Shown here: positions 1 to 32,000 of the stretch, piece by piece
Layout of the letters: every line of letters begins with the position of its first letter
Numbering within the stretch: the stretch's first letter is position 1
DNA from: Candidatus Methanoperedens sp.
GTDB taxonomy: Archaea; Halobacteriota; Methanosarcinia; Methanosarcinales; Methanoperedenaceae
Assembly (NCBI GenBank): GCA_027460535.1
Contig: JAPZAR010000020.1
Span: forward strand, 41,640-73,639
Reading direction: 5' to 3'
Length of the DNA: 32,000 bases
Notes under the pieces: model-generated
What the model was told of the DNA's origin: nothing
Seen by the model: the letters and a program-made list of their open reading frames with translations, nothing else
Database searches by the model: none
Made by a program: the position numbers and the translations under genes

Positions 1-1
1 C

Positions 2-1342
2 ACTATCTGGATAGGCATTTTTATGGCCACACTGGATACGAGCATCGTGAACGTGGCTCTTCCCACGCTCACTGAATACTTCAAGACCAATATAACAACT
101 ATCGAATGGGTAGTCATGGCATACCTGCTGACGATCACAAGCCTTCTCCTCAGCCTCGGAAGGATTTCTGATATGGTCGGAAGAAAAACGATATTTGCTG
201 GTGGAATTGCCCTTTTTACGATAGGGTCAGGATTGTGCGCGGTTTCAGCAACTGAAAACCAGTTGATATTCTACAGGATAGTACAGGGCATAGGGGCTGC
301 TATGCTGATGGCTACCGGGGTTGCGATAATCACGCATGCATTCCCTCCAAGGGAGAGAGGCAAGGCAATGGGTCTGATAGGAACAGTAGTCGCCATAGGT
401 TCAATGGCCGGGCCTGTAGCAGGCGGGTTTCTGATAGAGCATGTGGGCTGGCAGTCAATTTTTTATATCAATATACCTATCGGGATTTTCGGTACGGCGA
501 TGGCAGTCCGAATTCTCCGGGAGGAAGAAACCACGCAGGGGCAAACCTTTGATGCGGCGGGCGCTCTTACCCTTTTTATAAGTCTCATCTTGTTATTGCT
601 CGCTTTGAGCCAGGGCCAGGAATTCGGCTGGAGTTCATATTATATTACTTCGCTTTTCATCCTCTCGTTCGTATTTTTTGTGTTATTTATTATTGTTGAG
701 AACAAAGCCAGGCATCCCATGATGGAACTGCGGCATTTCAGGAACAGGCCGTTCGCAGCCGCCAATATCAGTGCGCTTATAAGTTTTATGGCAATGTTCA
801 GCGTCATCCTTATGATGCCTTTCTTCCTGGAAAAAGAACTTGGATACTCACCGGAGGACGTAGGTATTGTGTTCCTGGCAGTGCCGCTTGTGATGTCTGT
901 TATATCCCCGGTGAGCGGCTGGCTTTCGGACAGGACGAGCTCGTATGTGCTGAGTTCAATCGGAATAGGGATATCAAGCTTATCCATACTGTGGCTAAGT
1001 TCCATGGAATCGTCAGCGGGTTTTATCGACGTCACGTCGCGTCTTGCCCTTCTCGGCCTCGGACTGGGATTGTTCCAGGCGCCGAATAACAGCATAATAA
1101 TGGGTTCGCTCCCAAAGGAACAGCTGGGTATTGCAGCAGGTACACTGGGAACCATGAGGAATATGGGCATGGTTATAGGCATAGCGGTTTCTGGGGCAGT
1201 ATTTTCTAACAGGTATGTCTATTATGGAAATGTTGACGGTTCTTTCCTTCCGGCATTCCATGATACGTACGTCGTTTCTGCGGTCATATGCGGGATCGCG
1301 GTGGTGACATCGCTTGTCAGGAGCAACCCTAAAAGCTCATAA
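2..1342 (+). CDS. MFS transporter, DHA2 (EmrB/QacA-like) family, 5'-truncated by window edge
   Basis: The frame of ORF 23..1342 stays open back to nt 2 (TIWIGIFMATLDTSIVNVALP, a typical DHA2 TM1 region). It has MFS motif A (GRISDMVGRKTIF) and many hydrophobic helices. Confidence 0.85.
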   Translation, partial: TIWIGIFMATLDTSIVNVALPTLTEYFKTNITTIEWVVMAYLLTITSLLLSLGRISDMVGRKTIFAGGIALFTIGSGLCAVSATENQLIFYRIVQGIGAAMLMATGVAIITHAFPPRERGKAMGLIGTVVAIGSMAGPVAGGFLIEHVGWQSIFYINIPIGIFGTAMAVRILREEETTQGQTFDAAGALTLFISLILLLLALSQGQEFGWSSYYITSLFILSFVFFVLFIIVENKARHPMMELRHFRNRPFAAANISALISFMAMFSVILMMPFFLEKELGYSPEDVGIVFLAVPLVMSVISPVSGWLSDRTSSYVLSSIGIGISSLSILWLSSMESSAGFIDVTSRLALLGLGLGLFQAPNNSIIMGSLPKEQLGIAAGTLGTMRNMGMVIGIAVSGAVFSNRYVYYGNVDGSFLPAFHDTYVVSAVICGIAVVTSLVRSNPKSS

Positions 1343-1354
1343 GACAAATTATTT

Positions 1355-1834
1355 ATGAAATTTATAATGGACAGGATGCTTGGTAGGCTTTCGCGATGGC
1401 TTCGCCTTCTGGGATACGACACTCTTGGGATCGGGAAGCAGGAGAACGAGGATGAATTTCTTTTCAGGCTGGCAGAAACTGAGGGGAGGGTCCTGGTTTC
1501 CAGGGACAGGCTTCTCATCAGGAAGGCCATGAAAAAGGGGATTACCTCGTATCTGATACGGTCTTCCGAGATCACTGAGCAGCTCAAGGAGATGCACGAT
1601 GAATTCAATATCAGATTCGAACCAGAGATGGACAGGTGTACATTATGCAATTCAGCTATCAGAAAGATAAAGCCCGGTGAGATGTCGCTTGTTGAAAAGA
1701 AAGATTATGTATACCAGTTGAGGCTTGAGAGCGGGACAGAGTTCTGGATATGCGATAATTGCGGGCAGGTTTACTGGCAGGGAAAACACTGGAAGAATAT
1801 TATGGAGACAGTGGAGAAGTTAAAGGTCAAATGA
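1355..1834 (+). CDS. Mut7-C (PIN-like) RNase domain protein with C-terminal zinc ribbon
   Basis: The N-terminus FIMDRMLGRLSRWLRLLGYDT is characteristic of the Mut7-C family. The C-terminal CTLCN...CDNCGQVYWQGKHW is a Zn ribbon. Confidence 0.8.
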   Translation: MKFIMDRMLGRLSRWLRLLGYDTLGIGKQENEDEFLFRLAETEGRVLVSRDRLLIRKAMKKGITSYLIRSSEITEQLKEMHDEFNIRFEPEMDRCTLCNSAIRKIKPGEMSLVEKKDYVYQLRLESGTEFWICDNCGQVYWQGKHWKNIMETVEKLKVK

Positions 1835-1850
1835 TTTGATTCTGGTTGTT

Positions 1851-3071
1851 TCAGATTATTAGCTCTTCCATTTCAACATCCCTGTTGCGCAGCGAAAGTC
1901 TGGATACCTTGAACCTTGTCCCATCCGCAAGCATTGCCTCTTCATGTCCCTGTAATCCTGCGGCCGCGATCCGCCCAATGGCATCGGCTTTCATTATGCC
2001 GCTCCCGGAAGTTCCGCTCACCCATGTCAGATTGGACACGGATTCGATAACCGGGGTCATGTCAGGCCAATGATAGTCATAGTATCCTGCCCATTTGAGA
2101 GACAGCGTGTACCCCAGAAGCTCGGGGAAATAGTGATTTAAAACCGGCTCAATTGCCATGTGAAAATAGAGAGGATCCGGCTCGAGATCGGACATCAGGA
2201 ATGGCTGGCCAAGGTCGTCTGCGCAGCCAATAATCAGCAGATTTCTATCAAGTATAGGTTTGATATAAACGCCTCCCGCAGGCAGGATAATAGCAGGTGA
2301 AGAATTCTTGTTGACCAGGAGTTGGGCCGGATCCGTAATACTCAGTGCGAAGAGCTGGCGCTTTTTGGGAAGTATGCCTGAGGCGATACCGATCGGAGCG
2401 AGTAGATCATGCGTCCATGCCCCGGTAGCAATAACAAATCGCGTGGCCTGATAGGTATCGCCATTCTGATCCATGATCCCGCTGACTTTAACTCCATCCC
2501 ATGGAGCGTAGCGGCTGTTCTGACCTGTCAGAATGAAGCTTTTAATATCGGTATTGAAACGGACATGTCCACCTAATGATTCAAACCCGGAAGCATAATG
2601 CTTTGCAAGAGCCATCGCGGAGATGGAGCCGCACAGATGGCAGTATATCCCTTTATGAACATCGGGGAAAAAGCCTTTTGCTTCGGTATTCAGCCTGAGA
2701 ATATCAAATAATCCTGTTCTGTCCAGTACTTCGAATCGGTCATTTTTCGGATCAAGGGGCCGTATGGCTTTTTGGGATTTTTTCCATTGCTCTTCGGAAA
2801 ATAGCCAGAGATAACCTATTGGGTCTATCTGGACCTTATCGCCAAGTTCCAGATAATACTTGATGGAACTGCCTGCAAGAATCCTGCTTATGGAAGATGA
2901 GAAAAAGTTCCGGTAAAGAGCTGCGCTCTTTGCCGTATTCCCTGCACCTGCGGTACGGTTCTTATCAATGAGCAATATCTTGCTCTCAGGTTGTGCACCT
3001 TTCAAATGATAGGCAGTAGAGCTTCCTACGACCCCTGCACCCACAATAATGTAGTCATAGTTCATGTGCAC
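1851..3071 (-). CDS. FAD-dependent oxidoreductase (DAO / glycine-D-amino-acid oxidase-like family)
   Basis: N-terminal Rossmann dinucleotide motif YDYIIVGAGVVGSSTAYHL. Size is 406 aa, with family-typical C-terminal G-rich segments. Confidence 0.8.
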   Translation of the reverse strand: MHMNYDYIIVGAGVVGSSTAYHLKGAQPESKILLIDKNRTAGAGNTAKSAALYRNFFSSSISRILAGSSIKYYLELGDKVQIDPIGYLWLFSEEQWKKSQKAIRPLDPKNDRFEVLDRTGLFDILRLNTEAKGFFPDVHKGIYCHLCGSISAMALAKHYASGFESLGGHVRFNTDIKSFILTGQNSRYAPWDGVKVSGIMDQNGDTYQATRFVIATGAWTHDLLAPIGIASGILPKKRQLFALSITDPAQLLVNKNSSPAIILPAGGVYIKPILDRNLLIIGCADDLGQPFLMSDLEPDPLYFHMAIEPVLNHYFPELLGYTLSLKWAGYYDYHWPDMTPVIESVSNLTWVSGTSGSGIMKADAIGRIAAAGLQGHEEAMLADGTRFKVSRLSLRNRDVEMEELII

Positions 3072-3251
3072 TCGCAGTACTATCCCAGAATGACAGTAAG
3101 GATTAAGTATTTTTCTTTTTCACCCTGCAATACGACTTCAGTTTTTGGCATTGGCGGGAATGAGCTTGAATTCTGATGAATGCCGATGGCATTCAGTCGC
3201 GATTGAAGAATAATTACCATAGAGTTGGTTCTTGCCAATACTGTCAATATT

Positions 3252-4001
3252 TTATATTTCAAATTGCATATCATCAAGTGTGGTAATCGTATTATGGAAT
3301 ATTTCTCTCGCTTTCTCCTCGGCTTCTTTCCTCTGCCGTAATGTCTGGTAGATATTTGCATCGAAGTGCAATAGAACCATTTTTTTTGCTTTTGCCTCTT
3401 TTGCTATCCGCGCTGCCCCTTCAGGATTCAAATGCGGCCAATTGTCATTATTATATCCACTCTTAAATGAACATTCTGTAATCAGGAGATCAGAATTTCG
3501 CGATAATTCTTTTGCATTTTCACAAATACCGGTATCAGCGCAATAAGCTATTATTTTATCATCCAGTTCAAATCGATATCCCATACATTTTGCAGAATGA
3601 AACAGGAATCGACATTCTACTGAAAATGGAACTTCATGGCGCCCTTCAGGAAGATCATGAATATCAACTTTGAAAGGCAATTTTGAAAACGGAACCGTGT
3701 AAGGCGTATTGATTATTCTGTCAAGTATATCTTTTGTACCCTCCTGTCCATAAATGTGCAGTCCCTGCCGGAAATTGAATTTATTCAGAATGTGCAGGCC
3801 GATGATGTGGTCAAGATGGAAGTGGCTGAGAAAAAGGTATATCGGTTTCCTGCTGGTGTTGACAATATACCGGTCTATTTTATAAAATCCATTGCCAGCA
3901 TCAAGAATAATAAAGTGGCTATTGGTTTCTATGAGGGTGCATATAGTGTTTCCAGTATCTGTATCATACCATCCATTAGTTCCGAGAAAGCTAATTTTCA
4001 T
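3252..4001 (-). CDS. MBL-fold metallo-hydrolase (RNase Z/ElaC-like)
   Basis: Contains the HFHLDHIIGL metallo-beta-lactamase motif. The ORF track starts at 4079, but the internal ATG at 4001 (MKISFLGTNGW) is preceded by GGGATGAT (SD-like) and matches the usual family N-terminus. Confidence 0.75.
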   Translation of the reverse strand: MKISFLGTNGWYDTDTGNTICTLIETNSHFIILDAGNGFYKIDRYIVNTSRKPIYLFLSHFHLDHIIGLHILNKFNFRQGLHIYGQEGTKDILDRIINTPYTVPFSKLPFKVDIHDLPEGRHEVPFSVECRFLFHSAKCMGYRFELDDKIIAYCADTGICENAKELSRNSDLLITECSFKSGYNNDNWPHLNPEGAARIAKEAKAKKMVLLHFDANIYQTLRQRKEAEEKAREIFHNTITTLDDMQFEI

Positions 4002-4678
4002 ATCATCCCTATTTGCACAAACATTTAGAACGCCATCCTTATCATGAGAGCTGTCACTATGAGCGTAACTCTTCCTCATTCGTTAAAATTCTGGGTATGT
4101 TTTCTTAAAGTCTATCTTCTCCAATTATTTCAATAACATATTGAATTAAAGCTAATTCTCTAAGGATTTTTCAAGTTCTATTTTTTTTATAGCTGTTTCA
4201 TGTACAATACTGAACTGGCTTTTCCTTTCGTTCCATGTGTGTTCGGATGCTCTGTTAACAAGACCGCTCCAGAATAAATCCATATATGTCACCTCAATTA
4301 AGAATTGTTCGGTAATTATAAAGGGAATATCCAAGCGGGGTGAAACTAATCATGACCCAAGGGTTCATAGATACTGTATAAAAAATGTAATTCCAATCGA
4401 AGTAATACAGCTTGGAATGATTTCGGATTTGCATATTGATTCATTCAATTTTACATGAATCAAACTAATCTTTTTCAAATAGTGCATTTAGGATTCTTCT
4501 GATCTCTTCAGCAGTTCCCTCTAACAAATAATAATAGAAATTTTATCAATCTTTATAAAACTATTTTCTGTAATTTCTGCTTTTTTTGAGGTGAATATTA
4601 GTGAGTAAAAGATAACGTATCGAAAGATTAATATAATAACAGTATGACTTATTGCAAGAACTAATATGGGAAATCATT

Positions 4679-5062
4679 ATGGAAAAACGCAATATTAAAC
4701 AACTCGATGATAAGCACGAGGAAATTGCCGATGCACTTATTGCAATTGGTATGAGCAGGAATATTGCCAGAACTCTGAGCTATCTTCAGAATGTGGATAA
4801 TGCTACATCGGTAGACCTGGAAAGAGTGGCCAGATTGTATCAGCCCGAAGTAAGCATTGCAATAAAGCAGCTAAAGGAGCGGGAATGGATAAATGAGCGT
4901 GAAGAGAAAAAGGTGGGTAAGGGAAGACCTTATAAGATATACTCGCTTAAAATCGGCTTCAATGATATAATCTCTCAGCTTGAAAACCAGCAGAGGGAAG
5001 CGGTTAATGGAACGCTGGAAAAGATTGAGAAATTGAAGGAATTGAGGAAAGATCAAAGATAG
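4679..5062 (+). CDS. winged-helix transcriptional regulator (ArsR/TrmB-like)
   Basis: HTH segment IARTLSYLQNVDNATSVDLERVARLYQPEVSIAIKQLKEREWI followed by a wing (GKGRPYKIYSL). The track start at 4652 is TTG, and the ATG at 4679 is more plausible. Confidence 0.7.
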   Translation: MEKRNIKQLDDKHEEIADALIAIGMSRNIARTLSYLQNVDNATSVDLERVARLYQPEVSIAIKQLKEREWINEREEKKVGKGRPYKIYSLKIGFNDIISQLENQQREAVNGTLEKIEKLKELRKDQR

Positions 5063-5063
5063 C

Positions 5064-5069
5064 TTTTTT
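5064..5069 (+). terminator. oligo-T run directly after the regulator's stop codon (archaeal-type terminator candidate)
   Basis: TAG at 5060-5062 is followed by C and then TTTTTT. Confidence 0.35.
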
Positions 5070-5213
5070 CTGTCGCCTGACCGGATTGGAATTTCATTTT
5101 CATATTTTCTGGGGATCCTATAATCATGGGTCCTCATTATAGCACTTCCAGGTATGAGCAAGATATAGAGTGAAAATCACGCCCAACTCCCAAAATAAAT
5201 GTGAACTCAAGAA

Positions 5214-6359
5214 TTACAGCAGCCCTATATTCGTCTTCCTGACAACTTCATCGTAATTCTTGTATCCGAGTACTTTTTCTATCATATCGGAGTGTTTTCC
5301 CTTGATCTTATTCAATTCGGATGAGGTATAATCCGTGATACCCTTAGCAAATACCAGCCCATCGCTTTCCATCTCGATAATATCACCTCTGTCAAACGGG
5401 CCGGTGACATCGATGATCCCGGAAGGTAAAAGCCCTCTCTTGTTCCTTATCGCCTTTTCCGCACCTTTATCCACGATAAGCTTTCCAGAAGGTTTCGAGA
5501 GGATTATCCAGCGCGTTCTGTTCTTGTATTTCCCATCCTTTGCAAGGAAGAGCGTTCCGATGTTTTCTCCCTCCACGATCTTCATTACCCCATCATCAAA
5601 GTTGCTGTTGGCTATAACCATGTGGCATCCAGCTATGGATGTTATCTTGGCAGCCTCTATCTTGGTCCTCATGCCCCCAACGCCTTTCAAACTTGTAGGA
5701 CTCCCGCCGTAGCTCTCGATTTCAGGCGTTATCTTTTCTATTACGCTTATTAGCTGCGCATCTTCATTTTTCTTGGGGTTCTTATTGTACAAACCATCTA
5801 TATCGGATAACAGTATCAGAAGCTCTGCCTCGACCTTGCTTGCCACCATTGCAGAGAGCTTGTCATTATCCCCGAAGGTCGCTTCTATCTCATGCACGCA
5901 TATCGGGTCGTTCTCATTGATTATAGGAACTACACCGGCTTCCAGGAGAGCCGAGATGGAATTCCGAAGATTAAGATAGGTCATACGGTTCGAGAAGGCT
6001 TCATAGGTCAGCAGTATCTGTGCCACCTTGAGGTCGTATTTATTGAAGGCTGCCATCCATTCCTGCATCAGGATGTTCTGGCCTACAGCAGCGGCGGCCT
6101 GCCTGAGCGGGATTTCCCGCAGGGGCGCTTTCATCTTCAGTTCCTCGCATCCTATCCCTATGGCACCTGAACTTACTACGATCAACGTTTTTCCTTTCTC
6201 CCTGAGTTTTGCCACCTGGCGGGCGATATTTTCTGTCAGCCTGCGGTTGAAAGTTCCATTTTCGCTGCTCAGAGATGACGTTCCGATCTTAATGACGATC
6301 CGTTTGATGTCCTTAAAAAGCTCTCTTCTATCAACCTTACTTTCAGGAACCGTTTTCAT
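5214..6359 (-). CDS. proB: glutamate 5-kinase with C-terminal PUA domain
   Basis: Contains KRIVIKIGTSSLS, the amino-acid kinase fold and a PUA-like C-terminus (LLPSGIIDVTGPFDRGDIIEM). It has a 4-nt overlap with proA. Confidence 0.95.
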   Translation of the reverse strand: MKTVPESKVDRRELFKDIKRIVIKIGTSSLSSENGTFNRRLTENIARQVAKLREKGKTLIVVSSGAIGIGCEELKMKAPLREIPLRQAAAAVGQNILMQEWMAAFNKYDLKVAQILLTYEAFSNRMTYLNLRNSISALLEAGVVPIINENDPICVHEIEATFGDNDKLSAMVASKVEAELLILLSDIDGLYNKNPKKNEDAQLISVIEKITPEIESYGGSPTSLKGVGGMRTKIEAAKITSIAGCHMVIANSNFDDGVMKIVEGENIGTLFLAKDGKYKNRTRWIILSKPSGKLIVDKGAEKAIRNKRGLLPSGIIDVTGPFDRGDIIEMESDGLVFAKGITDYTSSELNKIKGKHSDMIEKVLGYKNYDEVVRKTNIGLL

Positions 6360-7711
6360 ACTCTGCTCATTTTATCTGAAAGTCTTAAATTTAACTTCTT
6401 ATGGGTATATTTACGGGCTTCCTTGCCGACATAATCAGCAACCTTGTTGCCATTCCCAAGCAGCACATATTTGTAGATCAAAAGCCCTTCCATCCCAACA
6501 GGGCCTCGGGCATGGATTTTGTTCGTGCTGATACCTACTTCTGCACCTTTTCCGTATCTATAACCATCTGAAAAACGTGTGGAGGCGTTCCACATGACAC
6601 TGGATGAATCTACAAGCTCGATGAACCTGGCAGCATTACTTTTATCTTCTGTGACAATGGCATCGGTATGATGAGAACCATATTTATTGATATGCTCAAT
6701 TCCTTCATCCAGTGAATCCACTATCCTGATGGAAAGGATCAGGTCGTTGTACTCGGTTCTCCAGTCTTTTTCTGTGGCATGAAGCACGGCCTTCAGGAAC
6801 CCCATTTTCGATAGGATTTCGAATGACCCATTATCGCACCGCAGTTCCACCCCTGCGCCGTTGTAACGCTTTCCCATCTCAGGCAGGAACTTTTCGGCGA
6901 TATCCCTGTGCACAAGCAGTGTTTCCATGGCATTGCAGACTGCTGGATATTGGACCTTTGCATCATAGCATACGTCGTAAGCTTTAGTCAGGTCCGCGAT
7001 GCTGTCAACGTATACATGACATATACCTGCGGAATGACCGAGCACAGGAATCCTCGTGTTATCCTGAATGTATTTGACGAATTCATTCGAGCCCCTTGGA
7101 ATTATGAGGTTGACGTACTCATCGAGTTTCAGCATTTCGTTGACCTCTTCCCTGGTTTCCATGAGCGCAAAAGCACTTCTCGGCATGCCTTCCACATTTT
7201 CGATCGCATCCACAAGCAAATCAAAGATAGTCCTGTTGGAATTTGAGGCTTCGCTTCCGCCTTTGAAGATGGTGGCGTTCCCACTCTTAAGGCAAAGCGA
7301 CATTATCTGCGGCACTACATCCGGGCGTGATTCGAAGATGACCCCTATCAATCCAATCGGGCAGCTGACCTGGAAAAGCTCAAGACCTCTGTCAAGCTCA
7401 AGGGCTGAAAGGGTCTTTCCAACCGGATCTTCAAATTTGATTACATCGTTTATCCCCGCGATCATCTCGTCCAGTTTGGGATCGTCCACTTTCAGCCTTT
7501 TGATAAGAGCCTCTGAAAGTTTATCGGCCTCAGCAAGTTTTTCAGCTGCAGCAATGTCTTTCTTATTAGCTGAGATTATTTTTTCTCTGTTCGAGTCAAG
7601 GGCTTTTGACATTCCGGCAAGGGCTTTGTTCTTTATATGAGAGGGGACGCTTGCAAGCTGGATGGAGGCGTTTTTTGCGAGTTTTACTTTTGTCAGGATG
7701 TCTTTCGTCAT
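6356..7711 (-). CDS. proA: gamma-glutamyl phosphate reductase
   Basis: ALDH-superfamily ProA pattern (IFESRPDV, PRGSNEFV, VLGHSAGICHVYVD, catalytic C in YPAVCNAMETLLVH). It overlaps proB by ATGA. Confidence 0.95.
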   Translation of the reverse strand: MTKDILTKVKLAKNASIQLASVPSHIKNKALAGMSKALDSNREKIISANKKDIAAAEKLAEADKLSEALIKRLKVDDPKLDEMIAGINDVIKFEDPVGKTLSALELDRGLELFQVSCPIGLIGVIFESRPDVVPQIMSLCLKSGNATIFKGGSEASNSNRTIFDLLVDAIENVEGMPRSAFALMETREEVNEMLKLDEYVNLIIPRGSNEFVKYIQDNTRIPVLGHSAGICHVYVDSIADLTKAYDVCYDAKVQYPAVCNAMETLLVHRDIAEKFLPEMGKRYNGAGVELRCDNGSFEILSKMGFLKAVLHATEKDWRTEYNDLILSIRIVDSLDEGIEHINKYGSHHTDAIVTEDKSNAARFIELVDSSSVMWNASTRFSDGYRYGKGAEVGISTNKIHARGPVGMEGLLIYKYVLLGNGNKVADYVGKEARKYTHKKLNLRLSDKMSRV

Positions 7712-7966
7712 ATTGATAACTGCTGAATATATTCGGGTTACTTTTACATCATTTTAATTCATATAGATATTGTTTCATGATACAGGTTTGAGATGACATC
7801 GATTTCGATTCATAATATTCACTATGCATTGGCTCTCTGTCCAAAATACGGAATAACACCAAAAGTTATATATATAGATTAACAAATTGTGTTGGTAAAA
7901 AATGGATAGGTCTAATAAGGAAGACATATATTAAAACGAATCACGAAAACGGGTAGGTCTGAAAAA

Positions 7967-8920
7967 ATGCAAGTAAAATTTAGTACAATAACTTTTTTAG
8001 TATTAACGGGAATCCTGTTCTTGATCCCACAGGCTGTGGCTTCTGAAAATTCATGCATCGATTGCCATAAAACATTATCTCCATTCCTTGAAGTACAGAA
8101 ACAGTTTAACCAGATAAGGATAGAGCATCTTGAGAGAAACGTTTCCTGTTCACTCGAATGCCATGAAGACAGGGTAAGGCAGCTTGCTACCGCAAATTAT
8201 CAGCAGTGGTCAGAGTCACTTCACGGTCTGAAGGGAATAACATGTGAAATGTGCCACGGGGGAGATCCAAAGCAAGCCTCAAAAGATCAAGCGCATGTTG
8301 GTATCAAGAAACCTACCGATCCTGAAAGCCCGGTGTATTATACCAACGTCCCCCAAACGTGCGGTAAATGCCATTCAAGAGAATTGGATAATTTCCAGAC
8401 CAGCAAACATTATCAGAAGCTGGAGGCATTACAAACCGCCCCGACGTGTACCACTTGCCATGCACCTCATACTTTCAAGGTATTGAATCCGGAAGAGTTC
8501 AGGAATTTCTGTGGTACCTGCCATTCAATTTACAAAAAGGTCGCACCATACGACATTCCTGCCCAGGCAGACTACCTGCTTGGGAAAGTGAACAAGTTAA
8601 AATTCAATATCGATATGACCCAGCAGGATATCTTCTTTGCCAAGAAGAATGGGACTGACGTAACACAGGCGCAGATGCATACAGATAATGCGATCAATAT
8701 GGTTCAAGCTCTTGCGCCCATGTGGCATGAGTTCAATCTCACGCATTTTGAAGATCAGGTGGATTTGGCCAACAAGGAAATAAATCAGGCCGAAGATATT
8801 GTCAAACCGACACCAGGTCCATCAATAACAGAGACTCCCAAGGCCCCTGGGTTTGTGGGATTAGCAGGAGTTATCTCATTGCTGGCTGTACTGTATATAT
8901 TAAGAAAGAACAGGGAATAA
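7967..8920 (+). CDS. secreted multihaem c-type cytochrome (5 CXXCH + 1 CX3CH) with PGF-CTERM-type anchor
   Basis: Signal peptide ending AVA/SE. Haem motifs are CIDCH, CSLECH, CEMCH, CGKCH, CTTCH and CGTCH. The C-terminus has a haem-free helical region, then a PTPGPSITETPKA linker, PGF, a hydrophobic helix and RKNRE. Confidence 0.9.
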   Translation: MQVKFSTITFLVLTGILFLIPQAVASENSCIDCHKTLSPFLEVQKQFNQIRIEHLERNVSCSLECHEDRVRQLATANYQQWSESLHGLKGITCEMCHGGDPKQASKDQAHVGIKKPTDPESPVYYTNVPQTCGKCHSRELDNFQTSKHYQKLEALQTAPTCTTCHAPHTFKVLNPEEFRNFCGTCHSIYKKVAPYDIPAQADYLLGKVNKLKFNIDMTQQDIFFAKKNGTDVTQAQMHTDNAINMVQALAPMWHEFNLTHFEDQVDLANKEINQAEDIVKPTPGPSITETPKAPGFVGLAGVISLLAVLYILRKNRE

Positions 8921-8956
8921 AAACTTGATAAAAACGATATTCGGTCACATATACAG

Positions 8957-9415
8957 GTGAAATTAATGCAGCCACACTTGAAACGGGCTTTTATGCTGTT
9001 GTTCATTGCAATAATCGGGTTTATATTCGTAAGATCCCTGATAGTTCCCGAAACCTTCGGTCAGTACGGGTGGTACAGGGGTAACTCTGTTAATGATCTC
9101 AGAAATCTACCCGTAGAACATGCAGGCTCTGCAAGTTGTGGTGAAGAAAGTTGCCATACGACTATCTATTCGATCTGGAGCACCTCAGGGCATAAAACAG
9201 TCAATTGTGAAACCTGCCATGGAGCTTCGGAGAACCATGTCAGTAATGTAAGGATAATGCCTACGCCGGCAAACGCTTCAAGGGATTTCTGCGGCCTGTG
9301 TCACTTTAAGCGGATATCACGACCCTCTGATTTCCCGCAGATAGATCCGGAATCCCACGGTGAAAATTTACAATGTACTTACTGCCATAACCCGCACAAA
9401 CCGTGGTTCGTATAA
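8957..9415 (+). CDS. small membrane-anchored multihaem cytochrome c (3 CXXCH + 1 CX4CH), DsrJ/NrfB-position subunit
   Basis: N-terminal TM helix (AFMLLFIAIIGFIFV). Haem motifs are CGEESCH, CETCH, CGLCH and CTYCH. The start is GTG at 8957 or ATG at 8966, and the next gene begins 3 nt after its stop. Confidence 0.85.
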   Translation: MKLMQPHLKRAFMLLFIAIIGFIFVRSLIVPETFGQYGWYRGNSVNDLRNLPVEHAGSASCGEESCHTTIYSIWSTSGHKTVNCETCHGASENHVSNVRIMPTPANASRDFCGLCHFKRISRPSDFPQIDPESHGENLQCTYCHNPHKPWFV

Positions 9416-9418
9416 GGG

Positions 9419-10198
9419 ATGATTAACATGAGCTTATCAAGACGAGAATTCACGAAATTCGGATGCAGGGTTATCATAGGGGCAGTAGCGGGCAGTGCTG
9501 TTGTAGAATCGATTGTAACAAACGGCAGTGCAGCCAAGGATCCCCCCCCTGCTGAATATGATTGGAACAAGCATTACTGGGGCTATGTCATCGATACCCG
9601 AAAATGCATAGGATGCGGCAGGTGCGCGAGAGCATGCAAGCTTGAGAACCATGTCCCTTTTGACGAACCCGTTTACAGGACATGGGTTGAAAGATACAGG
9701 GTCCTGAAAGAGGGGGAAGTCAAAATAGATTCACCCAATGGAAGCATAGATGGGTTTACGGATGATATCCCGGACGATGAAATCAAAAAAGCCTTTTATG
9801 TTCCCAAGATATGCAACCATTGCGACAGCCCACCCTGTGTTCAGGTCTGTCCCGTTGGGGCCACATATGAGACAAAGGATGGGGTCGTGCTTGTAGATTA
9901 TGATTACTGTATCGGCTGCCGCTACTGTATCCAGGGGTGCCCTTATGGTGCCAGATATTTTAACTCTGAAAGGAAGACAGCTGACAAATGTACCTGGTGC
10001 TATCACAGGATCACAAAGGGTCTTCTGCCCGCCTGCGTACAGGCATGTCCGGTGGGCGCCAGGATATTTGGGGATTTGAGAGATCCAGACAGCGCGGTCA
10101 ATAAGATCCTGGATAAGGAAAGGATCAGTGTTCTTAAAATTGACCTGGGAACGAAACCCAAGGTATATTATGTTGGATTGGACATGGATGTGAAATGA
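9419..10198 (+). CDS. Tat-exported 4x[4Fe-4S] ferredoxin-type subunit (NrfC/DsrO/PsrB/HybA family)
   Basis: Twin-arginine motif SRREFTKF. There are four Cys clusters: CIGCGRCARAC, CNHCDSPPCVQVCP, CIGCRYCIQGCP and CTWC...CVQACP. An alternative start is at 9428. Confidence 0.9.
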   Translation: MINMSLSRREFTKFGCRVIIGAVAGSAVVESIVTNGSAAKDPPPAEYDWNKHYWGYVIDTRKCIGCGRCARACKLENHVPFDEPVYRTWVERYRVLKEGEVKIDSPNGSIDGFTDDIPDDEIKKAFYVPKICNHCDSPPCVQVCPVGATYETKDGVVLVDYDYCIGCRYCIQGCPYGARYFNSERKTADKCTWCYHRITKGLLPACVQACPVGARIFGDLRDPDSAVNKILDKERISVLKIDLGTKPKVYYVGLDMDVK

Positions 10199-11367
10199 TG
10201 GAGAGTTTGATCTGGGGATACATATACCCAAATGAAGCTGAAATACAATGGAGCGTACTGATCGTATTATATCCATATATAACCGGGCTCGTAGCGGGAG
10301 CTTTTATCGCATCATCGCTGTATCATGTTTTTGGAAAAAAAGAGATAAGGCCTGTTGCCAGATTCGCGCTACTTACGGCACTCTCTTTCCTGTTAGTCGC
10401 GACAATGCCGTTGCTTACACATCTTGGGCATCCAGAGCGAGGGATCGAGATCATGTTCACCCCTCATCTTACCTCCGCAATGTCGGGATTTGGATATATA
10501 TATTCGTTTTATCTGATTGTGGTCGTGCTTGAAATCTGGTTATCCTTCAGAGAGGACATAGTCAAGATGGCCCATAATTCCAGGGGATGGAAAGAACTAT
10601 TATACTCGGCGCTGGCTCTTTTCTCATACGATATTTCAGAAAAGGCCTTGCATCAGGATGAAAAACTCGCCAAAAGGCTTGCAATAATAGGAATTCCTTC
10701 CGCAGCTTTCCTTCATGGATATGTGGGTTTCATATTTGGTGGGATCAAGGCGAATCCCTGGTGGTCTACCCCGCTTATGCCTCTCATATTCCTGATGTCA
10801 GCCATTGTATCGGGGATAGCTCTTCTGATCCTGCTGTATATTGCGGCCATGAAGATACGAAAACATGCTATAGACCACAAATGCCTTCATTCACTGGCAC
10901 ATTACCTGTGGATTTTCCTGATATTGGACTTCACACTGGAAATGCTTGAGATCATCAGCATGAAATATGAGTCGCTTGAGCGGATCGATATAATCAACAG
11001 GCTTCTTTCCGATAAGATCGCCACTACTTTCTACGGTGTTCAACTTGGATTGGGTATTTTCATCCCGTTCATTCTTATTCTTCTGGTGGGTATGATGAAG
11101 AATCGTGAAACGCTGAAGATGATAATGATCGCGATTTCATCCATTTTTGTCGTGATAGGCGTGTTCGCGATGAGATGGAATGTTGTAATTGGAGGGCAGG
11201 AGATCTCAAAGAGCCTCAGCGGAACCCTTACCTATGTTCCGGTTTTCTTCAGCCAGGAAGGTGTGCTGCCAGCGATTATAATAATGATAATTCCTTTCAT
11301 CATCCTTTTAGTTGTAACGTACATACTTCCACCATGGAAAGATATGGATGAAGAGGTTGCGGAATAA
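10195..11367 (+). CDS. NrfD/PsrC/DsrP-type polytopic membrane quinone-interacting subunit
   Basis: 390 aa and almost entirely hydrophobic helices. It has an ATGA overlap with the FeS gene and the family-typical gene order after an NrfC-like protein. Confidence 0.88.
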   Translation: MMESLIWGYIYPNEAEIQWSVLIVLYPYITGLVAGAFIASSLYHVFGKKEIRPVARFALLTALSFLLVATMPLLTHLGHPERGIEIMFTPHLTSAMSGFGYIYSFYLIVVVLEIWLSFREDIVKMAHNSRGWKELLYSALALFSYDISEKALHQDEKLAKRLAIIGIPSAAFLHGYVGFIFGGIKANPWWSTPLMPLIFLMSAIVSGIALLILLYIAAMKIRKHAIDHKCLHSLAHYLWIFLILDFTLEMLEIISMKYESLERIDIINRLLSDKIATTFYGVQLGLGIFIPFILILLVGMMKNRETLKMIMIAISSIFVVIGVFAMRWNVVIGGQEISKSLSGTLTYVPVFFSQEGVLPAIIIMIIPFIILLVVTYILPPWKDMDEEVAE

Positions 11368-11470
11368 ATTTTAAAAGACAAAAAAATTCACTAATCGTAA
11401 GGTATTTATTGTATTAGATCGTCAGATTATTAAAATTTGCCAGATTGAAAAACGGGTACTAGGTTTTGGC

Positions 11471-11538
11471 TTATAGGAATTACTTGAAGATAGGATATTT
11501 AATGGAAGATATGAATATTTAGGAAGATAGGATATTTA
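11471..11538 (+). promoter_or_regulatory. tandem 18-19 bp direct repeats (GAAGATAGGATATTTA x2 exact, 1 degenerate, 1 partial) upstream of the second cytochrome block
   Basis: Exact copies lie at 11486-11501 and 11523-11538, a degenerate copy at 11505-11521, and a partial copy (TATAGGAATTA) at 11471-11482. Each unit carries a TATA-like ATATTTA, and the start codon is at 11566. Confidence 0.6.
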
Positions 11539-11565
11539 TCATCACAATAACGGTGGAAGCGAAAA

Positions 11566-12531
11566 ATGTTTTTGAAAACAAGAAGACAAAAAAATACATG
11601 CATACGGATTTCCCTTTGCTGCTTATTCCTTGTATATTTCGTGGGTTCTGCAGGGGCATCACATTTAGACGTTCTCAATAACTCATGCGTTGACTGCCAT
11701 AAGGCTTTGTCTCCTTTTACAGATGAGCAGAAACGATTTAACGAAATAAGAATTAATCATACCGAAAGGAACATATCATGCTCTCTTGAATGCCATGAGG
11801 ATGTCATTAGGAAAAGAGCTTCGGATAATTTTCAGCAGTGGTCAGATTCCACCCATTCAATATATTATGTCACATGTGACAAATGCCATGGCGGGGATGC
11901 GCGCGCGAACACAGAATCGGGAGCCCATGCCTCAATGAAAAATATAACCGACCCGAATAGCACCATTTATTTTAAGAACATCCCGGAAACATGCGGGAAA
12001 TGCCATACTGCAGAACTTGACCATTTCAAGAACACCATGCATTACCAGAGATTGAGATCCACATCACAAGGTCCATCCTGTACAACCTGCCATCAACCTC
12101 ACAGTTTCAAGGTGCTCAAATCCTCGGAGCTGACCAATCTGTGCAGTGCTTGCCATAATTCAGTAGATCAGATAGCAACAGCGAGCGTTCCGCAGGATGC
12201 AAAAAAGGCTCTCGAAAAGGCGGGTGAATTCCAGGCAGAGGTAATGAAAGCGAAAAATGCCATTGCCGATGCCAAAGCAAAGGGAAATGATATATCTTCA
12301 GCACAGATGAATCTGGACAAGGCAAATGCAGTACTGGATGAGATTCCTTCCCTGTGGCATGGATTTGATCTGAAGAACTTTGACGAGCAAATCCAAAGCG
12401 GAGTGGATTGGGCCAAAAAGGCGGAATACGAGGCTTCGGGCGCAGAACCCACGGTGCCGCGAGCTTCATGGCCAGGGATAGTCCTGTTGTTCGGGATTTT
12501 TGCGATAATATATTTGATAAAGAAACGGTGA
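11566..12531 (+). CDS. secreted multihaem c-type cytochrome (5 CXXCH + 1 CX3CH), paralog of 7967..8920, C-terminal PGI-hydrophobic-KKR anchor
   Basis: Haem motifs are CVDCH, CSLECH, CDKCH, CGKCH, CTTCH and CSACH. It is collinear with the first paralog, with roughly half the residues identical by eye across the haem domain. The C-terminus is WPGIVLLFGIFAIIYLIKKR. Confidence 0.9.
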   Translation: MFLKTRRQKNTCIRISLCCLFLVYFVGSAGASHLDVLNNSCVDCHKALSPFTDEQKRFNEIRINHTERNISCSLECHEDVIRKRASDNFQQWSDSTHSIYYVTCDKCHGGDARANTESGAHASMKNITDPNSTIYFKNIPETCGKCHTAELDHFKNTMHYQRLRSTSQGPSCTTCHQPHSFKVLKSSELTNLCSACHNSVDQIATASVPQDAKKALEKAGEFQAEVMKAKNAIADAKAKGNDISSAQMNLDKANAVLDEIPSLWHGFDLKNFDEQIQSGVDWAKKAEYEASGAEPTVPRASWPGIVLLFGIFAIIYLIKKR

Positions 12532-12543
12532 AAGGTACATTCA

Positions 12544-13644
12544 ATGGATAAAATATCATCTACAACAATCATAAAGAATTGGATTTCAGCAAATAAGGTT
12601 CCAATAATTATAATATTAGTAGTCATGTTCTCAGCAGTGGTAGTAGTTTCTGAGAAAATGCTTGAAATAACCGAGAATCCTGCTTTCTGCGGGAAGAACT
12701 GCCATATTATGAGGCCTTACTATGACTCATGGCGAACTTCCTCGCATAATGATGTTCGATGTGTGGAATGCCATTATGAACCCGGGTTAATCGGGCATAT
12801 CAAAGGCAAGATCAATGGACTAATGCAATTCTACAGCTATGAGACGACAGTTGATGAATATTCAGGCCAATTATATGCTAAGGTCATGGACAAAAACTGC
12901 CTTGCCTGCCATGAGAAGCATATCTTTTCTTCAGATATCGGTTACATGGGCGTGAACTTCAGCCATAAAAATCACCTGCTCGAATCCAAAAGAGGAATAT
13001 CACTAACATGCACGAGCTGCCACTCCATGCTTGTAATAGGGATGAGAGAACATCAGTCAGTAACAGATCCTACATGCATGCAGTGCCATCCTAATATGGC
13101 GAGCAACGATGTCGGGCATATCGTGGTCACGAATTCAACATGCTTTACATGTCACTTCAGGGATGTGGCGGGCAATACGTCAATATCCGGCTGCCCCTCC
13201 TGCCACGGTCCACCGAAGGAAATGACGCACAGCAATTATACGAACTTCAATCATACAAGTCATTTGAGCCGGGGATTTGAATGCCTGACCTGCCATACCA
13301 ATATATCAAGCAATGCTAATGACATTGTTCCGAAAGAGAAATGCTTCTCCTGCCACAATGTCAAGGAGAGAGTTGACAAGTACGATGATTTCAGCTTAGT
13401 GCACAATACCCATGTCACGAACAATAAGATCGCATGCTACAACTGTCACTCCAATGTTCTGCATTCACCGGAAATAAAAAAGGACCTGTGTGCCAATTGT
13501 CACGGCAATGAACATCCGAGCGATTGGTTAAAAACACATAAGACGCAGGTTTTGATTGGTAAAGTTTGCAGTGACTGTCATCAGCCCAAGTTCTGCGCAG
13601 ACTGTCATGCCACCGGAGTAGCAAATGGGAAAATAGCAAAATAA
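12544..13644 (+). CDS. NapC/NirT/NrfH-type membrane-anchored multihaem cytochrome, extended to 13 haem motifs
   Basis: TM helix VPIIIILVVMFSAVVVV followed by the NapC-like FCGKNCHIMRPYYDSWRTSSH. There are 12 CXXCH motifs plus 1 CX3CH in 366 aa. Confidence 0.9.
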   Translation: MDKISSTTIIKNWISANKVPIIIILVVMFSAVVVVSEKMLEITENPAFCGKNCHIMRPYYDSWRTSSHNDVRCVECHYEPGLIGHIKGKINGLMQFYSYETTVDEYSGQLYAKVMDKNCLACHEKHIFSSDIGYMGVNFSHKNHLLESKRGISLTCTSCHSMLVIGMREHQSVTDPTCMQCHPNMASNDVGHIVVTNSTCFTCHFRDVAGNTSISGCPSCHGPPKEMTHSNYTNFNHTSHLSRGFECLTCHTNISSNANDIVPKEKCFSCHNVKERVDKYDDFSLVHNTHVTNNKIACYNCHSNVLHSPEIKKDLCANCHGNEHPSDWLKTHKTQVLIGKVCSDCHQPKFCADCHATGVANGKIAK

Positions 13645-13690
13645 GGCTTTTCCCCACTTTTCTATTTCCTGAAATGTATCAGGCCTCCCA

Positions 13691-14272
13691 ATGAAGATTT
13701 CATATAAGAATACTACAGTAAAAATTGCACCAAATGTATATGAACCTTCGGAAGATTCATTCATGCTTGCTGATGCGGCATTGTCGGAAATAAGAGAATC
13801 GGAAACCGTTTTAGAAGTCGGATGTGGAAGCGGGATAATATCACGGGTTATAAAAGAACATTCAAAAGCCAGTGTTATCGGTATCGATATTAACCCACAT
13901 GCAGTAAAGACCACAAAAGAAAACGGGGTAGAGGTCATAAGAGGAGATCTCTTGCATTGCCTTAAAGGAAAATTTGACATGATAATCTTCAATCCACCAT
14001 ACCTGCCAACCGGAGAAGGCGAAAGGACAAAGGATTGGATGAACACGGCTCTGGATGGGGGATACGATGGAAGGAGGGTGATCTACAGTTTTCTTGAGAA
14101 TGCAGGTGATCGCCTTGTTGAAAAGGGCAGGATTCTGATGGTCTTATCCTCTCTTACGGGGATAGAACAGGTAAAAGAGATGATGGAATCATTGGGTTAT
14201 ACGGTAACAAATAAGGCTGTGGAAAGATTCAGCTTTGAACAGCTCACGGTTATACTTGCCGCGAAGATATGA
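13691..14272 (+). CDS. HemK/Mtq2-family SAM-dependent (glutamine-N5) methyltransferase
   Basis: SAM motif LEVGCGSGIIS and catalytic FNPPYLPT (NPPY), in 193 aa like the archaeal HemK-related methylases. Confidence 0.85.
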   Translation: MKISYKNTTVKIAPNVYEPSEDSFMLADAALSEIRESETVLEVGCGSGIISRVIKEHSKASVIGIDINPHAVKTTKENGVEVIRGDLLHCLKGKFDMIIFNPPYLPTGEGERTKDWMNTALDGGYDGRRVIYSFLENAGDRLVEKGRILMVLSSLTGIEQVKEMMESLGYTVTNKAVERFSFEQLTVILAAKI

Positions 14273-14289
14273 GATGTAAATCTCCATCA

Positions 14290-14571
14290 CTAAACATCGA
14301 TCTCCGCAAATCTATCGATATCAGTCCTGTGACCCCAGATATCCCCAACAACCAATTTCACATTTCTCATTTTTAAAAACATCTTTGTGGTATTTGAAAT
14401 CGTCTTGTGGTATGACGAAGGCAATTGTATTCTTTTCAGCCTCGGGCATTTATTCACCACTTCAAAAATGTTTTTTTCAGAAGGCCTGAAACAGAAATGT
14501 ACGTTCTCTTCATTGTCACTTACATCGGCAAGGTCGTCCTCAGAGCCGATAATTCTAAAAACAACTTTCAT
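14290..14571 (-). CDS. conserved small archaeal protein (resembles the DUF1699 family as I recall it)
   Basis: 93 aa. The segments HFCFRPSEKNIFEVVNKCPRLKRIQLPSSYHKTIS and GDIWGHRTDI match my memory of a Methanosarcinales paralog family. The family name is unverified. Confidence 0.6.
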   Translation of the reverse strand: MKVVFRIIGSEDDLADVSDNEENVHFCFRPSEKNIFEVVNKCPRLKRIQLPSSYHKTISNTTKMFLKMRNVKLVVGDIWGHRTDIDRFAEIDV

Positions 14572-14734
14572 AATATTCTATCTTGCAATACTACTATTTA
14601 TATTTTTTTACTTATTGATGCGATTTCTAGTCTAGAGCCCGAAATCTTCACAAATGATTAAATTTAAGTAATGAAACGGCTACATCTGGAAAATACTTTT
14701 CTATTCAAGAAAAACATATGACAGAACAAAACGT

Positions 14735-15694
14735 ATGAATATCGGAAAATTGAGATTGAACGGATGTCTCCTCCTTGCCCCCATGTCCGGAGTCACCAAC
14801 TTGCCAATGAGGCTTCTCTGCAAAAAACATGGTGCCTCCCTTGTGTACTCTGAAATGGCCTGTTCTGAGGGAATCGTAAGAAAGAACCCGAAGAGTATCG
14901 CAAGGGGCGTTACCTGCATGGATGAGCGGCCTTTTGGTATCCAGTTACTTGGTTCCAGTGCCGACGCCCTGGTGAGATCAGCCTCCATCCTTCAAGAAAT
15001 CCACATGCCTGAACTTATAGATATGAATTTTGGCTGTCCTTCCCAGTGTGTTCTTAGAAATGGGTTCGGGTCGGCGCTTTTAAAAAAGCCGGAGGAGGTC
15101 GAAGATATAATAAAAAAATTATCGGGATCTCTTGATGTGCCTGTGACTGCAAAGATAAGAGTGTTGAATAGCCATGAAGAAACACTGAAAATAGCACGTA
15201 TCATTGAAAAATCAGGGGCAAGCGCGATAACAGTTCACGGGAGGACACCAAAACAGCAGTACTCAGGAAAATCAAACCTTGAGATAATCAGGAAAATAAA
15301 AAACGAGCTTTCGATCCCAGTGATTGCAAACGGGGATATCTCTGATGAAAAGCAAGCCGAGCTTGTGCTGAAATACACGCAGTGCGATGGGATAATGATA
15401 GGAAGGGCTGCCATCGGTAATCCATATATCTTCCGCAGGATCGCACATTATCTCGATACGGGGGAACTATTACAGCCACGAACGTTCGGGGACCAGATAG
15501 GAGAATTTTTTGAGTATGCAGCTTTATGCAGCAAATATGATATGATGGCTTATAGTGATTTGAAGCTTAAAGCCCAGTGGTTCCTGAAAAAAAGGGAAAA
15601 TATAAGATCCGAGCGCAAAAAGATAAACGAAGCGAAGGATATCGATATGATATTGAAAATCATGAGTGGATTGAGGGAGGAATCTTCGGGGTAG
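14735..15694 (+). CDS. tRNA-dihydrouridine synthase
   Basis: Contains LLAPMSGVTNLPMRLLC, the GCP catalytic Cys region (DMNFGCPSQCV) and the TIM-barrel FMN motifs ITVHGRT and IANGDI. Confidence 0.9.
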   Translation: MNIGKLRLNGCLLLAPMSGVTNLPMRLLCKKHGASLVYSEMACSEGIVRKNPKSIARGVTCMDERPFGIQLLGSSADALVRSASILQEIHMPELIDMNFGCPSQCVLRNGFGSALLKKPEEVEDIIKKLSGSLDVPVTAKIRVLNSHEETLKIARIIEKSGASAITVHGRTPKQQYSGKSNLEIIRKIKNELSIPVIANGDISDEKQAELVLKYTQCDGIMIGRAAIGNPYIFRRIAHYLDTGELLQPRTFGDQIGEFFEYAALCSKYDMMAYSDLKLKAQWFLKKRENIRSERKKINEAKDIDMILKIMSGLREESSG

Positions 15695-15741
15695 TTTCGC
15701 TCACACATATCTTTAATACAAAAAAACATATTCTAAATCAT

Positions 15742-17451
15742 ATGAAAGGCTGGGCAGGCAGGATCATAGAGATAGATCTGACTGATGAGAAGATCACAGA
15801 AACAAAGAGTGATTTAAGTACACTTCATTACTTTATCGGAGGGAGAGGGCTGGGAGTTAAGCTGTATTATGATGCTGTGAGCACCGATATCGACCCCTTG
15901 GGCCCGGAAAATTTCCTTATATTCGCGACTGGCCCTCTTACCGGAACGGGGGCTCCCATGTCGGGCAGGCACGCTATGGTATCAAAATCCCCACTTACAG
16001 GAACGATATTTGGTTCCAGCAGCGGGGGTTTTTTCGGGAAAGAGCTAAAGTTCGCAGGGATAGATGCGCTTTTGATAAAAGGGGCTTCAGAGGAGCCATC
16101 TTATATTTCTATCGAGAACGAAAAAATTGAGATACATCACGCAGAACAATTATGGGGAGAGAACGTCAGGGCATGCACGGATAAACTCTTATCTAAAGGG
16201 CGCGTTGCATGCATCGGGCGGGCGGGGGAGAGGCTTGTTCCCATTGCAAATGTCATGAATGATTACTTTCATGCCGCAGGGCGCGGAGGTCTGGGTGCGG
16301 TAATGGGTTCAAAGAAGCTCAAGGCGATCGTGGTGAAAGGGGACAGGAGACCATCGATTGCGGATGAAGCGGGGTTTGAGGAAGCCTGCCAGGATGCGCT
16401 CCGTCTTTTGAAATCAGGATCTTCAAAAGGTCTGTCCACATACGGGACTTCAGCTATGGCGAGCCTGATGAATTATACGAAAATATTGCCCACGGGGAAC
16501 TTTCAGAGAAGTGAATTTAGCGGTATGGATAAAATTTCAGGCGAATTCATCAAAGAAAATTATGATATTAAAGGACATGCGTGTTATAATTGCGTTGTGG
16601 CGTGCAAGCACATAATTAAAAGCGGAGCAATGGAAGGATACGAAGTCCCGGAATACGAAACCCTCTGGGCCTACGGGCCTGATAATAACAACGCGGATAT
16701 GGATATGATAATCAGGGCCAACCGCTTCTGCAATGATTATGGGATAGATACTATATCCTCCGGTTCTACCATTGCGGCGTATGCCGAGATAATGGGCGAG
16801 GATATGAAAGAGTTATCCGGGCTTGTAAAAAAAATCGGCGAGAATGAAGGTATCGGCAAAGACCTTGGAAAGGGTTCAAAGACATTTGCGCAATCGCGTG
16901 GAAAAGATGTCGCGATGCATGTAAAAGGGCTTGAGATCCCGGGATACGACCCAAGAGGAGTGCTGGGCATGGCGATTGCCTATGCCACTTCCAATCGAGG
17001 AGGATGCCATCTGAGGGCATATACGGTGGCGCCAGAAGTCCTCGGCAGGCCGGAAAAGGTAGACAGGCTGACGTTTTCAGGAAAAGCAGGACTTGTGCAG
17101 GTATTACAGAATGCCTCTGCGTCCCTGGACTCACTGGTGCTGTGCAAGTTCGTATCATTTGCGATCTCGGAAAGAGAATTAGCAAATCTTCTAAGTACTG
17201 CAACCGGTGTGGATTATTCCACAGAAAAATTCTTGAAATGTGGCGAGAGGATATGGAACCTTGAAAGGCTGTTCAATAATAAAGCGGGGTTCTCGCGAAA
17301 GGACGATTGCCTTCCTGAGCGATTCTTCGGGAATGAGGGAATAAACAGGGCGGAATTTGAAAAAGCGCTGGATGAGTATTATCAATTAAGGGGCTGGGAT
17401 AAGAATGGGGTACCGACACAGGAGAAGTTGAAAGAATTGAATCTTGCGTAG
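15742..17451 (+). CDS. tungsten-type aldehyde:ferredoxin oxidoreductase (AOR family)
   Basis: Family N-terminus MKGWAGRIIEIDLTDEKI, the Fe-S ligand region CYNCVVACKH and AYATSNRGGCHLRAY. The track ORF from 15577 overlaps the end of the Dus gene and is an upstream extension. Confidence 0.9.
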   Translation: MKGWAGRIIEIDLTDEKITETKSDLSTLHYFIGGRGLGVKLYYDAVSTDIDPLGPENFLIFATGPLTGTGAPMSGRHAMVSKSPLTGTIFGSSSGGFFGKELKFAGIDALLIKGASEEPSYISIENEKIEIHHAEQLWGENVRACTDKLLSKGRVACIGRAGERLVPIANVMNDYFHAAGRGGLGAVMGSKKLKAIVVKGDRRPSIADEAGFEEACQDALRLLKSGSSKGLSTYGTSAMASLMNYTKILPTGNFQRSEFSGMDKISGEFIKENYDIKGHACYNCVVACKHIIKSGAMEGYEVPEYETLWAYGPDNNNADMDMIIRANRFCNDYGIDTISSGSTIAAYAEIMGEDMKELSGLVKKIGENEGIGKDLGKGSKTFAQSRGKDVAMHVKGLEIPGYDPRGVLGMAIAYATSNRGGCHLRAYTVAPEVLGRPEKVDRLTFSGKAGLVQVLQNASASLDSLVLCKFVSFAISERELANLLSTATGVDYSTEKFLKCGERIWNLERLFNNKAGFSRKDDCLPERFFGNEGINRAEFEKALDEYYQLRGWDKNGVPTQEKLKELNLA

Positions 17452-17455
17452 CTAC

Positions 17456-17460
17456 TTTTT
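17456..17460 (+). terminator. oligo-T run after the AOR stop codon
   Basis: TAG at 17449-17451, then CTAC, TTTTT and CAATTTATTT. Confidence 0.3.
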
Positions 17461-17470
17461 CAATTTATTT

Positions 17471-17723
17471 AACCGCAGATAAAAGCGCCCAGAGTCACGG
17501 GCCTCCCGAGTTGCGCCTTAGGAGGGCGCGTTCACGTCAACCGTCACGTCAGTTGACGCCGTGCACACGTATGCCAGCGTACTGGCATACGTGGACGCGT
17601 CCTCAAGGGGCGCAACCCTTGACGTATGGCTTCGCCATACGTGGAGTTACGTGTCTTTGCATTGCGGTGGGCATGACGCCGATAAACGCAGATTTGTTGC
17701 TAAGCATCTGCATTTTCTGCGTT
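17471..17723. repeat. about 250-bp intergenic element bounded by AACCGCAGA / TCTGCGTT imperfect inverted ends, carrying a GC-rich hairpin array
   Basis: The left end AACCGCAGATAA (17471-17482) recurs at 26772 and 31868. The right part (17684-17723) is 31/40 identical, as reverse complement, to 26782-26821. The interior (17535-17642) holds four perfect stem-loops and a 10-bp palindrome. The GC content is far above the flanks. Confidence 0.6.
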
Positions 17724-17841
17724 CATTTGCTGGCTATTTTTCAAATAAATCATAATTCTTGAGGCACATCTGTCATTAAGAAATCGATTTAATATGAATG
17801 CATGGTTGCTTGCACATATTCCCAGGCGAACTTCATTAACA

Positions 17842-18675
17842 TCATTCACAAACAGGAAATATTTTATCTTTCAAGTTTGTTTCCAGATCCTGTTTCATTG
17901 TTTCAATAACATTGTTAATAATGCCCTCGACTTCTTTCTTTAATACGTCGTCATTTTTGAAAAAATCATCGTCTGTTTTTGCATTATATTGTGCGCCATG
18001 AGTTCTATATACAAAACCGAACGGAGCAAGAACATACCCCATTTGCTGAAAATAAATAAAAATGTCCAATGCCGTTTTCATTCCTCCATCCTCATGGCCA
18101 TTGACTAAAATCCCAACAACTTTTCCAGTAGTTAAGCCTTCTTTTTTCAGTAAATAAAGATTTTGAAGGCATGTCAGCCTGTCCAGAAAATCCTTTAATC
18201 GCGCAGAAATATTATTCCAATTTATAGGAGAAGCCACGATCACTGCTTTGGAATCAACTATCATCTCATGGAGTGCAGGCGCATCATCCAGCTGGTTCCT
18301 GCATGGGTATGTGCATGCAGAATCCCTCATACTGTAGCAGCACCAGCAGTGTTGAATATCCAATTCGTTCAAATTAAACAGTCTATAACTCACGCCTGTT
18401 CTTTTAAGAGCTTTTTCTGCCAAACTTACTAAAACTCCAGTATTATGACCTCTGTGAGAACTTCCATTAATCAATAAAACATCAAATTTTTCCCCATCGT
18501 ATCTGAGTTTTTGCTTATCATTTAGTTCCGAATATTCTTTAGAAGAACTACTGCATTGGGGACATTCTTCCGGAGGCTCATTTCCCTTATGGATATACCC
18601 GCACACGCTGCATTTCCAGGCTTTACTTTTTTGCAAGCTGATCTTTTTCGTTTCCGCGGATGCAGTAGTAAACAT
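17842..18675 (-). CDS. rubredoxin-like zinc-ribbon domain fused to a flavodoxin-like FMN reductase / iron-sulfur flavoprotein (ISF-like)
   Basis: WKCSVCGYIHKGNEPPEECPQC is followed by FDVLLINGSSHRGHNTG and a compact Cys motif HCWCCYSMRDSACTYPC, as in ISF-type proteins. The start is ambiguous: ATG at 18675, the frame is open to 18756, and a TTG lies nearer 18640. Confidence 0.75.
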   Translation of the reverse strand: MFTTASAETKKISLQKSKAWKCSVCGYIHKGNEPPEECPQCSSSSKEYSELNDKQKLRYDGEKFDVLLINGSSHRGHNTGVLVSLAEKALKRTGVSYRLFNLNELDIQHCWCCYSMRDSACTYPCRNQLDDAPALHEMIVDSKAVIVASPINWNNISARLKDFLDRLTCLQNLYLLKKEGLTTGKVVGILVNGHEDGGMKTALDIFIYFQQMGYVLAPFGFVYRTHGAQYNAKTDDDFFKNDDVLKKEVEGIINNVIETMKQDLETNLKDKIFPVCE

Positions 18676-18850
18676 GTCTAAACCCCATTTTTTCGTGAAC
18701 CGGACAGCCCGGGCACAAACATCCTTTTTCCTCTTTAATGCATTTGCTTTTTCCAATTGTCGAAAGACAAAATGCTATTTCTTCCCTGCATTCGATATAT
18801 GTGGGACAAAGCCCGCATATGCATAACTTAATGGCTTCTTTTTTATCCAT
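18623..18850 (-). CDS. small Cys-rich protein (DUF2769-like)
   Basis: 75 aa. CICGLCPTYIEC...FC...GKSKCI...GCLCPGCPV matches the pattern I associate with DUF2769. Confidence 0.7.
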   Translation of the reverse strand: MDKKEAIKLCICGLCPTYIECREEIAFCLSTIGKSKCIKEEKGCLCPGCPVHEKMGFRHVYYCIRGNEKDQLAKK

Positions 18851-19042
18851 ATTATCTCCTATAACCGCAATATATTGATTTTATTGATTATGTATTTTAG
18901 CTATTCGGATTAATTAGATATACTGATAAAGAAAATCCTCTCTCCAATATAATTACCCTTGCCCTGATCTGCTATAGATGAACTTAATTATATTTACGAT
19001 GCGTGATCAGTAGAAAGTGTAGGTTGCCTGCCATATTTCATT

Positions 19043-20419
19043 TCAGAACACTGATACGGATTTGATGTTCATGAATTCATAGAGCCCGAATTTAGAAAGC
19101 TCCCGTCCAATACCGCTTTTCTTAATCCCTCCAAAAGGCAGGCGTGGATCGGATTTAACAAGGGAATTTATGACTACAACTCCTGATTCAAGTTCCCTTG
19201 ACAAATGAATACCTTTATTAGTGTCCTTTGTCCATAAACTTGCACCAAGACCCAGCTCTGAATCATTAGCAATCCTTATCGCTTCTGCTTCATCTTTAAC
19301 TGGAATTACTGGTGCTACCGGGGCAAATGTTTCCTCATTTATAACTTTCATTTCTTTTGTTACATCAGTAAGGATAACAGGGGAATAAAAATACCCATTT
19401 CCAGGAAGTCTTCCTCCTCCGAGTAACACTTTTGCACCCTTTGATAACGAATCCTTCACCTGATCCTCAATGATCTGGATCTGTTCTTTTCTTACAAGGG
19501 GACCCATGTCAGTATCTGGATTCATTGGATCTCCGACCTTGAGTTTCGAAGCAATTTCCACGAACTTTGAGGTGAACTCTTCAGCAATACTTTGTATAAC
19601 GATGAACCGTTTCGCAGCGATACAGCTCTGACCAGCATCCTGGAACCTGCTCAAAACCGCGATCTTTGCAGCCTGTTCAATATCAGCATCTTCAAGTACG
19701 ATGAAAGGATCACTTCCACCAAGTTCGAGAACGAACTTTTTCATGTTCTGTCCGCAAACTTCTGCCACCTTTTCTCCTGCAGAAACGCTCCCTGTCAATG
19801 ATACTGCATCTATCTCTTTTCTCTCGATAAGCGACGATGCTGTTGGCCCATCAATAAGCAGCGTCTGGAAAACCCCTTCGGGAAATCCAGCATCTGAAAA
19901 TACTTTTTCAATTTCAAGTGCACATAATGGGACGTAGCTTGAATGTTTAAGAAGAACAACATTTCCCCCAGAAAGAGCAGGAGCAGCAAAACGCAGTGCC
20001 TGCCAGAAAGGAAAGTTCCATGGCATGATGCACAGTATTGTCCCCCGCGGTTCAAATGAGACATACGCTTTCTTCGCGTCCGTTTCCACAATCTGGGGTT
20101 CTAAAAATTTCTTTGCATTCTCTGCAAAATACTCAAGAGCCCAGGCACATTTTTCAATCTCTGGTATTGATTCTCTTATGGGTTTACCCATTTCCGTAGT
20201 GATGATTTCGCCAAGTTCCACCTTTCTTCTTCGTAATACTTTTGCGGCGTTAATGAGATGTTTTCCTCTCTCAGATACGTCAAGCCTTTTCCAGTCCGAA
20301 AATGCATCTTTTGATCTCTTAATCGATTCATTTATCCTTTCTTGCGAATAAAACTCAAATTCCCTATTTACATCCCCGGTAGCAGGATTAATAGATACCA
20401 TCTTTTTCATGTATTTCAT
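19043..20419 (-). CDS. NAD(P)-dependent aldehyde dehydrogenase, succinate-semialdehyde-dehydrogenase-like
   Basis: 458 aa with the short-N-terminus SSADH-like form (SINPATGD). Contains ELGGSDPFIV and the catalytic GQSCIAAKRF. Confidence 0.9.
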   Translation of the reverse strand: MKYMKKMVSINPATGDVNREFEFYSQERINESIKRSKDAFSDWKRLDVSERGKHLINAAKVLRRRKVELGEIITTEMGKPIRESIPEIEKCAWALEYFAENAKKFLEPQIVETDAKKAYVSFEPRGTILCIMPWNFPFWQALRFAAPALSGGNVVLLKHSSYVPLCALEIEKVFSDAGFPEGVFQTLLIDGPTASSLIERKEIDAVSLTGSVSAGEKVAEVCGQNMKKFVLELGGSDPFIVLEDADIEQAAKIAVLSRFQDAGQSCIAAKRFIVIQSIAEEFTSKFVEIASKLKVGDPMNPDTDMGPLVRKEQIQIIEDQVKDSLSKGAKVLLGGGRLPGNGYFYSPVILTDVTKEMKVINEETFAPVAPVIPVKDEAEAIRIANDSELGLGASLWTKDTNKGIHLSRELESGVVVINSLVKSDPRLPFGGIKKSGIGRELSKFGLYEFMNIKSVSVF

Positions 20420-20616
20420 CTCCTTTTGTTATCTAACATATTCCTGAGGAACGTATGCAAGATTCCTCCATTTCGATAAAAATCTAGTTCAACAGGTGCG
20501 TCAAGTCTTGCTATAACGTTGAAGATCTTGTCTTTTCCATCAACTTTTGCAACTACCCGCAGTTTTCCTCCCGGCTTTAGACTACCGATGCCAGAAATGT
20601 CAGAGATCTTTTCCAC
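20416..20616 (-). pseudogene. orphan fragment corresponding to the last ~60 aa of aconitate hydratase (swivel-domain C-terminus)
   Basis: LKPGGKLRVVAKVDGKDKIFNVIARLDAPVELDFYRNGGILHTFLRNML matches the conserved AcnA C-terminal tail (..R.DT.VE..Y...GGIL..VLR.L). Only 66 aa are present. It has an ATGA overlap with the downstream ALDH. Confidence 0.6.
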
Positions 20617-20800
20617 CCCATGTGATGGAATACTGATTATAGTCTCCCATTATTGCAGAAGCAGCAGCGCGTTTAATCTCATCAGGGACAGGAAAATCTG
20701 GAAATCCCTGGGCAAGGTTGACGGCATGACGTGTTACGGCAAGCCGTGACATATCACGAATTACCGATTCGGTAATATGTTCTAATCTGTGAGATAACAT
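20600..20800 (-). pseudogene. N-terminal ~65-aa fragment of a class I/II (fold-type I) aminotransferase
   Basis: From the ATG at 20800: MLSHRLEHITESVIRDMSRLAVTRHAVNLAQGFPDFPVPDEIKRAAASAIMGDYNQYSITWG, the typical aminotransferase N-terminus. The frame then terminates at 20600, so there is no PLP-lysine region. Confidence 0.6.
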
Positions 20801-20802
20801 GG

Positions 20803-21501
20803 TCAATACCCTGGAAAATTTTCTTGATGGATCATATCGTCTTGAATTTCCAATGTTTTGAGAATTTCTACAGAACTTGTTACAAGGGACGACGGACCGC
20901 AAACATAAAAAACACATTCTTTATAATCTGGTATCTCTTCTAAGACCATCTGGACGTCTATATGTCCACGCCTTCCTTTCCATTTCTCATCTGGCTGGGA
21001 CAGTGTATGGATTACCCTGAGGTTTTGATTTAGCTTTTCCAGGCGATCCAGTTCTTCCTTGAAAACTATGCTTTCTTGATTCCTGTTTCCATATAAAAAA
21101 GTAATACGGGATTTCATTTCATTATCCGTGCAATATTTAATCATGCTCCTAAGTGGCGTTATCCCGATACCCCCCGTTATCATCCCTACTCTGGGATATT
21201 CACCGTTGAACGCAAAATTCCCGTATGGCCCATCAAGGTATGCCCAATCCCCTATTTTGAGCCTGTCAAGAGCAACTGAGAACTCATGGTCTGTAATCTT
21301 TTTTGTGAATTCAATAAACTCCTTTTCCGTTGGACTGCTTGAGATCGTAAAATGCTTAGTGATTTTATTACCCTCGCTGAGAATTGTTACGAATAAAAAT
21401 TGACCGGGATCGTAATCAAAACCTTGTGGTCTTCTAAACCTGAAGCTCTTTACATCGTGTGTTCGTTTGATTATCTCGGAGACACTGGTTTCTAATTTCA
21501 T
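20803..21501 (-). CDS. FNR-like FAD/NAD(P)-binding oxidoreductase
   Basis: The FAD-binding barrel has the FNR-type FAD-binding motif as KHFTISS (in GNKITKHFTISSSP). The NAD-binding motif is GGIGITPLRSM. Size is 232 aa. Confidence 0.85.
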   Translation of the reverse strand: MKLETSVSEIIKRTHDVKSFRFRRPQGFDYDPGQFLFVTILSEGNKITKHFTISSSPTEKEFIEFTKKITDHEFSVALDRLKIGDWAYLDGPYGNFAFNGEYPRVGMITGGIGITPLRSMIKYCTDNEMKSRITFLYGNRNQESIVFKEELDRLEKLNQNLRVIHTLSQPDEKWKGRRGHIDVQMVLEEIPDYKECVFYVCGPSSLVTSSVEILKTLEIQDDMIHQENFPGY

Positions 21502-21504
21502 AAA

Positions 21505-21837
21505 TCAACAAACCTCTTTTCTACTGCTATCGAACTCGGTCGCCTCCTTCGTTAAAAAGTACCCCATCACCGTTCTGATGCTGACAGTAGCGCCAAGAAA
21601 GATAATCTCTTCCTGGCTGGGAGCAACAATTGTCTTCAAAATATCACTGGCAACGAGAAAGTCCAATCCAAATACGATCTTATGTGTGAAATCTCTGCGA
21701 ATATCATGAAAACTGAGTTCTATTGACCTTTTCAATTCCAATTGCAAAGTTTTGATTATTGTTAAAATCCCTCCGTAAAGTATAATTGCAGCTCCAATAT
21801 ATGCAAAAAGTATTGACGATATATCTATGATTTCCAT
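21505..21837 (-). CDS. small integral membrane protein (DUF1622-like)
   Basis: Two or three TM helices and the conserved-looking LDFLVASDILKTIV...LGATVSIRTVMGYFL. Its stop lies 3 nt before the FNR-like start. Confidence 0.7.
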   Translation of the reverse strand: MEIIDISSILFAYIGAAIILYGGILTIIKTLQLELKRSIELSFHDIRRDFTHKIVFGLDFLVASDILKTIVAPSQEEIIFLGATVSIRTVMGYFLTKEATEFDSSRKEVC

Positions 21838-21882
21838 ATTGTATCACCTCTCACCATTATTCTTTCATAGTTATTACATGTC

Positions 21883-23076
21883 TTAATGTCTTTTTGCACC
21901 AGTGAGACTTCGCATGCTTTCCTGGTTCTCCTGAAATGAAAGATAAATTTCGCGTTTTGCCAACTCCCCAAAAAACAATTCGGGATTTATACACAGTTCA
22001 GGAGGCATGACACCACGCTTTTCAATTTTTTTTTCGGTAATCATTTGTGCGATTATTGACGGCGGCACGCCGGTATCCCAGGTACCTGCTGGTATATTCC
22101 ACCTGGAGTTTGATCTTGATTCACAGTATACTACCACATTCCTTGTCTTTCGGTTGCTCTTTCCCCTCAATTCCACTCTCAGGAACTCTACATCTTTTAT
22201 CCTGTCTTTTTCCGGAATAAACCTGTTCAACAAACTGACGGTAAAGTCAAGGGGAACAACGTCAAAGTTCTTATATTTCACAGGAGTTGTTGACGCAAAA
22301 CCGGTGTCTATGAGGAACTTAATTCTTTCAACAAACTCTTTCGGGAAACCACCTTTAAAGCTGCAATTCTTGATACCTTTATCTTTGAACGATGAAGGGA
22401 AAGTAGCGACTTCTGAATGGAGCGTATAAAAACATGTAGCACTGTTCACAGGTGAAGGAAACTCGATTTCCTCTTCCCCGGTAAGGGGCTTCACGAATCT
22501 TATTTTTCCGCCAGAGAATATCGCCGGTTCCATTGAAAATTCATCAAATATCGTACGCATCGAGTATGGAACCACAAATGGCATACTGTACTTCGTATAA
22601 TCCTTGTCAGCGAAATACACACGTATGGAGTCTATGGCATCAAGGAATCCCGAACCGTAGGCAGCCATTATGTTTGTAATTCCTGGCGTTGCACCACATC
22701 CCACAACAGCAAGAATATTTTTCTTTTTGAAACTTGAATCCAATTTCAATTGCTTTTTGGTCATGTGAAAAAGACCGCCAAGGTCAACATAATTCACTCC
22801 TGCGGAAAGCGCCGCTTCCATTACCTGTAAATTGGTGGTGTATTGGGTTGCATTGATTACAACATCAGAGCCTTTCAGGAGTTCTATCATTTTTTCCACT
22901 TCATCGGCATCTGCTTTTGCATGCATGATATTTTTACTGTTGAAGGATTCTGCAAACATTTTTGCTTTTTCTTCATTCCTGCCTGCAACGACAATCTTTC
23001 CTTTGAATGTTTCCAATAGATCAATTACCGTTATCCTCCCCATTTCCCCGTATCCGCCCAGGACGATAATTTTCAT
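21883..23076 (-). CDS. saccharopine dehydrogenase-family NAD(P)-dependent oxidoreductase
   Basis: Rossmann N-terminus MKIIVLGGYGEMGR, VINATQY...VNYVDLGG and GCGATPGITN, typical of Sacchrp_dh-type enzymes. It has a 4-nt overlap with the upstream aminotransferase. Confidence 0.85.
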   Translation of the reverse strand: MKIIVLGGYGEMGRITVIDLLETFKGKIVVAGRNEEKAKMFAESFNSKNIMHAKADADEVEKMIELLKGSDVVINATQYTTNLQVMEAALSAGVNYVDLGGLFHMTKKQLKLDSSFKKKNILAVVGCGATPGITNIMAAYGSGFLDAIDSIRVYFADKDYTKYSMPFVVPYSMRTIFDEFSMEPAIFSGGKIRFVKPLTGEEEIEFPSPVNSATCFYTLHSEVATFPSSFKDKGIKNCSFKGGFPKEFVERIKFLIDTGFASTTPVKYKNFDVVPLDFTVSLLNRFIPEKDRIKDVEFLRVELRGKSNRKTRNVVVYCESRSNSRWNIPAGTWDTGVPPSIIAQMITEKKIEKRGVMPPELCINPELFFGELAKREIYLSFQENQESMRSLTGAKRH

Positions 23077-24401
23077 TTCATTGCACCAATAGATTCACTC
23101 AATGCCTCCAGTGTTTTGTTTAAATCATCTTTAGAATGGGAATATGAGGTGTATATCGCTTCCTCGCCATCTTCGTCGATCATAATACCTCTCTTTAAGA
23201 GTTCATATTGGACCTTTGTAAACTGTTTCATATCACAATGAGCGAGGTCTCGATAATTTATTATTTTCTCCTTCTCTGTAAAGAGATACTGGAACATTGT
23301 TGGATAACCATGGACAACATGAGGGATTTTATGGTCGTCAAGGATTTCATCGATGCCTTTCATCATGCTTTTCCCATAATTTTCAAGATGAGCCCATACG
23401 CTATCCTTTTCAAGTTCTTCTAAAGTAGCCTTGCTGGCAGTAAGCGAAACTGGATTTGCAGAATATGTACCGCCATGCATGACTTTCCCGGGTCCTATCA
23501 GCTCCATAATATCTTTTCTTCCCCCAAAAGCTGCTATTGGATATCCATTTCCCAGTGATTTTGCAAACGTCGAAAGATCTGGATATACCCCAAAGAGCTC
23601 TTGAGCTCCACCTTTCCCAAGCCTGAATCCGGTCTTTACTTCATCGAAAATTAGGATAATATCATATTCTTCGCACAGTTCTTTTAGATATTTCAGGTAG
23701 CCGTTTGCCGGAGGGATGGCAGAGCAATTTCCCATAACTGGTTCTGTAATTATTGCTGCAACATCCTTGTAATTCTCTTTCACAATATATTCAATTTCTT
23801 CTGGTTTATTCCACTCGCAAACCAGCGTATATTGAGACATACCCTTTGAAATACCCCATGAAGCAGGAATTGCTTCTCTTGGGGATTGATATCCGGGTTT
23901 CGTGGAAAACGCAACAGCATCATGCCATCCGTGATAATGCCCCTCGAACTTTATTATCTTGTCCTTTTTTGTGAATGCCTTGGCGACCCGTATTGCTCCC
24001 ATCGTTGCCTCTGTTCCAGAGCCCGCAAACCTGAGCATATCAATTGATGGCACAAAATCTATTACTGTTTTTGCCACGTCGATCATAAGCTCATTATCAG
24101 AAGCATATACCAGACCCTTCTCATCTGCTTTATGCACAGCTGTATGTATTTTTCTATAACTGTGACCAAGTATGACCGGGCCATAACCCAACCGGTAATC
24201 TACATATTCATTTCCATCTACATCCCAGATATGAGACCCGAAAGCTTTTTCAATGAAAATGCTGCAGGGTCCGAACTCATGACAGACACTTTTCATGAGC
24301 CTTGCGTTTGATCCCACTCCTCCTGGGATGATTTTCGAGGCTTCCGTATACATCGCCATTGATTTATCCAACTTAAATTGTTTTGTCATATTATTCTTCA
24401 T
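23073..24401 (-). CDS. class-III (HemL/GSA-aminomutase-like) PLP aminotransferase
   Basis: Contains IIPGGVGSNARL, GSGTEATMGAIRVARAF-like (AGSGTEATMGAIRVAKAF), DEVKTGFRLG and the PLP-Lys region FAKSLGNGYPI. The track start at 24455 would overlap the upstream ALDH, whereas the ATG at 24401 lies 8 nt after its stop. Confidence 0.9.
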   Translation of the reverse strand: MKNNMTKQFKLDKSMAMYTEASKIIPGGVGSNARLMKSVCHEFGPCSIFIEKAFGSHIWDVDGNEYVDYRLGYGPVILGHSYRKIHTAVHKADEKGLVYASDNELMIDVAKTVIDFVPSIDMLRFAGSGTEATMGAIRVAKAFTKKDKIIKFEGHYHGWHDAVAFSTKPGYQSPREAIPASWGISKGMSQYTLVCEWNKPEEIEYIVKENYKDVAAIITEPVMGNCSAIPPANGYLKYLKELCEEYDIILIFDEVKTGFRLGKGGAQELFGVYPDLSTFAKSLGNGYPIAAFGGRKDIMELIGPGKVMHGGTYSANPVSLTASKATLEELEKDSVWAHLENYGKSMMKGIDEILDDHKIPHVVHGYPTMFQYLFTEKEKIINYRDLAHCDMKQFTKVQYELLKRGIMIDEDGEEAIYTSYSHSKDDLNKTLEALSESIGAMK

Positions 24402-24411
24402 ACGAATTCCT

Positions 24412-25905
24412 TTATTTTTCTCCAAAAACGGTATAATACCATGGCTTTCTGACAAGACCGGTCTGGTCGATATAAACGTGCTTAATTATTGTGTATTCCT
24501 CAAGTGAAAATATTGACAGGTCTTTCCCCGTTCCGCTCTGTTTAAAGCCACCATGCGGCATTTCAGAAGTAAGCAACCCGTGCTCGTTTATCCAGACAGT
24601 TCCAAATTTCAGTTTGCTGGCAATCCTGATAAGGTTTGTAATATCTTTTCCCCAGACTGAAGATGCCAATCCATAGACAACATCATTCGCTTTGCTAATT
24701 ACCTCATCAATGCTTGAAAACCTGGAAACAGATAATACAGGGCCGAAAATTTCTTCCTGGCAGATTTTCATTTTCTGTTCTACATTTGTAAAAATGGTAG
24801 GTTCAAAGAAATAGCCTTTCTTCAGGTTCTCAGGTCTTTTACCCCCATAAACAAGATTGGCTCCGCCTTCTATTCCGGATTTCACATACGATTCAATCCT
24901 TTCCCTCTGTCGTCCTGATATCAAAGGACCCATGTCGATTTTTTCCCCAAATGGATCCCCTATCCTTATTTTACTCGTTTTCTTTACCAATAGATCGATA
25001 AATGCATCATGAATACTTTCATGAACGTAAATTCTTGTTGCAGCCGTACAATCCTGTCCGCTGTTCAGGAAAGCTCCAGCCACTGCTCCTTCTGTTGCTG
25101 CATCGATGTCTGCATCACCCATAACGATAAACGGTGCTTTGCCCCCGAGTTCCAGATGTACTTTTTTCAGGTTACCAGATGCCATTTGCATGATCTTCTT
25201 CCCTGTAGAAGTATCACCGGTCAAAGAGATCATATCCACCCCGGGACTCGTTGCAAGTTCTTCTCCGATCTTATCTCCCGGACCTGTTATAACATTGAGA
25301 ACGCCTTTTGGTAGTCCTACCTTATCCGCCAATTTAGCAAACTCAAGAAGTGTCAGCGGAGTATAGGTCGCAGGTTTGAGTATTATCGTATTCCCGGCTG
25401 CCAGCGCAGGCGCAAGTTTCCAGATTGCTATGTATAAGGGATAATTCCAGGGAACCACTCCTACAACGACTCCAATGGGCTCTCTTCTGATTATGCTCAT
25501 GCCCAATCCAGTATACTCTGAAGCAGCACTGCCCTCCAGCATCCGGGCAGCGCCGGCGAAAAACCTGAGATTATCGATTATAAAAGGAAAATCAGAATCT
25601 TTGCTGTATTTTATTGTCTTGCCTGTATTCATTGATTCCAACCTGGCAAGGTTTTCAACATTCGCCTCAACAATATCTGCCAGCTTCCAGAGAATCTGGG
25701 AACGCTCCGCTGGAGTTTTATTAGACCAGATACCAGAGTCAAAAGCATCTCTTGCTGCATCTATTGCAGTTTTTGCATCTTCTTTTGTGCCAAGCGGGAC
25801 CCGGGCGATTTTTTCCTCGGTTGCAGGATTTATAACATCAAAAAATTCTCCGGATATTGAATCAACCCACTTCCCACCTATAAACATTTTGTATTTTTCT
25901 ATCAT
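24412..25905 (-). CDS. NAD-dependent aldehyde dehydrogenase, aminobutyraldehyde/betaine-aldehyde (PatD-like) type
   Basis: Contains KMFIGGKWVDS, ELGGKAPFIV and the catalytic GQDCTAATRIYV, a motif I associate with gamma-aminobutyraldehyde dehydrogenases. Confidence 0.88.
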   Translation of the reverse strand: MIEKYKMFIGGKWVDSISGEFFDVINPATEEKIARVPLGTKEDAKTAIDAARDAFDSGIWSNKTPAERSQILWKLADIVEANVENLARLESMNTGKTIKYSKDSDFPFIIDNLRFFAGAARMLEGSAASEYTGLGMSIIRREPIGVVVGVVPWNYPLYIAIWKLAPALAAGNTIILKPATYTPLTLLEFAKLADKVGLPKGVLNVITGPGDKIGEELATSPGVDMISLTGDTSTGKKIMQMASGNLKKVHLELGGKAPFIVMGDADIDAATEGAVAGAFLNSGQDCTAATRIYVHESIHDAFIDLLVKKTSKIRIGDPFGEKIDMGPLISGRQRERIESYVKSGIEGGANLVYGGKRPENLKKGYFFEPTIFTNVEQKMKICQEEIFGPVLSVSRFSSIDEVISKANDVVYGLASSVWGKDITNLIRIASKLKFGTVWINEHGLLTSEMPHGGFKQSGTGKDLSIFSLEEYTIIKHVYIDQTGLVRKPWYYTVFGEK

Positions 25906-26256
25906 AGATTCACCTCAAATCCAAATGGCAGCTCCATGATATTCAGAATAATTCTCACAAGTTTATCTAAATGATACTATCTTTAGAGGAACTTTTATAA
26001 GTCCAAGAGAACATTCCAACCCTAATCTTGCTGCCGCAAACAGCACATTGATCTAATGAAAAGATTGTGGTTTATTTGATAAATAGTTTCCTGATTATCA
26101 CAGTTTTTCGAGAAAGTATTAATATACAACCTGTACCAAGCTGAAGCCGATATTTTTATGACAGTCATTTATATCTCCAGAAGTGGTTCAGCTTCGGCAT
26201 CCAGCAAATCATTTACCTGAATAATCTCATCACTGAAATAGCCTCAGGGTTGAGGT

Positions 26257-26738
26257 TCAGGCGATCCTTCGGCGTGCAAACCTTGGCGCTCTGGTCATCA
26301 CGTTCTGGTTATAGCCTGCCTCAATGTAGTCCTGCAAGAATGCATAGGGTAAAAGTGCATACGACAGGGCTGCGTACCCATGTGCAGAAGTGATTGAGAA
26401 CCTCCGCTGCTTGCCCGCAGAGGTCGAGACCTCCTCAGCCTCGGCCTGCCTCAAATATGAAAAATGTCCGTTCTGGCGGCCTGCTCCGGGAAATAATATA
26501 TTCCCAGACTCCACCCGTTTATGATGGATTCCGTATTCTCACACATCGCTGTATGATTGATGCTAACATGATACTGCCAGTCATCCTCTGGTAGTGGAAG
26601 ACCATTTATCTCTTTGATCGTATTCCAGATGGGATATTTGAACCCGAATTTAGTAAATGCGCTCCATACCTGCCGGGATAGTACCTCATCAATATCTGGT
26701 TCTTGGTCTTGCCGTATCCGGCATGGTAAAGCACCCAT
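26257..26738 (-). pseudogene. two overlapping minus-strand ORFs (95 aa + 85 aa) that look like one frameshifted gene of unknown family
   Basis: ORFs 26451..26738 and 26257..26514 overlap by 64 nt in different frames. The 3' half is unusually GC-rich, and no family is recognised. Confidence 0.3.
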
Positions 26739-26770
26739 TTCGCCGATTCATATGAAAAAATAAGATTTGT

Positions 26771-26832
26771 AAACCGCAGATGAATCAGAAAATGCAGATA
26801 CGCAGCAACAAATCAGCATTCATCTGCGGTTT
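26771..26832. repeat. 62-bp palindromic element: perfect 15-bp inverted repeat AAACCGCAGATGAAT / ATTCATCTGCGGTTT around a 32-nt core
   Basis: Arms are at 26771-26785 and 26818-26832. The core shares exact blocks of 14 nt and 11 nt with the reverse complement of 17684-17723. It lies 40 nt downstream of the pheS stop. Confidence 0.85.
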
Positions 26833-26871
26833 CCTTACTTATAAATTTTCAAAACCGGACCAAAATTTCCA

Positions 26872-28335
26872 TTATAAAACCGTGCTCTTCCTCAGCCAGT
26901 CGATATCGCTCTGGTAAAGCTCCCTTAAGTCCTTGAGCCCCAACCGCAGCATCGCCACCCGGCTAACACCGAGCCCCCATGCCAGCACGGGATATTTGAT
27001 ACCGAGCGGCAGAGTGACCTCTTTCCTGAACACTCCGGCTCCGCCGAGTTCCACCCACTTCCCCCTGCTCTCGATATACACTTCAGGCTCCACGCTTGGC
27101 TCTGTATAGGGGAAGTATCCCGGCCTGAAACGCACCTCCTCAAATCCCATCCTGTGATAGAATTCAGTGAGACAGCCGAGCAGGTTCTTGAAACTCACAC
27201 CTTTATCCATCACCACCCCTTCCAGCTGCTCGAATTCGGGCGTGTGCGTGGGGTCTATGGCCTCGCGCCTGTAAGCCCTGTCAATACAGAAGGCTTTCAA
27301 AGGCTGCTCGGGGTGGTCTGCGAGATATTTTATCGTAACAGCTGTGGTGTGGGTCCTTAGTACCTGTTTGCGCGCAACGCCCTCGCTCCACTTACCCCCC
27401 CAGCCCCTTGATATGCCGCCGCCTTTTTCATGCATCTCCCTGACCGGTTCGATGTATTCTTCAGGCAGGTCGCATTCCGTTGCAAGATGGAAAGTATCCT
27501 GCATCTCCCTCGCAGGATGGTCCTGCGGCTGGAAAAGGGCGTCGAAGTTCCAGAAGGAGCTCTGAACTATATCCCCTTTGATCTCAGTGAACCCCATCTC
27601 CAGGAAGATGGAGCGCATCTCGTTGATGAGGCGCTGGTAGGGATGGATCTTCGCGCCGTAGACCGGCTTTGCCGGAGTATGGATATTGTAAGGGCGGATC
27701 CTTGCTGTTTTCCAGATGCCGCTCGTGATAATTGTAGGTGTTAGCTGCGCTATTTCCTCTATTATGGGCAAACCGGAAGCTGCAAGTGCCTTCCCTTGTT
27801 CCGTGATCGAAATGATTCGGGTCTTTTTCTCTGTCTTTTCTACAAGGTTCCTTTTCAACAGGTCCCGTACAGCATCTCCAAGTTCTGAAAGCGGGCCCTT
27901 TTTGAGCTTTGCCAGAATATTCTCGTCTTCGCCCACTTCCGCTTTACCTGATGGGATTATCATCTCCCCCTCTATCTTTGCCCAATTCTTCTTGCGAAGC
28001 CACCCGAGTGCGATACCCACCATCGGGGGAGGGAACTTCTTTTTCAATTCGGAAAGTGAAAGAGGCGCGGTCAGTGAATTGATTATCTGGCGCTCGGGCA
28101 GGGAAAGCTGTGCGTATGTTTCACCTTCTTTTGTAAGGGTGTATATGGCCATGACTTTTTCCGTGACTTCGCAGAGGTTTTTTTCAGCAAGGAGGAAAGC
28201 TGATTGCACGGATGCTTCGATGCTGAGTTCTGAGACTTCGGAAAGACCTTCAGGAGAGTATCCATCTTTTTTGGAAAGAGCAAGCAGAACCCGTTTTTCG
28301 TTGTTGGTGAGGTTAAGTTCTTTTGGGAGCGTCAT
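26872..28335 (-). CDS. pheS: phenylalanine--tRNA ligase alpha subunit (archaeal type)
   Basis: 487 aa with N-terminal winged-helix repeats. The class II core has [43 protein letters not shown] and YRRE...[12 protein letters not shown]. Confidence 0.95.
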
Positions 28336-28422
28336 AAAACAGGCATTACAATGAACAGCAGGATATTTAATGATTTGTGGAATTCCTTCAGAGGTCTTAT
28401 ATGCGTGATAAAAACTGTGGAA

Positions 28423-28490
28423 GGTTGTTTCTGAAATAACAATCCTATTAGGTTGTTTTTTAAATTACACCTAAAAAAGATTGTTTTTAT
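28423..28490 (+). promoter_or_regulatory. G(G/A)TTGTTT motif repeated with exact 28-nt spacing, plus one inverted copy, upstream of the SatD-like HTH gene
   Basis: GGTTGTTT at 28423, GGTTGTTTTT at 28451 and GATTGTTTTT at 28479. The inverted copy AACAATCC is at 28438-28445. The last copy runs into TTTTTATATAC (TATA-like), and the ATG is at 28518. Confidence 0.35.
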
Positions 28491-28517
28491 ATACATGAAG
28501 GCGTATAGAGGAGATGT

Positions 28518-29159
28518 ATGGAAAAGCGGTACTATGTGGTGCTGTGCGACGTGATATCCTCACGCCGGATAAAAGATAAGCGGACTTTTCAAAAAAAATT
28601 AGAAACAACATGTACCATGGTAAACGCTACCTATAGCGGGAGCATACATGCAGGTTTCAAGATCCTGAAAGGGATTGATGAAATTGAAGGCGTTCTCTCA
28701 AATATATCGAATATCTACGAAATAATAGCCATGATACTGGAGCAACTCTATCCGGATTCGATGCGTTTCGTACTGGTGCAGGATTCTGTAGATATAGGGG
28801 TTGAGAGCCGTGATACGGCAAAAATGGATGGGCCTGCCTTCCACAAGGCCTCGGATTTGATGGAAGATCTCAAAAAGTCAAAACTGATGTTTGATATGTC
28901 CACGGGTTATGAATTAACCGATACGCTGATAGCAGGGGAGATTAACCTGATTCTATTATTGAAAAAAAATTGGTCGGCAAAACAGCACATGATAGTGAGG
29001 GAATACAGGAACACGGGTAACCAGAATGAGGTTGCAAAGGCCCTCGGAATAACGCAGCAGGCCGTCTCCAAAGTTCTCACTCGTTCGATGTGGAAGGAAA
29101 TCGGAGGCATCGAGGAAAGATTAATTCATGTCCTGCACCAAATGACCGTAAGGACGTGA
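28518..29159 (+). CDS. SatD-family-like protein with C-terminal helix-turn-helix
   Basis: The N-terminus YYVVLCDVISSRRIKDK resembles the SatD family start as I recall it. The C-terminal NQNEVAKALGITQQAVSKVLTRS is a sigma-70 region 4 / LuxR-like HTH. Confidence 0.65.
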   Translation: MEKRYYVVLCDVISSRRIKDKRTFQKKLETTCTMVNATYSGSIHAGFKILKGIDEIEGVLSNISNIYEIIAMILEQLYPDSMRFVLVQDSVDIGVESRDTAKMDGPAFHKASDLMEDLKKSKLMFDMSTGYELTDTLIAGEINLILLLKKNWSAKQHMIVREYRNTGNQNEVAKALGITQQAVSKVLTRSMWKEIGGIEERLIHVLHQMTVRT

Positions 29160-29165
29160 TGCCGG

Positions 29166-29534
29166 ATGCTCATGGATTTGAATATCATTCAAGTTGCCAT
29201 CCTTGCAGGGGGATATTTTGTGCTGCTTGCAACAAGCGGAGCAGTTGTGAATTACATTATTTCAAAGATATCGCAGGAACCACTAAGGCAAAAAATAAGT
29301 AAAGAGGTGCGTGATACTGGTTTTGTGATCGGGAAATGCGAAAACCTGCTTATACTTACTTTTATGATCCTGGAAGCATATACAGCCCTGGCGCTGGTGT
29401 TCGCTGCAAAAGCCATAGTGCGGCATGAGGATATGAGAAAGAACTCTTTATTTTTCCTGGCGGGGACCATGATCAATGTCACGTACTCGATAATGATGGG
29501 ACTTGTAGTAAGCCTCCTTATTGGCAAAGTCTAG
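29166..29534 (+). CDS. small integral membrane protein (about 4 TM), likely co-transcribed with the SatD-like gene
   Basis: 122 aa with several hydrophobic helices. It starts 6 nt after the upstream stop. Confidence 0.6.
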   Translation: MLMDLNIIQVAILAGGYFVLLATSGAVVNYIISKISQEPLRQKISKEVRDTGFVIGKCENLLILTFMILEAYTALALVFAAKAIVRHEDMRKNSLFFLAGTMINVTYSIMMGLVVSLLIGKV

Positions 29535-29547
29535 GCGCAATTATTTA

Positions 29548-29769
29548 TTAATCGTTTATGCCTTTAATGTCTTTGAGGAAAAGAAGAGGGAATATTCTAT
29601 TTCTGCGAAGATGGGCAAGTAAAGCCAGTCCGAAGAAACAGGCAAGGAGTGTCACCCACGAAGTTCGTGATGATTTCGAGACGTAAATAGCTTTCTTGCC
29701 GCCTGCCACTCCAGTTTTGATAGGTCGCAAAAGTTCACGGGAAACCTGAGAGATTGTATCGACCTCCAT
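29548..29769 (-). CDS. hypothetical small protein with one TM helix
   Basis: 73-aa ORF with a single hydrophobic segment WVTLLACFFGLALLAHL followed by RRNR. No family is recognised and the coding signal is weak. Confidence 0.3.
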   Translation of the reverse strand: MEVDTISQVSRELLRPIKTGVAGGKKAIYVSKSSRTSWVTLLACFFGLALLAHLRRNRIFPLLFLKDIKGIND

Positions 29770-29913
29770 CTAACTAATCAGGGGAATAGCAGCCTCAATT
29801 TCATAATTTTTCCTAATTTTCACAACTTCAGTGGCAACTTCCAATATATGGTTGTGTAACTGAGGATGCTTGAGAATTCCAATGAGTGACAATGAATTTA
29901 ACAGGGATAAGAA

Positions 29914-30117
29914 ATGGAAATTTCAAATGAGGATATAAAAATAGCAGAACAGATATCAGCGGGCAAGAATGAATTCGAAGACCTGGGGTTAGAAATCTGG
30001 AGAAAATTGCTGGGAAATACGGAACCGGACATCCCGACAAAAGGATGGGACAGGATTTCGATTGACGATGCTCAGGAAGTTGACTGGAATTGTTTATTAA
30101 CCGCCGCGGCTATTTAG
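29914..30117 (+). CDS. hypothetical acidic 67-aa protein
   Basis: An ORF lying 18 nt upstream of the next gene on the same strand. No family is recognised. Confidence 0.4.
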   Translation: MEISNEDIKIAEQISAGKNEFEDLGLEIWRKLLGNTEPDIPTKGWDRISIDDAQEVDWNCLLTAAAI

Positions 30118-30135
30118 GTATTTGAGGTAAGAATA

Positions 30136-30432
30136 ATGGAATCAGTCTACTTCTATGAAGATAAGGTGAGCAAAGATGTTGCACAAGCACTGGAAGATGA
30201 TTTTTTTAAGCGCATCGGTTATACAGTAAGGGAGTGCAAGCTTCTGGGGTCTGAACGCAAGGGTTATTTCCTGTATATCAAAGCCAATTCAGAAGACATC
30301 GATCGCGCAGAGGAAAGGTTGGAAGGCTGCGGGCTTGAAAAGCTCGTCGGGGAGGAAAAGAAAATAGTCACCGCCGCTTTTATCGCGGAAGAAGAAAATG
30401 CCGCAAGTGGCATGGGAATGATATTCGGTTAA
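30136..30432 (+). CDS. 98-aa protein with ribosomal-stalk (aP1/L12)-like acidic C-terminal tail
   Basis: A strong SD (GAGGT) lies 8-9 nt before the ATG. The C-terminus AEEENAASGMGMIFG is compared with the archaeal stalk tail consensus (acidic run + GLGALFG). Its stop codon overlaps the convergent gene's stop (TTAA at 30429-30432). Confidence 0.7.
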   Translation: MESVYFYEDKVSKDVAQALEDDFFKRIGYTVRECKLLGSERKGYFLYIKANSEDIDRAEERLEGCGLEKLVGEEKKIVTAAFIAEEENAASGMGMIFG

Positions 30433-31442
30433 ACTATTTTGCTGATTATCGCGTCCACCATCTCGCTTGTCTTTGAGCTTCCTCCCAGGTCGTAGGTCAG
30501 GTATTTTCCTTCAGCTATTACTTTTTCCGTGGCCTCGAAGATAGCCATGGAATTCTTGCCCTCCCCGAGATAATCGAGCAGCCACGCGCCTGCAAGCACA
30601 GTAGCCACAGGATTTACTTTATCCAGCCCCGCATATTTTGGCGCCGAGCCATGGGCAGGTTCGAACATGGCGTAGCTATCGCCGATATTTGCCGAGTATA
30701 TCAGACCTATGCTTCCCACGAGGGCAGAGCATTCCTCGCTCAGGATATCCATGAAGAGATTTGTGGATAAGAGGATTTTCTGGTTGAATATCTGCGGGTT
30801 CTTTATCAACTGCTGGGCGATATTATCGATATGGTATTCCTCCACTTCAATGGAATAATTTTCACCCACCTTTTTTACCTCCTCCAGGAATGTACCATCT
30901 GTCTGCTTCAGAATATTGCTCTTATGGATCGCCACCACGGCTTTCCATCCCCTGCGCACAGCTTCTTCAAATGCGTATCGTGCGACGTTCTGGCATGCAG
31001 GCTTCGTAATTTTCCTTATGGAAATAAAGACGTCATCCGTCAGCTGGACTTCCTTTGCAAAGTAGAACCCTTCAGTACCTTCTCTCACGCACACGAAATC
31101 AACATCTCCAAGAGGTTTCTGGGTATTAGGGAAAGATTTTATCGGCCTGACATTGGCATACAGGTTGAATTTCTGGCGAATAGACACTGCCACGCTCTTC
31201 GGGGAACCAGCGCCACCGGGCGTCGTAGTAGGACCTTTGAAGCCCGCATCAGTGCTTGCCAGAATATCCCAGGTCTCTTGAGGGATGAGTGAATCTCCGC
31301 CGTGCTTCCCCCACCACTCAGCTCCTGCTTCGCACATAATGAATTCAACATTGGTGCCGACAGCTTCCATTACACGGAGCATGCTGTTCACAAGCTCGGG
31401 TCCTACGCCGTCGCCTTTTATGACTGCTGCTTTCTTGCTCAT
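30429..31442 (-). CDS. isocitrate/isopropylmalate dehydrogenase family enzyme (isocitrate- or homoisocitrate-DH-like)
   Basis: Contains AVIKGDGVGPEL, KGPTTTP, LYANVRP, REGTEG-like (VREGTEGFY) and FEPAHGSAPKYAG. Size is 337 aa. Confidence 0.9.
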   Translation of the reverse strand: MSKKAAVIKGDGVGPELVNSMLRVMEAVGTNVEFIMCEAGAEWWGKHGGDSLIPQETWDILASTDAGFKGPTTTPGGAGSPKSVAVSIRQKFNLYANVRPIKSFPNTQKPLGDVDFVCVREGTEGFYFAKEVQLTDDVFISIRKITKPACQNVARYAFEEAVRRGWKAVVAIHKSNILKQTDGTFLEEVKKVGENYSIEVEEYHIDNIAQQLIKNPQIFNQKILLSTNLFMDILSEECSALVGSIGLIYSANIGDSYAMFEPAHGSAPKYAGLDKVNPVATVLAGAWLLDYLGEGKNSMAIFEATEKVIAEGKYLTYDLGGSSKTSEMVDAIISKIV

Positions 31443-31609
31443 AATGATCTTTCATCTCTAATTTGTCCACTCAATAAACCGAATCACTATTAAGTTTATC
31501 CAGATGGCCATTGCCAACGCTACTTCTACCAAAAAGTATTTGTCATAACAGCCTTGGATTTAATTGGTAAGCCATTGATAGCATATAGGCGCGGGACCCG
31601 AAAGGACAA

Positions 31610-31759
31610 ATGAAAAATAAATTTCCAAAAGGCTGGGACGAGAAGAGAGTGAAAACGCTTCGTTCTCATTATGAAAAACAAGATGAAGAAGAAGCCGTGA
31701 CAGAGGATGAAGCTGCATTTAAGAATAGAACGAAAACAGCTATGTGCCGTAATGCCTGA
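31610..31759 (+). CDS. 49-aa small ORF, possibly a truncated antitoxin-like acidic protein
   Basis: It falls below the ORF-track cutoff. MKNKFPKGWDEKRVKTLRSHYEKQDEEEAVTEDEAAFKNRTKTAMCRNA has a W-D-E-K-x-V...HYE-x-Q...EDEAAF pattern. This resembles small proteins I recall from archaeal and cyanobacterial accessory loci, but the usual C-terminal part is missing. Confidence 0.3.
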   Translation: MKNKFPKGWDEKRVKTLRSHYEKQDEEEAVTEDEAAFKNRTKTAMCRNA

Positions 31760-31866
31760 TATTTTGCAATAAGTTCACGGACTTTTGAAACTAACTGTGC
31801 TGAGACAAAAGCAGACAACACGTCTTAGGGCTTACCCAAAAATAAAATAGCGGTATTTTGGAAAAC

Positions 31867-32000
31867 AAACCGCAGATAAGCGTACTATTAACACTTTCGG
31901 TCAGCATTATCTTAACGGCGCTGGGGTTACGACCCCAGACCCCAACGGATGCGCCGCCGCTGGCGGGGTTTAACACGAAATCACCGGTTGCATATTTTCA
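31867..32000. repeat. third copy of the AAACCGCAGATAA repeat end, followed by GC-rich hairpins and running off the window
   Basis: AAACCGCAGATAAG at 31867-31880. Hairpins are CTGGGGT(TAC)G-ACCCCAG at 31921-31938 and CCGCC-GCT-GGCGG at 31954-31966. The GC content is far above the surrounding AT-rich spacer. Confidence 0.45.

Follow-up and report, generated by a model that had tools for sequence, protein, structure and literature searches.

The window analysed here is a 32-kb stretch of a Candidatus Methanoperedens contig, and the 21,173 bases that were compared with a second contig, from the Candidatus Methanoperedens MAG GCA_027460495.1, are 100% identical to it. It carries six plus-strand genes arranged in two blocks, A to D (block 1) and E to F (block 2):

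A, 7967–8920, plus strand: exported hexahaem c-type cytochrome, five CXXCH motifs and CSLECH
B, 8957–9415, plus strand: small TM-anchored cytochrome, CGEESCH and three CXXCH motifs
C, 9419–10198, plus strand: iron-sulfur protein of the NrfC/PsrB/DsrO/TtrB type, exported by Tat, with four Cys groups for cubane binding
D, 10195–11367, plus strand: NrfD/PsrC-family integral membrane subunit
D–E spacer, 11368–11565, no strand: candidate site of an internal promoter or of other regulation for block 2
E, 11566–12531, plus strand: hexahaem cytochrome, paralog of A, five CXXCH motifs and CSLECH
F, 12544–13644, plus strand: 13-haem membrane cytochrome, twelve CXXCH motifs and CGKNCH

The original prediction, made from the DNA letters, had listed these six same-strand genes with successive gaps of 36, 3, -4, 198 and 12 nt, and 25 CXXCH, three CX3CH and one CX4CH motifs in 1156 aa. 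The ORF coordinates and a motif scan reproduced all of these values. The block 1 gaps hold as computed from the ORFs, but gene callers and orthologs favor ATG 8966 as the probable start of B (149 aa), which gives an A–B gap of 45 nt. Haem motif density is far above chance, since 5000 shuffles of the four cytochromes yielded a mean of 0.19 CXXCH and a maximum of 3. CXXCK was absent from all six proteins in the motif scan.

Domain identity of the six proteins

In profile searches of block 1, D matches PF03916 (NrfD) at 160.8 bits and has about 9–10 hydrophobic segments and no cofactor motifs in a hydropathy scan; it falls far under every cutoff of the NrfD, DsrP, HmcC, and TtrC equivalog models (DsrP 40.9 against 350, NrfD 66.9 against 347.6). 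It is 86% identical to its Ca. M. nitroreducens ortholog and 57% to Chloroflexi proteins, and is presumed to be the menaquinol site of block 1. C carries a Tat motif, SRREFTK, and its 16 Cys fall into four groups; it has matches to Fer4_11 (98.6 bits), the NCBIfam DsrO model (206.6 bits, above the cutoff of 200), the TtrB model (228.9 bits, under the cutoff of 416), and PsrB in the PDB (2vpw_B, E-value 5e-47). B combines a single TM helix at its N-terminus with four haem motifs, of which the CX4CH motif is kept in orthologs. It did not match the DsrJ or NrfB models and is 36–39% identical to a 194-aa six-haem protein of syntenic Chloroflexi clusters.

Compared by description, B-C-D has the architecture of Cbc4 from Geobacter sulfurreducens, which combines a tetrahaem TM-anchored CbcS, a 4x[4Fe-4S] CbcT, and a cofactor-less membrane subunit CbcU. 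Cbc4 has no catalytic subunit, and its proposed role in extracellular electron transfer is that of a quinol:cytochrome c oxidoreductase. The island differs in the CX4CH first motif of B, in the extra tethered hexahaem A of block 1, and in its host, an archaeon without an outer membrane. The order cytochrome c, Tat FeS protein, NrfD-like subunit is also shared with DsrJOP of DsrMKJOP, with NrfBCD, and with ActA/B/C of alternative complex III; sequence matches also link C to the FeS part of ActB and the C-terminal region of F to ActA chains. Unlike those systems, the island is without DsrMK, NrfA, and ActDEF.

Full-length alignment of A with E gives 41% identity and marks the two as paralogs, as had been proposed. 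In a hydropathy and topology scan each has a signal-like N-terminal segment and a C-terminal hydrophobic anchor. A, 72% identical to its Ca. M. nitroreducens ortholog, ends in a three-helix domain, a linker rich in Thr and Pro, and a hydrophobic anchor of the PGF type. P294-G295-F296 is near-invariant in the family alignment, the PGF-CTERM model scores 18.8 bits (under its cutoff of 24.5), and the anchor of E carries a degenerate 'WPGI' motif. Both had been called surface cytochromes. On the family alignment "surface" is too strong: a tether at the membrane's outer face describes them better than a location at the surface or exterior.

The alignment of the A family holds 12 invariant His, six within haem motifs and six elsewhere. 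The invariant His outside the motifs match the haems in number, six of each, which together with the lack of CXXCK supports a predicted electron-transfer character. We regard it as highly improbable that A and E are instead cryptic enzymes, either truncated NrfA- or HAO-type reductases or, for E–F, a degenerate catalytic NrfHA-like pair. Two homologs of A (P0280 and P0327) are named "nitrite reductase c552 subunit" in databases, there are weak matches to PF02335 (18.8 and 20.1 bits) and to a profile of NrfA chains (E-value 0.02), and the E gene adjoins that of an NrfH-like protein. However, the PF02335 matches lie under the 24.1-bit cutoff and span no more than about 65 of the 438 positions in the profile, a fold search gave no significant match, and A and E measure about 320 aa against about 450–520 aa for NrfA. 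The missing CXXCK and a count of available distal ligands that exactly equals the count of haems also argue against catalysis.

F consists of one TM helix, a tetrahaem quinol-dehydrogenase-type domain (residues about 21–162), and a 9-haem c3/c7-like extension. The original prediction of a NapC/NirT-type 13-haem protein found no match to PF03264 when full-length F was scanned, but residues 1–185 alone scored 36.8 bits, above the gathering cutoff of 24.1. The NrfH model TIGR03153 aligned over positions 4–134 of 138 at 71.6 bits, under its 134.2 cutoff, and F matched NrfH in the PDB (2j7a_C) by sequence with an E-value of 6.5e-5. By predicted fold, the same chain was matched with a target TM of 0.72 and a probability of 1.0, NrfH being the sole match among PDB folds. 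The two structure models have mean pLDDT values of 59 and 63 with low confidence in the haem domains, so haem ligation and subunit contacts are only putative.

NrfH and CymA are quinol dehydrogenases of the NapC/NirT family. In NrfH (Desulfovibrio vulgaris NrfHA, PDB 2j7a/2vr0) and Shewanella CymA, as at the N-terminus of F, a TM helix is followed by four haem motifs. F retains the equivalents of NrfH Met49, within a CH-x-M motif (CGKNCH-I-M, its first haem motif), and of Lys82; in the F family, Met56 is invariant and Lys89 occurs in 32 of 33 sequences. It departs from NrfH in its nine further fused haems and in the unusual CX3CH of the quinol-proximal motif, a candidate haem site of the Methanoperedens clade. 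It departs from NrfHA in having a hexahaem without CXXCK as its partner rather than NrfA, and in the position of Asp89, which is not conserved (Gln, Glu, or Met). Taken on these profile and motif matches, the N-terminal NapC/NirT-NrfH domain of F is genuine.

Synteny and separability of the two blocks

On gene content and order, the island is the cluster published as 'group 1 menaquinone:cytochrome c oxidoreductase' from methane-oxidizing Methanoperedens archaea. The published order (6-haem, 3(+1)-haem, 4Fe-4S, NrfD, 6-haem, 13-haem) is shared without structural difference, the island being another species' copy. The same six genes occur in the same order at a Ca. M. nitroreducens locus (L007) with 69–86% identity. 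Data Set S1A of Leu et al. 2020 mBio lists NrfD, 4Fe-4S, 3-heme, 6-heme, 13-heme, and 6-heme proteins, and in it M.Nitro_00590-00595 follow one another. The cluster is hypothesized to carry electrons from the membrane quinone pool to extracytoplasmic haem proteins (Leu et al. 2020, PMC7327174, PMC7082337; Zhang et al. 2023, PMC10542353). The earlier remark that such clusters have been discussed as candidate menaquinol:cytochrome c oxidoreductases holds for group 1. The published accounts consulted treat group 1 as one NrfD-based cluster. A term search of them found neither NapC, NirT, nor NrfH used for the 13-haem protein, and the domain assignment of F is an addition to the published description.

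Among 40 informative Methanoperedenaceae loci, both blocks are present in 27, E–F only in nine, and F alone in four, where it adjoins 12- and 16-haem MHCs. This survey of gene neighborhoods, which the original prediction had called for, overturned its view of the side-by-side arrangement as unusual: within this family it is the commonest state, and it was already tabulated as one cluster in Data Set S1A. The claim of two different quinol-dehydrogenase modules fared better, given the Pfam and fold matches of F and the loci where F or E–F occurs without block 1. E lies 7–26 nt upstream of F in all 42 loci holding both genes, and the D–E spacer measures 105–551 nt in 27/27 loci having both blocks. 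Aligned to L007, the spacer contains conserved AT-rich boxes, TCGTAAGGTATTTATTG and AGGATATTTAA; it also holds roughly three tandem copies of a 17–18 nt repeat at 11486–11539. A-B-C-D and E-F are probably separate transcription units, which points to two modules and is no argument against a conduit.

These distributions are evidence that the cluster comprises two separable modules and not a single complex, and this evidence is the one addition to the published group 1 cluster itself. We consider a single obligate supercomplex of all six proteins unlikely, though deserving of weight. In it, D would be the sole quinol site and F just a haem wire anchored in the membrane, its NapC-like domain having lost the ability to bind quinol. 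Contiguity of the six genes in 27/40 loci, the joint rise of the four cytochromes on Fe(III), their single cluster in the Leu et al. table and single 'group 1' listing in the literature, and a NapC-type MHC adjacent to the orthologous NrfD/FeS/small-cytochrome trio in Chloroflexi clusters are all in keeping with it. Against it are the nine E–F loci without block 1 and the four with F alone. In the Leu et al. table, moreover, CMD-1 has the 13-haem gene with no E homolog listed, CMD-2 has the E–F pair without the NrfD block, and Mn-1 and Mn-2 have the two blocks at separate positions. A D–E spacer of always at least 105 nt versus an E–F gap of 7–26 nt, the retained Met49 and Lys82 equivalents, and unequal expression on nitrate (A homolog 1459 TPM versus 502 for E and 362 for F) also argue for separate modules. 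One supercomplex would account just as well for the co-location in 27/40 loci and the shared induction on Fe(III).

Pfam scans of 20 other ORFs in the window detected no molybdopterin CISM subunit, NrfA, or DsrMK/AB, which, with the lack of CXXCK, bears out the predicted absence of a catalytic subunit. A terminal reductase of the kinds sought was likewise absent within 7–10 kb on each side in eight contexts, namely this window and seven others inspected by annotation (L007, L010, L011, L012, L013, L014, and L015). The proposed conduit from the quinol pool to extracytoplasmic cytochromes is supported and matches the published hypothesis.

Proposed electron path and expression

We hold, with somewhat better than even confidence, that the group 1 cluster provides two separable menaquinol-oxidizing entry points into an extracytoplasmic multihaem network. 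We infer which way the electrons flow, in what order the carriers act, which subunits touch each other, and any proton-motive coupling. In module 1 (B-C-D plus A), the NrfD-type D would bind and oxidize menaquinol and pass electrons to C, the Tat-exported four-cluster FeS protein at the outer face, and from there to the TM-anchored tetrahaem B and the tethered hexahaem A. In module 2 (E-F), F would oxidize menaquinol directly at an NrfH/CymA-like haem-1 site beside its single TM helix and deliver electrons through its own 13-haem chain to the paralogous E. A and E would then feed other cytochromes or reductases encoded elsewhere, among which could be extracellular MHCs that reduce metals and perhaps Nar or Nrf.

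Expression of the four Ca. M. nitroreducens cytochromes is highest on soluble Fe(III), where the F, E, and A homologs reach 1687, 2063, and 1603 TPM, compared with 100, 174, and 126 TPM on the electrode and 362, 502, and 1459 TPM on nitrate (Zhang et al. 2023, PMC10542353). On Mn(IV), the NrfD/FeS/3- and 6-haem operon is at high expression. The high value of the A homolog on nitrate means that the electron sink need not be extracellular. The same value favors general menaquinol:cytochrome c oxidoreductases that serve a terminal reductase encoded intracellularly elsewhere in the genome (pseudo-periplasmic Nar or NrfA) rather than extracellular electron transfer, as does the proposal by Arshad et al. 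that in Methanoperedens Nar receives electrons from soluble cytochromes. We think this rather improbable because expression of the E and F homologs on soluble Fe(III) is 4–5 times that on nitrate, the most expressed cluster on nitrate is group 5 (Rieske/cyt b; Zhang et al. 2023), and NrfA in Methanoperedens adjoins an NrfH of its own. Such a role partly overlaps the two-entry-point reading.

Reverse operation, with the modules acting as Qrc-like quinone reductases that pass electrons from extracytoplasmic cytochromes to menaquinone, for example in electron uptake or Fe(II) oxidation, seems very unlikely. Menaquinone reduction does occur in NrfD/FeS/cytochrome complexes such as Qrc (PMC13059093), and the NapC/NirT protein ImoA was proposed to act in an Fe(II)-oxidizing chain. 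However, menaquinol from methane oxidation must be re-oxidized, and expression peaks with Fe(III) as acceptor.

ImcH of Geobacter is itself NapC/NirT-related. ImcH and CbcL are alternative inner-membrane quinol dehydrogenases for different redox potentials, and Geobacter papers discuss ImcH together with NapC, CymA, and NrfH. The analogy to group 1, drawn by Zhang et al. 2023 (PMC10542353), is one of concept: several non-homologous quinol:cytochrome c modules in one organism whose expression varies by acceptor. Unlike ImcH and CbcL, the modules of the island are physically adjacent, each with a paralogous hexahaem partner.

Gene content and hexahaem cytochromes of the island

The original prediction had read six same-strand genes from sequence as a haem-rich conduit from the quinol pool to the exterior, and ORF and motif counts confirmed its outline, with intergenic gaps of 36, 3, -4, 198, and 12 nt (B taken from 8957). 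We refer to the genes as A to F, where A to D form block 1 and E and F form block 2.

7967-8920, plus strand: A, hexahaem cytochrome, ORF of 317 aa
8957-9415, plus strand: B, small tetrahaem cytochrome, ORF of 152 aa
9419-10198, plus strand: C, FeS protein, ORF of 259 aa
10195-11367, plus strand: D, NrfD-type membrane protein, ORF of 390 aa
11566-12531, plus strand: E, hexahaem cytochrome paralogous to A, ORF of 321 aa
12544-13644, plus strand: F, 13-haem cytochrome, ORF of 366 aa

The B ORF opens with a GTG at 8957; gene-caller predictions and all orthologs instead start at the ATG of 8966, which gives 149 aa and thus an A-B gap of 45 nt, not 36. The four cytochromes (A, B, E, and F) carry 25 CXXCH motifs as predicted, together with four variants, namely three CX3CH (CSLECH in A and E, CGKNCH in F) and one CX4CH (CGEESCH in B). 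Over 5000 trials, residue-shuffled cytochromes averaged 0.19 CXXCH and never exceeded 3. CSLECH of A/E and the CX4CH of B are kept in orthologs, and their conservation is a possibly new detail. The predicted lack of a catalytic subunit in the window was borne out by domain scans, and CXXCK is absent from all six island proteins.

A and E are 41% identical over their full length, each beginning with a signal-like segment and ending in a hydrophobic anchor. Their family alignment contains exactly 12 invariant histidines. Six belong to haem motifs and six do not, H254 of the C-terminal helical domain among the latter, so bis-His ligation is possible for all six haems, and both proteins appear to act purely as electron carriers. 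Identity with NrfA (PF02335) was rejected: the scores are 18.8 and 20.1 bits against 24.1, covering ~65 of 438 profile positions, CXXCK is lacking, and the proteins measure 317 and 321 aa against ~450-520 aa. The AlphaFold2 model of A is confident in its C-terminal helical bundle alone (haem domain pLDDT <55). It returned no significant Foldseek match, and the weak MccA, HAO, and NrfA rows (E at least 0.8) were therefore disregarded.

In the A family alignment a near-invariant P-G-F follows a Thr/Pro-rich linker. The P-G-F and linker suggest archaeosortase-type lipid anchoring; the A tail, however, scores 18.8 bits on the PGF-CTERM model TIGR04126, below its cutoff of 24.5. The tail of E reads WPGI and has no TIGR04126 match. 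ANME-2d genomes have been reported to encode archaeosortase A, along with multihaem cytochromes bearing tails of this kind (Timmers 2017). Because of these C-terminal tail and anchor features, we place A and E on the outer side of the cytoplasmic membrane. The prediction of surface cytochromes gives way as to location at the cell surface.

Two probable quinol-dehydrogenase modules

Profile-HMM searches supported the prediction of two different quinol-dehydrogenase modules, with an NrfD match in D and a NapC/NirT match (PF03264) in the N-terminus of F. D scores 160.8 bits against the NrfD/PsrC family (PF03916; gathering threshold 25.8) and has ~9-10 hydrophobic segments, one Cys, and no cofactor motifs. 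It lies far under all NCBIfam equivalog cutoffs for NrfD, DsrP, HmcC, and TtrC, and PDB sequence and profile searches gave zero matches. C combines a twin-arginine motif (SRREFTK) with 16 Cys in four groups, matches PsrB (2vpw_B) at E 5e-47, and narrowly exceeds the DsrO model cutoff (206.6 bits vs 200). B has a single N-terminal TM helix; its only PDB matches were weak and local, to the N-termini of octahaem nitrite reductases (E 0.006), and were judged uninformative.

Compared by architecture alone, B-C-D is like Geobacter Cbc4 (CbcSTU), in which a TM-anchored tetrahaem cytochrome, a four-[4Fe-4S] protein, and a cofactor-less membrane subunit also occur with no catalytic subunit. DsrJOP and NrfBCD share the architecture of block 1 too. 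Membership in DsrMKJOP failed, as D scored 40.9 against 350 for DsrP, B had no DsrJ match, and no window genes are DsrM/K-like. A CISM-type molybdoenzyme (Psr/Ttr/Dms/Nar type) was rejected since no molybdopterin subunit lies beside the FeS and NrfD proteins. Molybdopterin oxidoreductase domains were absent from the window and from seven other annotated contexts (L007, L010, L011, L012, L013, L014, and L015), as were NrfA-type or Dsr catalytic subunits from the latter seven. The possibility raised with the original prediction, that homologous clusters are always tied to a known reductase, does not hold in these contexts.

Full-length F goes unreported by the NapC/NirT Pfam model; residues 1-185 scanned alone score 36.8 bits (gathering cutoff 24.1) across profile positions 11-166 of 174. 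One N-terminal TM helix (residues ~13-43) is followed by four haem c motifs at residues 49 (CX3CH), 73, 119, and 156. The NrfH model TIGR03153 aligns over positions 4-134 of 138 (E 6e-20, 71.6 bits; equivalog cutoff 134.2), and D. vulgaris NrfH (2j7a_C) was matched by sequence search at E 6.5e-5. The same NrfH chain was the sole match in a PDB fold search (target TM 0.72, probability 1.0) with an AlphaFold2 model of F that is confident over the N-terminal ~100 residues only. This model was built on a 33-sequence alignment and has a mean pLDDT of 59; it is usable for residues ~1-100 and not for the nine-haem extension. Together with the residue alignment below, the profile, sequence, and fold evidence shows a genuine NapC/NirT-type domain at the F N-terminus.

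Candidate quinol-site residues are also kept. Met56 of F aligns to NrfH Met49 (the CH-x-M haem-1 ligand) and is invariant across 33 homologs, and Lys89 aligns to the NrfH quinol-site Lys82 and is found in 32 of the 33. The role of this Lys, reported as Lys91 in CymA, is taken from the literature (PMC2762525; Arshad 2015). The position of NrfH Asp89 is Gln in F, and identity with NrfH proper was rejected on this substitution, the sub-cutoff equivalog score, and the lack of CXXCK in the island proteins. The CX3CH of the quinol-proximal haem is a one-residue insertion seen in all 16 archaeal orthologs examined, where all 17 bacterial homologs have CXXCH, and only the archaeal clade has a haem motif at residue 178; as read from the alignment, both may be new details.

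Short proteins of ~200-245 aa (L064-L071; also P0064-P0081) correspond to the N-terminal 50-61% of F at 47-66% identity. They occur in the same MAGs as full-length F, as stand-alone counterparts of its quinol-dehydrogenase part. One such protein is named "NapC/NirT family cytochrome c" in GenBank.

Conservation, expression, and separability of the blocks

The window genes match the published group 1 set, a contiguous menaquinone:cytochrome c oxidoreductase gene cluster of Methanoperedenaceae (NrfD, 4Fe-4S, 3-haem, 6-haem, 13-haem, 6-haem); M.Nitro_00590-00595 are consecutive in the table of Leu et al. 2020 (mBio). The Ca. M. nitroreducens locus (L007) holds the same six genes in the same order, with identities of 72, 77, 76, 86, 69, and 77% for A to F. 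Its upstream neighbours differ from those of the window, and the downstream methyltransferase is shared. A further locus compared, L039, is that of strain ANME-2d.

Genes Methanoperedens_02260, 02261, 02264, and 02265 (12, 5, 3, and 5 CXXCH) have been assigned to group 1, and their expression peaks on soluble Fe(III) (PMC10542353, Zhang et al. 2023). An operon of NrfD, FeS, and 3- and 6-haem genes was highly expressed during Mn(IV) reduction (PMC7082337, Leu et al. 2020 ISME J). TPM values are tabulated here for three of the group 1 genes.

Table. Expression (TPM) of group 1 genes 02260, 02261, and 02265 (PMC10542353)
Gene; homolog; iron; electrode; nitrate
02260; F; 1687; 100; 362
02261; E; 2063; 174; 502
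02265; A; 1603; 126; 1459

The cluster is thus already described, with transcriptomic support, and the two-module refinement is a modest addition. The words NapC, NirT, and NrfH are absent from the main texts of Leu et al. 2020 (mBio, with its supplement), PMC7082337, PMC10542353, and Chadwick et al. 2022, so the 13-haem protein as a second quinol dehydrogenase appears not to have been stated in these papers.

F was searched against species-representative genomes, and A-E were placed by tblastn. The search yielded 59 loci, all in Methanoperedenaceae-type MAGs, and the proposed neighbourhood comparison found both blocks in 27 of them.

Table. Gene arrangement at loci with F matches
Arrangement; loci
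A-B-C-D-E-F complete; 24
A-B-C-D-E-F cut by contig end; 3
E-F with at least 4 kb upstream and block 1 absent; 9
Full-length F without E; 4
Shorter F-like proteins, ~60-90% of F matched; 10

The other nine were uninformative (seven with short upstream sequence, one with D and F where E was undetected, and one without a qualifying F match). The E-F gap measures 7-26 nt in all 42 loci with both genes, and the D-E spacer 105-551 nt in all 27 loci with both D and E. The same block separability is seen for Mn-1, Mn-2, CMD-1, and CMD-2 in the table of Leu et al. 2020 (mBio).

Two E-F-only loci are convergent to a cytochrome b-like protein and an unrelated 6-haem cytochrome, and two more have housekeeping neighbours only. 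The hexahaem family as a universal partner of all quinol modules was dropped because the 6-haem protein beside the cytochrome b-like protein in L018/L024 is only ~25% identical to A/E, in partial alignments. F-alone copies adjoin 12- and 16-haem cytochromes of 730-920 aa. At L052:3578-8516 and L056:3126-8106, second F copies, ~70% identical and with no adjacent hexahaem, are oriented divergently beside very large cytochromes, a 12-haem (905-923 aa) and a 16-haem (733-737 aa) protein. Here one and the same NapC-type entry point seems to have another partner downstream.

The D-E spacer contains a ~2.9-copy tandem repeat at window positions 11486-11539 (period 17-18 nt, unit GAAGATAGGATATTTA..), which lies 27 nt ahead of the start codon of E. 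The repeat copy AGGATATTTAA is kept in Ca. M. nitroreducens, as is a second box, TCGTAAGGTATTTATTG, at ~11395-11411. By sequence, these boxes may serve block 2 as an archaeal TATA/regulator site. A cis-element common to both block upstreams was unsupported, the repeat motif being confined to the D-E spacer; in 3 of 100 shuffles, chance alone produced two matches with up to 3 mismatches. The consistently long D-E spacer, its conserved AT-rich boxes, and the expression pattern on nitrate, where the A homolog is high and the E/F homologs are 4-5 fold down, argue for two transcription units co-induced on Fe(III). A lack of co-transcription, named with the original prediction as a refutation, would in our view count against a single-complex model only, and not against the conduit.

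Proposed electron flow, relatives, and genomic setting

The finding is real and its original interpretation sound, and the best-supported reading is of two separable menaquinol:cytochrome c modules, for which we infer flow direction, carrier order, and energy coupling. In the first, D would oxidize menaquinol and pass electrons to the four clusters of Tat-exported C on the outer face, then to TM-anchored tetrahaem B and tethered hexahaem A. In the second, menaquinol would be oxidized at an NrfH-like haem-1 site of F, with electrons crossing its 13 haems to E. A tentative extension, to which we give somewhat less than even weight, holds that the island is not one complex and instead sets two mechanistically different menaquinol exits side by side, each with its own hexahaem, with choice between them by acceptor potential. 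One exit would be of NrfD/FeS type, possibly coupled to ion translocation, and the other of NrfH/CymA type fused to a nine-haem wire and electroneutral. Each would hand electrons to its own copy of one dedicated family of tethered hexahaem "adaptors", and the cell could pick its exit by acceptor potential, for which Geobacter ImcH and CbcL offer a model. The Methanoperedens-specific CX3CH at the quinol-proximal haem of F might serve as a tuning element.

Methanoperedens archaea oxidize methane with nitrate, iron, manganese, or electrodes, and electron exit from the menaquinone pool is the least understood step of their chain. We know of no such exit complex purified from any ANME archaeon, nor of any purified subunit of this cluster, which is one of five published candidates and the Fe(III)-responsive one by transcription. 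The two proteins of E-F, 687 aa together, form a compact unit that is naturally autonomous and separable from B-C-D(-A), and E-F-only and F-only genomes provide natural controls.

Outside Methanoperedenaceae, the closest D relatives are from Chloroflexi (57% identity), where their clusters also hold orthologs of the FeS (53%) and small-cytochrome (36-39%) genes, as well as cytochrome b, an 8-haem protein of NapC/NirT type, and cytochromes with 7, 15, and 9 haems. Directly downstream of the Chloroflexi NrfD ortholog (L012:9162-10505 and L013:9162-10514) lies a protein of 447-450 aa with 15 CXXCH spaced almost exactly 24 residues apart (100, 124, 148, 172, 199 ... 440), which has no Pfam match in gene-caller annotation. 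Full-length bacterial F homologs (~35% identity, 570-630 aa) occur in Bipolaricaulota and Blastocatellia, neighboured by cytochrome b, Rieske/cytochrome b, and multihaem genes. An archaeal metagenome contig (L011:5711-13070) carries an A-, B-, C-, D-like block 1 with D 63% identical. In place of E-F, this contig continues with a hexahaem of the A/E family (42-43% identity), a pair of small ORFs, and genes for a Rieske protein and a split cytochrome b. Rieske/b6-type clusters are "group 5" in the published table (Leu et al. 2020 mBio), and in L011 a cluster of this type adjoins group 1.

Over the 21,173 bases of window positions 195-21367, the sequence agrees without a single mismatch with JAPZAT010000056.1 (Candidatus Methanoperedens MAG GCA_027460495.1). 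Neither recent horizontal transfer nor a Borg/plasmid origin of the island was supported, given a GC content of 0.438 in the island against 0.435 in the rest of the window and housekeeping flanks: upstream are minus-strand proB and proA, and downstream a methyltransferase, Dus, and aldehyde:ferredoxin oxidoreductase. The window gave no match in Rfam or tRNA scans.

Public annotations of homologs P0026, P0280, P0327, and P0121 are misleading. A orthologs are misnamed "formate-dependent nitrite reductase c552 subunit" and a D ortholog "dimethyl sulfoxide reductase membrane subunit C"; DnaJ-class chaperone is another misleading database name among the cluster proteins, and an F ortholog is likewise misnamed. 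Re-examination corrects the chaperone, nitrite reductase c552, and DMSO reductase subunit C names.

Two further features lie downstream of the island.

15577-17451 (gene callers start at 15742), 2 kb downstream of F: aldehyde:ferredoxin oxidoreductase (AFOR_N and AFOR_C)
17842-25905, minus strand: gene run with a rubredoxin-FMN reductase fusion, two aldehyde dehydrogenases, an FAD/NAD oxidoreductase, and DUF1622

The methyltransferase, an opposite-strand DUF1699 gene, and Dus lie between F and the aldehyde:ferredoxin oxidoreductase, which is not a partner of the island because it is a cytoplasmic pterin enzyme of a different family and is not adjacent in Ca. M. nitroreducens. A saccharopine-dehydrogenase-like protein and a class-III aminotransferase are further members of the minus-strand run, which looks like an amine or amino-acid catabolic cluster unrelated to the island.

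Follow-up and report, generated by a model that had tools for sequence, protein, structure and literature searches.

The GC-rich hairpin cluster between two convergent genes of Candidatus Methanoperedens sp. is, in the reading that we consider probable, one member of a modular, non-autonomous repeat family that is specific to one lineage and has its analogs in the bacterial REP/BIME or BOX mosaics. The repeat family is confined to the Methanoperedenaceae, and the copy in the window (the whole 32,000-nt stretch of DNA analyzed here) is embedded in a small palindromic element that has no gene here but elsewhere, among bacteria, phages, and archaea, carries a small nuclease-like one. The island is probably mobile, "junk-like" DNA rather than a dedicated RNA gene.

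Anatomy of the hairpin island and its frame

The initial annotation, made from the same sequence, had listed five palindromes within positions 17535–17642, and each was recovered exactly at its coordinates. The density of hairpins in the island was far above chance expectation: four distinct perfect hairpins (stem of at least 7 bp, loop of at most 10 nt) fall within 108 nt, making this the densest 108-nt stretch of the window, and the hairpin list has nine entries in the island versus 19 in the remaining 31.9 kb. The 9-mer ACGTATGSC (S, C or G), for which four alternating copies had been claimed, does occur four times in the 32-kb window, always in the island and with alternating orientation; shuffling gave 0.17 expected occurrences, and none of 100 shuffles contained four. 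The claimed difference in composition was also borne out, with a GC content of 0.59–0.64 over 17500–17649 and of 0.31–0.47 in the flanks on both sides. Gene calls agreed with the reported setting, placing the island between two stop codons, that of an aldehyde:ferredoxin oxidoreductase (AOR) gene at 17451 and, at 17842, that of a convergent rubredoxin-like/FMN-reductase gene (the "flavoprotein" of the initial annotation). The AOR gene has its own T5 run right after the stop codon, ahead of the element, and another T5 run is found at 17738–17742, just past it. Several metagenome contigs encode an identical AOR protein, as does contig JAPZAT010000056.1, which belongs to a Candidatus Methanoperedens MAG (GCA_027460495.1).

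Two parts of the original description needed revision. The hairpins do lie within the interval given, but the feature as a whole is much larger (Table 1): similarity to other copies begins at 17471 and fades past ∼17694. Moreover, the hairpins, described as back-to-back, are all there but are not simply side by side, as in minimum-free-energy folds a long-range helix closes around the first two. Modules A and D are inverted copies of one another, and their pairing produces this outer helix. A 281-nt DNA fold spanning the whole element gave z = −6.4. The tetramer ACGT occurs seven times in the element, with 0.98 expected, and is located at the module junctions; an explanation through restriction sites was rejected, given that ACGT is not avoided elsewhere in the window (48 observed vs. 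51 expected).

Table 1. Coordinates of the composite element, its parts, and the other two elements in the window
Positions	Strand	Feature	Remarks
17471–17735		Whole composite element: decamer-repeat palindrome (frame) with hairpin-rich core in left arm
17471–17486	+	Left arm, unit 1 and first part of unit 2 (AACCGCAGAT AAAAGC)	Interrupted here
17487–17676		GC-rich hairpin core, mosaic of modules	Fold z ∼ −7 on both strands (dinucleotide shuffles); ACGT at junctions
17488–17529	+	A-type module (17505–17529: CCCGAG-TTGCGCC-TTAGG-AGGGCGC) and preceding 17-nt partial duplicate (CCCAGAGTCACGGGCCT)
17510–17532		Long-range helix, 5′ arm	Pairs with 17594–17616; minimum-free-energy folds
17535–17558		B′ hairpin, CGTCAAC-10-GTTGACG	Homologs with compensatory GC to AU and UA to CG
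17538–17646	+	Conserved 108-nt cassette, comprising B′ hairpin, C hairpin 1, D module, and C hairpin 2
17566–17596	+	C hairpin 1: 12-bp stem CACGTATGCCAG-CGTA-CTGGCATACGTG (17566–17593), GGA tail
17593–17602		Palindrome GGACGCGTCC	Part of D module
17594–17616		Long-range helix, 3′ arm	Pairs with 17510–17532
17597–17622	−	D module: inverted A-type (minus strand TCAAGGG-TTGCGCC-CCTTGA-GGACGC)	CAAGGG/CCCTTG stem variant, same loop
17603–17622		Hairpin TCAAGGG-6-CCCTTGA	Part of D module
17622–17645	+	C hairpin 2: 9-bp stem ACGTATGGC-TTC-GCCATACGT (17622–17642), GGA tail
17649–17680	+	3′ box of core (ACGTGTCTTTGCATTGCGGTGGGCATGACGCC)	Conserved right end of RE1-type copies, GTGTCTATGCAnnGCGGCGGGCATGACGCC
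17681–17735		Rest of frame: resumed left arm GATAAACGCAGAT to 17693; loop TTGTTGCTAAGC 17694–17705; degenerate right arm ATCTGCATTTTCTGCGTTCATTTGCTGGCT 17706–17735
26772–26831		"Empty" frame palindrome, perfect 15-bp closing stem (AAACCGCAGATGAAT...)	Fold z = −4.4
31868–32000	+	Third element, begins AACCGCAGAT, then different GC-rich hairpins	Runs past window end

The frame is a palindrome of 10-nt units (AACCGCAGAT / RAACGCAGAT) whose left arm is split by the 190-nt core. We define a GxxExxY-type decamer-repeat mini-element as a variable center between inverted arms, each of two or three phased decamers (AACCGCAGAT / RRACGCRGAT); in the window, 17471–17486 together with 17681–17693 makes up the left arm and 17706–17735 the right arm, and the empty palindrome, which lies 41 nt 3′ of the PheRS-alpha stop, is intact. 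The right arm of the composite matches 26786–26828, inverted, at 84%. The last of the three candidates in the initial annotation, the cargo of a repeat element, therefore came closest, as the island lies within the left arm of a decamer palindrome that also occurs empty in the same window. In the window's A module the local stem is degenerate, with CTTAGG in place of CTCGGG; the partial duplication in front of it (CCCAGAGTCACGGGCCT) recurs in three other loci (L029, L072, and L076). The most frequent variant of the C hairpin is ACGTATGGCTTCGCCATACGTGGA, with 14 copies, and other copies of the element carry an alternative right end, RE2.

Two further readings of the core were set aside. A 13-nt direct repeat bracketing it (CGCAGATAAAAGC / CGCCGATAAACGC) was considered as a target-site duplication, but its halves do not co-vary between copies and we therefore assign it to the decamer frame. 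Small proteins encoded by the G-C-H composite, or by ORFs 17511–17762 and 17561–17755, were rejected because hairpin inner segments of 6–12 nt shift the reading frame between copies.

The repeats break assemblies of an environmentally important methane oxidizer. In three independent Logan assemblies the contig stops at window position 17500, within the element, as expected of a repeat in a k-mer graph, and the source contig itself ends ∼81 nt past the window end, within the third element, another copy.

A dispersed family of modules with covarying stems

We scanned one genome per species (185,579 species) with the pattern ACGTATGSCN{3,8}GSCATACGTGGA. At least 120 loci matched, and 118 among those listed were in ∼37 Methanoperedens, Methanoperedenaceae, or unclassified-archaeon assemblies; two stray matches were labeled "bacterium" and Ornithinicoccus, and by our own estimate ∼6 matches were expected by chance. 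The ACGTATGSC hairpin motif was absent from IMG/VR viral contigs, and the element was absent from plasmid and phage collections. Having no additional copies and no compensatory changes was what the initial annotation had named as evidence against its proposal; we found at least 118 related loci with clear stem covariation.

The family has well-defined ends. We identified 21 "filled" copies, 104–264 nt long, which come from many genomes and have the same two ends. At the 5′ end, AACCGCAGAT-RAAnGC is followed by an A-type module, with the core starting at the same point in all 21; at the 3′ end, one of two alternative boxes is followed by (C)GATGAACGCAGAT, and each copy has one to five hairpin modules. 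There were 63 exact occurrences of AACCGCAGAT in 813 kb of related loci (∼1.6 by chance, our own estimate). Uninterrupted arms read AACCGCAGAT-RAACGCRGAT-RAACGCAGAT, usually as two or three phased decamers, and in a subset of the decamer arrays a short loop is followed by inverted decamers.

The hairpin segment first noted in the window is essentially the 108-nt cassette, which is 93.5%–96.4% identical over 108–110 nt to five other loci (L011, L082, L127, L088, and L050). In these loci the cassette occupies three frameworks: the decamer T-site, CACGGAT/ATCCGCG decamers, and a G...H intercistronic frame. In one MAG (CAYXIP01), four 150-nt composites on different contigs are 92%–99% identical and their flanks align at ∼55%; near-identical copies with unrelated flanks show that the units were copied to unrelated places. 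We infer mobility from the dispersal of the copies, no filled-versus-empty polymorphism having been observed at one orthologous site. Away from the anchor matches we encountered only five extra module clusters in 765 kb, so the copy number is probably tens per genome, not hundreds.

The modules are of two types, ACGT-footed short hairpins (B and C) and a 25-nt A-type with a variable stem, a conserved loop, and a loop-pairing tail. They are strung together in either orientation, and inverted A-type pairs give the long outer helix. When six copies from six genomes were aligned, the outer helix and all three hairpins (B′, the 12-bp C hairpin, and C hairpin 2) proved to be retained; B′ has two compensatory changes. 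Across 149 instances of type C (the ACGTATGSC hairpin), stem pair 8 is C-G in 83, G-C in 65, and mismatched in one, and the tip varies in length and sequence with pairing retained.

The 6-bp stem of the A-type module has at least eight complementary variants (e.g., CCAGAG/CTCTGG, CCCGAG/CTCGGG, TCCGAG/CTCGGA, and CAAGGG/CCCTTG). Among 60 distinct instances, five of the six pairs of this stem (S1) are changed on both sides; the fraction of paired positions carries no information here, only the diversity does, because having five or more of the six stem pairs was a condition for inclusion. No such selection applied to the loop-tail helix. In the same 60 instances the loop TYRCGCC is almost invariant and the 3′ tail pairs with it, the loop-tail pair 10–26 being GC in 41, AU in 10, GU in four, and other in five. 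Such pairings match the geometry of either an H-type pseudoknot or a pair of alternative hairpins.

The decamer frame, GxxExxY genes, and possible mobilization

The decamer site reaches beyond Methanoperedens. It is present in 21 IMG/VR contigs (49%–65% GC), two of which encode Mu-like portal, capsid, and tail proteins and have three or four perfect palindromes (30-bp arms) between these structural genes. At least 120 metagenome contigs have the site as well; most are of 55%–70% GC, and the inter-arm distances range from a dozen to several hundred nucleotides. None of the viral decamer copies has hairpin modules, and the same is true of all copies outside the Methanoperedenaceae.

In five loci (L051, L253, L158, L182, and L165) a GxxExxY gene (TIGR04256, E = 1e-35 to 7e-43; PF13366, PDDEXK_3) lies between decamer arms. 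The GxxExxY element is found in Methanoperedens (L051:1162–1939) and in high-GC metagenome contigs (L158, L182, and L253), and the GxxExxY-linked frame also occurs near phage genes. The L051 protein is encoded at 1361–1762. A decamer supplies the start codon of the gene, AACCGCAG ATG AAC GCA GAT GAA CGC AGA being read as MNADERR. Eight GxxExxY genes or fragments could be detected across all the retrieved DNA, and seven of them are flanked by decamer arrays; the association carries an ascertainment bias, as most non-archaeal loci were selected by the decamer itself. A search for a common gene downstream of T-sites gave no general association, and only the GxxExxY cases stood out. The PDDEXK_3 family has been listed as "Unknown, Prokaryota & Viruses, multiple transfers" (PMC3424549). 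A palindrome of phages, high-GC metagenome contigs, and archaea is now linked to these uncharacterized, high-copy GxxExxY/PD-(D/E)XK genes, and it is a testable idea that the genes are the cargo or the engine of a small mobile element.

One locus (L082) brings the two systems together, with a 264-nt composite of the window type in the arm directly ahead of a fragmentary GxxExxY ORF. The insertion point of the hairpin core is immediately 3′ of ATGAACGC. A tblastn search with four GxxExxY proteins found nothing in the window, and neither window copy has the ORF. Because the same decamer flanks GxxExxY genes elsewhere, both window palindromes are best read as ORF-less derivatives of the GxxExxY mini-element.

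We searched for a mobilizing enzyme in the 813 kb around the copies. Left and right ends of the element were never more than 230 nt apart, so that no autonomous version with ends 0.3–4 kb apart was seen. The same 813 kb contained no ORF with an HUH/Y1-like motif, no enriched transposase family or RAYT-like gene, and no cognate IS with TnpA/TnpB and the same ends; the largest "protein family" near copies was an artifact of ORFs reading through repeated DNA.

A mechanism can be sketched nevertheless. A trans-acting enzyme would recognize the hairpins, either in single-stranded DNA or in cruciform shape, in a manner resembling REP/RAYT or IS200/IS605 ends, and may copy modules into preferred landing pads, namely, decamer arrays, other modules, and stop/start junctions. 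All filled T-site copies have one junction, which could instead reflect a single ancestral insertion rather than site-specific targeting. The local effect is presumably passive, a read-through transcript from either convergent gene folding into very stable hairpins.

Alternative readings and comparison with known systems

A discrete structured small RNA, also among the original candidates, was not supported. Modules number from one to five, sit in three unrelated frameworks, and take both orientations, A-type modules even inside one element; the element ends had no conserved promoter or oligo-T in the compared copies; and the T5 run belonging to the AOR gene precedes the element. Together these argue against a discrete RNA gene. 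Scanning for a known RNA family, a check proposed at the outset, produced no match in the 32-kb window with Rfam 15 at gathering score (including CRISPR repeats, ribozymes, and omega-RNA-type families), and at E values up to 10 the island and a phage palindrome gave only sub-threshold, miRNA/snoRNA-like chance matches. GC-rich hairpin islands in Methanoperedens genomes should not be called sRNA genes. A looser version, that the modules act at the RNA level as cis elements or multi-copy sRNAs (in stability, processing, or protein binding) in 3′ UTRs or between cistrons, the window copy serving both convergent genes, strikes us as unlikely but not negligible. The variable module number, the mixed orientation within elements, the bare ends, the T5 run of the AOR gene, and the lack of an Rfam match count against it as well, as do the window-type (T-class) copies, which between co-directional genes lie four times in gene sense and six times opposite, with others between convergent or divergent genes. 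It gains from the covarying stems, from the very stable folding of the window island on both strands, and from the conserved A-type loop, whose GC/AU covariation with the tail fits an H-type pseudoknot geometry. Orientation is a further point on this side: the overall tally for C hairpins located between co-directional genes is 40 co-oriented to 9, and for the G...H class 22 to 0. The G...H cassettes lie exactly between an upstream stop and a downstream ATG, often with ATGA at both stop/start junctions, and carry a Shine-Dalgarno-like GAGGTG in the last hairpin; this subclass splits operons exactly at stop/start overlaps. Both the loop-tail covariation (a possible pseudoknot) and the 22-to-0 gene-sense orientation are more typical of functional RNA. 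Taken with the placement of the G...H class, they give at least some members of the family a non-trivial chance of acting at the RNA level.

A protein-binding array of recombinase or transposase sites, the remaining original candidate, may apply, although no cognate enzyme was found in the 813 kb searched. In the form of a site for protein binding or recombination, marking where a mobile or rearranging block ends, with the composite element and the empty palindrome bracketing a cassette of ∼9 kb, we regard it as improbable. Between AOR and PheRS-alpha the window has a 9.4-kb block of redox and aldehyde-dehydrogenase genes with a palindrome at each boundary; in another species (L132, GCA_027460525.1), Dus-AOR and PheRS-alpha are syntenic, the DNA between them is unrelated and spans 1.7 kb, and the DNA downstream of AOR has no such element, an absence that also speaks for the dispersed-repeat reading. 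The comparison is a single one, though, with an AOR only ∼76% identical; the closest AOR orthologs (∼79% identical) are mostly in non-syntenic loci and L132 was the sole informative locus, making the position of the repeats at the edge of a variable gene block a lead only. The decamers, phased at 10 bp with three per arm, do resemble arrays of protein-binding sites, and complete elements carry a PD-(D/E)XK nuclease-like gene. Yet long intergenic regions accumulate such repeats anyway, no recombinase or transposase lies in or beside the block, and most inverted T-site pairs are <300 nt apart, which points to small elements and not to brackets of gene blocks. It is more doubtful still that the hairpins were selected locally as a bidirectional transcription barrier or terminator between the convergent genes. 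Their location, their very stable folding on both strands, and the T5 run at 17738–17742 would suit such a role, but the sequence is a copy of a dispersed family and not a local invention, and only approximately one-third of the classifiable T-class copies lie between convergent genes. Archaeal termination depends on oligo-T and not on hairpins, and the earlier remark that the island holds more structure than an archaeal terminator needs was a fair one.

We also entertain, as an unlikely but more far-reaching proposal, a hitherto unrecognized archaeal system of ACGT-footed hairpins and pseudoknot-like A modules. These would be structure-specific mobile cassettes that home to the start-codon regions of GxxExxY nuclease mini-elements (a "parasite of a parasite") and to ATGA operon junctions, bringing their own ribosome-binding site, and would be moved by an enzyme specific for ssDNA or RNA structure and/or used by the host as RNA regulatory parts. 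The non-autonomous modular repeat remains our preferred reading, and we compared it with known systems. Our literature search returned no description of equivalents of REP/BIME-type mosaics in archaea or in Methanoperedens, and no paper on the sequences themselves.

Several systems resemble the element in part. Integron attC sites were set aside, as by eye no GTTRRRY/RYYYAAC pair is present at the element ends and the scanned window genes include no integrase. The elements built around GxxExxY (TIGR04256)/PDDEXK_3 (PF13366) genes have the same decamer frame, and the window copies differ from them in lacking the ORF. The decamer frame has inverted arms of 15–30 bp with no direct duplication visible at the flanks, and the combination of terminal inverted repeat and target-site duplication that is the signature of DDE-type MITEs was not seen. 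With pneumococcal BOX elements (boxA-boxB(n)-boxC) and other modular MITE-like repeats (Correia, ERIC, and RUP) the family shares conserved terminal boxes, a variable number of internal modules, a strong predicted secondary structure, and an intergenic, non-coding character; however, there is no sequence similarity, and the modules here are common to three unrelated frameworks. The archaeal PATEs derived from IS200/IS605 are alike in having hairpin-rich ends without terminal inverted repeats. The constant insertion point 3′ of ...AACGC| and the right end finishing in ...GACGC| are also PATE-like, and pairing beyond the hairpin recalls the guide/cleavage-site pairing of IS608. A cognate TnpA/TnpB IS with the same ends was absent from the sampled 813 kb, however, no Rfam family of the omega-RNA type matched, and the mechanistic resemblance to PATEs is speculation by analogy.

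The nearest known kind is the bacterial REP/BIME (REPIN) mosaic, of which the family is not a member, as it lacks the GTAG tag and no RAYT turned up in the 813 kb searched. Mosaic palindromic REP/BIME repeats are a classic bacterial feature, mobilized by RAYT transposases (IS200/IS605-like, Y1 HUH). The differences are several. The host here is an archaeon, whereas the REP surveys consulted place tagged REPs in bacterial phyla only; the recurrent junction motif is not GTAG but a palindromic ACGT at the stem foot, and the alternative REP tag CGTC occurs only inside the B hairpin, not at a palindrome end. Moreover, conservation in the A-type module falls on the loop, to which the 3′ tail pairs, and the family probably has tens of copies per genome with no RAYT-like gene in the 813 kb around them. 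There are also similarities. Both are made of short GC-rich imperfect palindromes outside genes, set in alternating clusters, with inverted pairs forming a longer hairpin, covarying stems, and lineage-specific variants. The sizes are REP-like (C hairpins of 21–29 nt and A-type modules of 25 nt, at no fewer than 118 loci in ∼37 genomes), and so is the alternation in orientation, seen in the A/D inverted helix and in the four ACGTATGSC copies. Finally, REP dimers are regularly inserted inside longer "target" palindromes (Di Nocera et al. 2013, PMC3733652), which is the arrangement of the window element.

Decamer palindromes around the AOR–PheRS-alpha gene block

Both decamer palindromes of the window border a 9.4-kb block of genes lying between the genes for aldehyde:ferredoxin oxidoreductase (AOR) and PheRS-alpha. 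The palindrome located 41 nt downstream from the PheRS-alpha stop (26872) is the "empty" form of the frame that carries the GC-rich hairpin island. The block encodes an FMN-reductase/rubredoxin, DUF2769, two aldehyde dehydrogenases, an FAD-binding protein, DUF1622, a saccharopine dehydrogenase, and an aminotransferase. Between the same flanking genes in another Methanoperedens species (L132), 1.7 kb of unrelated DNA replaces the entire block. We also noted that start calls for the convergent flavoprotein gene differ among assemblies with identical DNA (254 aa vs. 162 aa), the 254-aa form having an extra rubredoxin-like zinc-ribbon domain N-terminal to the FMN-reductase domain.

The contig ranges place the end of the source contig ∼81 nt beyond the window end, and the assembly therefore probably broke in a third repeat element. 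Across the whole window, the tetranucleotide CTAG was strongly under-represented (five observed vs. 26 expected under a second-order model), GGCC (0.72) and GATC (0.76) were mildly depleted, and no depletion of ACGT was found.

Locations of decamer elements, module copies, and associated genes (L-numbers denote loci retrieved from other genomes or contigs)
Feature	Location	Details
Uninterrupted decamer palindrome	window 26772-26831	60 nt; same decamers as the island's frame, AACCGCAGATGAAT...ATTCATCTGCGGTT
Third element	window 31868-32000	begins with AACCGCAGAT, then other GC-rich hairpins, e.g., GGGGTTACGACCCC
AOR–PheRS-alpha block	window 17452-26862	
Convergent flavoprotein gene	window 17842-18756	
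Replacement of the block	L132:4711-6415	
Perfect decamer palindromes, 30-bp arms	L143:824-915, 5530-5625, 7140-7235; L144; L147	AACCGCAGATGAACGCAGATGGACGCAGAT ... inverted
GxxExxY/PD-(D/E)XK_3 genes between inverted decamer arrays	L051:1162-1939; L253:3728-4185; L158:2066-2735; L182:5394-5950; L076:3436-3774	
G-C-H subclass	L033:1960-2062; L045:1018-1117; L050:4946-5126; L051:2584-2686; L019; L088; L116	
Long ORFs traversing repeats	L124:2850-5366; L056; L096	

Decamer arrays as possible ends of mobile elements

Perfect decamer palindromes were also found in three IMG/VR contigs (∼60% GC), where they separate genes for structural proteins of tailed phages that carry Mu-like portal, capsid, and tail-tube genes. 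The same decamer site is shared by 120 or more metagenome contigs, most of which have 55%–70% GC. At other loci, small GxxExxY genes (∼115–150 aa) have decamer arrays in inverted orientation on either side, and the start codon of each gene falls within a decamer, suggesting that these high-copy genes are cargo of small palindrome-ended mobile elements. The gene in L076 is flanked by a different decamer family (CACGGAT).

Module copies between and possibly within genes

The G-C-H subclass of the repeat family comprises 100–180 nt copies composed of a G module, the C hairpin, and an H module. These fit exactly between two long ORFs, in the gap from the upstream stop codon to the downstream ATG, frequently with ATGA at both junctions and with a GAGGTG motif in the last hairpin, and they were in gene sense in 22 out of 22 scorable cases. 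It looks as if they had inserted into a stop/start overlap, preserving both genes.

Long ORFs traverse repeat elements at some related loci, as in L124, where an 839-aa ORF has a repeat copy ∼1.7 kb into its frame. These may be either true in-frame intragenic insertions or chance open frames in GC-rich repeats. Finally, in the Methanoperedenaceae MAG Kmv03 (L018 and L087), a 75–82-nt unit made up of the A module (a 25-nt stem-loop), the C hairpin, and a third hairpin is repeated in head-to-tail arrays; hence, tandem amplification of the modules is also possible.

What the first reader, a model, noticed from the sequence alone, without database searches (positions are those of the whole stretch)
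30136..30432. Non-ribosomal 98-aa protein ending in a ribosomal-stalk (aP1)-like tail
The protein ends ...AAFIAEEENAASGMGMIFG-stop. The archaeal stalk protein aP1 (L12) ends with an acidic run followed by a G-L-G-A-L-F-G-type hydrophobic peptide. That peptide is the docking site for the translational GTPases aEF1A, aEF2 and aIF5B, and for ABCE1.

Here the same pattern, acidic residues then G-M-G-M-I-F-G at the extreme C-terminus, sits on a protein of about stalk-protein size. Its N-terminal about 75 aa do not resemble the aP1 dimerisation domain by eye. The gene is far from any ribosomal protein operon (no L10/L11/L1 nearby) and has a strong SD.

It could be a stalk-tail mimic that competes for or recruits translation factors, or a divergent stalk paralog.
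Basis: partly seen in the sequence, partly recalled or inferred. Interest (0 to 1): 0.6.

Follow-up and report, generated by a model that had tools for sequence, protein, structure and literature searches.

The report
Stalk-tail protein family of archaea
This small gene from a methane-oxidising archaeon belongs to an old, unnamed, single-copy family whose products are not ribosomal stalk proteins but end in the short peptide the stalk uses to grip translation factors, so they probably bind those factors away from the stalk; binding has not been shown.

Summary
30136-30432 is a real gene of Ca. Methanoperedens, under strong purifying selection (tail pN 0.013, pS 0.74), with a conserved TATA-like box and SD. 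Canonical aP0 and aP1 lie on another contig; only these three proteins end in G-Φ-G-x-Φ-F-G. Residues 92-98 map onto the aP1 residues known to bind aEF1A, aEF2 and ABCE1. The body is a ferredoxin-like domain plus a rigid helix, unrelated to aP1, so it is not a stalk paralogue. The family is unannotated and nearly always single-copy: 79/81 Micrarchaeota, 77/151 Thermoplasmatota, 42/301 Halobacteriota; its tree sorts by phylum. Searching with the N-terminal domain alone, 60 of 62 hits still carry the tail. The tail is its own variant, G-[MF]-G-x-I-F-G, against aP1's G-L-G-A-L-F-G. Replacement of a lost aP0 tail holds only in part: strong in Thermoplasmatota, not in Halobacteriota, and this genome keeps the aP0 tail. 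Best reading (about 0.55): an off-stalk ligand that occupies the stalk groove of a translation factor, aEF2 being my first guess. The scan has reported this family many times on other DNA; I found no paper on it.

The parts
30093..30100 (+). TATA-like box (TTTATTAA), 35 nt before the ATG; probable own promoter
   Evidence: A TTTAT[TA]AA-type element sits at a similar distance in most of 20 Methanoperedens loci whose upstream genes differ; function inferred
30124..30128 (+). Shine-Dalgarno-like GAGGT
   Evidence: GAGG or similar at this place in most relatives
30136..30432 (+). Gene for the 98-aa acidic protein (pI 4.7), single copy
   Evidence: dN/dS about 0.05 over 12 Methanoperedens genes
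30136..30345 (+). Residues 1-70: ferredoxin-like domain with conserved D22, R26, R32, L37, G38
   Evidence: AlphaFold2 pLDDT 94.7; best fold match 2cve C-terminal domain Z 8.9, rmsd 1.7, 61 aligned; LepA, SBDS domain III, KH domains Z 7.0-7.8; conservation
30349..30408 (+). Residues 72-91: long amphipathic helix with the acidic run E85-E87 and A89; no flexible hinge
   Evidence: Model helix 72-92; domain-to-stop distance 27-36 aa in 60 of 62 hits
30409..30432 (+). Residues 92-98, stalk-type tail G-M-G-M-I-F-G and stop; equivalent to P. horikoshii aP1 G102-G108
   Evidence: G92 99%, G94 91%, F97 98% in 90 distant homologues; profile match to aP1 only here, E 1.3e-5; low pLDDT at 92-96
30429..31442 (-). 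Convergent neighbour, isocitrate/isopropylmalate dehydrogenase family; stop codons overlap; not part of the system
   Evidence: adjacent in only about 7 of 26 Methanoperedens loci

Best explanation
A small, separately transcribed housekeeping protein that carries a stalk-type docking peptide on a non-ribosomal scaffold. SHOWN: real conserved gene; ferredoxin-like domain plus rigid helix; tail always within a few residues of the C-terminus; residues equivalent to aP1 G102, L103, L106, F107 kept as G, hydrophobic, hydrophobic, F. INFERRED: the free tail folds on binding and inserts M93, I96 and F97 into the hydrophobic stalk-binding groove of a translation factor. [quoted passage not shown] GUESS: the client is aEF2, because G102 is indispensable for aP1 binding to aEF2 and G92 is the family's most invariant residue; aEF1A, aIF5B and ABCE1 are not excluded.
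For: Only aP0, aP1 and this protein end in the strict motif in the genome. Determinants from papers: L103, L106, F107 for aEF1A (PMC4267659) and ABCE1 (PMC6125642); these plus G102 for aEF2 (PMC5887453). All four are matched, and E86 matches aP1 E96 at 90% in both sets. Tail found in 60 of 62 hits of a search that excluded it and in 17 of 20 further, mostly weak, hits. Tail codons pN 0.013 against pS 0.74. Single copy in 79 of 81 reduced Micrarchaeota genomes and a tree that sorts by phylum fit a core-cell function. The tail is unplaced in the monomer model despite a 95-row alignment, as expected of a partner-binding end. In Thermoplasmatota its presence tracks loss of the aP0 tail. Some lineages place it next to S8e, Nep1, an S4-domain methyltransferase, a diphthine-synthase-like gene or L18e-L13-S9-S10.
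Against: The tail differs systematically from aP1: position 93 is M or F in 81% where aP1 has L in 97%, position 96 is I in 88% where aP1 has L in 100%, and some members lose G94 or end in D, so a different receptor is possible. No neighbour is conserved across phyla and in Methanoperedens the context is unstable. The gene was not found in most Halobacteriota families searched, nor in 99 of 101 genomes of another DPANN phylum, although all have the same translation factors. The fold is common and points to no function. Two domain homologues have a degenerate, internal tail.
Confidence: 0.55

Rival explanations
1. Accessory stalk: the domain binds the large subunit or the stalk base and supplies an extra factor-recruiting tail, standing in for the tail of aP0.
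For: Thermoplasmatota: 51 of 69 genomes with the family lack an intact aP0 tail, against 5 of 70 without it. All 8 Micrarchaeota checked lack it. One family-bearing genome shows a decaying aP0 tail behind stop codons. Conserved R26 and R32 could touch RNA; KH domains are among the fold matches.
Against: This genome, Methanothrix and family f7 keep both. At least seven Halobacteriota families lack both (38 of 45 family-negative genomes in a sample drawn from low-scoring rows), and a pattern search found no substitute tail in such genomes. Deleting the aP0 tail only slightly lowers ABCE1 activation in vitro (PMC6125642), so no replacement is needed. No hinge; the protein is acidic. Kin are not independent, so the Thermoplasmatota count reflects few events.
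Confidence: 0.2
2. The tail serves another purpose (self-assembly, or binding to a partner outside translation) and resembles the stalk peptide by convergence on acidic helix, Gly-hydrophobic-Gly, C-terminal Phe.
For: Fixed differences from aP1 at positions 93 and 96 and stricter G94; PII-like and other oligomeric ferredoxin folds lead the Foldseek list, though without significance; tail face is continuous with the helix face that packs on the domain; no conserved translation operon.
Against: The match extends over about 13 residues including E86 and the terminal position, with all four known determinants; no other protein of the genome has it; the model does not dock the tail on its own domain.
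Confidence: 0.2
3. It is the genome's aP1 or a diverged aP1 paralogue that binds the aP0 spine.
For: Similar length and same tail.
Against: Canonical aP1 follows aP0 on contig C13 and was found in 59 of 60 genomes tested, with or without the family. No PF00428 match, no profile similarity of residues 1-70 to aP1 (probability 0.7%), alpha/beta fold in place of the all-helical dimerisation domain.
Confidence: 0.02

Closest known systems
Archaeal stalk protein aP1 (L12/P1, Pfam PF00428), e.g. P. horikoshii aP1 in complexes with aEF1A (PMC4267659, PMC6791870), aEF2 (PMC5887453) and ABCE1 (PMC6125642)
   Same: Acidic helix followed by G-Φ-G-x-Φ-F-G at the C-terminus; G102, 103, 106, F107 and E96 positions matched; similar length and acidity.
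   Different: Ferredoxin-like body in place of the helical dimerisation domain; no Ala/Pro/Glu hinge; G-[MF]-G-x-I-F in place of G-L-G-A-L-F; not in the L1-L10-L12 operon; patchy across archaea.
C-terminal tail of the stalk anchor aP0 (uL10)
   Same: Best BLAST match in the genome pair test is the last 9 residues; profile match over the last 24 columns; both are dispensable in many lineages.
   Different: No rRNA-binding L10 domain and no spine helices; presence only partly complementary to aP0 tail loss.
EF-G/LepA domain III-V-like ferredoxin domains (YigZ/IMPACT C-terminal domain 2cve, LepA 3cb4, SBDS domain III 1p9q)
   Same: Same topology: Z 8.9, 7.4 and 7.0, rmsd 1.7-2.3 over 61-65 residues.
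   Different: 8-15% identity; KH, PII and designed proteins score about as well, so this shows a common fold only; none has the tail.
Archaeal translation-silencing factors HibA/AHA, Dri, aRDF and the PurH-aEF2 complex MRDF (PMC13324472, PMC12605026)
   Same: Lineage-patchy accessory factors that act on the translation machinery; MRDF shows aEF2 being sequestered in a methanogen.
   Different: No CBS or HPF domain; those factors bind the ribosome's active sites, none is reported to use a stalk-type tail.

Membership tests
aP1 / P1-P2 stalk proteins (PF00428) | Helical N-terminal dimerisation domain that binds the aP0 spine | tested here: not met
   No Pfam match for any of 95 members among the listed families; hhalign of residues 1-70 against 32 aP1, probability 0.7%; alpha/beta model, pLDDT 94.7
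aP1 / P1-P2 stalk proteins (PF00428) | Flexible Ala/Pro/Glu-rich hinge | tested here: not met
   Residues 72-92 are a confident helix; spacing from domain to stop nearly fixed at 27-36 aa
aP1 / P1-P2 stalk proteins (PF00428) | C-terminal motif with G102, L103, L106, F107 | tested here: met
   G92, M93, I96, F97; conservative changes at two positions (determinants)
aP1 / P1-P2 stalk proteins (PF00428) | Gene follows uL1-uL10 (aP0) | tested here: not met
   That slot is filled by the canonical aP1 on contig C13
aP1 / P1-P2 stalk proteins (PF00428) | Measured binding of the tail to aEF1A, aEF2, aIF5B, ABCE1 | not testable with these tools
   Needs a binding assay
aEF1B (PF00736) | EF1_GNE sequence profile and being the genome's exchange factor | tested here: not met
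   Canonical aEF1B on contig C15; profile comparison probability 0.4%
aEF1B (PF00736) | Specific structural likeness beyond the shared ferredoxin-like topology | tested here: inconclusive
   Fold searches give only generic ferredoxin-like matches
HibA / HPF hibernation factors | HPF/RaiA domain, with or without a CBS module | tested here: not met
   No PF02482 or CBS match in the protein or its homologues; length 98 aa with a different topology
HibA / HPF hibernation factors | Distribution complementary to HibA | tested here: inconclusive
   PF02482 is too insensitive for archaeal HibA; no full-length HibA match in this genome
PII-like signalling proteins | Trimer with nucleotide-binding T, B and C loops | tested here: inconclusive
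   Foldseek E 0.04 or worse, TM about 0.45-0.5; no Pfam match; oligomer not modelled

The most novel reading that the evidence does not exclude
An ancient, previously undescribed archaeal translation regulator: a free protein that uses a copy of the ribosome's own stalk peptide to capture one translation GTPase (or ABCE1) off the ribosome, nearly universal in Micrarchaeota and kept in slow-growing methanogens, methanotrophs and Thermoplasmatota. It would be the first cellular molecular mimic of the P-stalk tail that I could find described.
Probability: 0.4. Interest if true: 0.85.

Novelty: new variant of a known kind. Interest (0 to 1): 0.62.

Why it matters
The stalk tail is thought to be confined to ribosomal proteins aP0 and aP1. 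A conserved non-ribosomal carrier would add a layer of control over elongation or recycling factors in archaea, a group in which translation-silencing factors are still being discovered and remain missing from some lineages (PMC13324472). It is directly testable: members exist in cultured species (Methanocella conradii Mtc_2243, M. arvoryzae, M. paludicola, Methanothrix thermoacetophila, Picrophilus, Ferroplasma, Aciduliprofundum boonei Aboo_0914), and peptide-binding and hybrid-ribosome assays for the aP1 tail are already established. Its near-universal retention in 0.6-1.5 Mb Micrarchaeota genomes also marks an unannotated core gene.

Tried and rejected
Complex prediction of the protein with the genome's full-length aEF2 (alignments A5, A1): verdict 'no answer', score 0.02 against a mark of 0.32, controls not folded; this is no evidence either way, and aEF1A, aIF5B, ABCE1 and self-assembly could not be tried (one job). 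Pfam, NCBIfam, PDB sequence search and named ESM Atlas clusters: nothing significant. Fold searches: no match stands clear of the background; aEF1B was not among the listed rows. Viral contigs: no relative found with the single-protein query. Strict compensation for aP0 tail loss: looked strong in a first hand-picked sample, failed on the wider Halobacteriota sample; rejected as a general rule. Substitute tail proteins in genomes lacking both: none above chance in 10 genomes. Complementarity with HibA: test too insensitive. Conserved operon: none. Literature: eight searches, including locus tags of cultured members, found no paper on the family; the library lacks most subscription journals. 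The sigma-70 promoter scan is not suited to archaea and showed nothing above chance.

Full report
1. Observation. The window encodes a 98-aa ORF at 30136-30432 (+) ending in EEENAASGMGMIFG-stop. Close homologues are annotated as hypothetical proteins of Ca. Methanoperedens, which identifies the source by inference. The genome (2.9 Mb, 99.8% complete) has its canonical aP0 and aP1 side by side on another contig, ending in GLGSLFG and GLGALFG, and a canonical aEF1B. Among 9,580 ORFs of 50 aa or more, exactly three end in G-Φ-G-x-Φ-F-G: aP0, aP1 and this one; 0.016 are expected by chance, although a looser pattern is expected about twice. The gene is real: dN/dS about 0.05 across 12 Methanoperedens genes, and in codons 85-98 pN is 0.013 while pS is saturated at 0.74. 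A TATA-like box (30093-30100) and GAGGT (30124-30128) recur in most relatives although upstream genes differ, which suggests a separately transcribed gene. The SD is moderate.

2. The family. A search of 1.84 billion representatives gave 105 hits; a profile found 1,400 clusters at 90% identity. No Pfam, NCBIfam or PDB sequence match was found; ESM Atlas neighbours are unnamed archaeal clusters. In 90 distant homologues the three most conserved columns are G92 (99%), F97 (98%) and G94 (91%). To remove selection for the tail I searched genomes with residues 1-70 only: 79 of 81 Micrarchaeota, 77 of 151 Thermoplasmatota and 2 of 101 genomes of a further DPANN phylum (probably Nanobdellota, not confirmed) matched, nearly always once. 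Of 62 such loci, 60 end in the strict motif, nearly all 27-36 residues after the domain; of 20 further, mostly weak, hits 17 do, one is cut by a contig end and two have a degenerate internal version followed by an extension. In Halobacteriota 42 of 301 genomes match, close to all-or-none by family: Methanoperedenaceae, Methanothrix (7/8), Methanocellaceae (15/15) and five smaller families have it; the 37 genomes of the large sister family (Methanosarcinaceae by inference) and most other families did not match. Aenigmatarchaeota also carry it. The tree groups Thermoplasmatota, Micrarchaeota and 16 of 17 Halobacteriota sequences each on a supported branch (99 columns, so deep forks are weak). 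This fits old vertical inheritance with repeated loss; the direction of events was not tested.

3. Anatomy. AlphaFold2 gives a ferredoxin-like domain (1-70, pLDDT 94.7 alone), a helix at 72-92 and an unplaced end at 92-96. The best fold match is the C-terminal domain of a YigZ/IMPACT-type protein (Z 8.9, rmsd 1.7, 61 residues); LepA, SBDS domain III, KH and PII proteins follow at Z 6-7.8. This is a common fold and gives no function. Residues 1-70 have no profile similarity to aP1 or aEF1B; similarity to aP1 and aP0 is confined to the last 19-24 columns. There is no hinge. On a helical wheel G92, M93 and I96 continue the face formed by V78, F82, E85 and A89, which by inference packs on the domain, so a partner that binds the tail would lie next to the domain.

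4. The tail against known determinants. In P. horikoshii aP1, L103, L106 and F107 are needed for aEF1A (PMC4267659) and ABCE1 (PMC6125642), and these plus G102 for aEF2, where G102S abolishes binding (PMC5887453). The terminal G108 is dispensable for ABCE1 activation, which fits the family's G, D or S at the end. The family keeps G, hydrophobic, hydrophobic, F at these places, and E86 matches aP1 E96 at 90% in both sets. It also has a fixed signature: M or F at 93 (aP1 L, 97%), I at 96 (aP1 L, 100%), and stricter G94. So it is a distinct variant under its own selection, not a recent copy; that can mean a narrower client range or a different receptor.

5. Does it replace the aP0 tail? An earlier scan note reported that Micrarchaeota aP0 lacks the tail. 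I confirmed this in 8 genomes and widened the test. In Thermoplasmatota, 51 of 69 family-bearing genomes lack an intact aP0 tail against 5 of 70 without the family; kin are not independent, so this is a few events. In Halobacteriota the rule fails: 13 family-bearing genomes, this one included, keep the tail and 28 lack it, while at least seven family-negative families also lack it, with no substitute tail found in ten such genomes. In vitro the aP0 tail contributes little. The link is thus partial and does not require compensation.

6. Context. No neighbour is shared across phyla, and in Methanoperedens the commonest neighbours occur in at most about 7 of 26 loci. Lineage-specific neighbours include S8e, Nep1, an S4-domain methyltransferase, a diphthine-synthase-like gene, Elp3, PheS and the L18e-L13-S9-S10 cluster, but small archaeal genomes are dense in such genes and other members sit among unrelated genes. 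This is weak support only.

7. Mechanism. I commit to an off-stalk ligand: the tail enters the stalk-binding groove of a translation factor and the rigidly attached domain adds contacts, so that the factor is held or shielded (0.55). The gene, fold and motif are shown; binding and its effect are inferred; aEF2 as client is a guess from the invariant glycine. Rivals are a ribosome-bound accessory tail (0.2), a convergent tail with another partner or a self-assembly role (0.2), and an aP1 paralogue (0.02).

8. Comparison and novelty. It may work like the aP1 C-terminus but is not a member of the aP1 family: domain, hinge and gene position fail, only the motif passes. Eight literature searches found nothing on the family or on non-ribosomal carriers of the tail, in a library that lacks most subscription journals. 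Earlier notes of this scan describe the same family on other DNA many times; they are not independent evidence. Verdict: new variant of a known kind, interest 0.62.

Noticed in passing
window 29914-30117 (+): A 67-codon ORF just upstream has no Pfam or NCBIfam match, no tblastn match in any fetched locus but its own, and its 3' end covers the TATA-like box; probably not a gene, or a remnant.
   Followed up: partly
window 28518-29534 (+): A SatD-family protein with a C-terminal HTH followed by a 122-aa membrane protein, between pheS and the finding; looks like a local insertion.
   Followed up: no
window 19043-25905 (-): Cluster of two aldehyde dehydrogenases, a class III aminotransferase, a saccharopine-dehydrogenase-like protein and an FAD/NAD oxidoreductase; resembles an amine or polyamine pathway, unexpected in an anaerobic methanotroph.
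   Followed up: no
L232 (G390, Thermoplasmatota); also G474, G522: aP0 has a single in-frame stop (TGA in G390 and G474, TAA in G522) inside the tail region; in G390 an otherwise intact-looking tail follows it. Could be recent loss, read-through or recoding.
   Followed up: partly
L242 (G501): A decaying aP0 tail: two stop codons interrupt a still recognisable motif in a genome that has the family.
   Followed up: partly
G-handles: The aP0 C-terminal tail is missing in many archaeal lineages (Methanocella, several other Halobacteriota families, Micrarchaeota, part of Thermoplasmatota), and in family f13 the match ends near model position 252, suggesting a shorter spine; aP1 was not adjacent to aP0 in G207.
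   Followed up: partly
L197, L210, L213 (G217, G227, G237): The aP1 match lies in open frames of 388-426 aa that also match aP0, which may mean an aP0-aP1 fusion in these Halobacteriota families.
   Followed up: no
L320, L322 (Thermoplasmatota G475, G440): Longer homologues (about 150-165 aa) with the domain, a degenerate tail inside the chain and a basic, Trp-rich C-terminal extension; in G475 it is a second copy.
   Followed up: partly
L107:2711-3874: A 387-aa CBS-module protein about 1 kb upstream of the family gene in one Micrarchaeota genome, of HibA-like length; its C-terminal part did not match my three-sequence HPF profile.
   Followed up: partly
G537 (L226, L244) and G241: Two aP1-like genes in one genome.
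   Followed up: no
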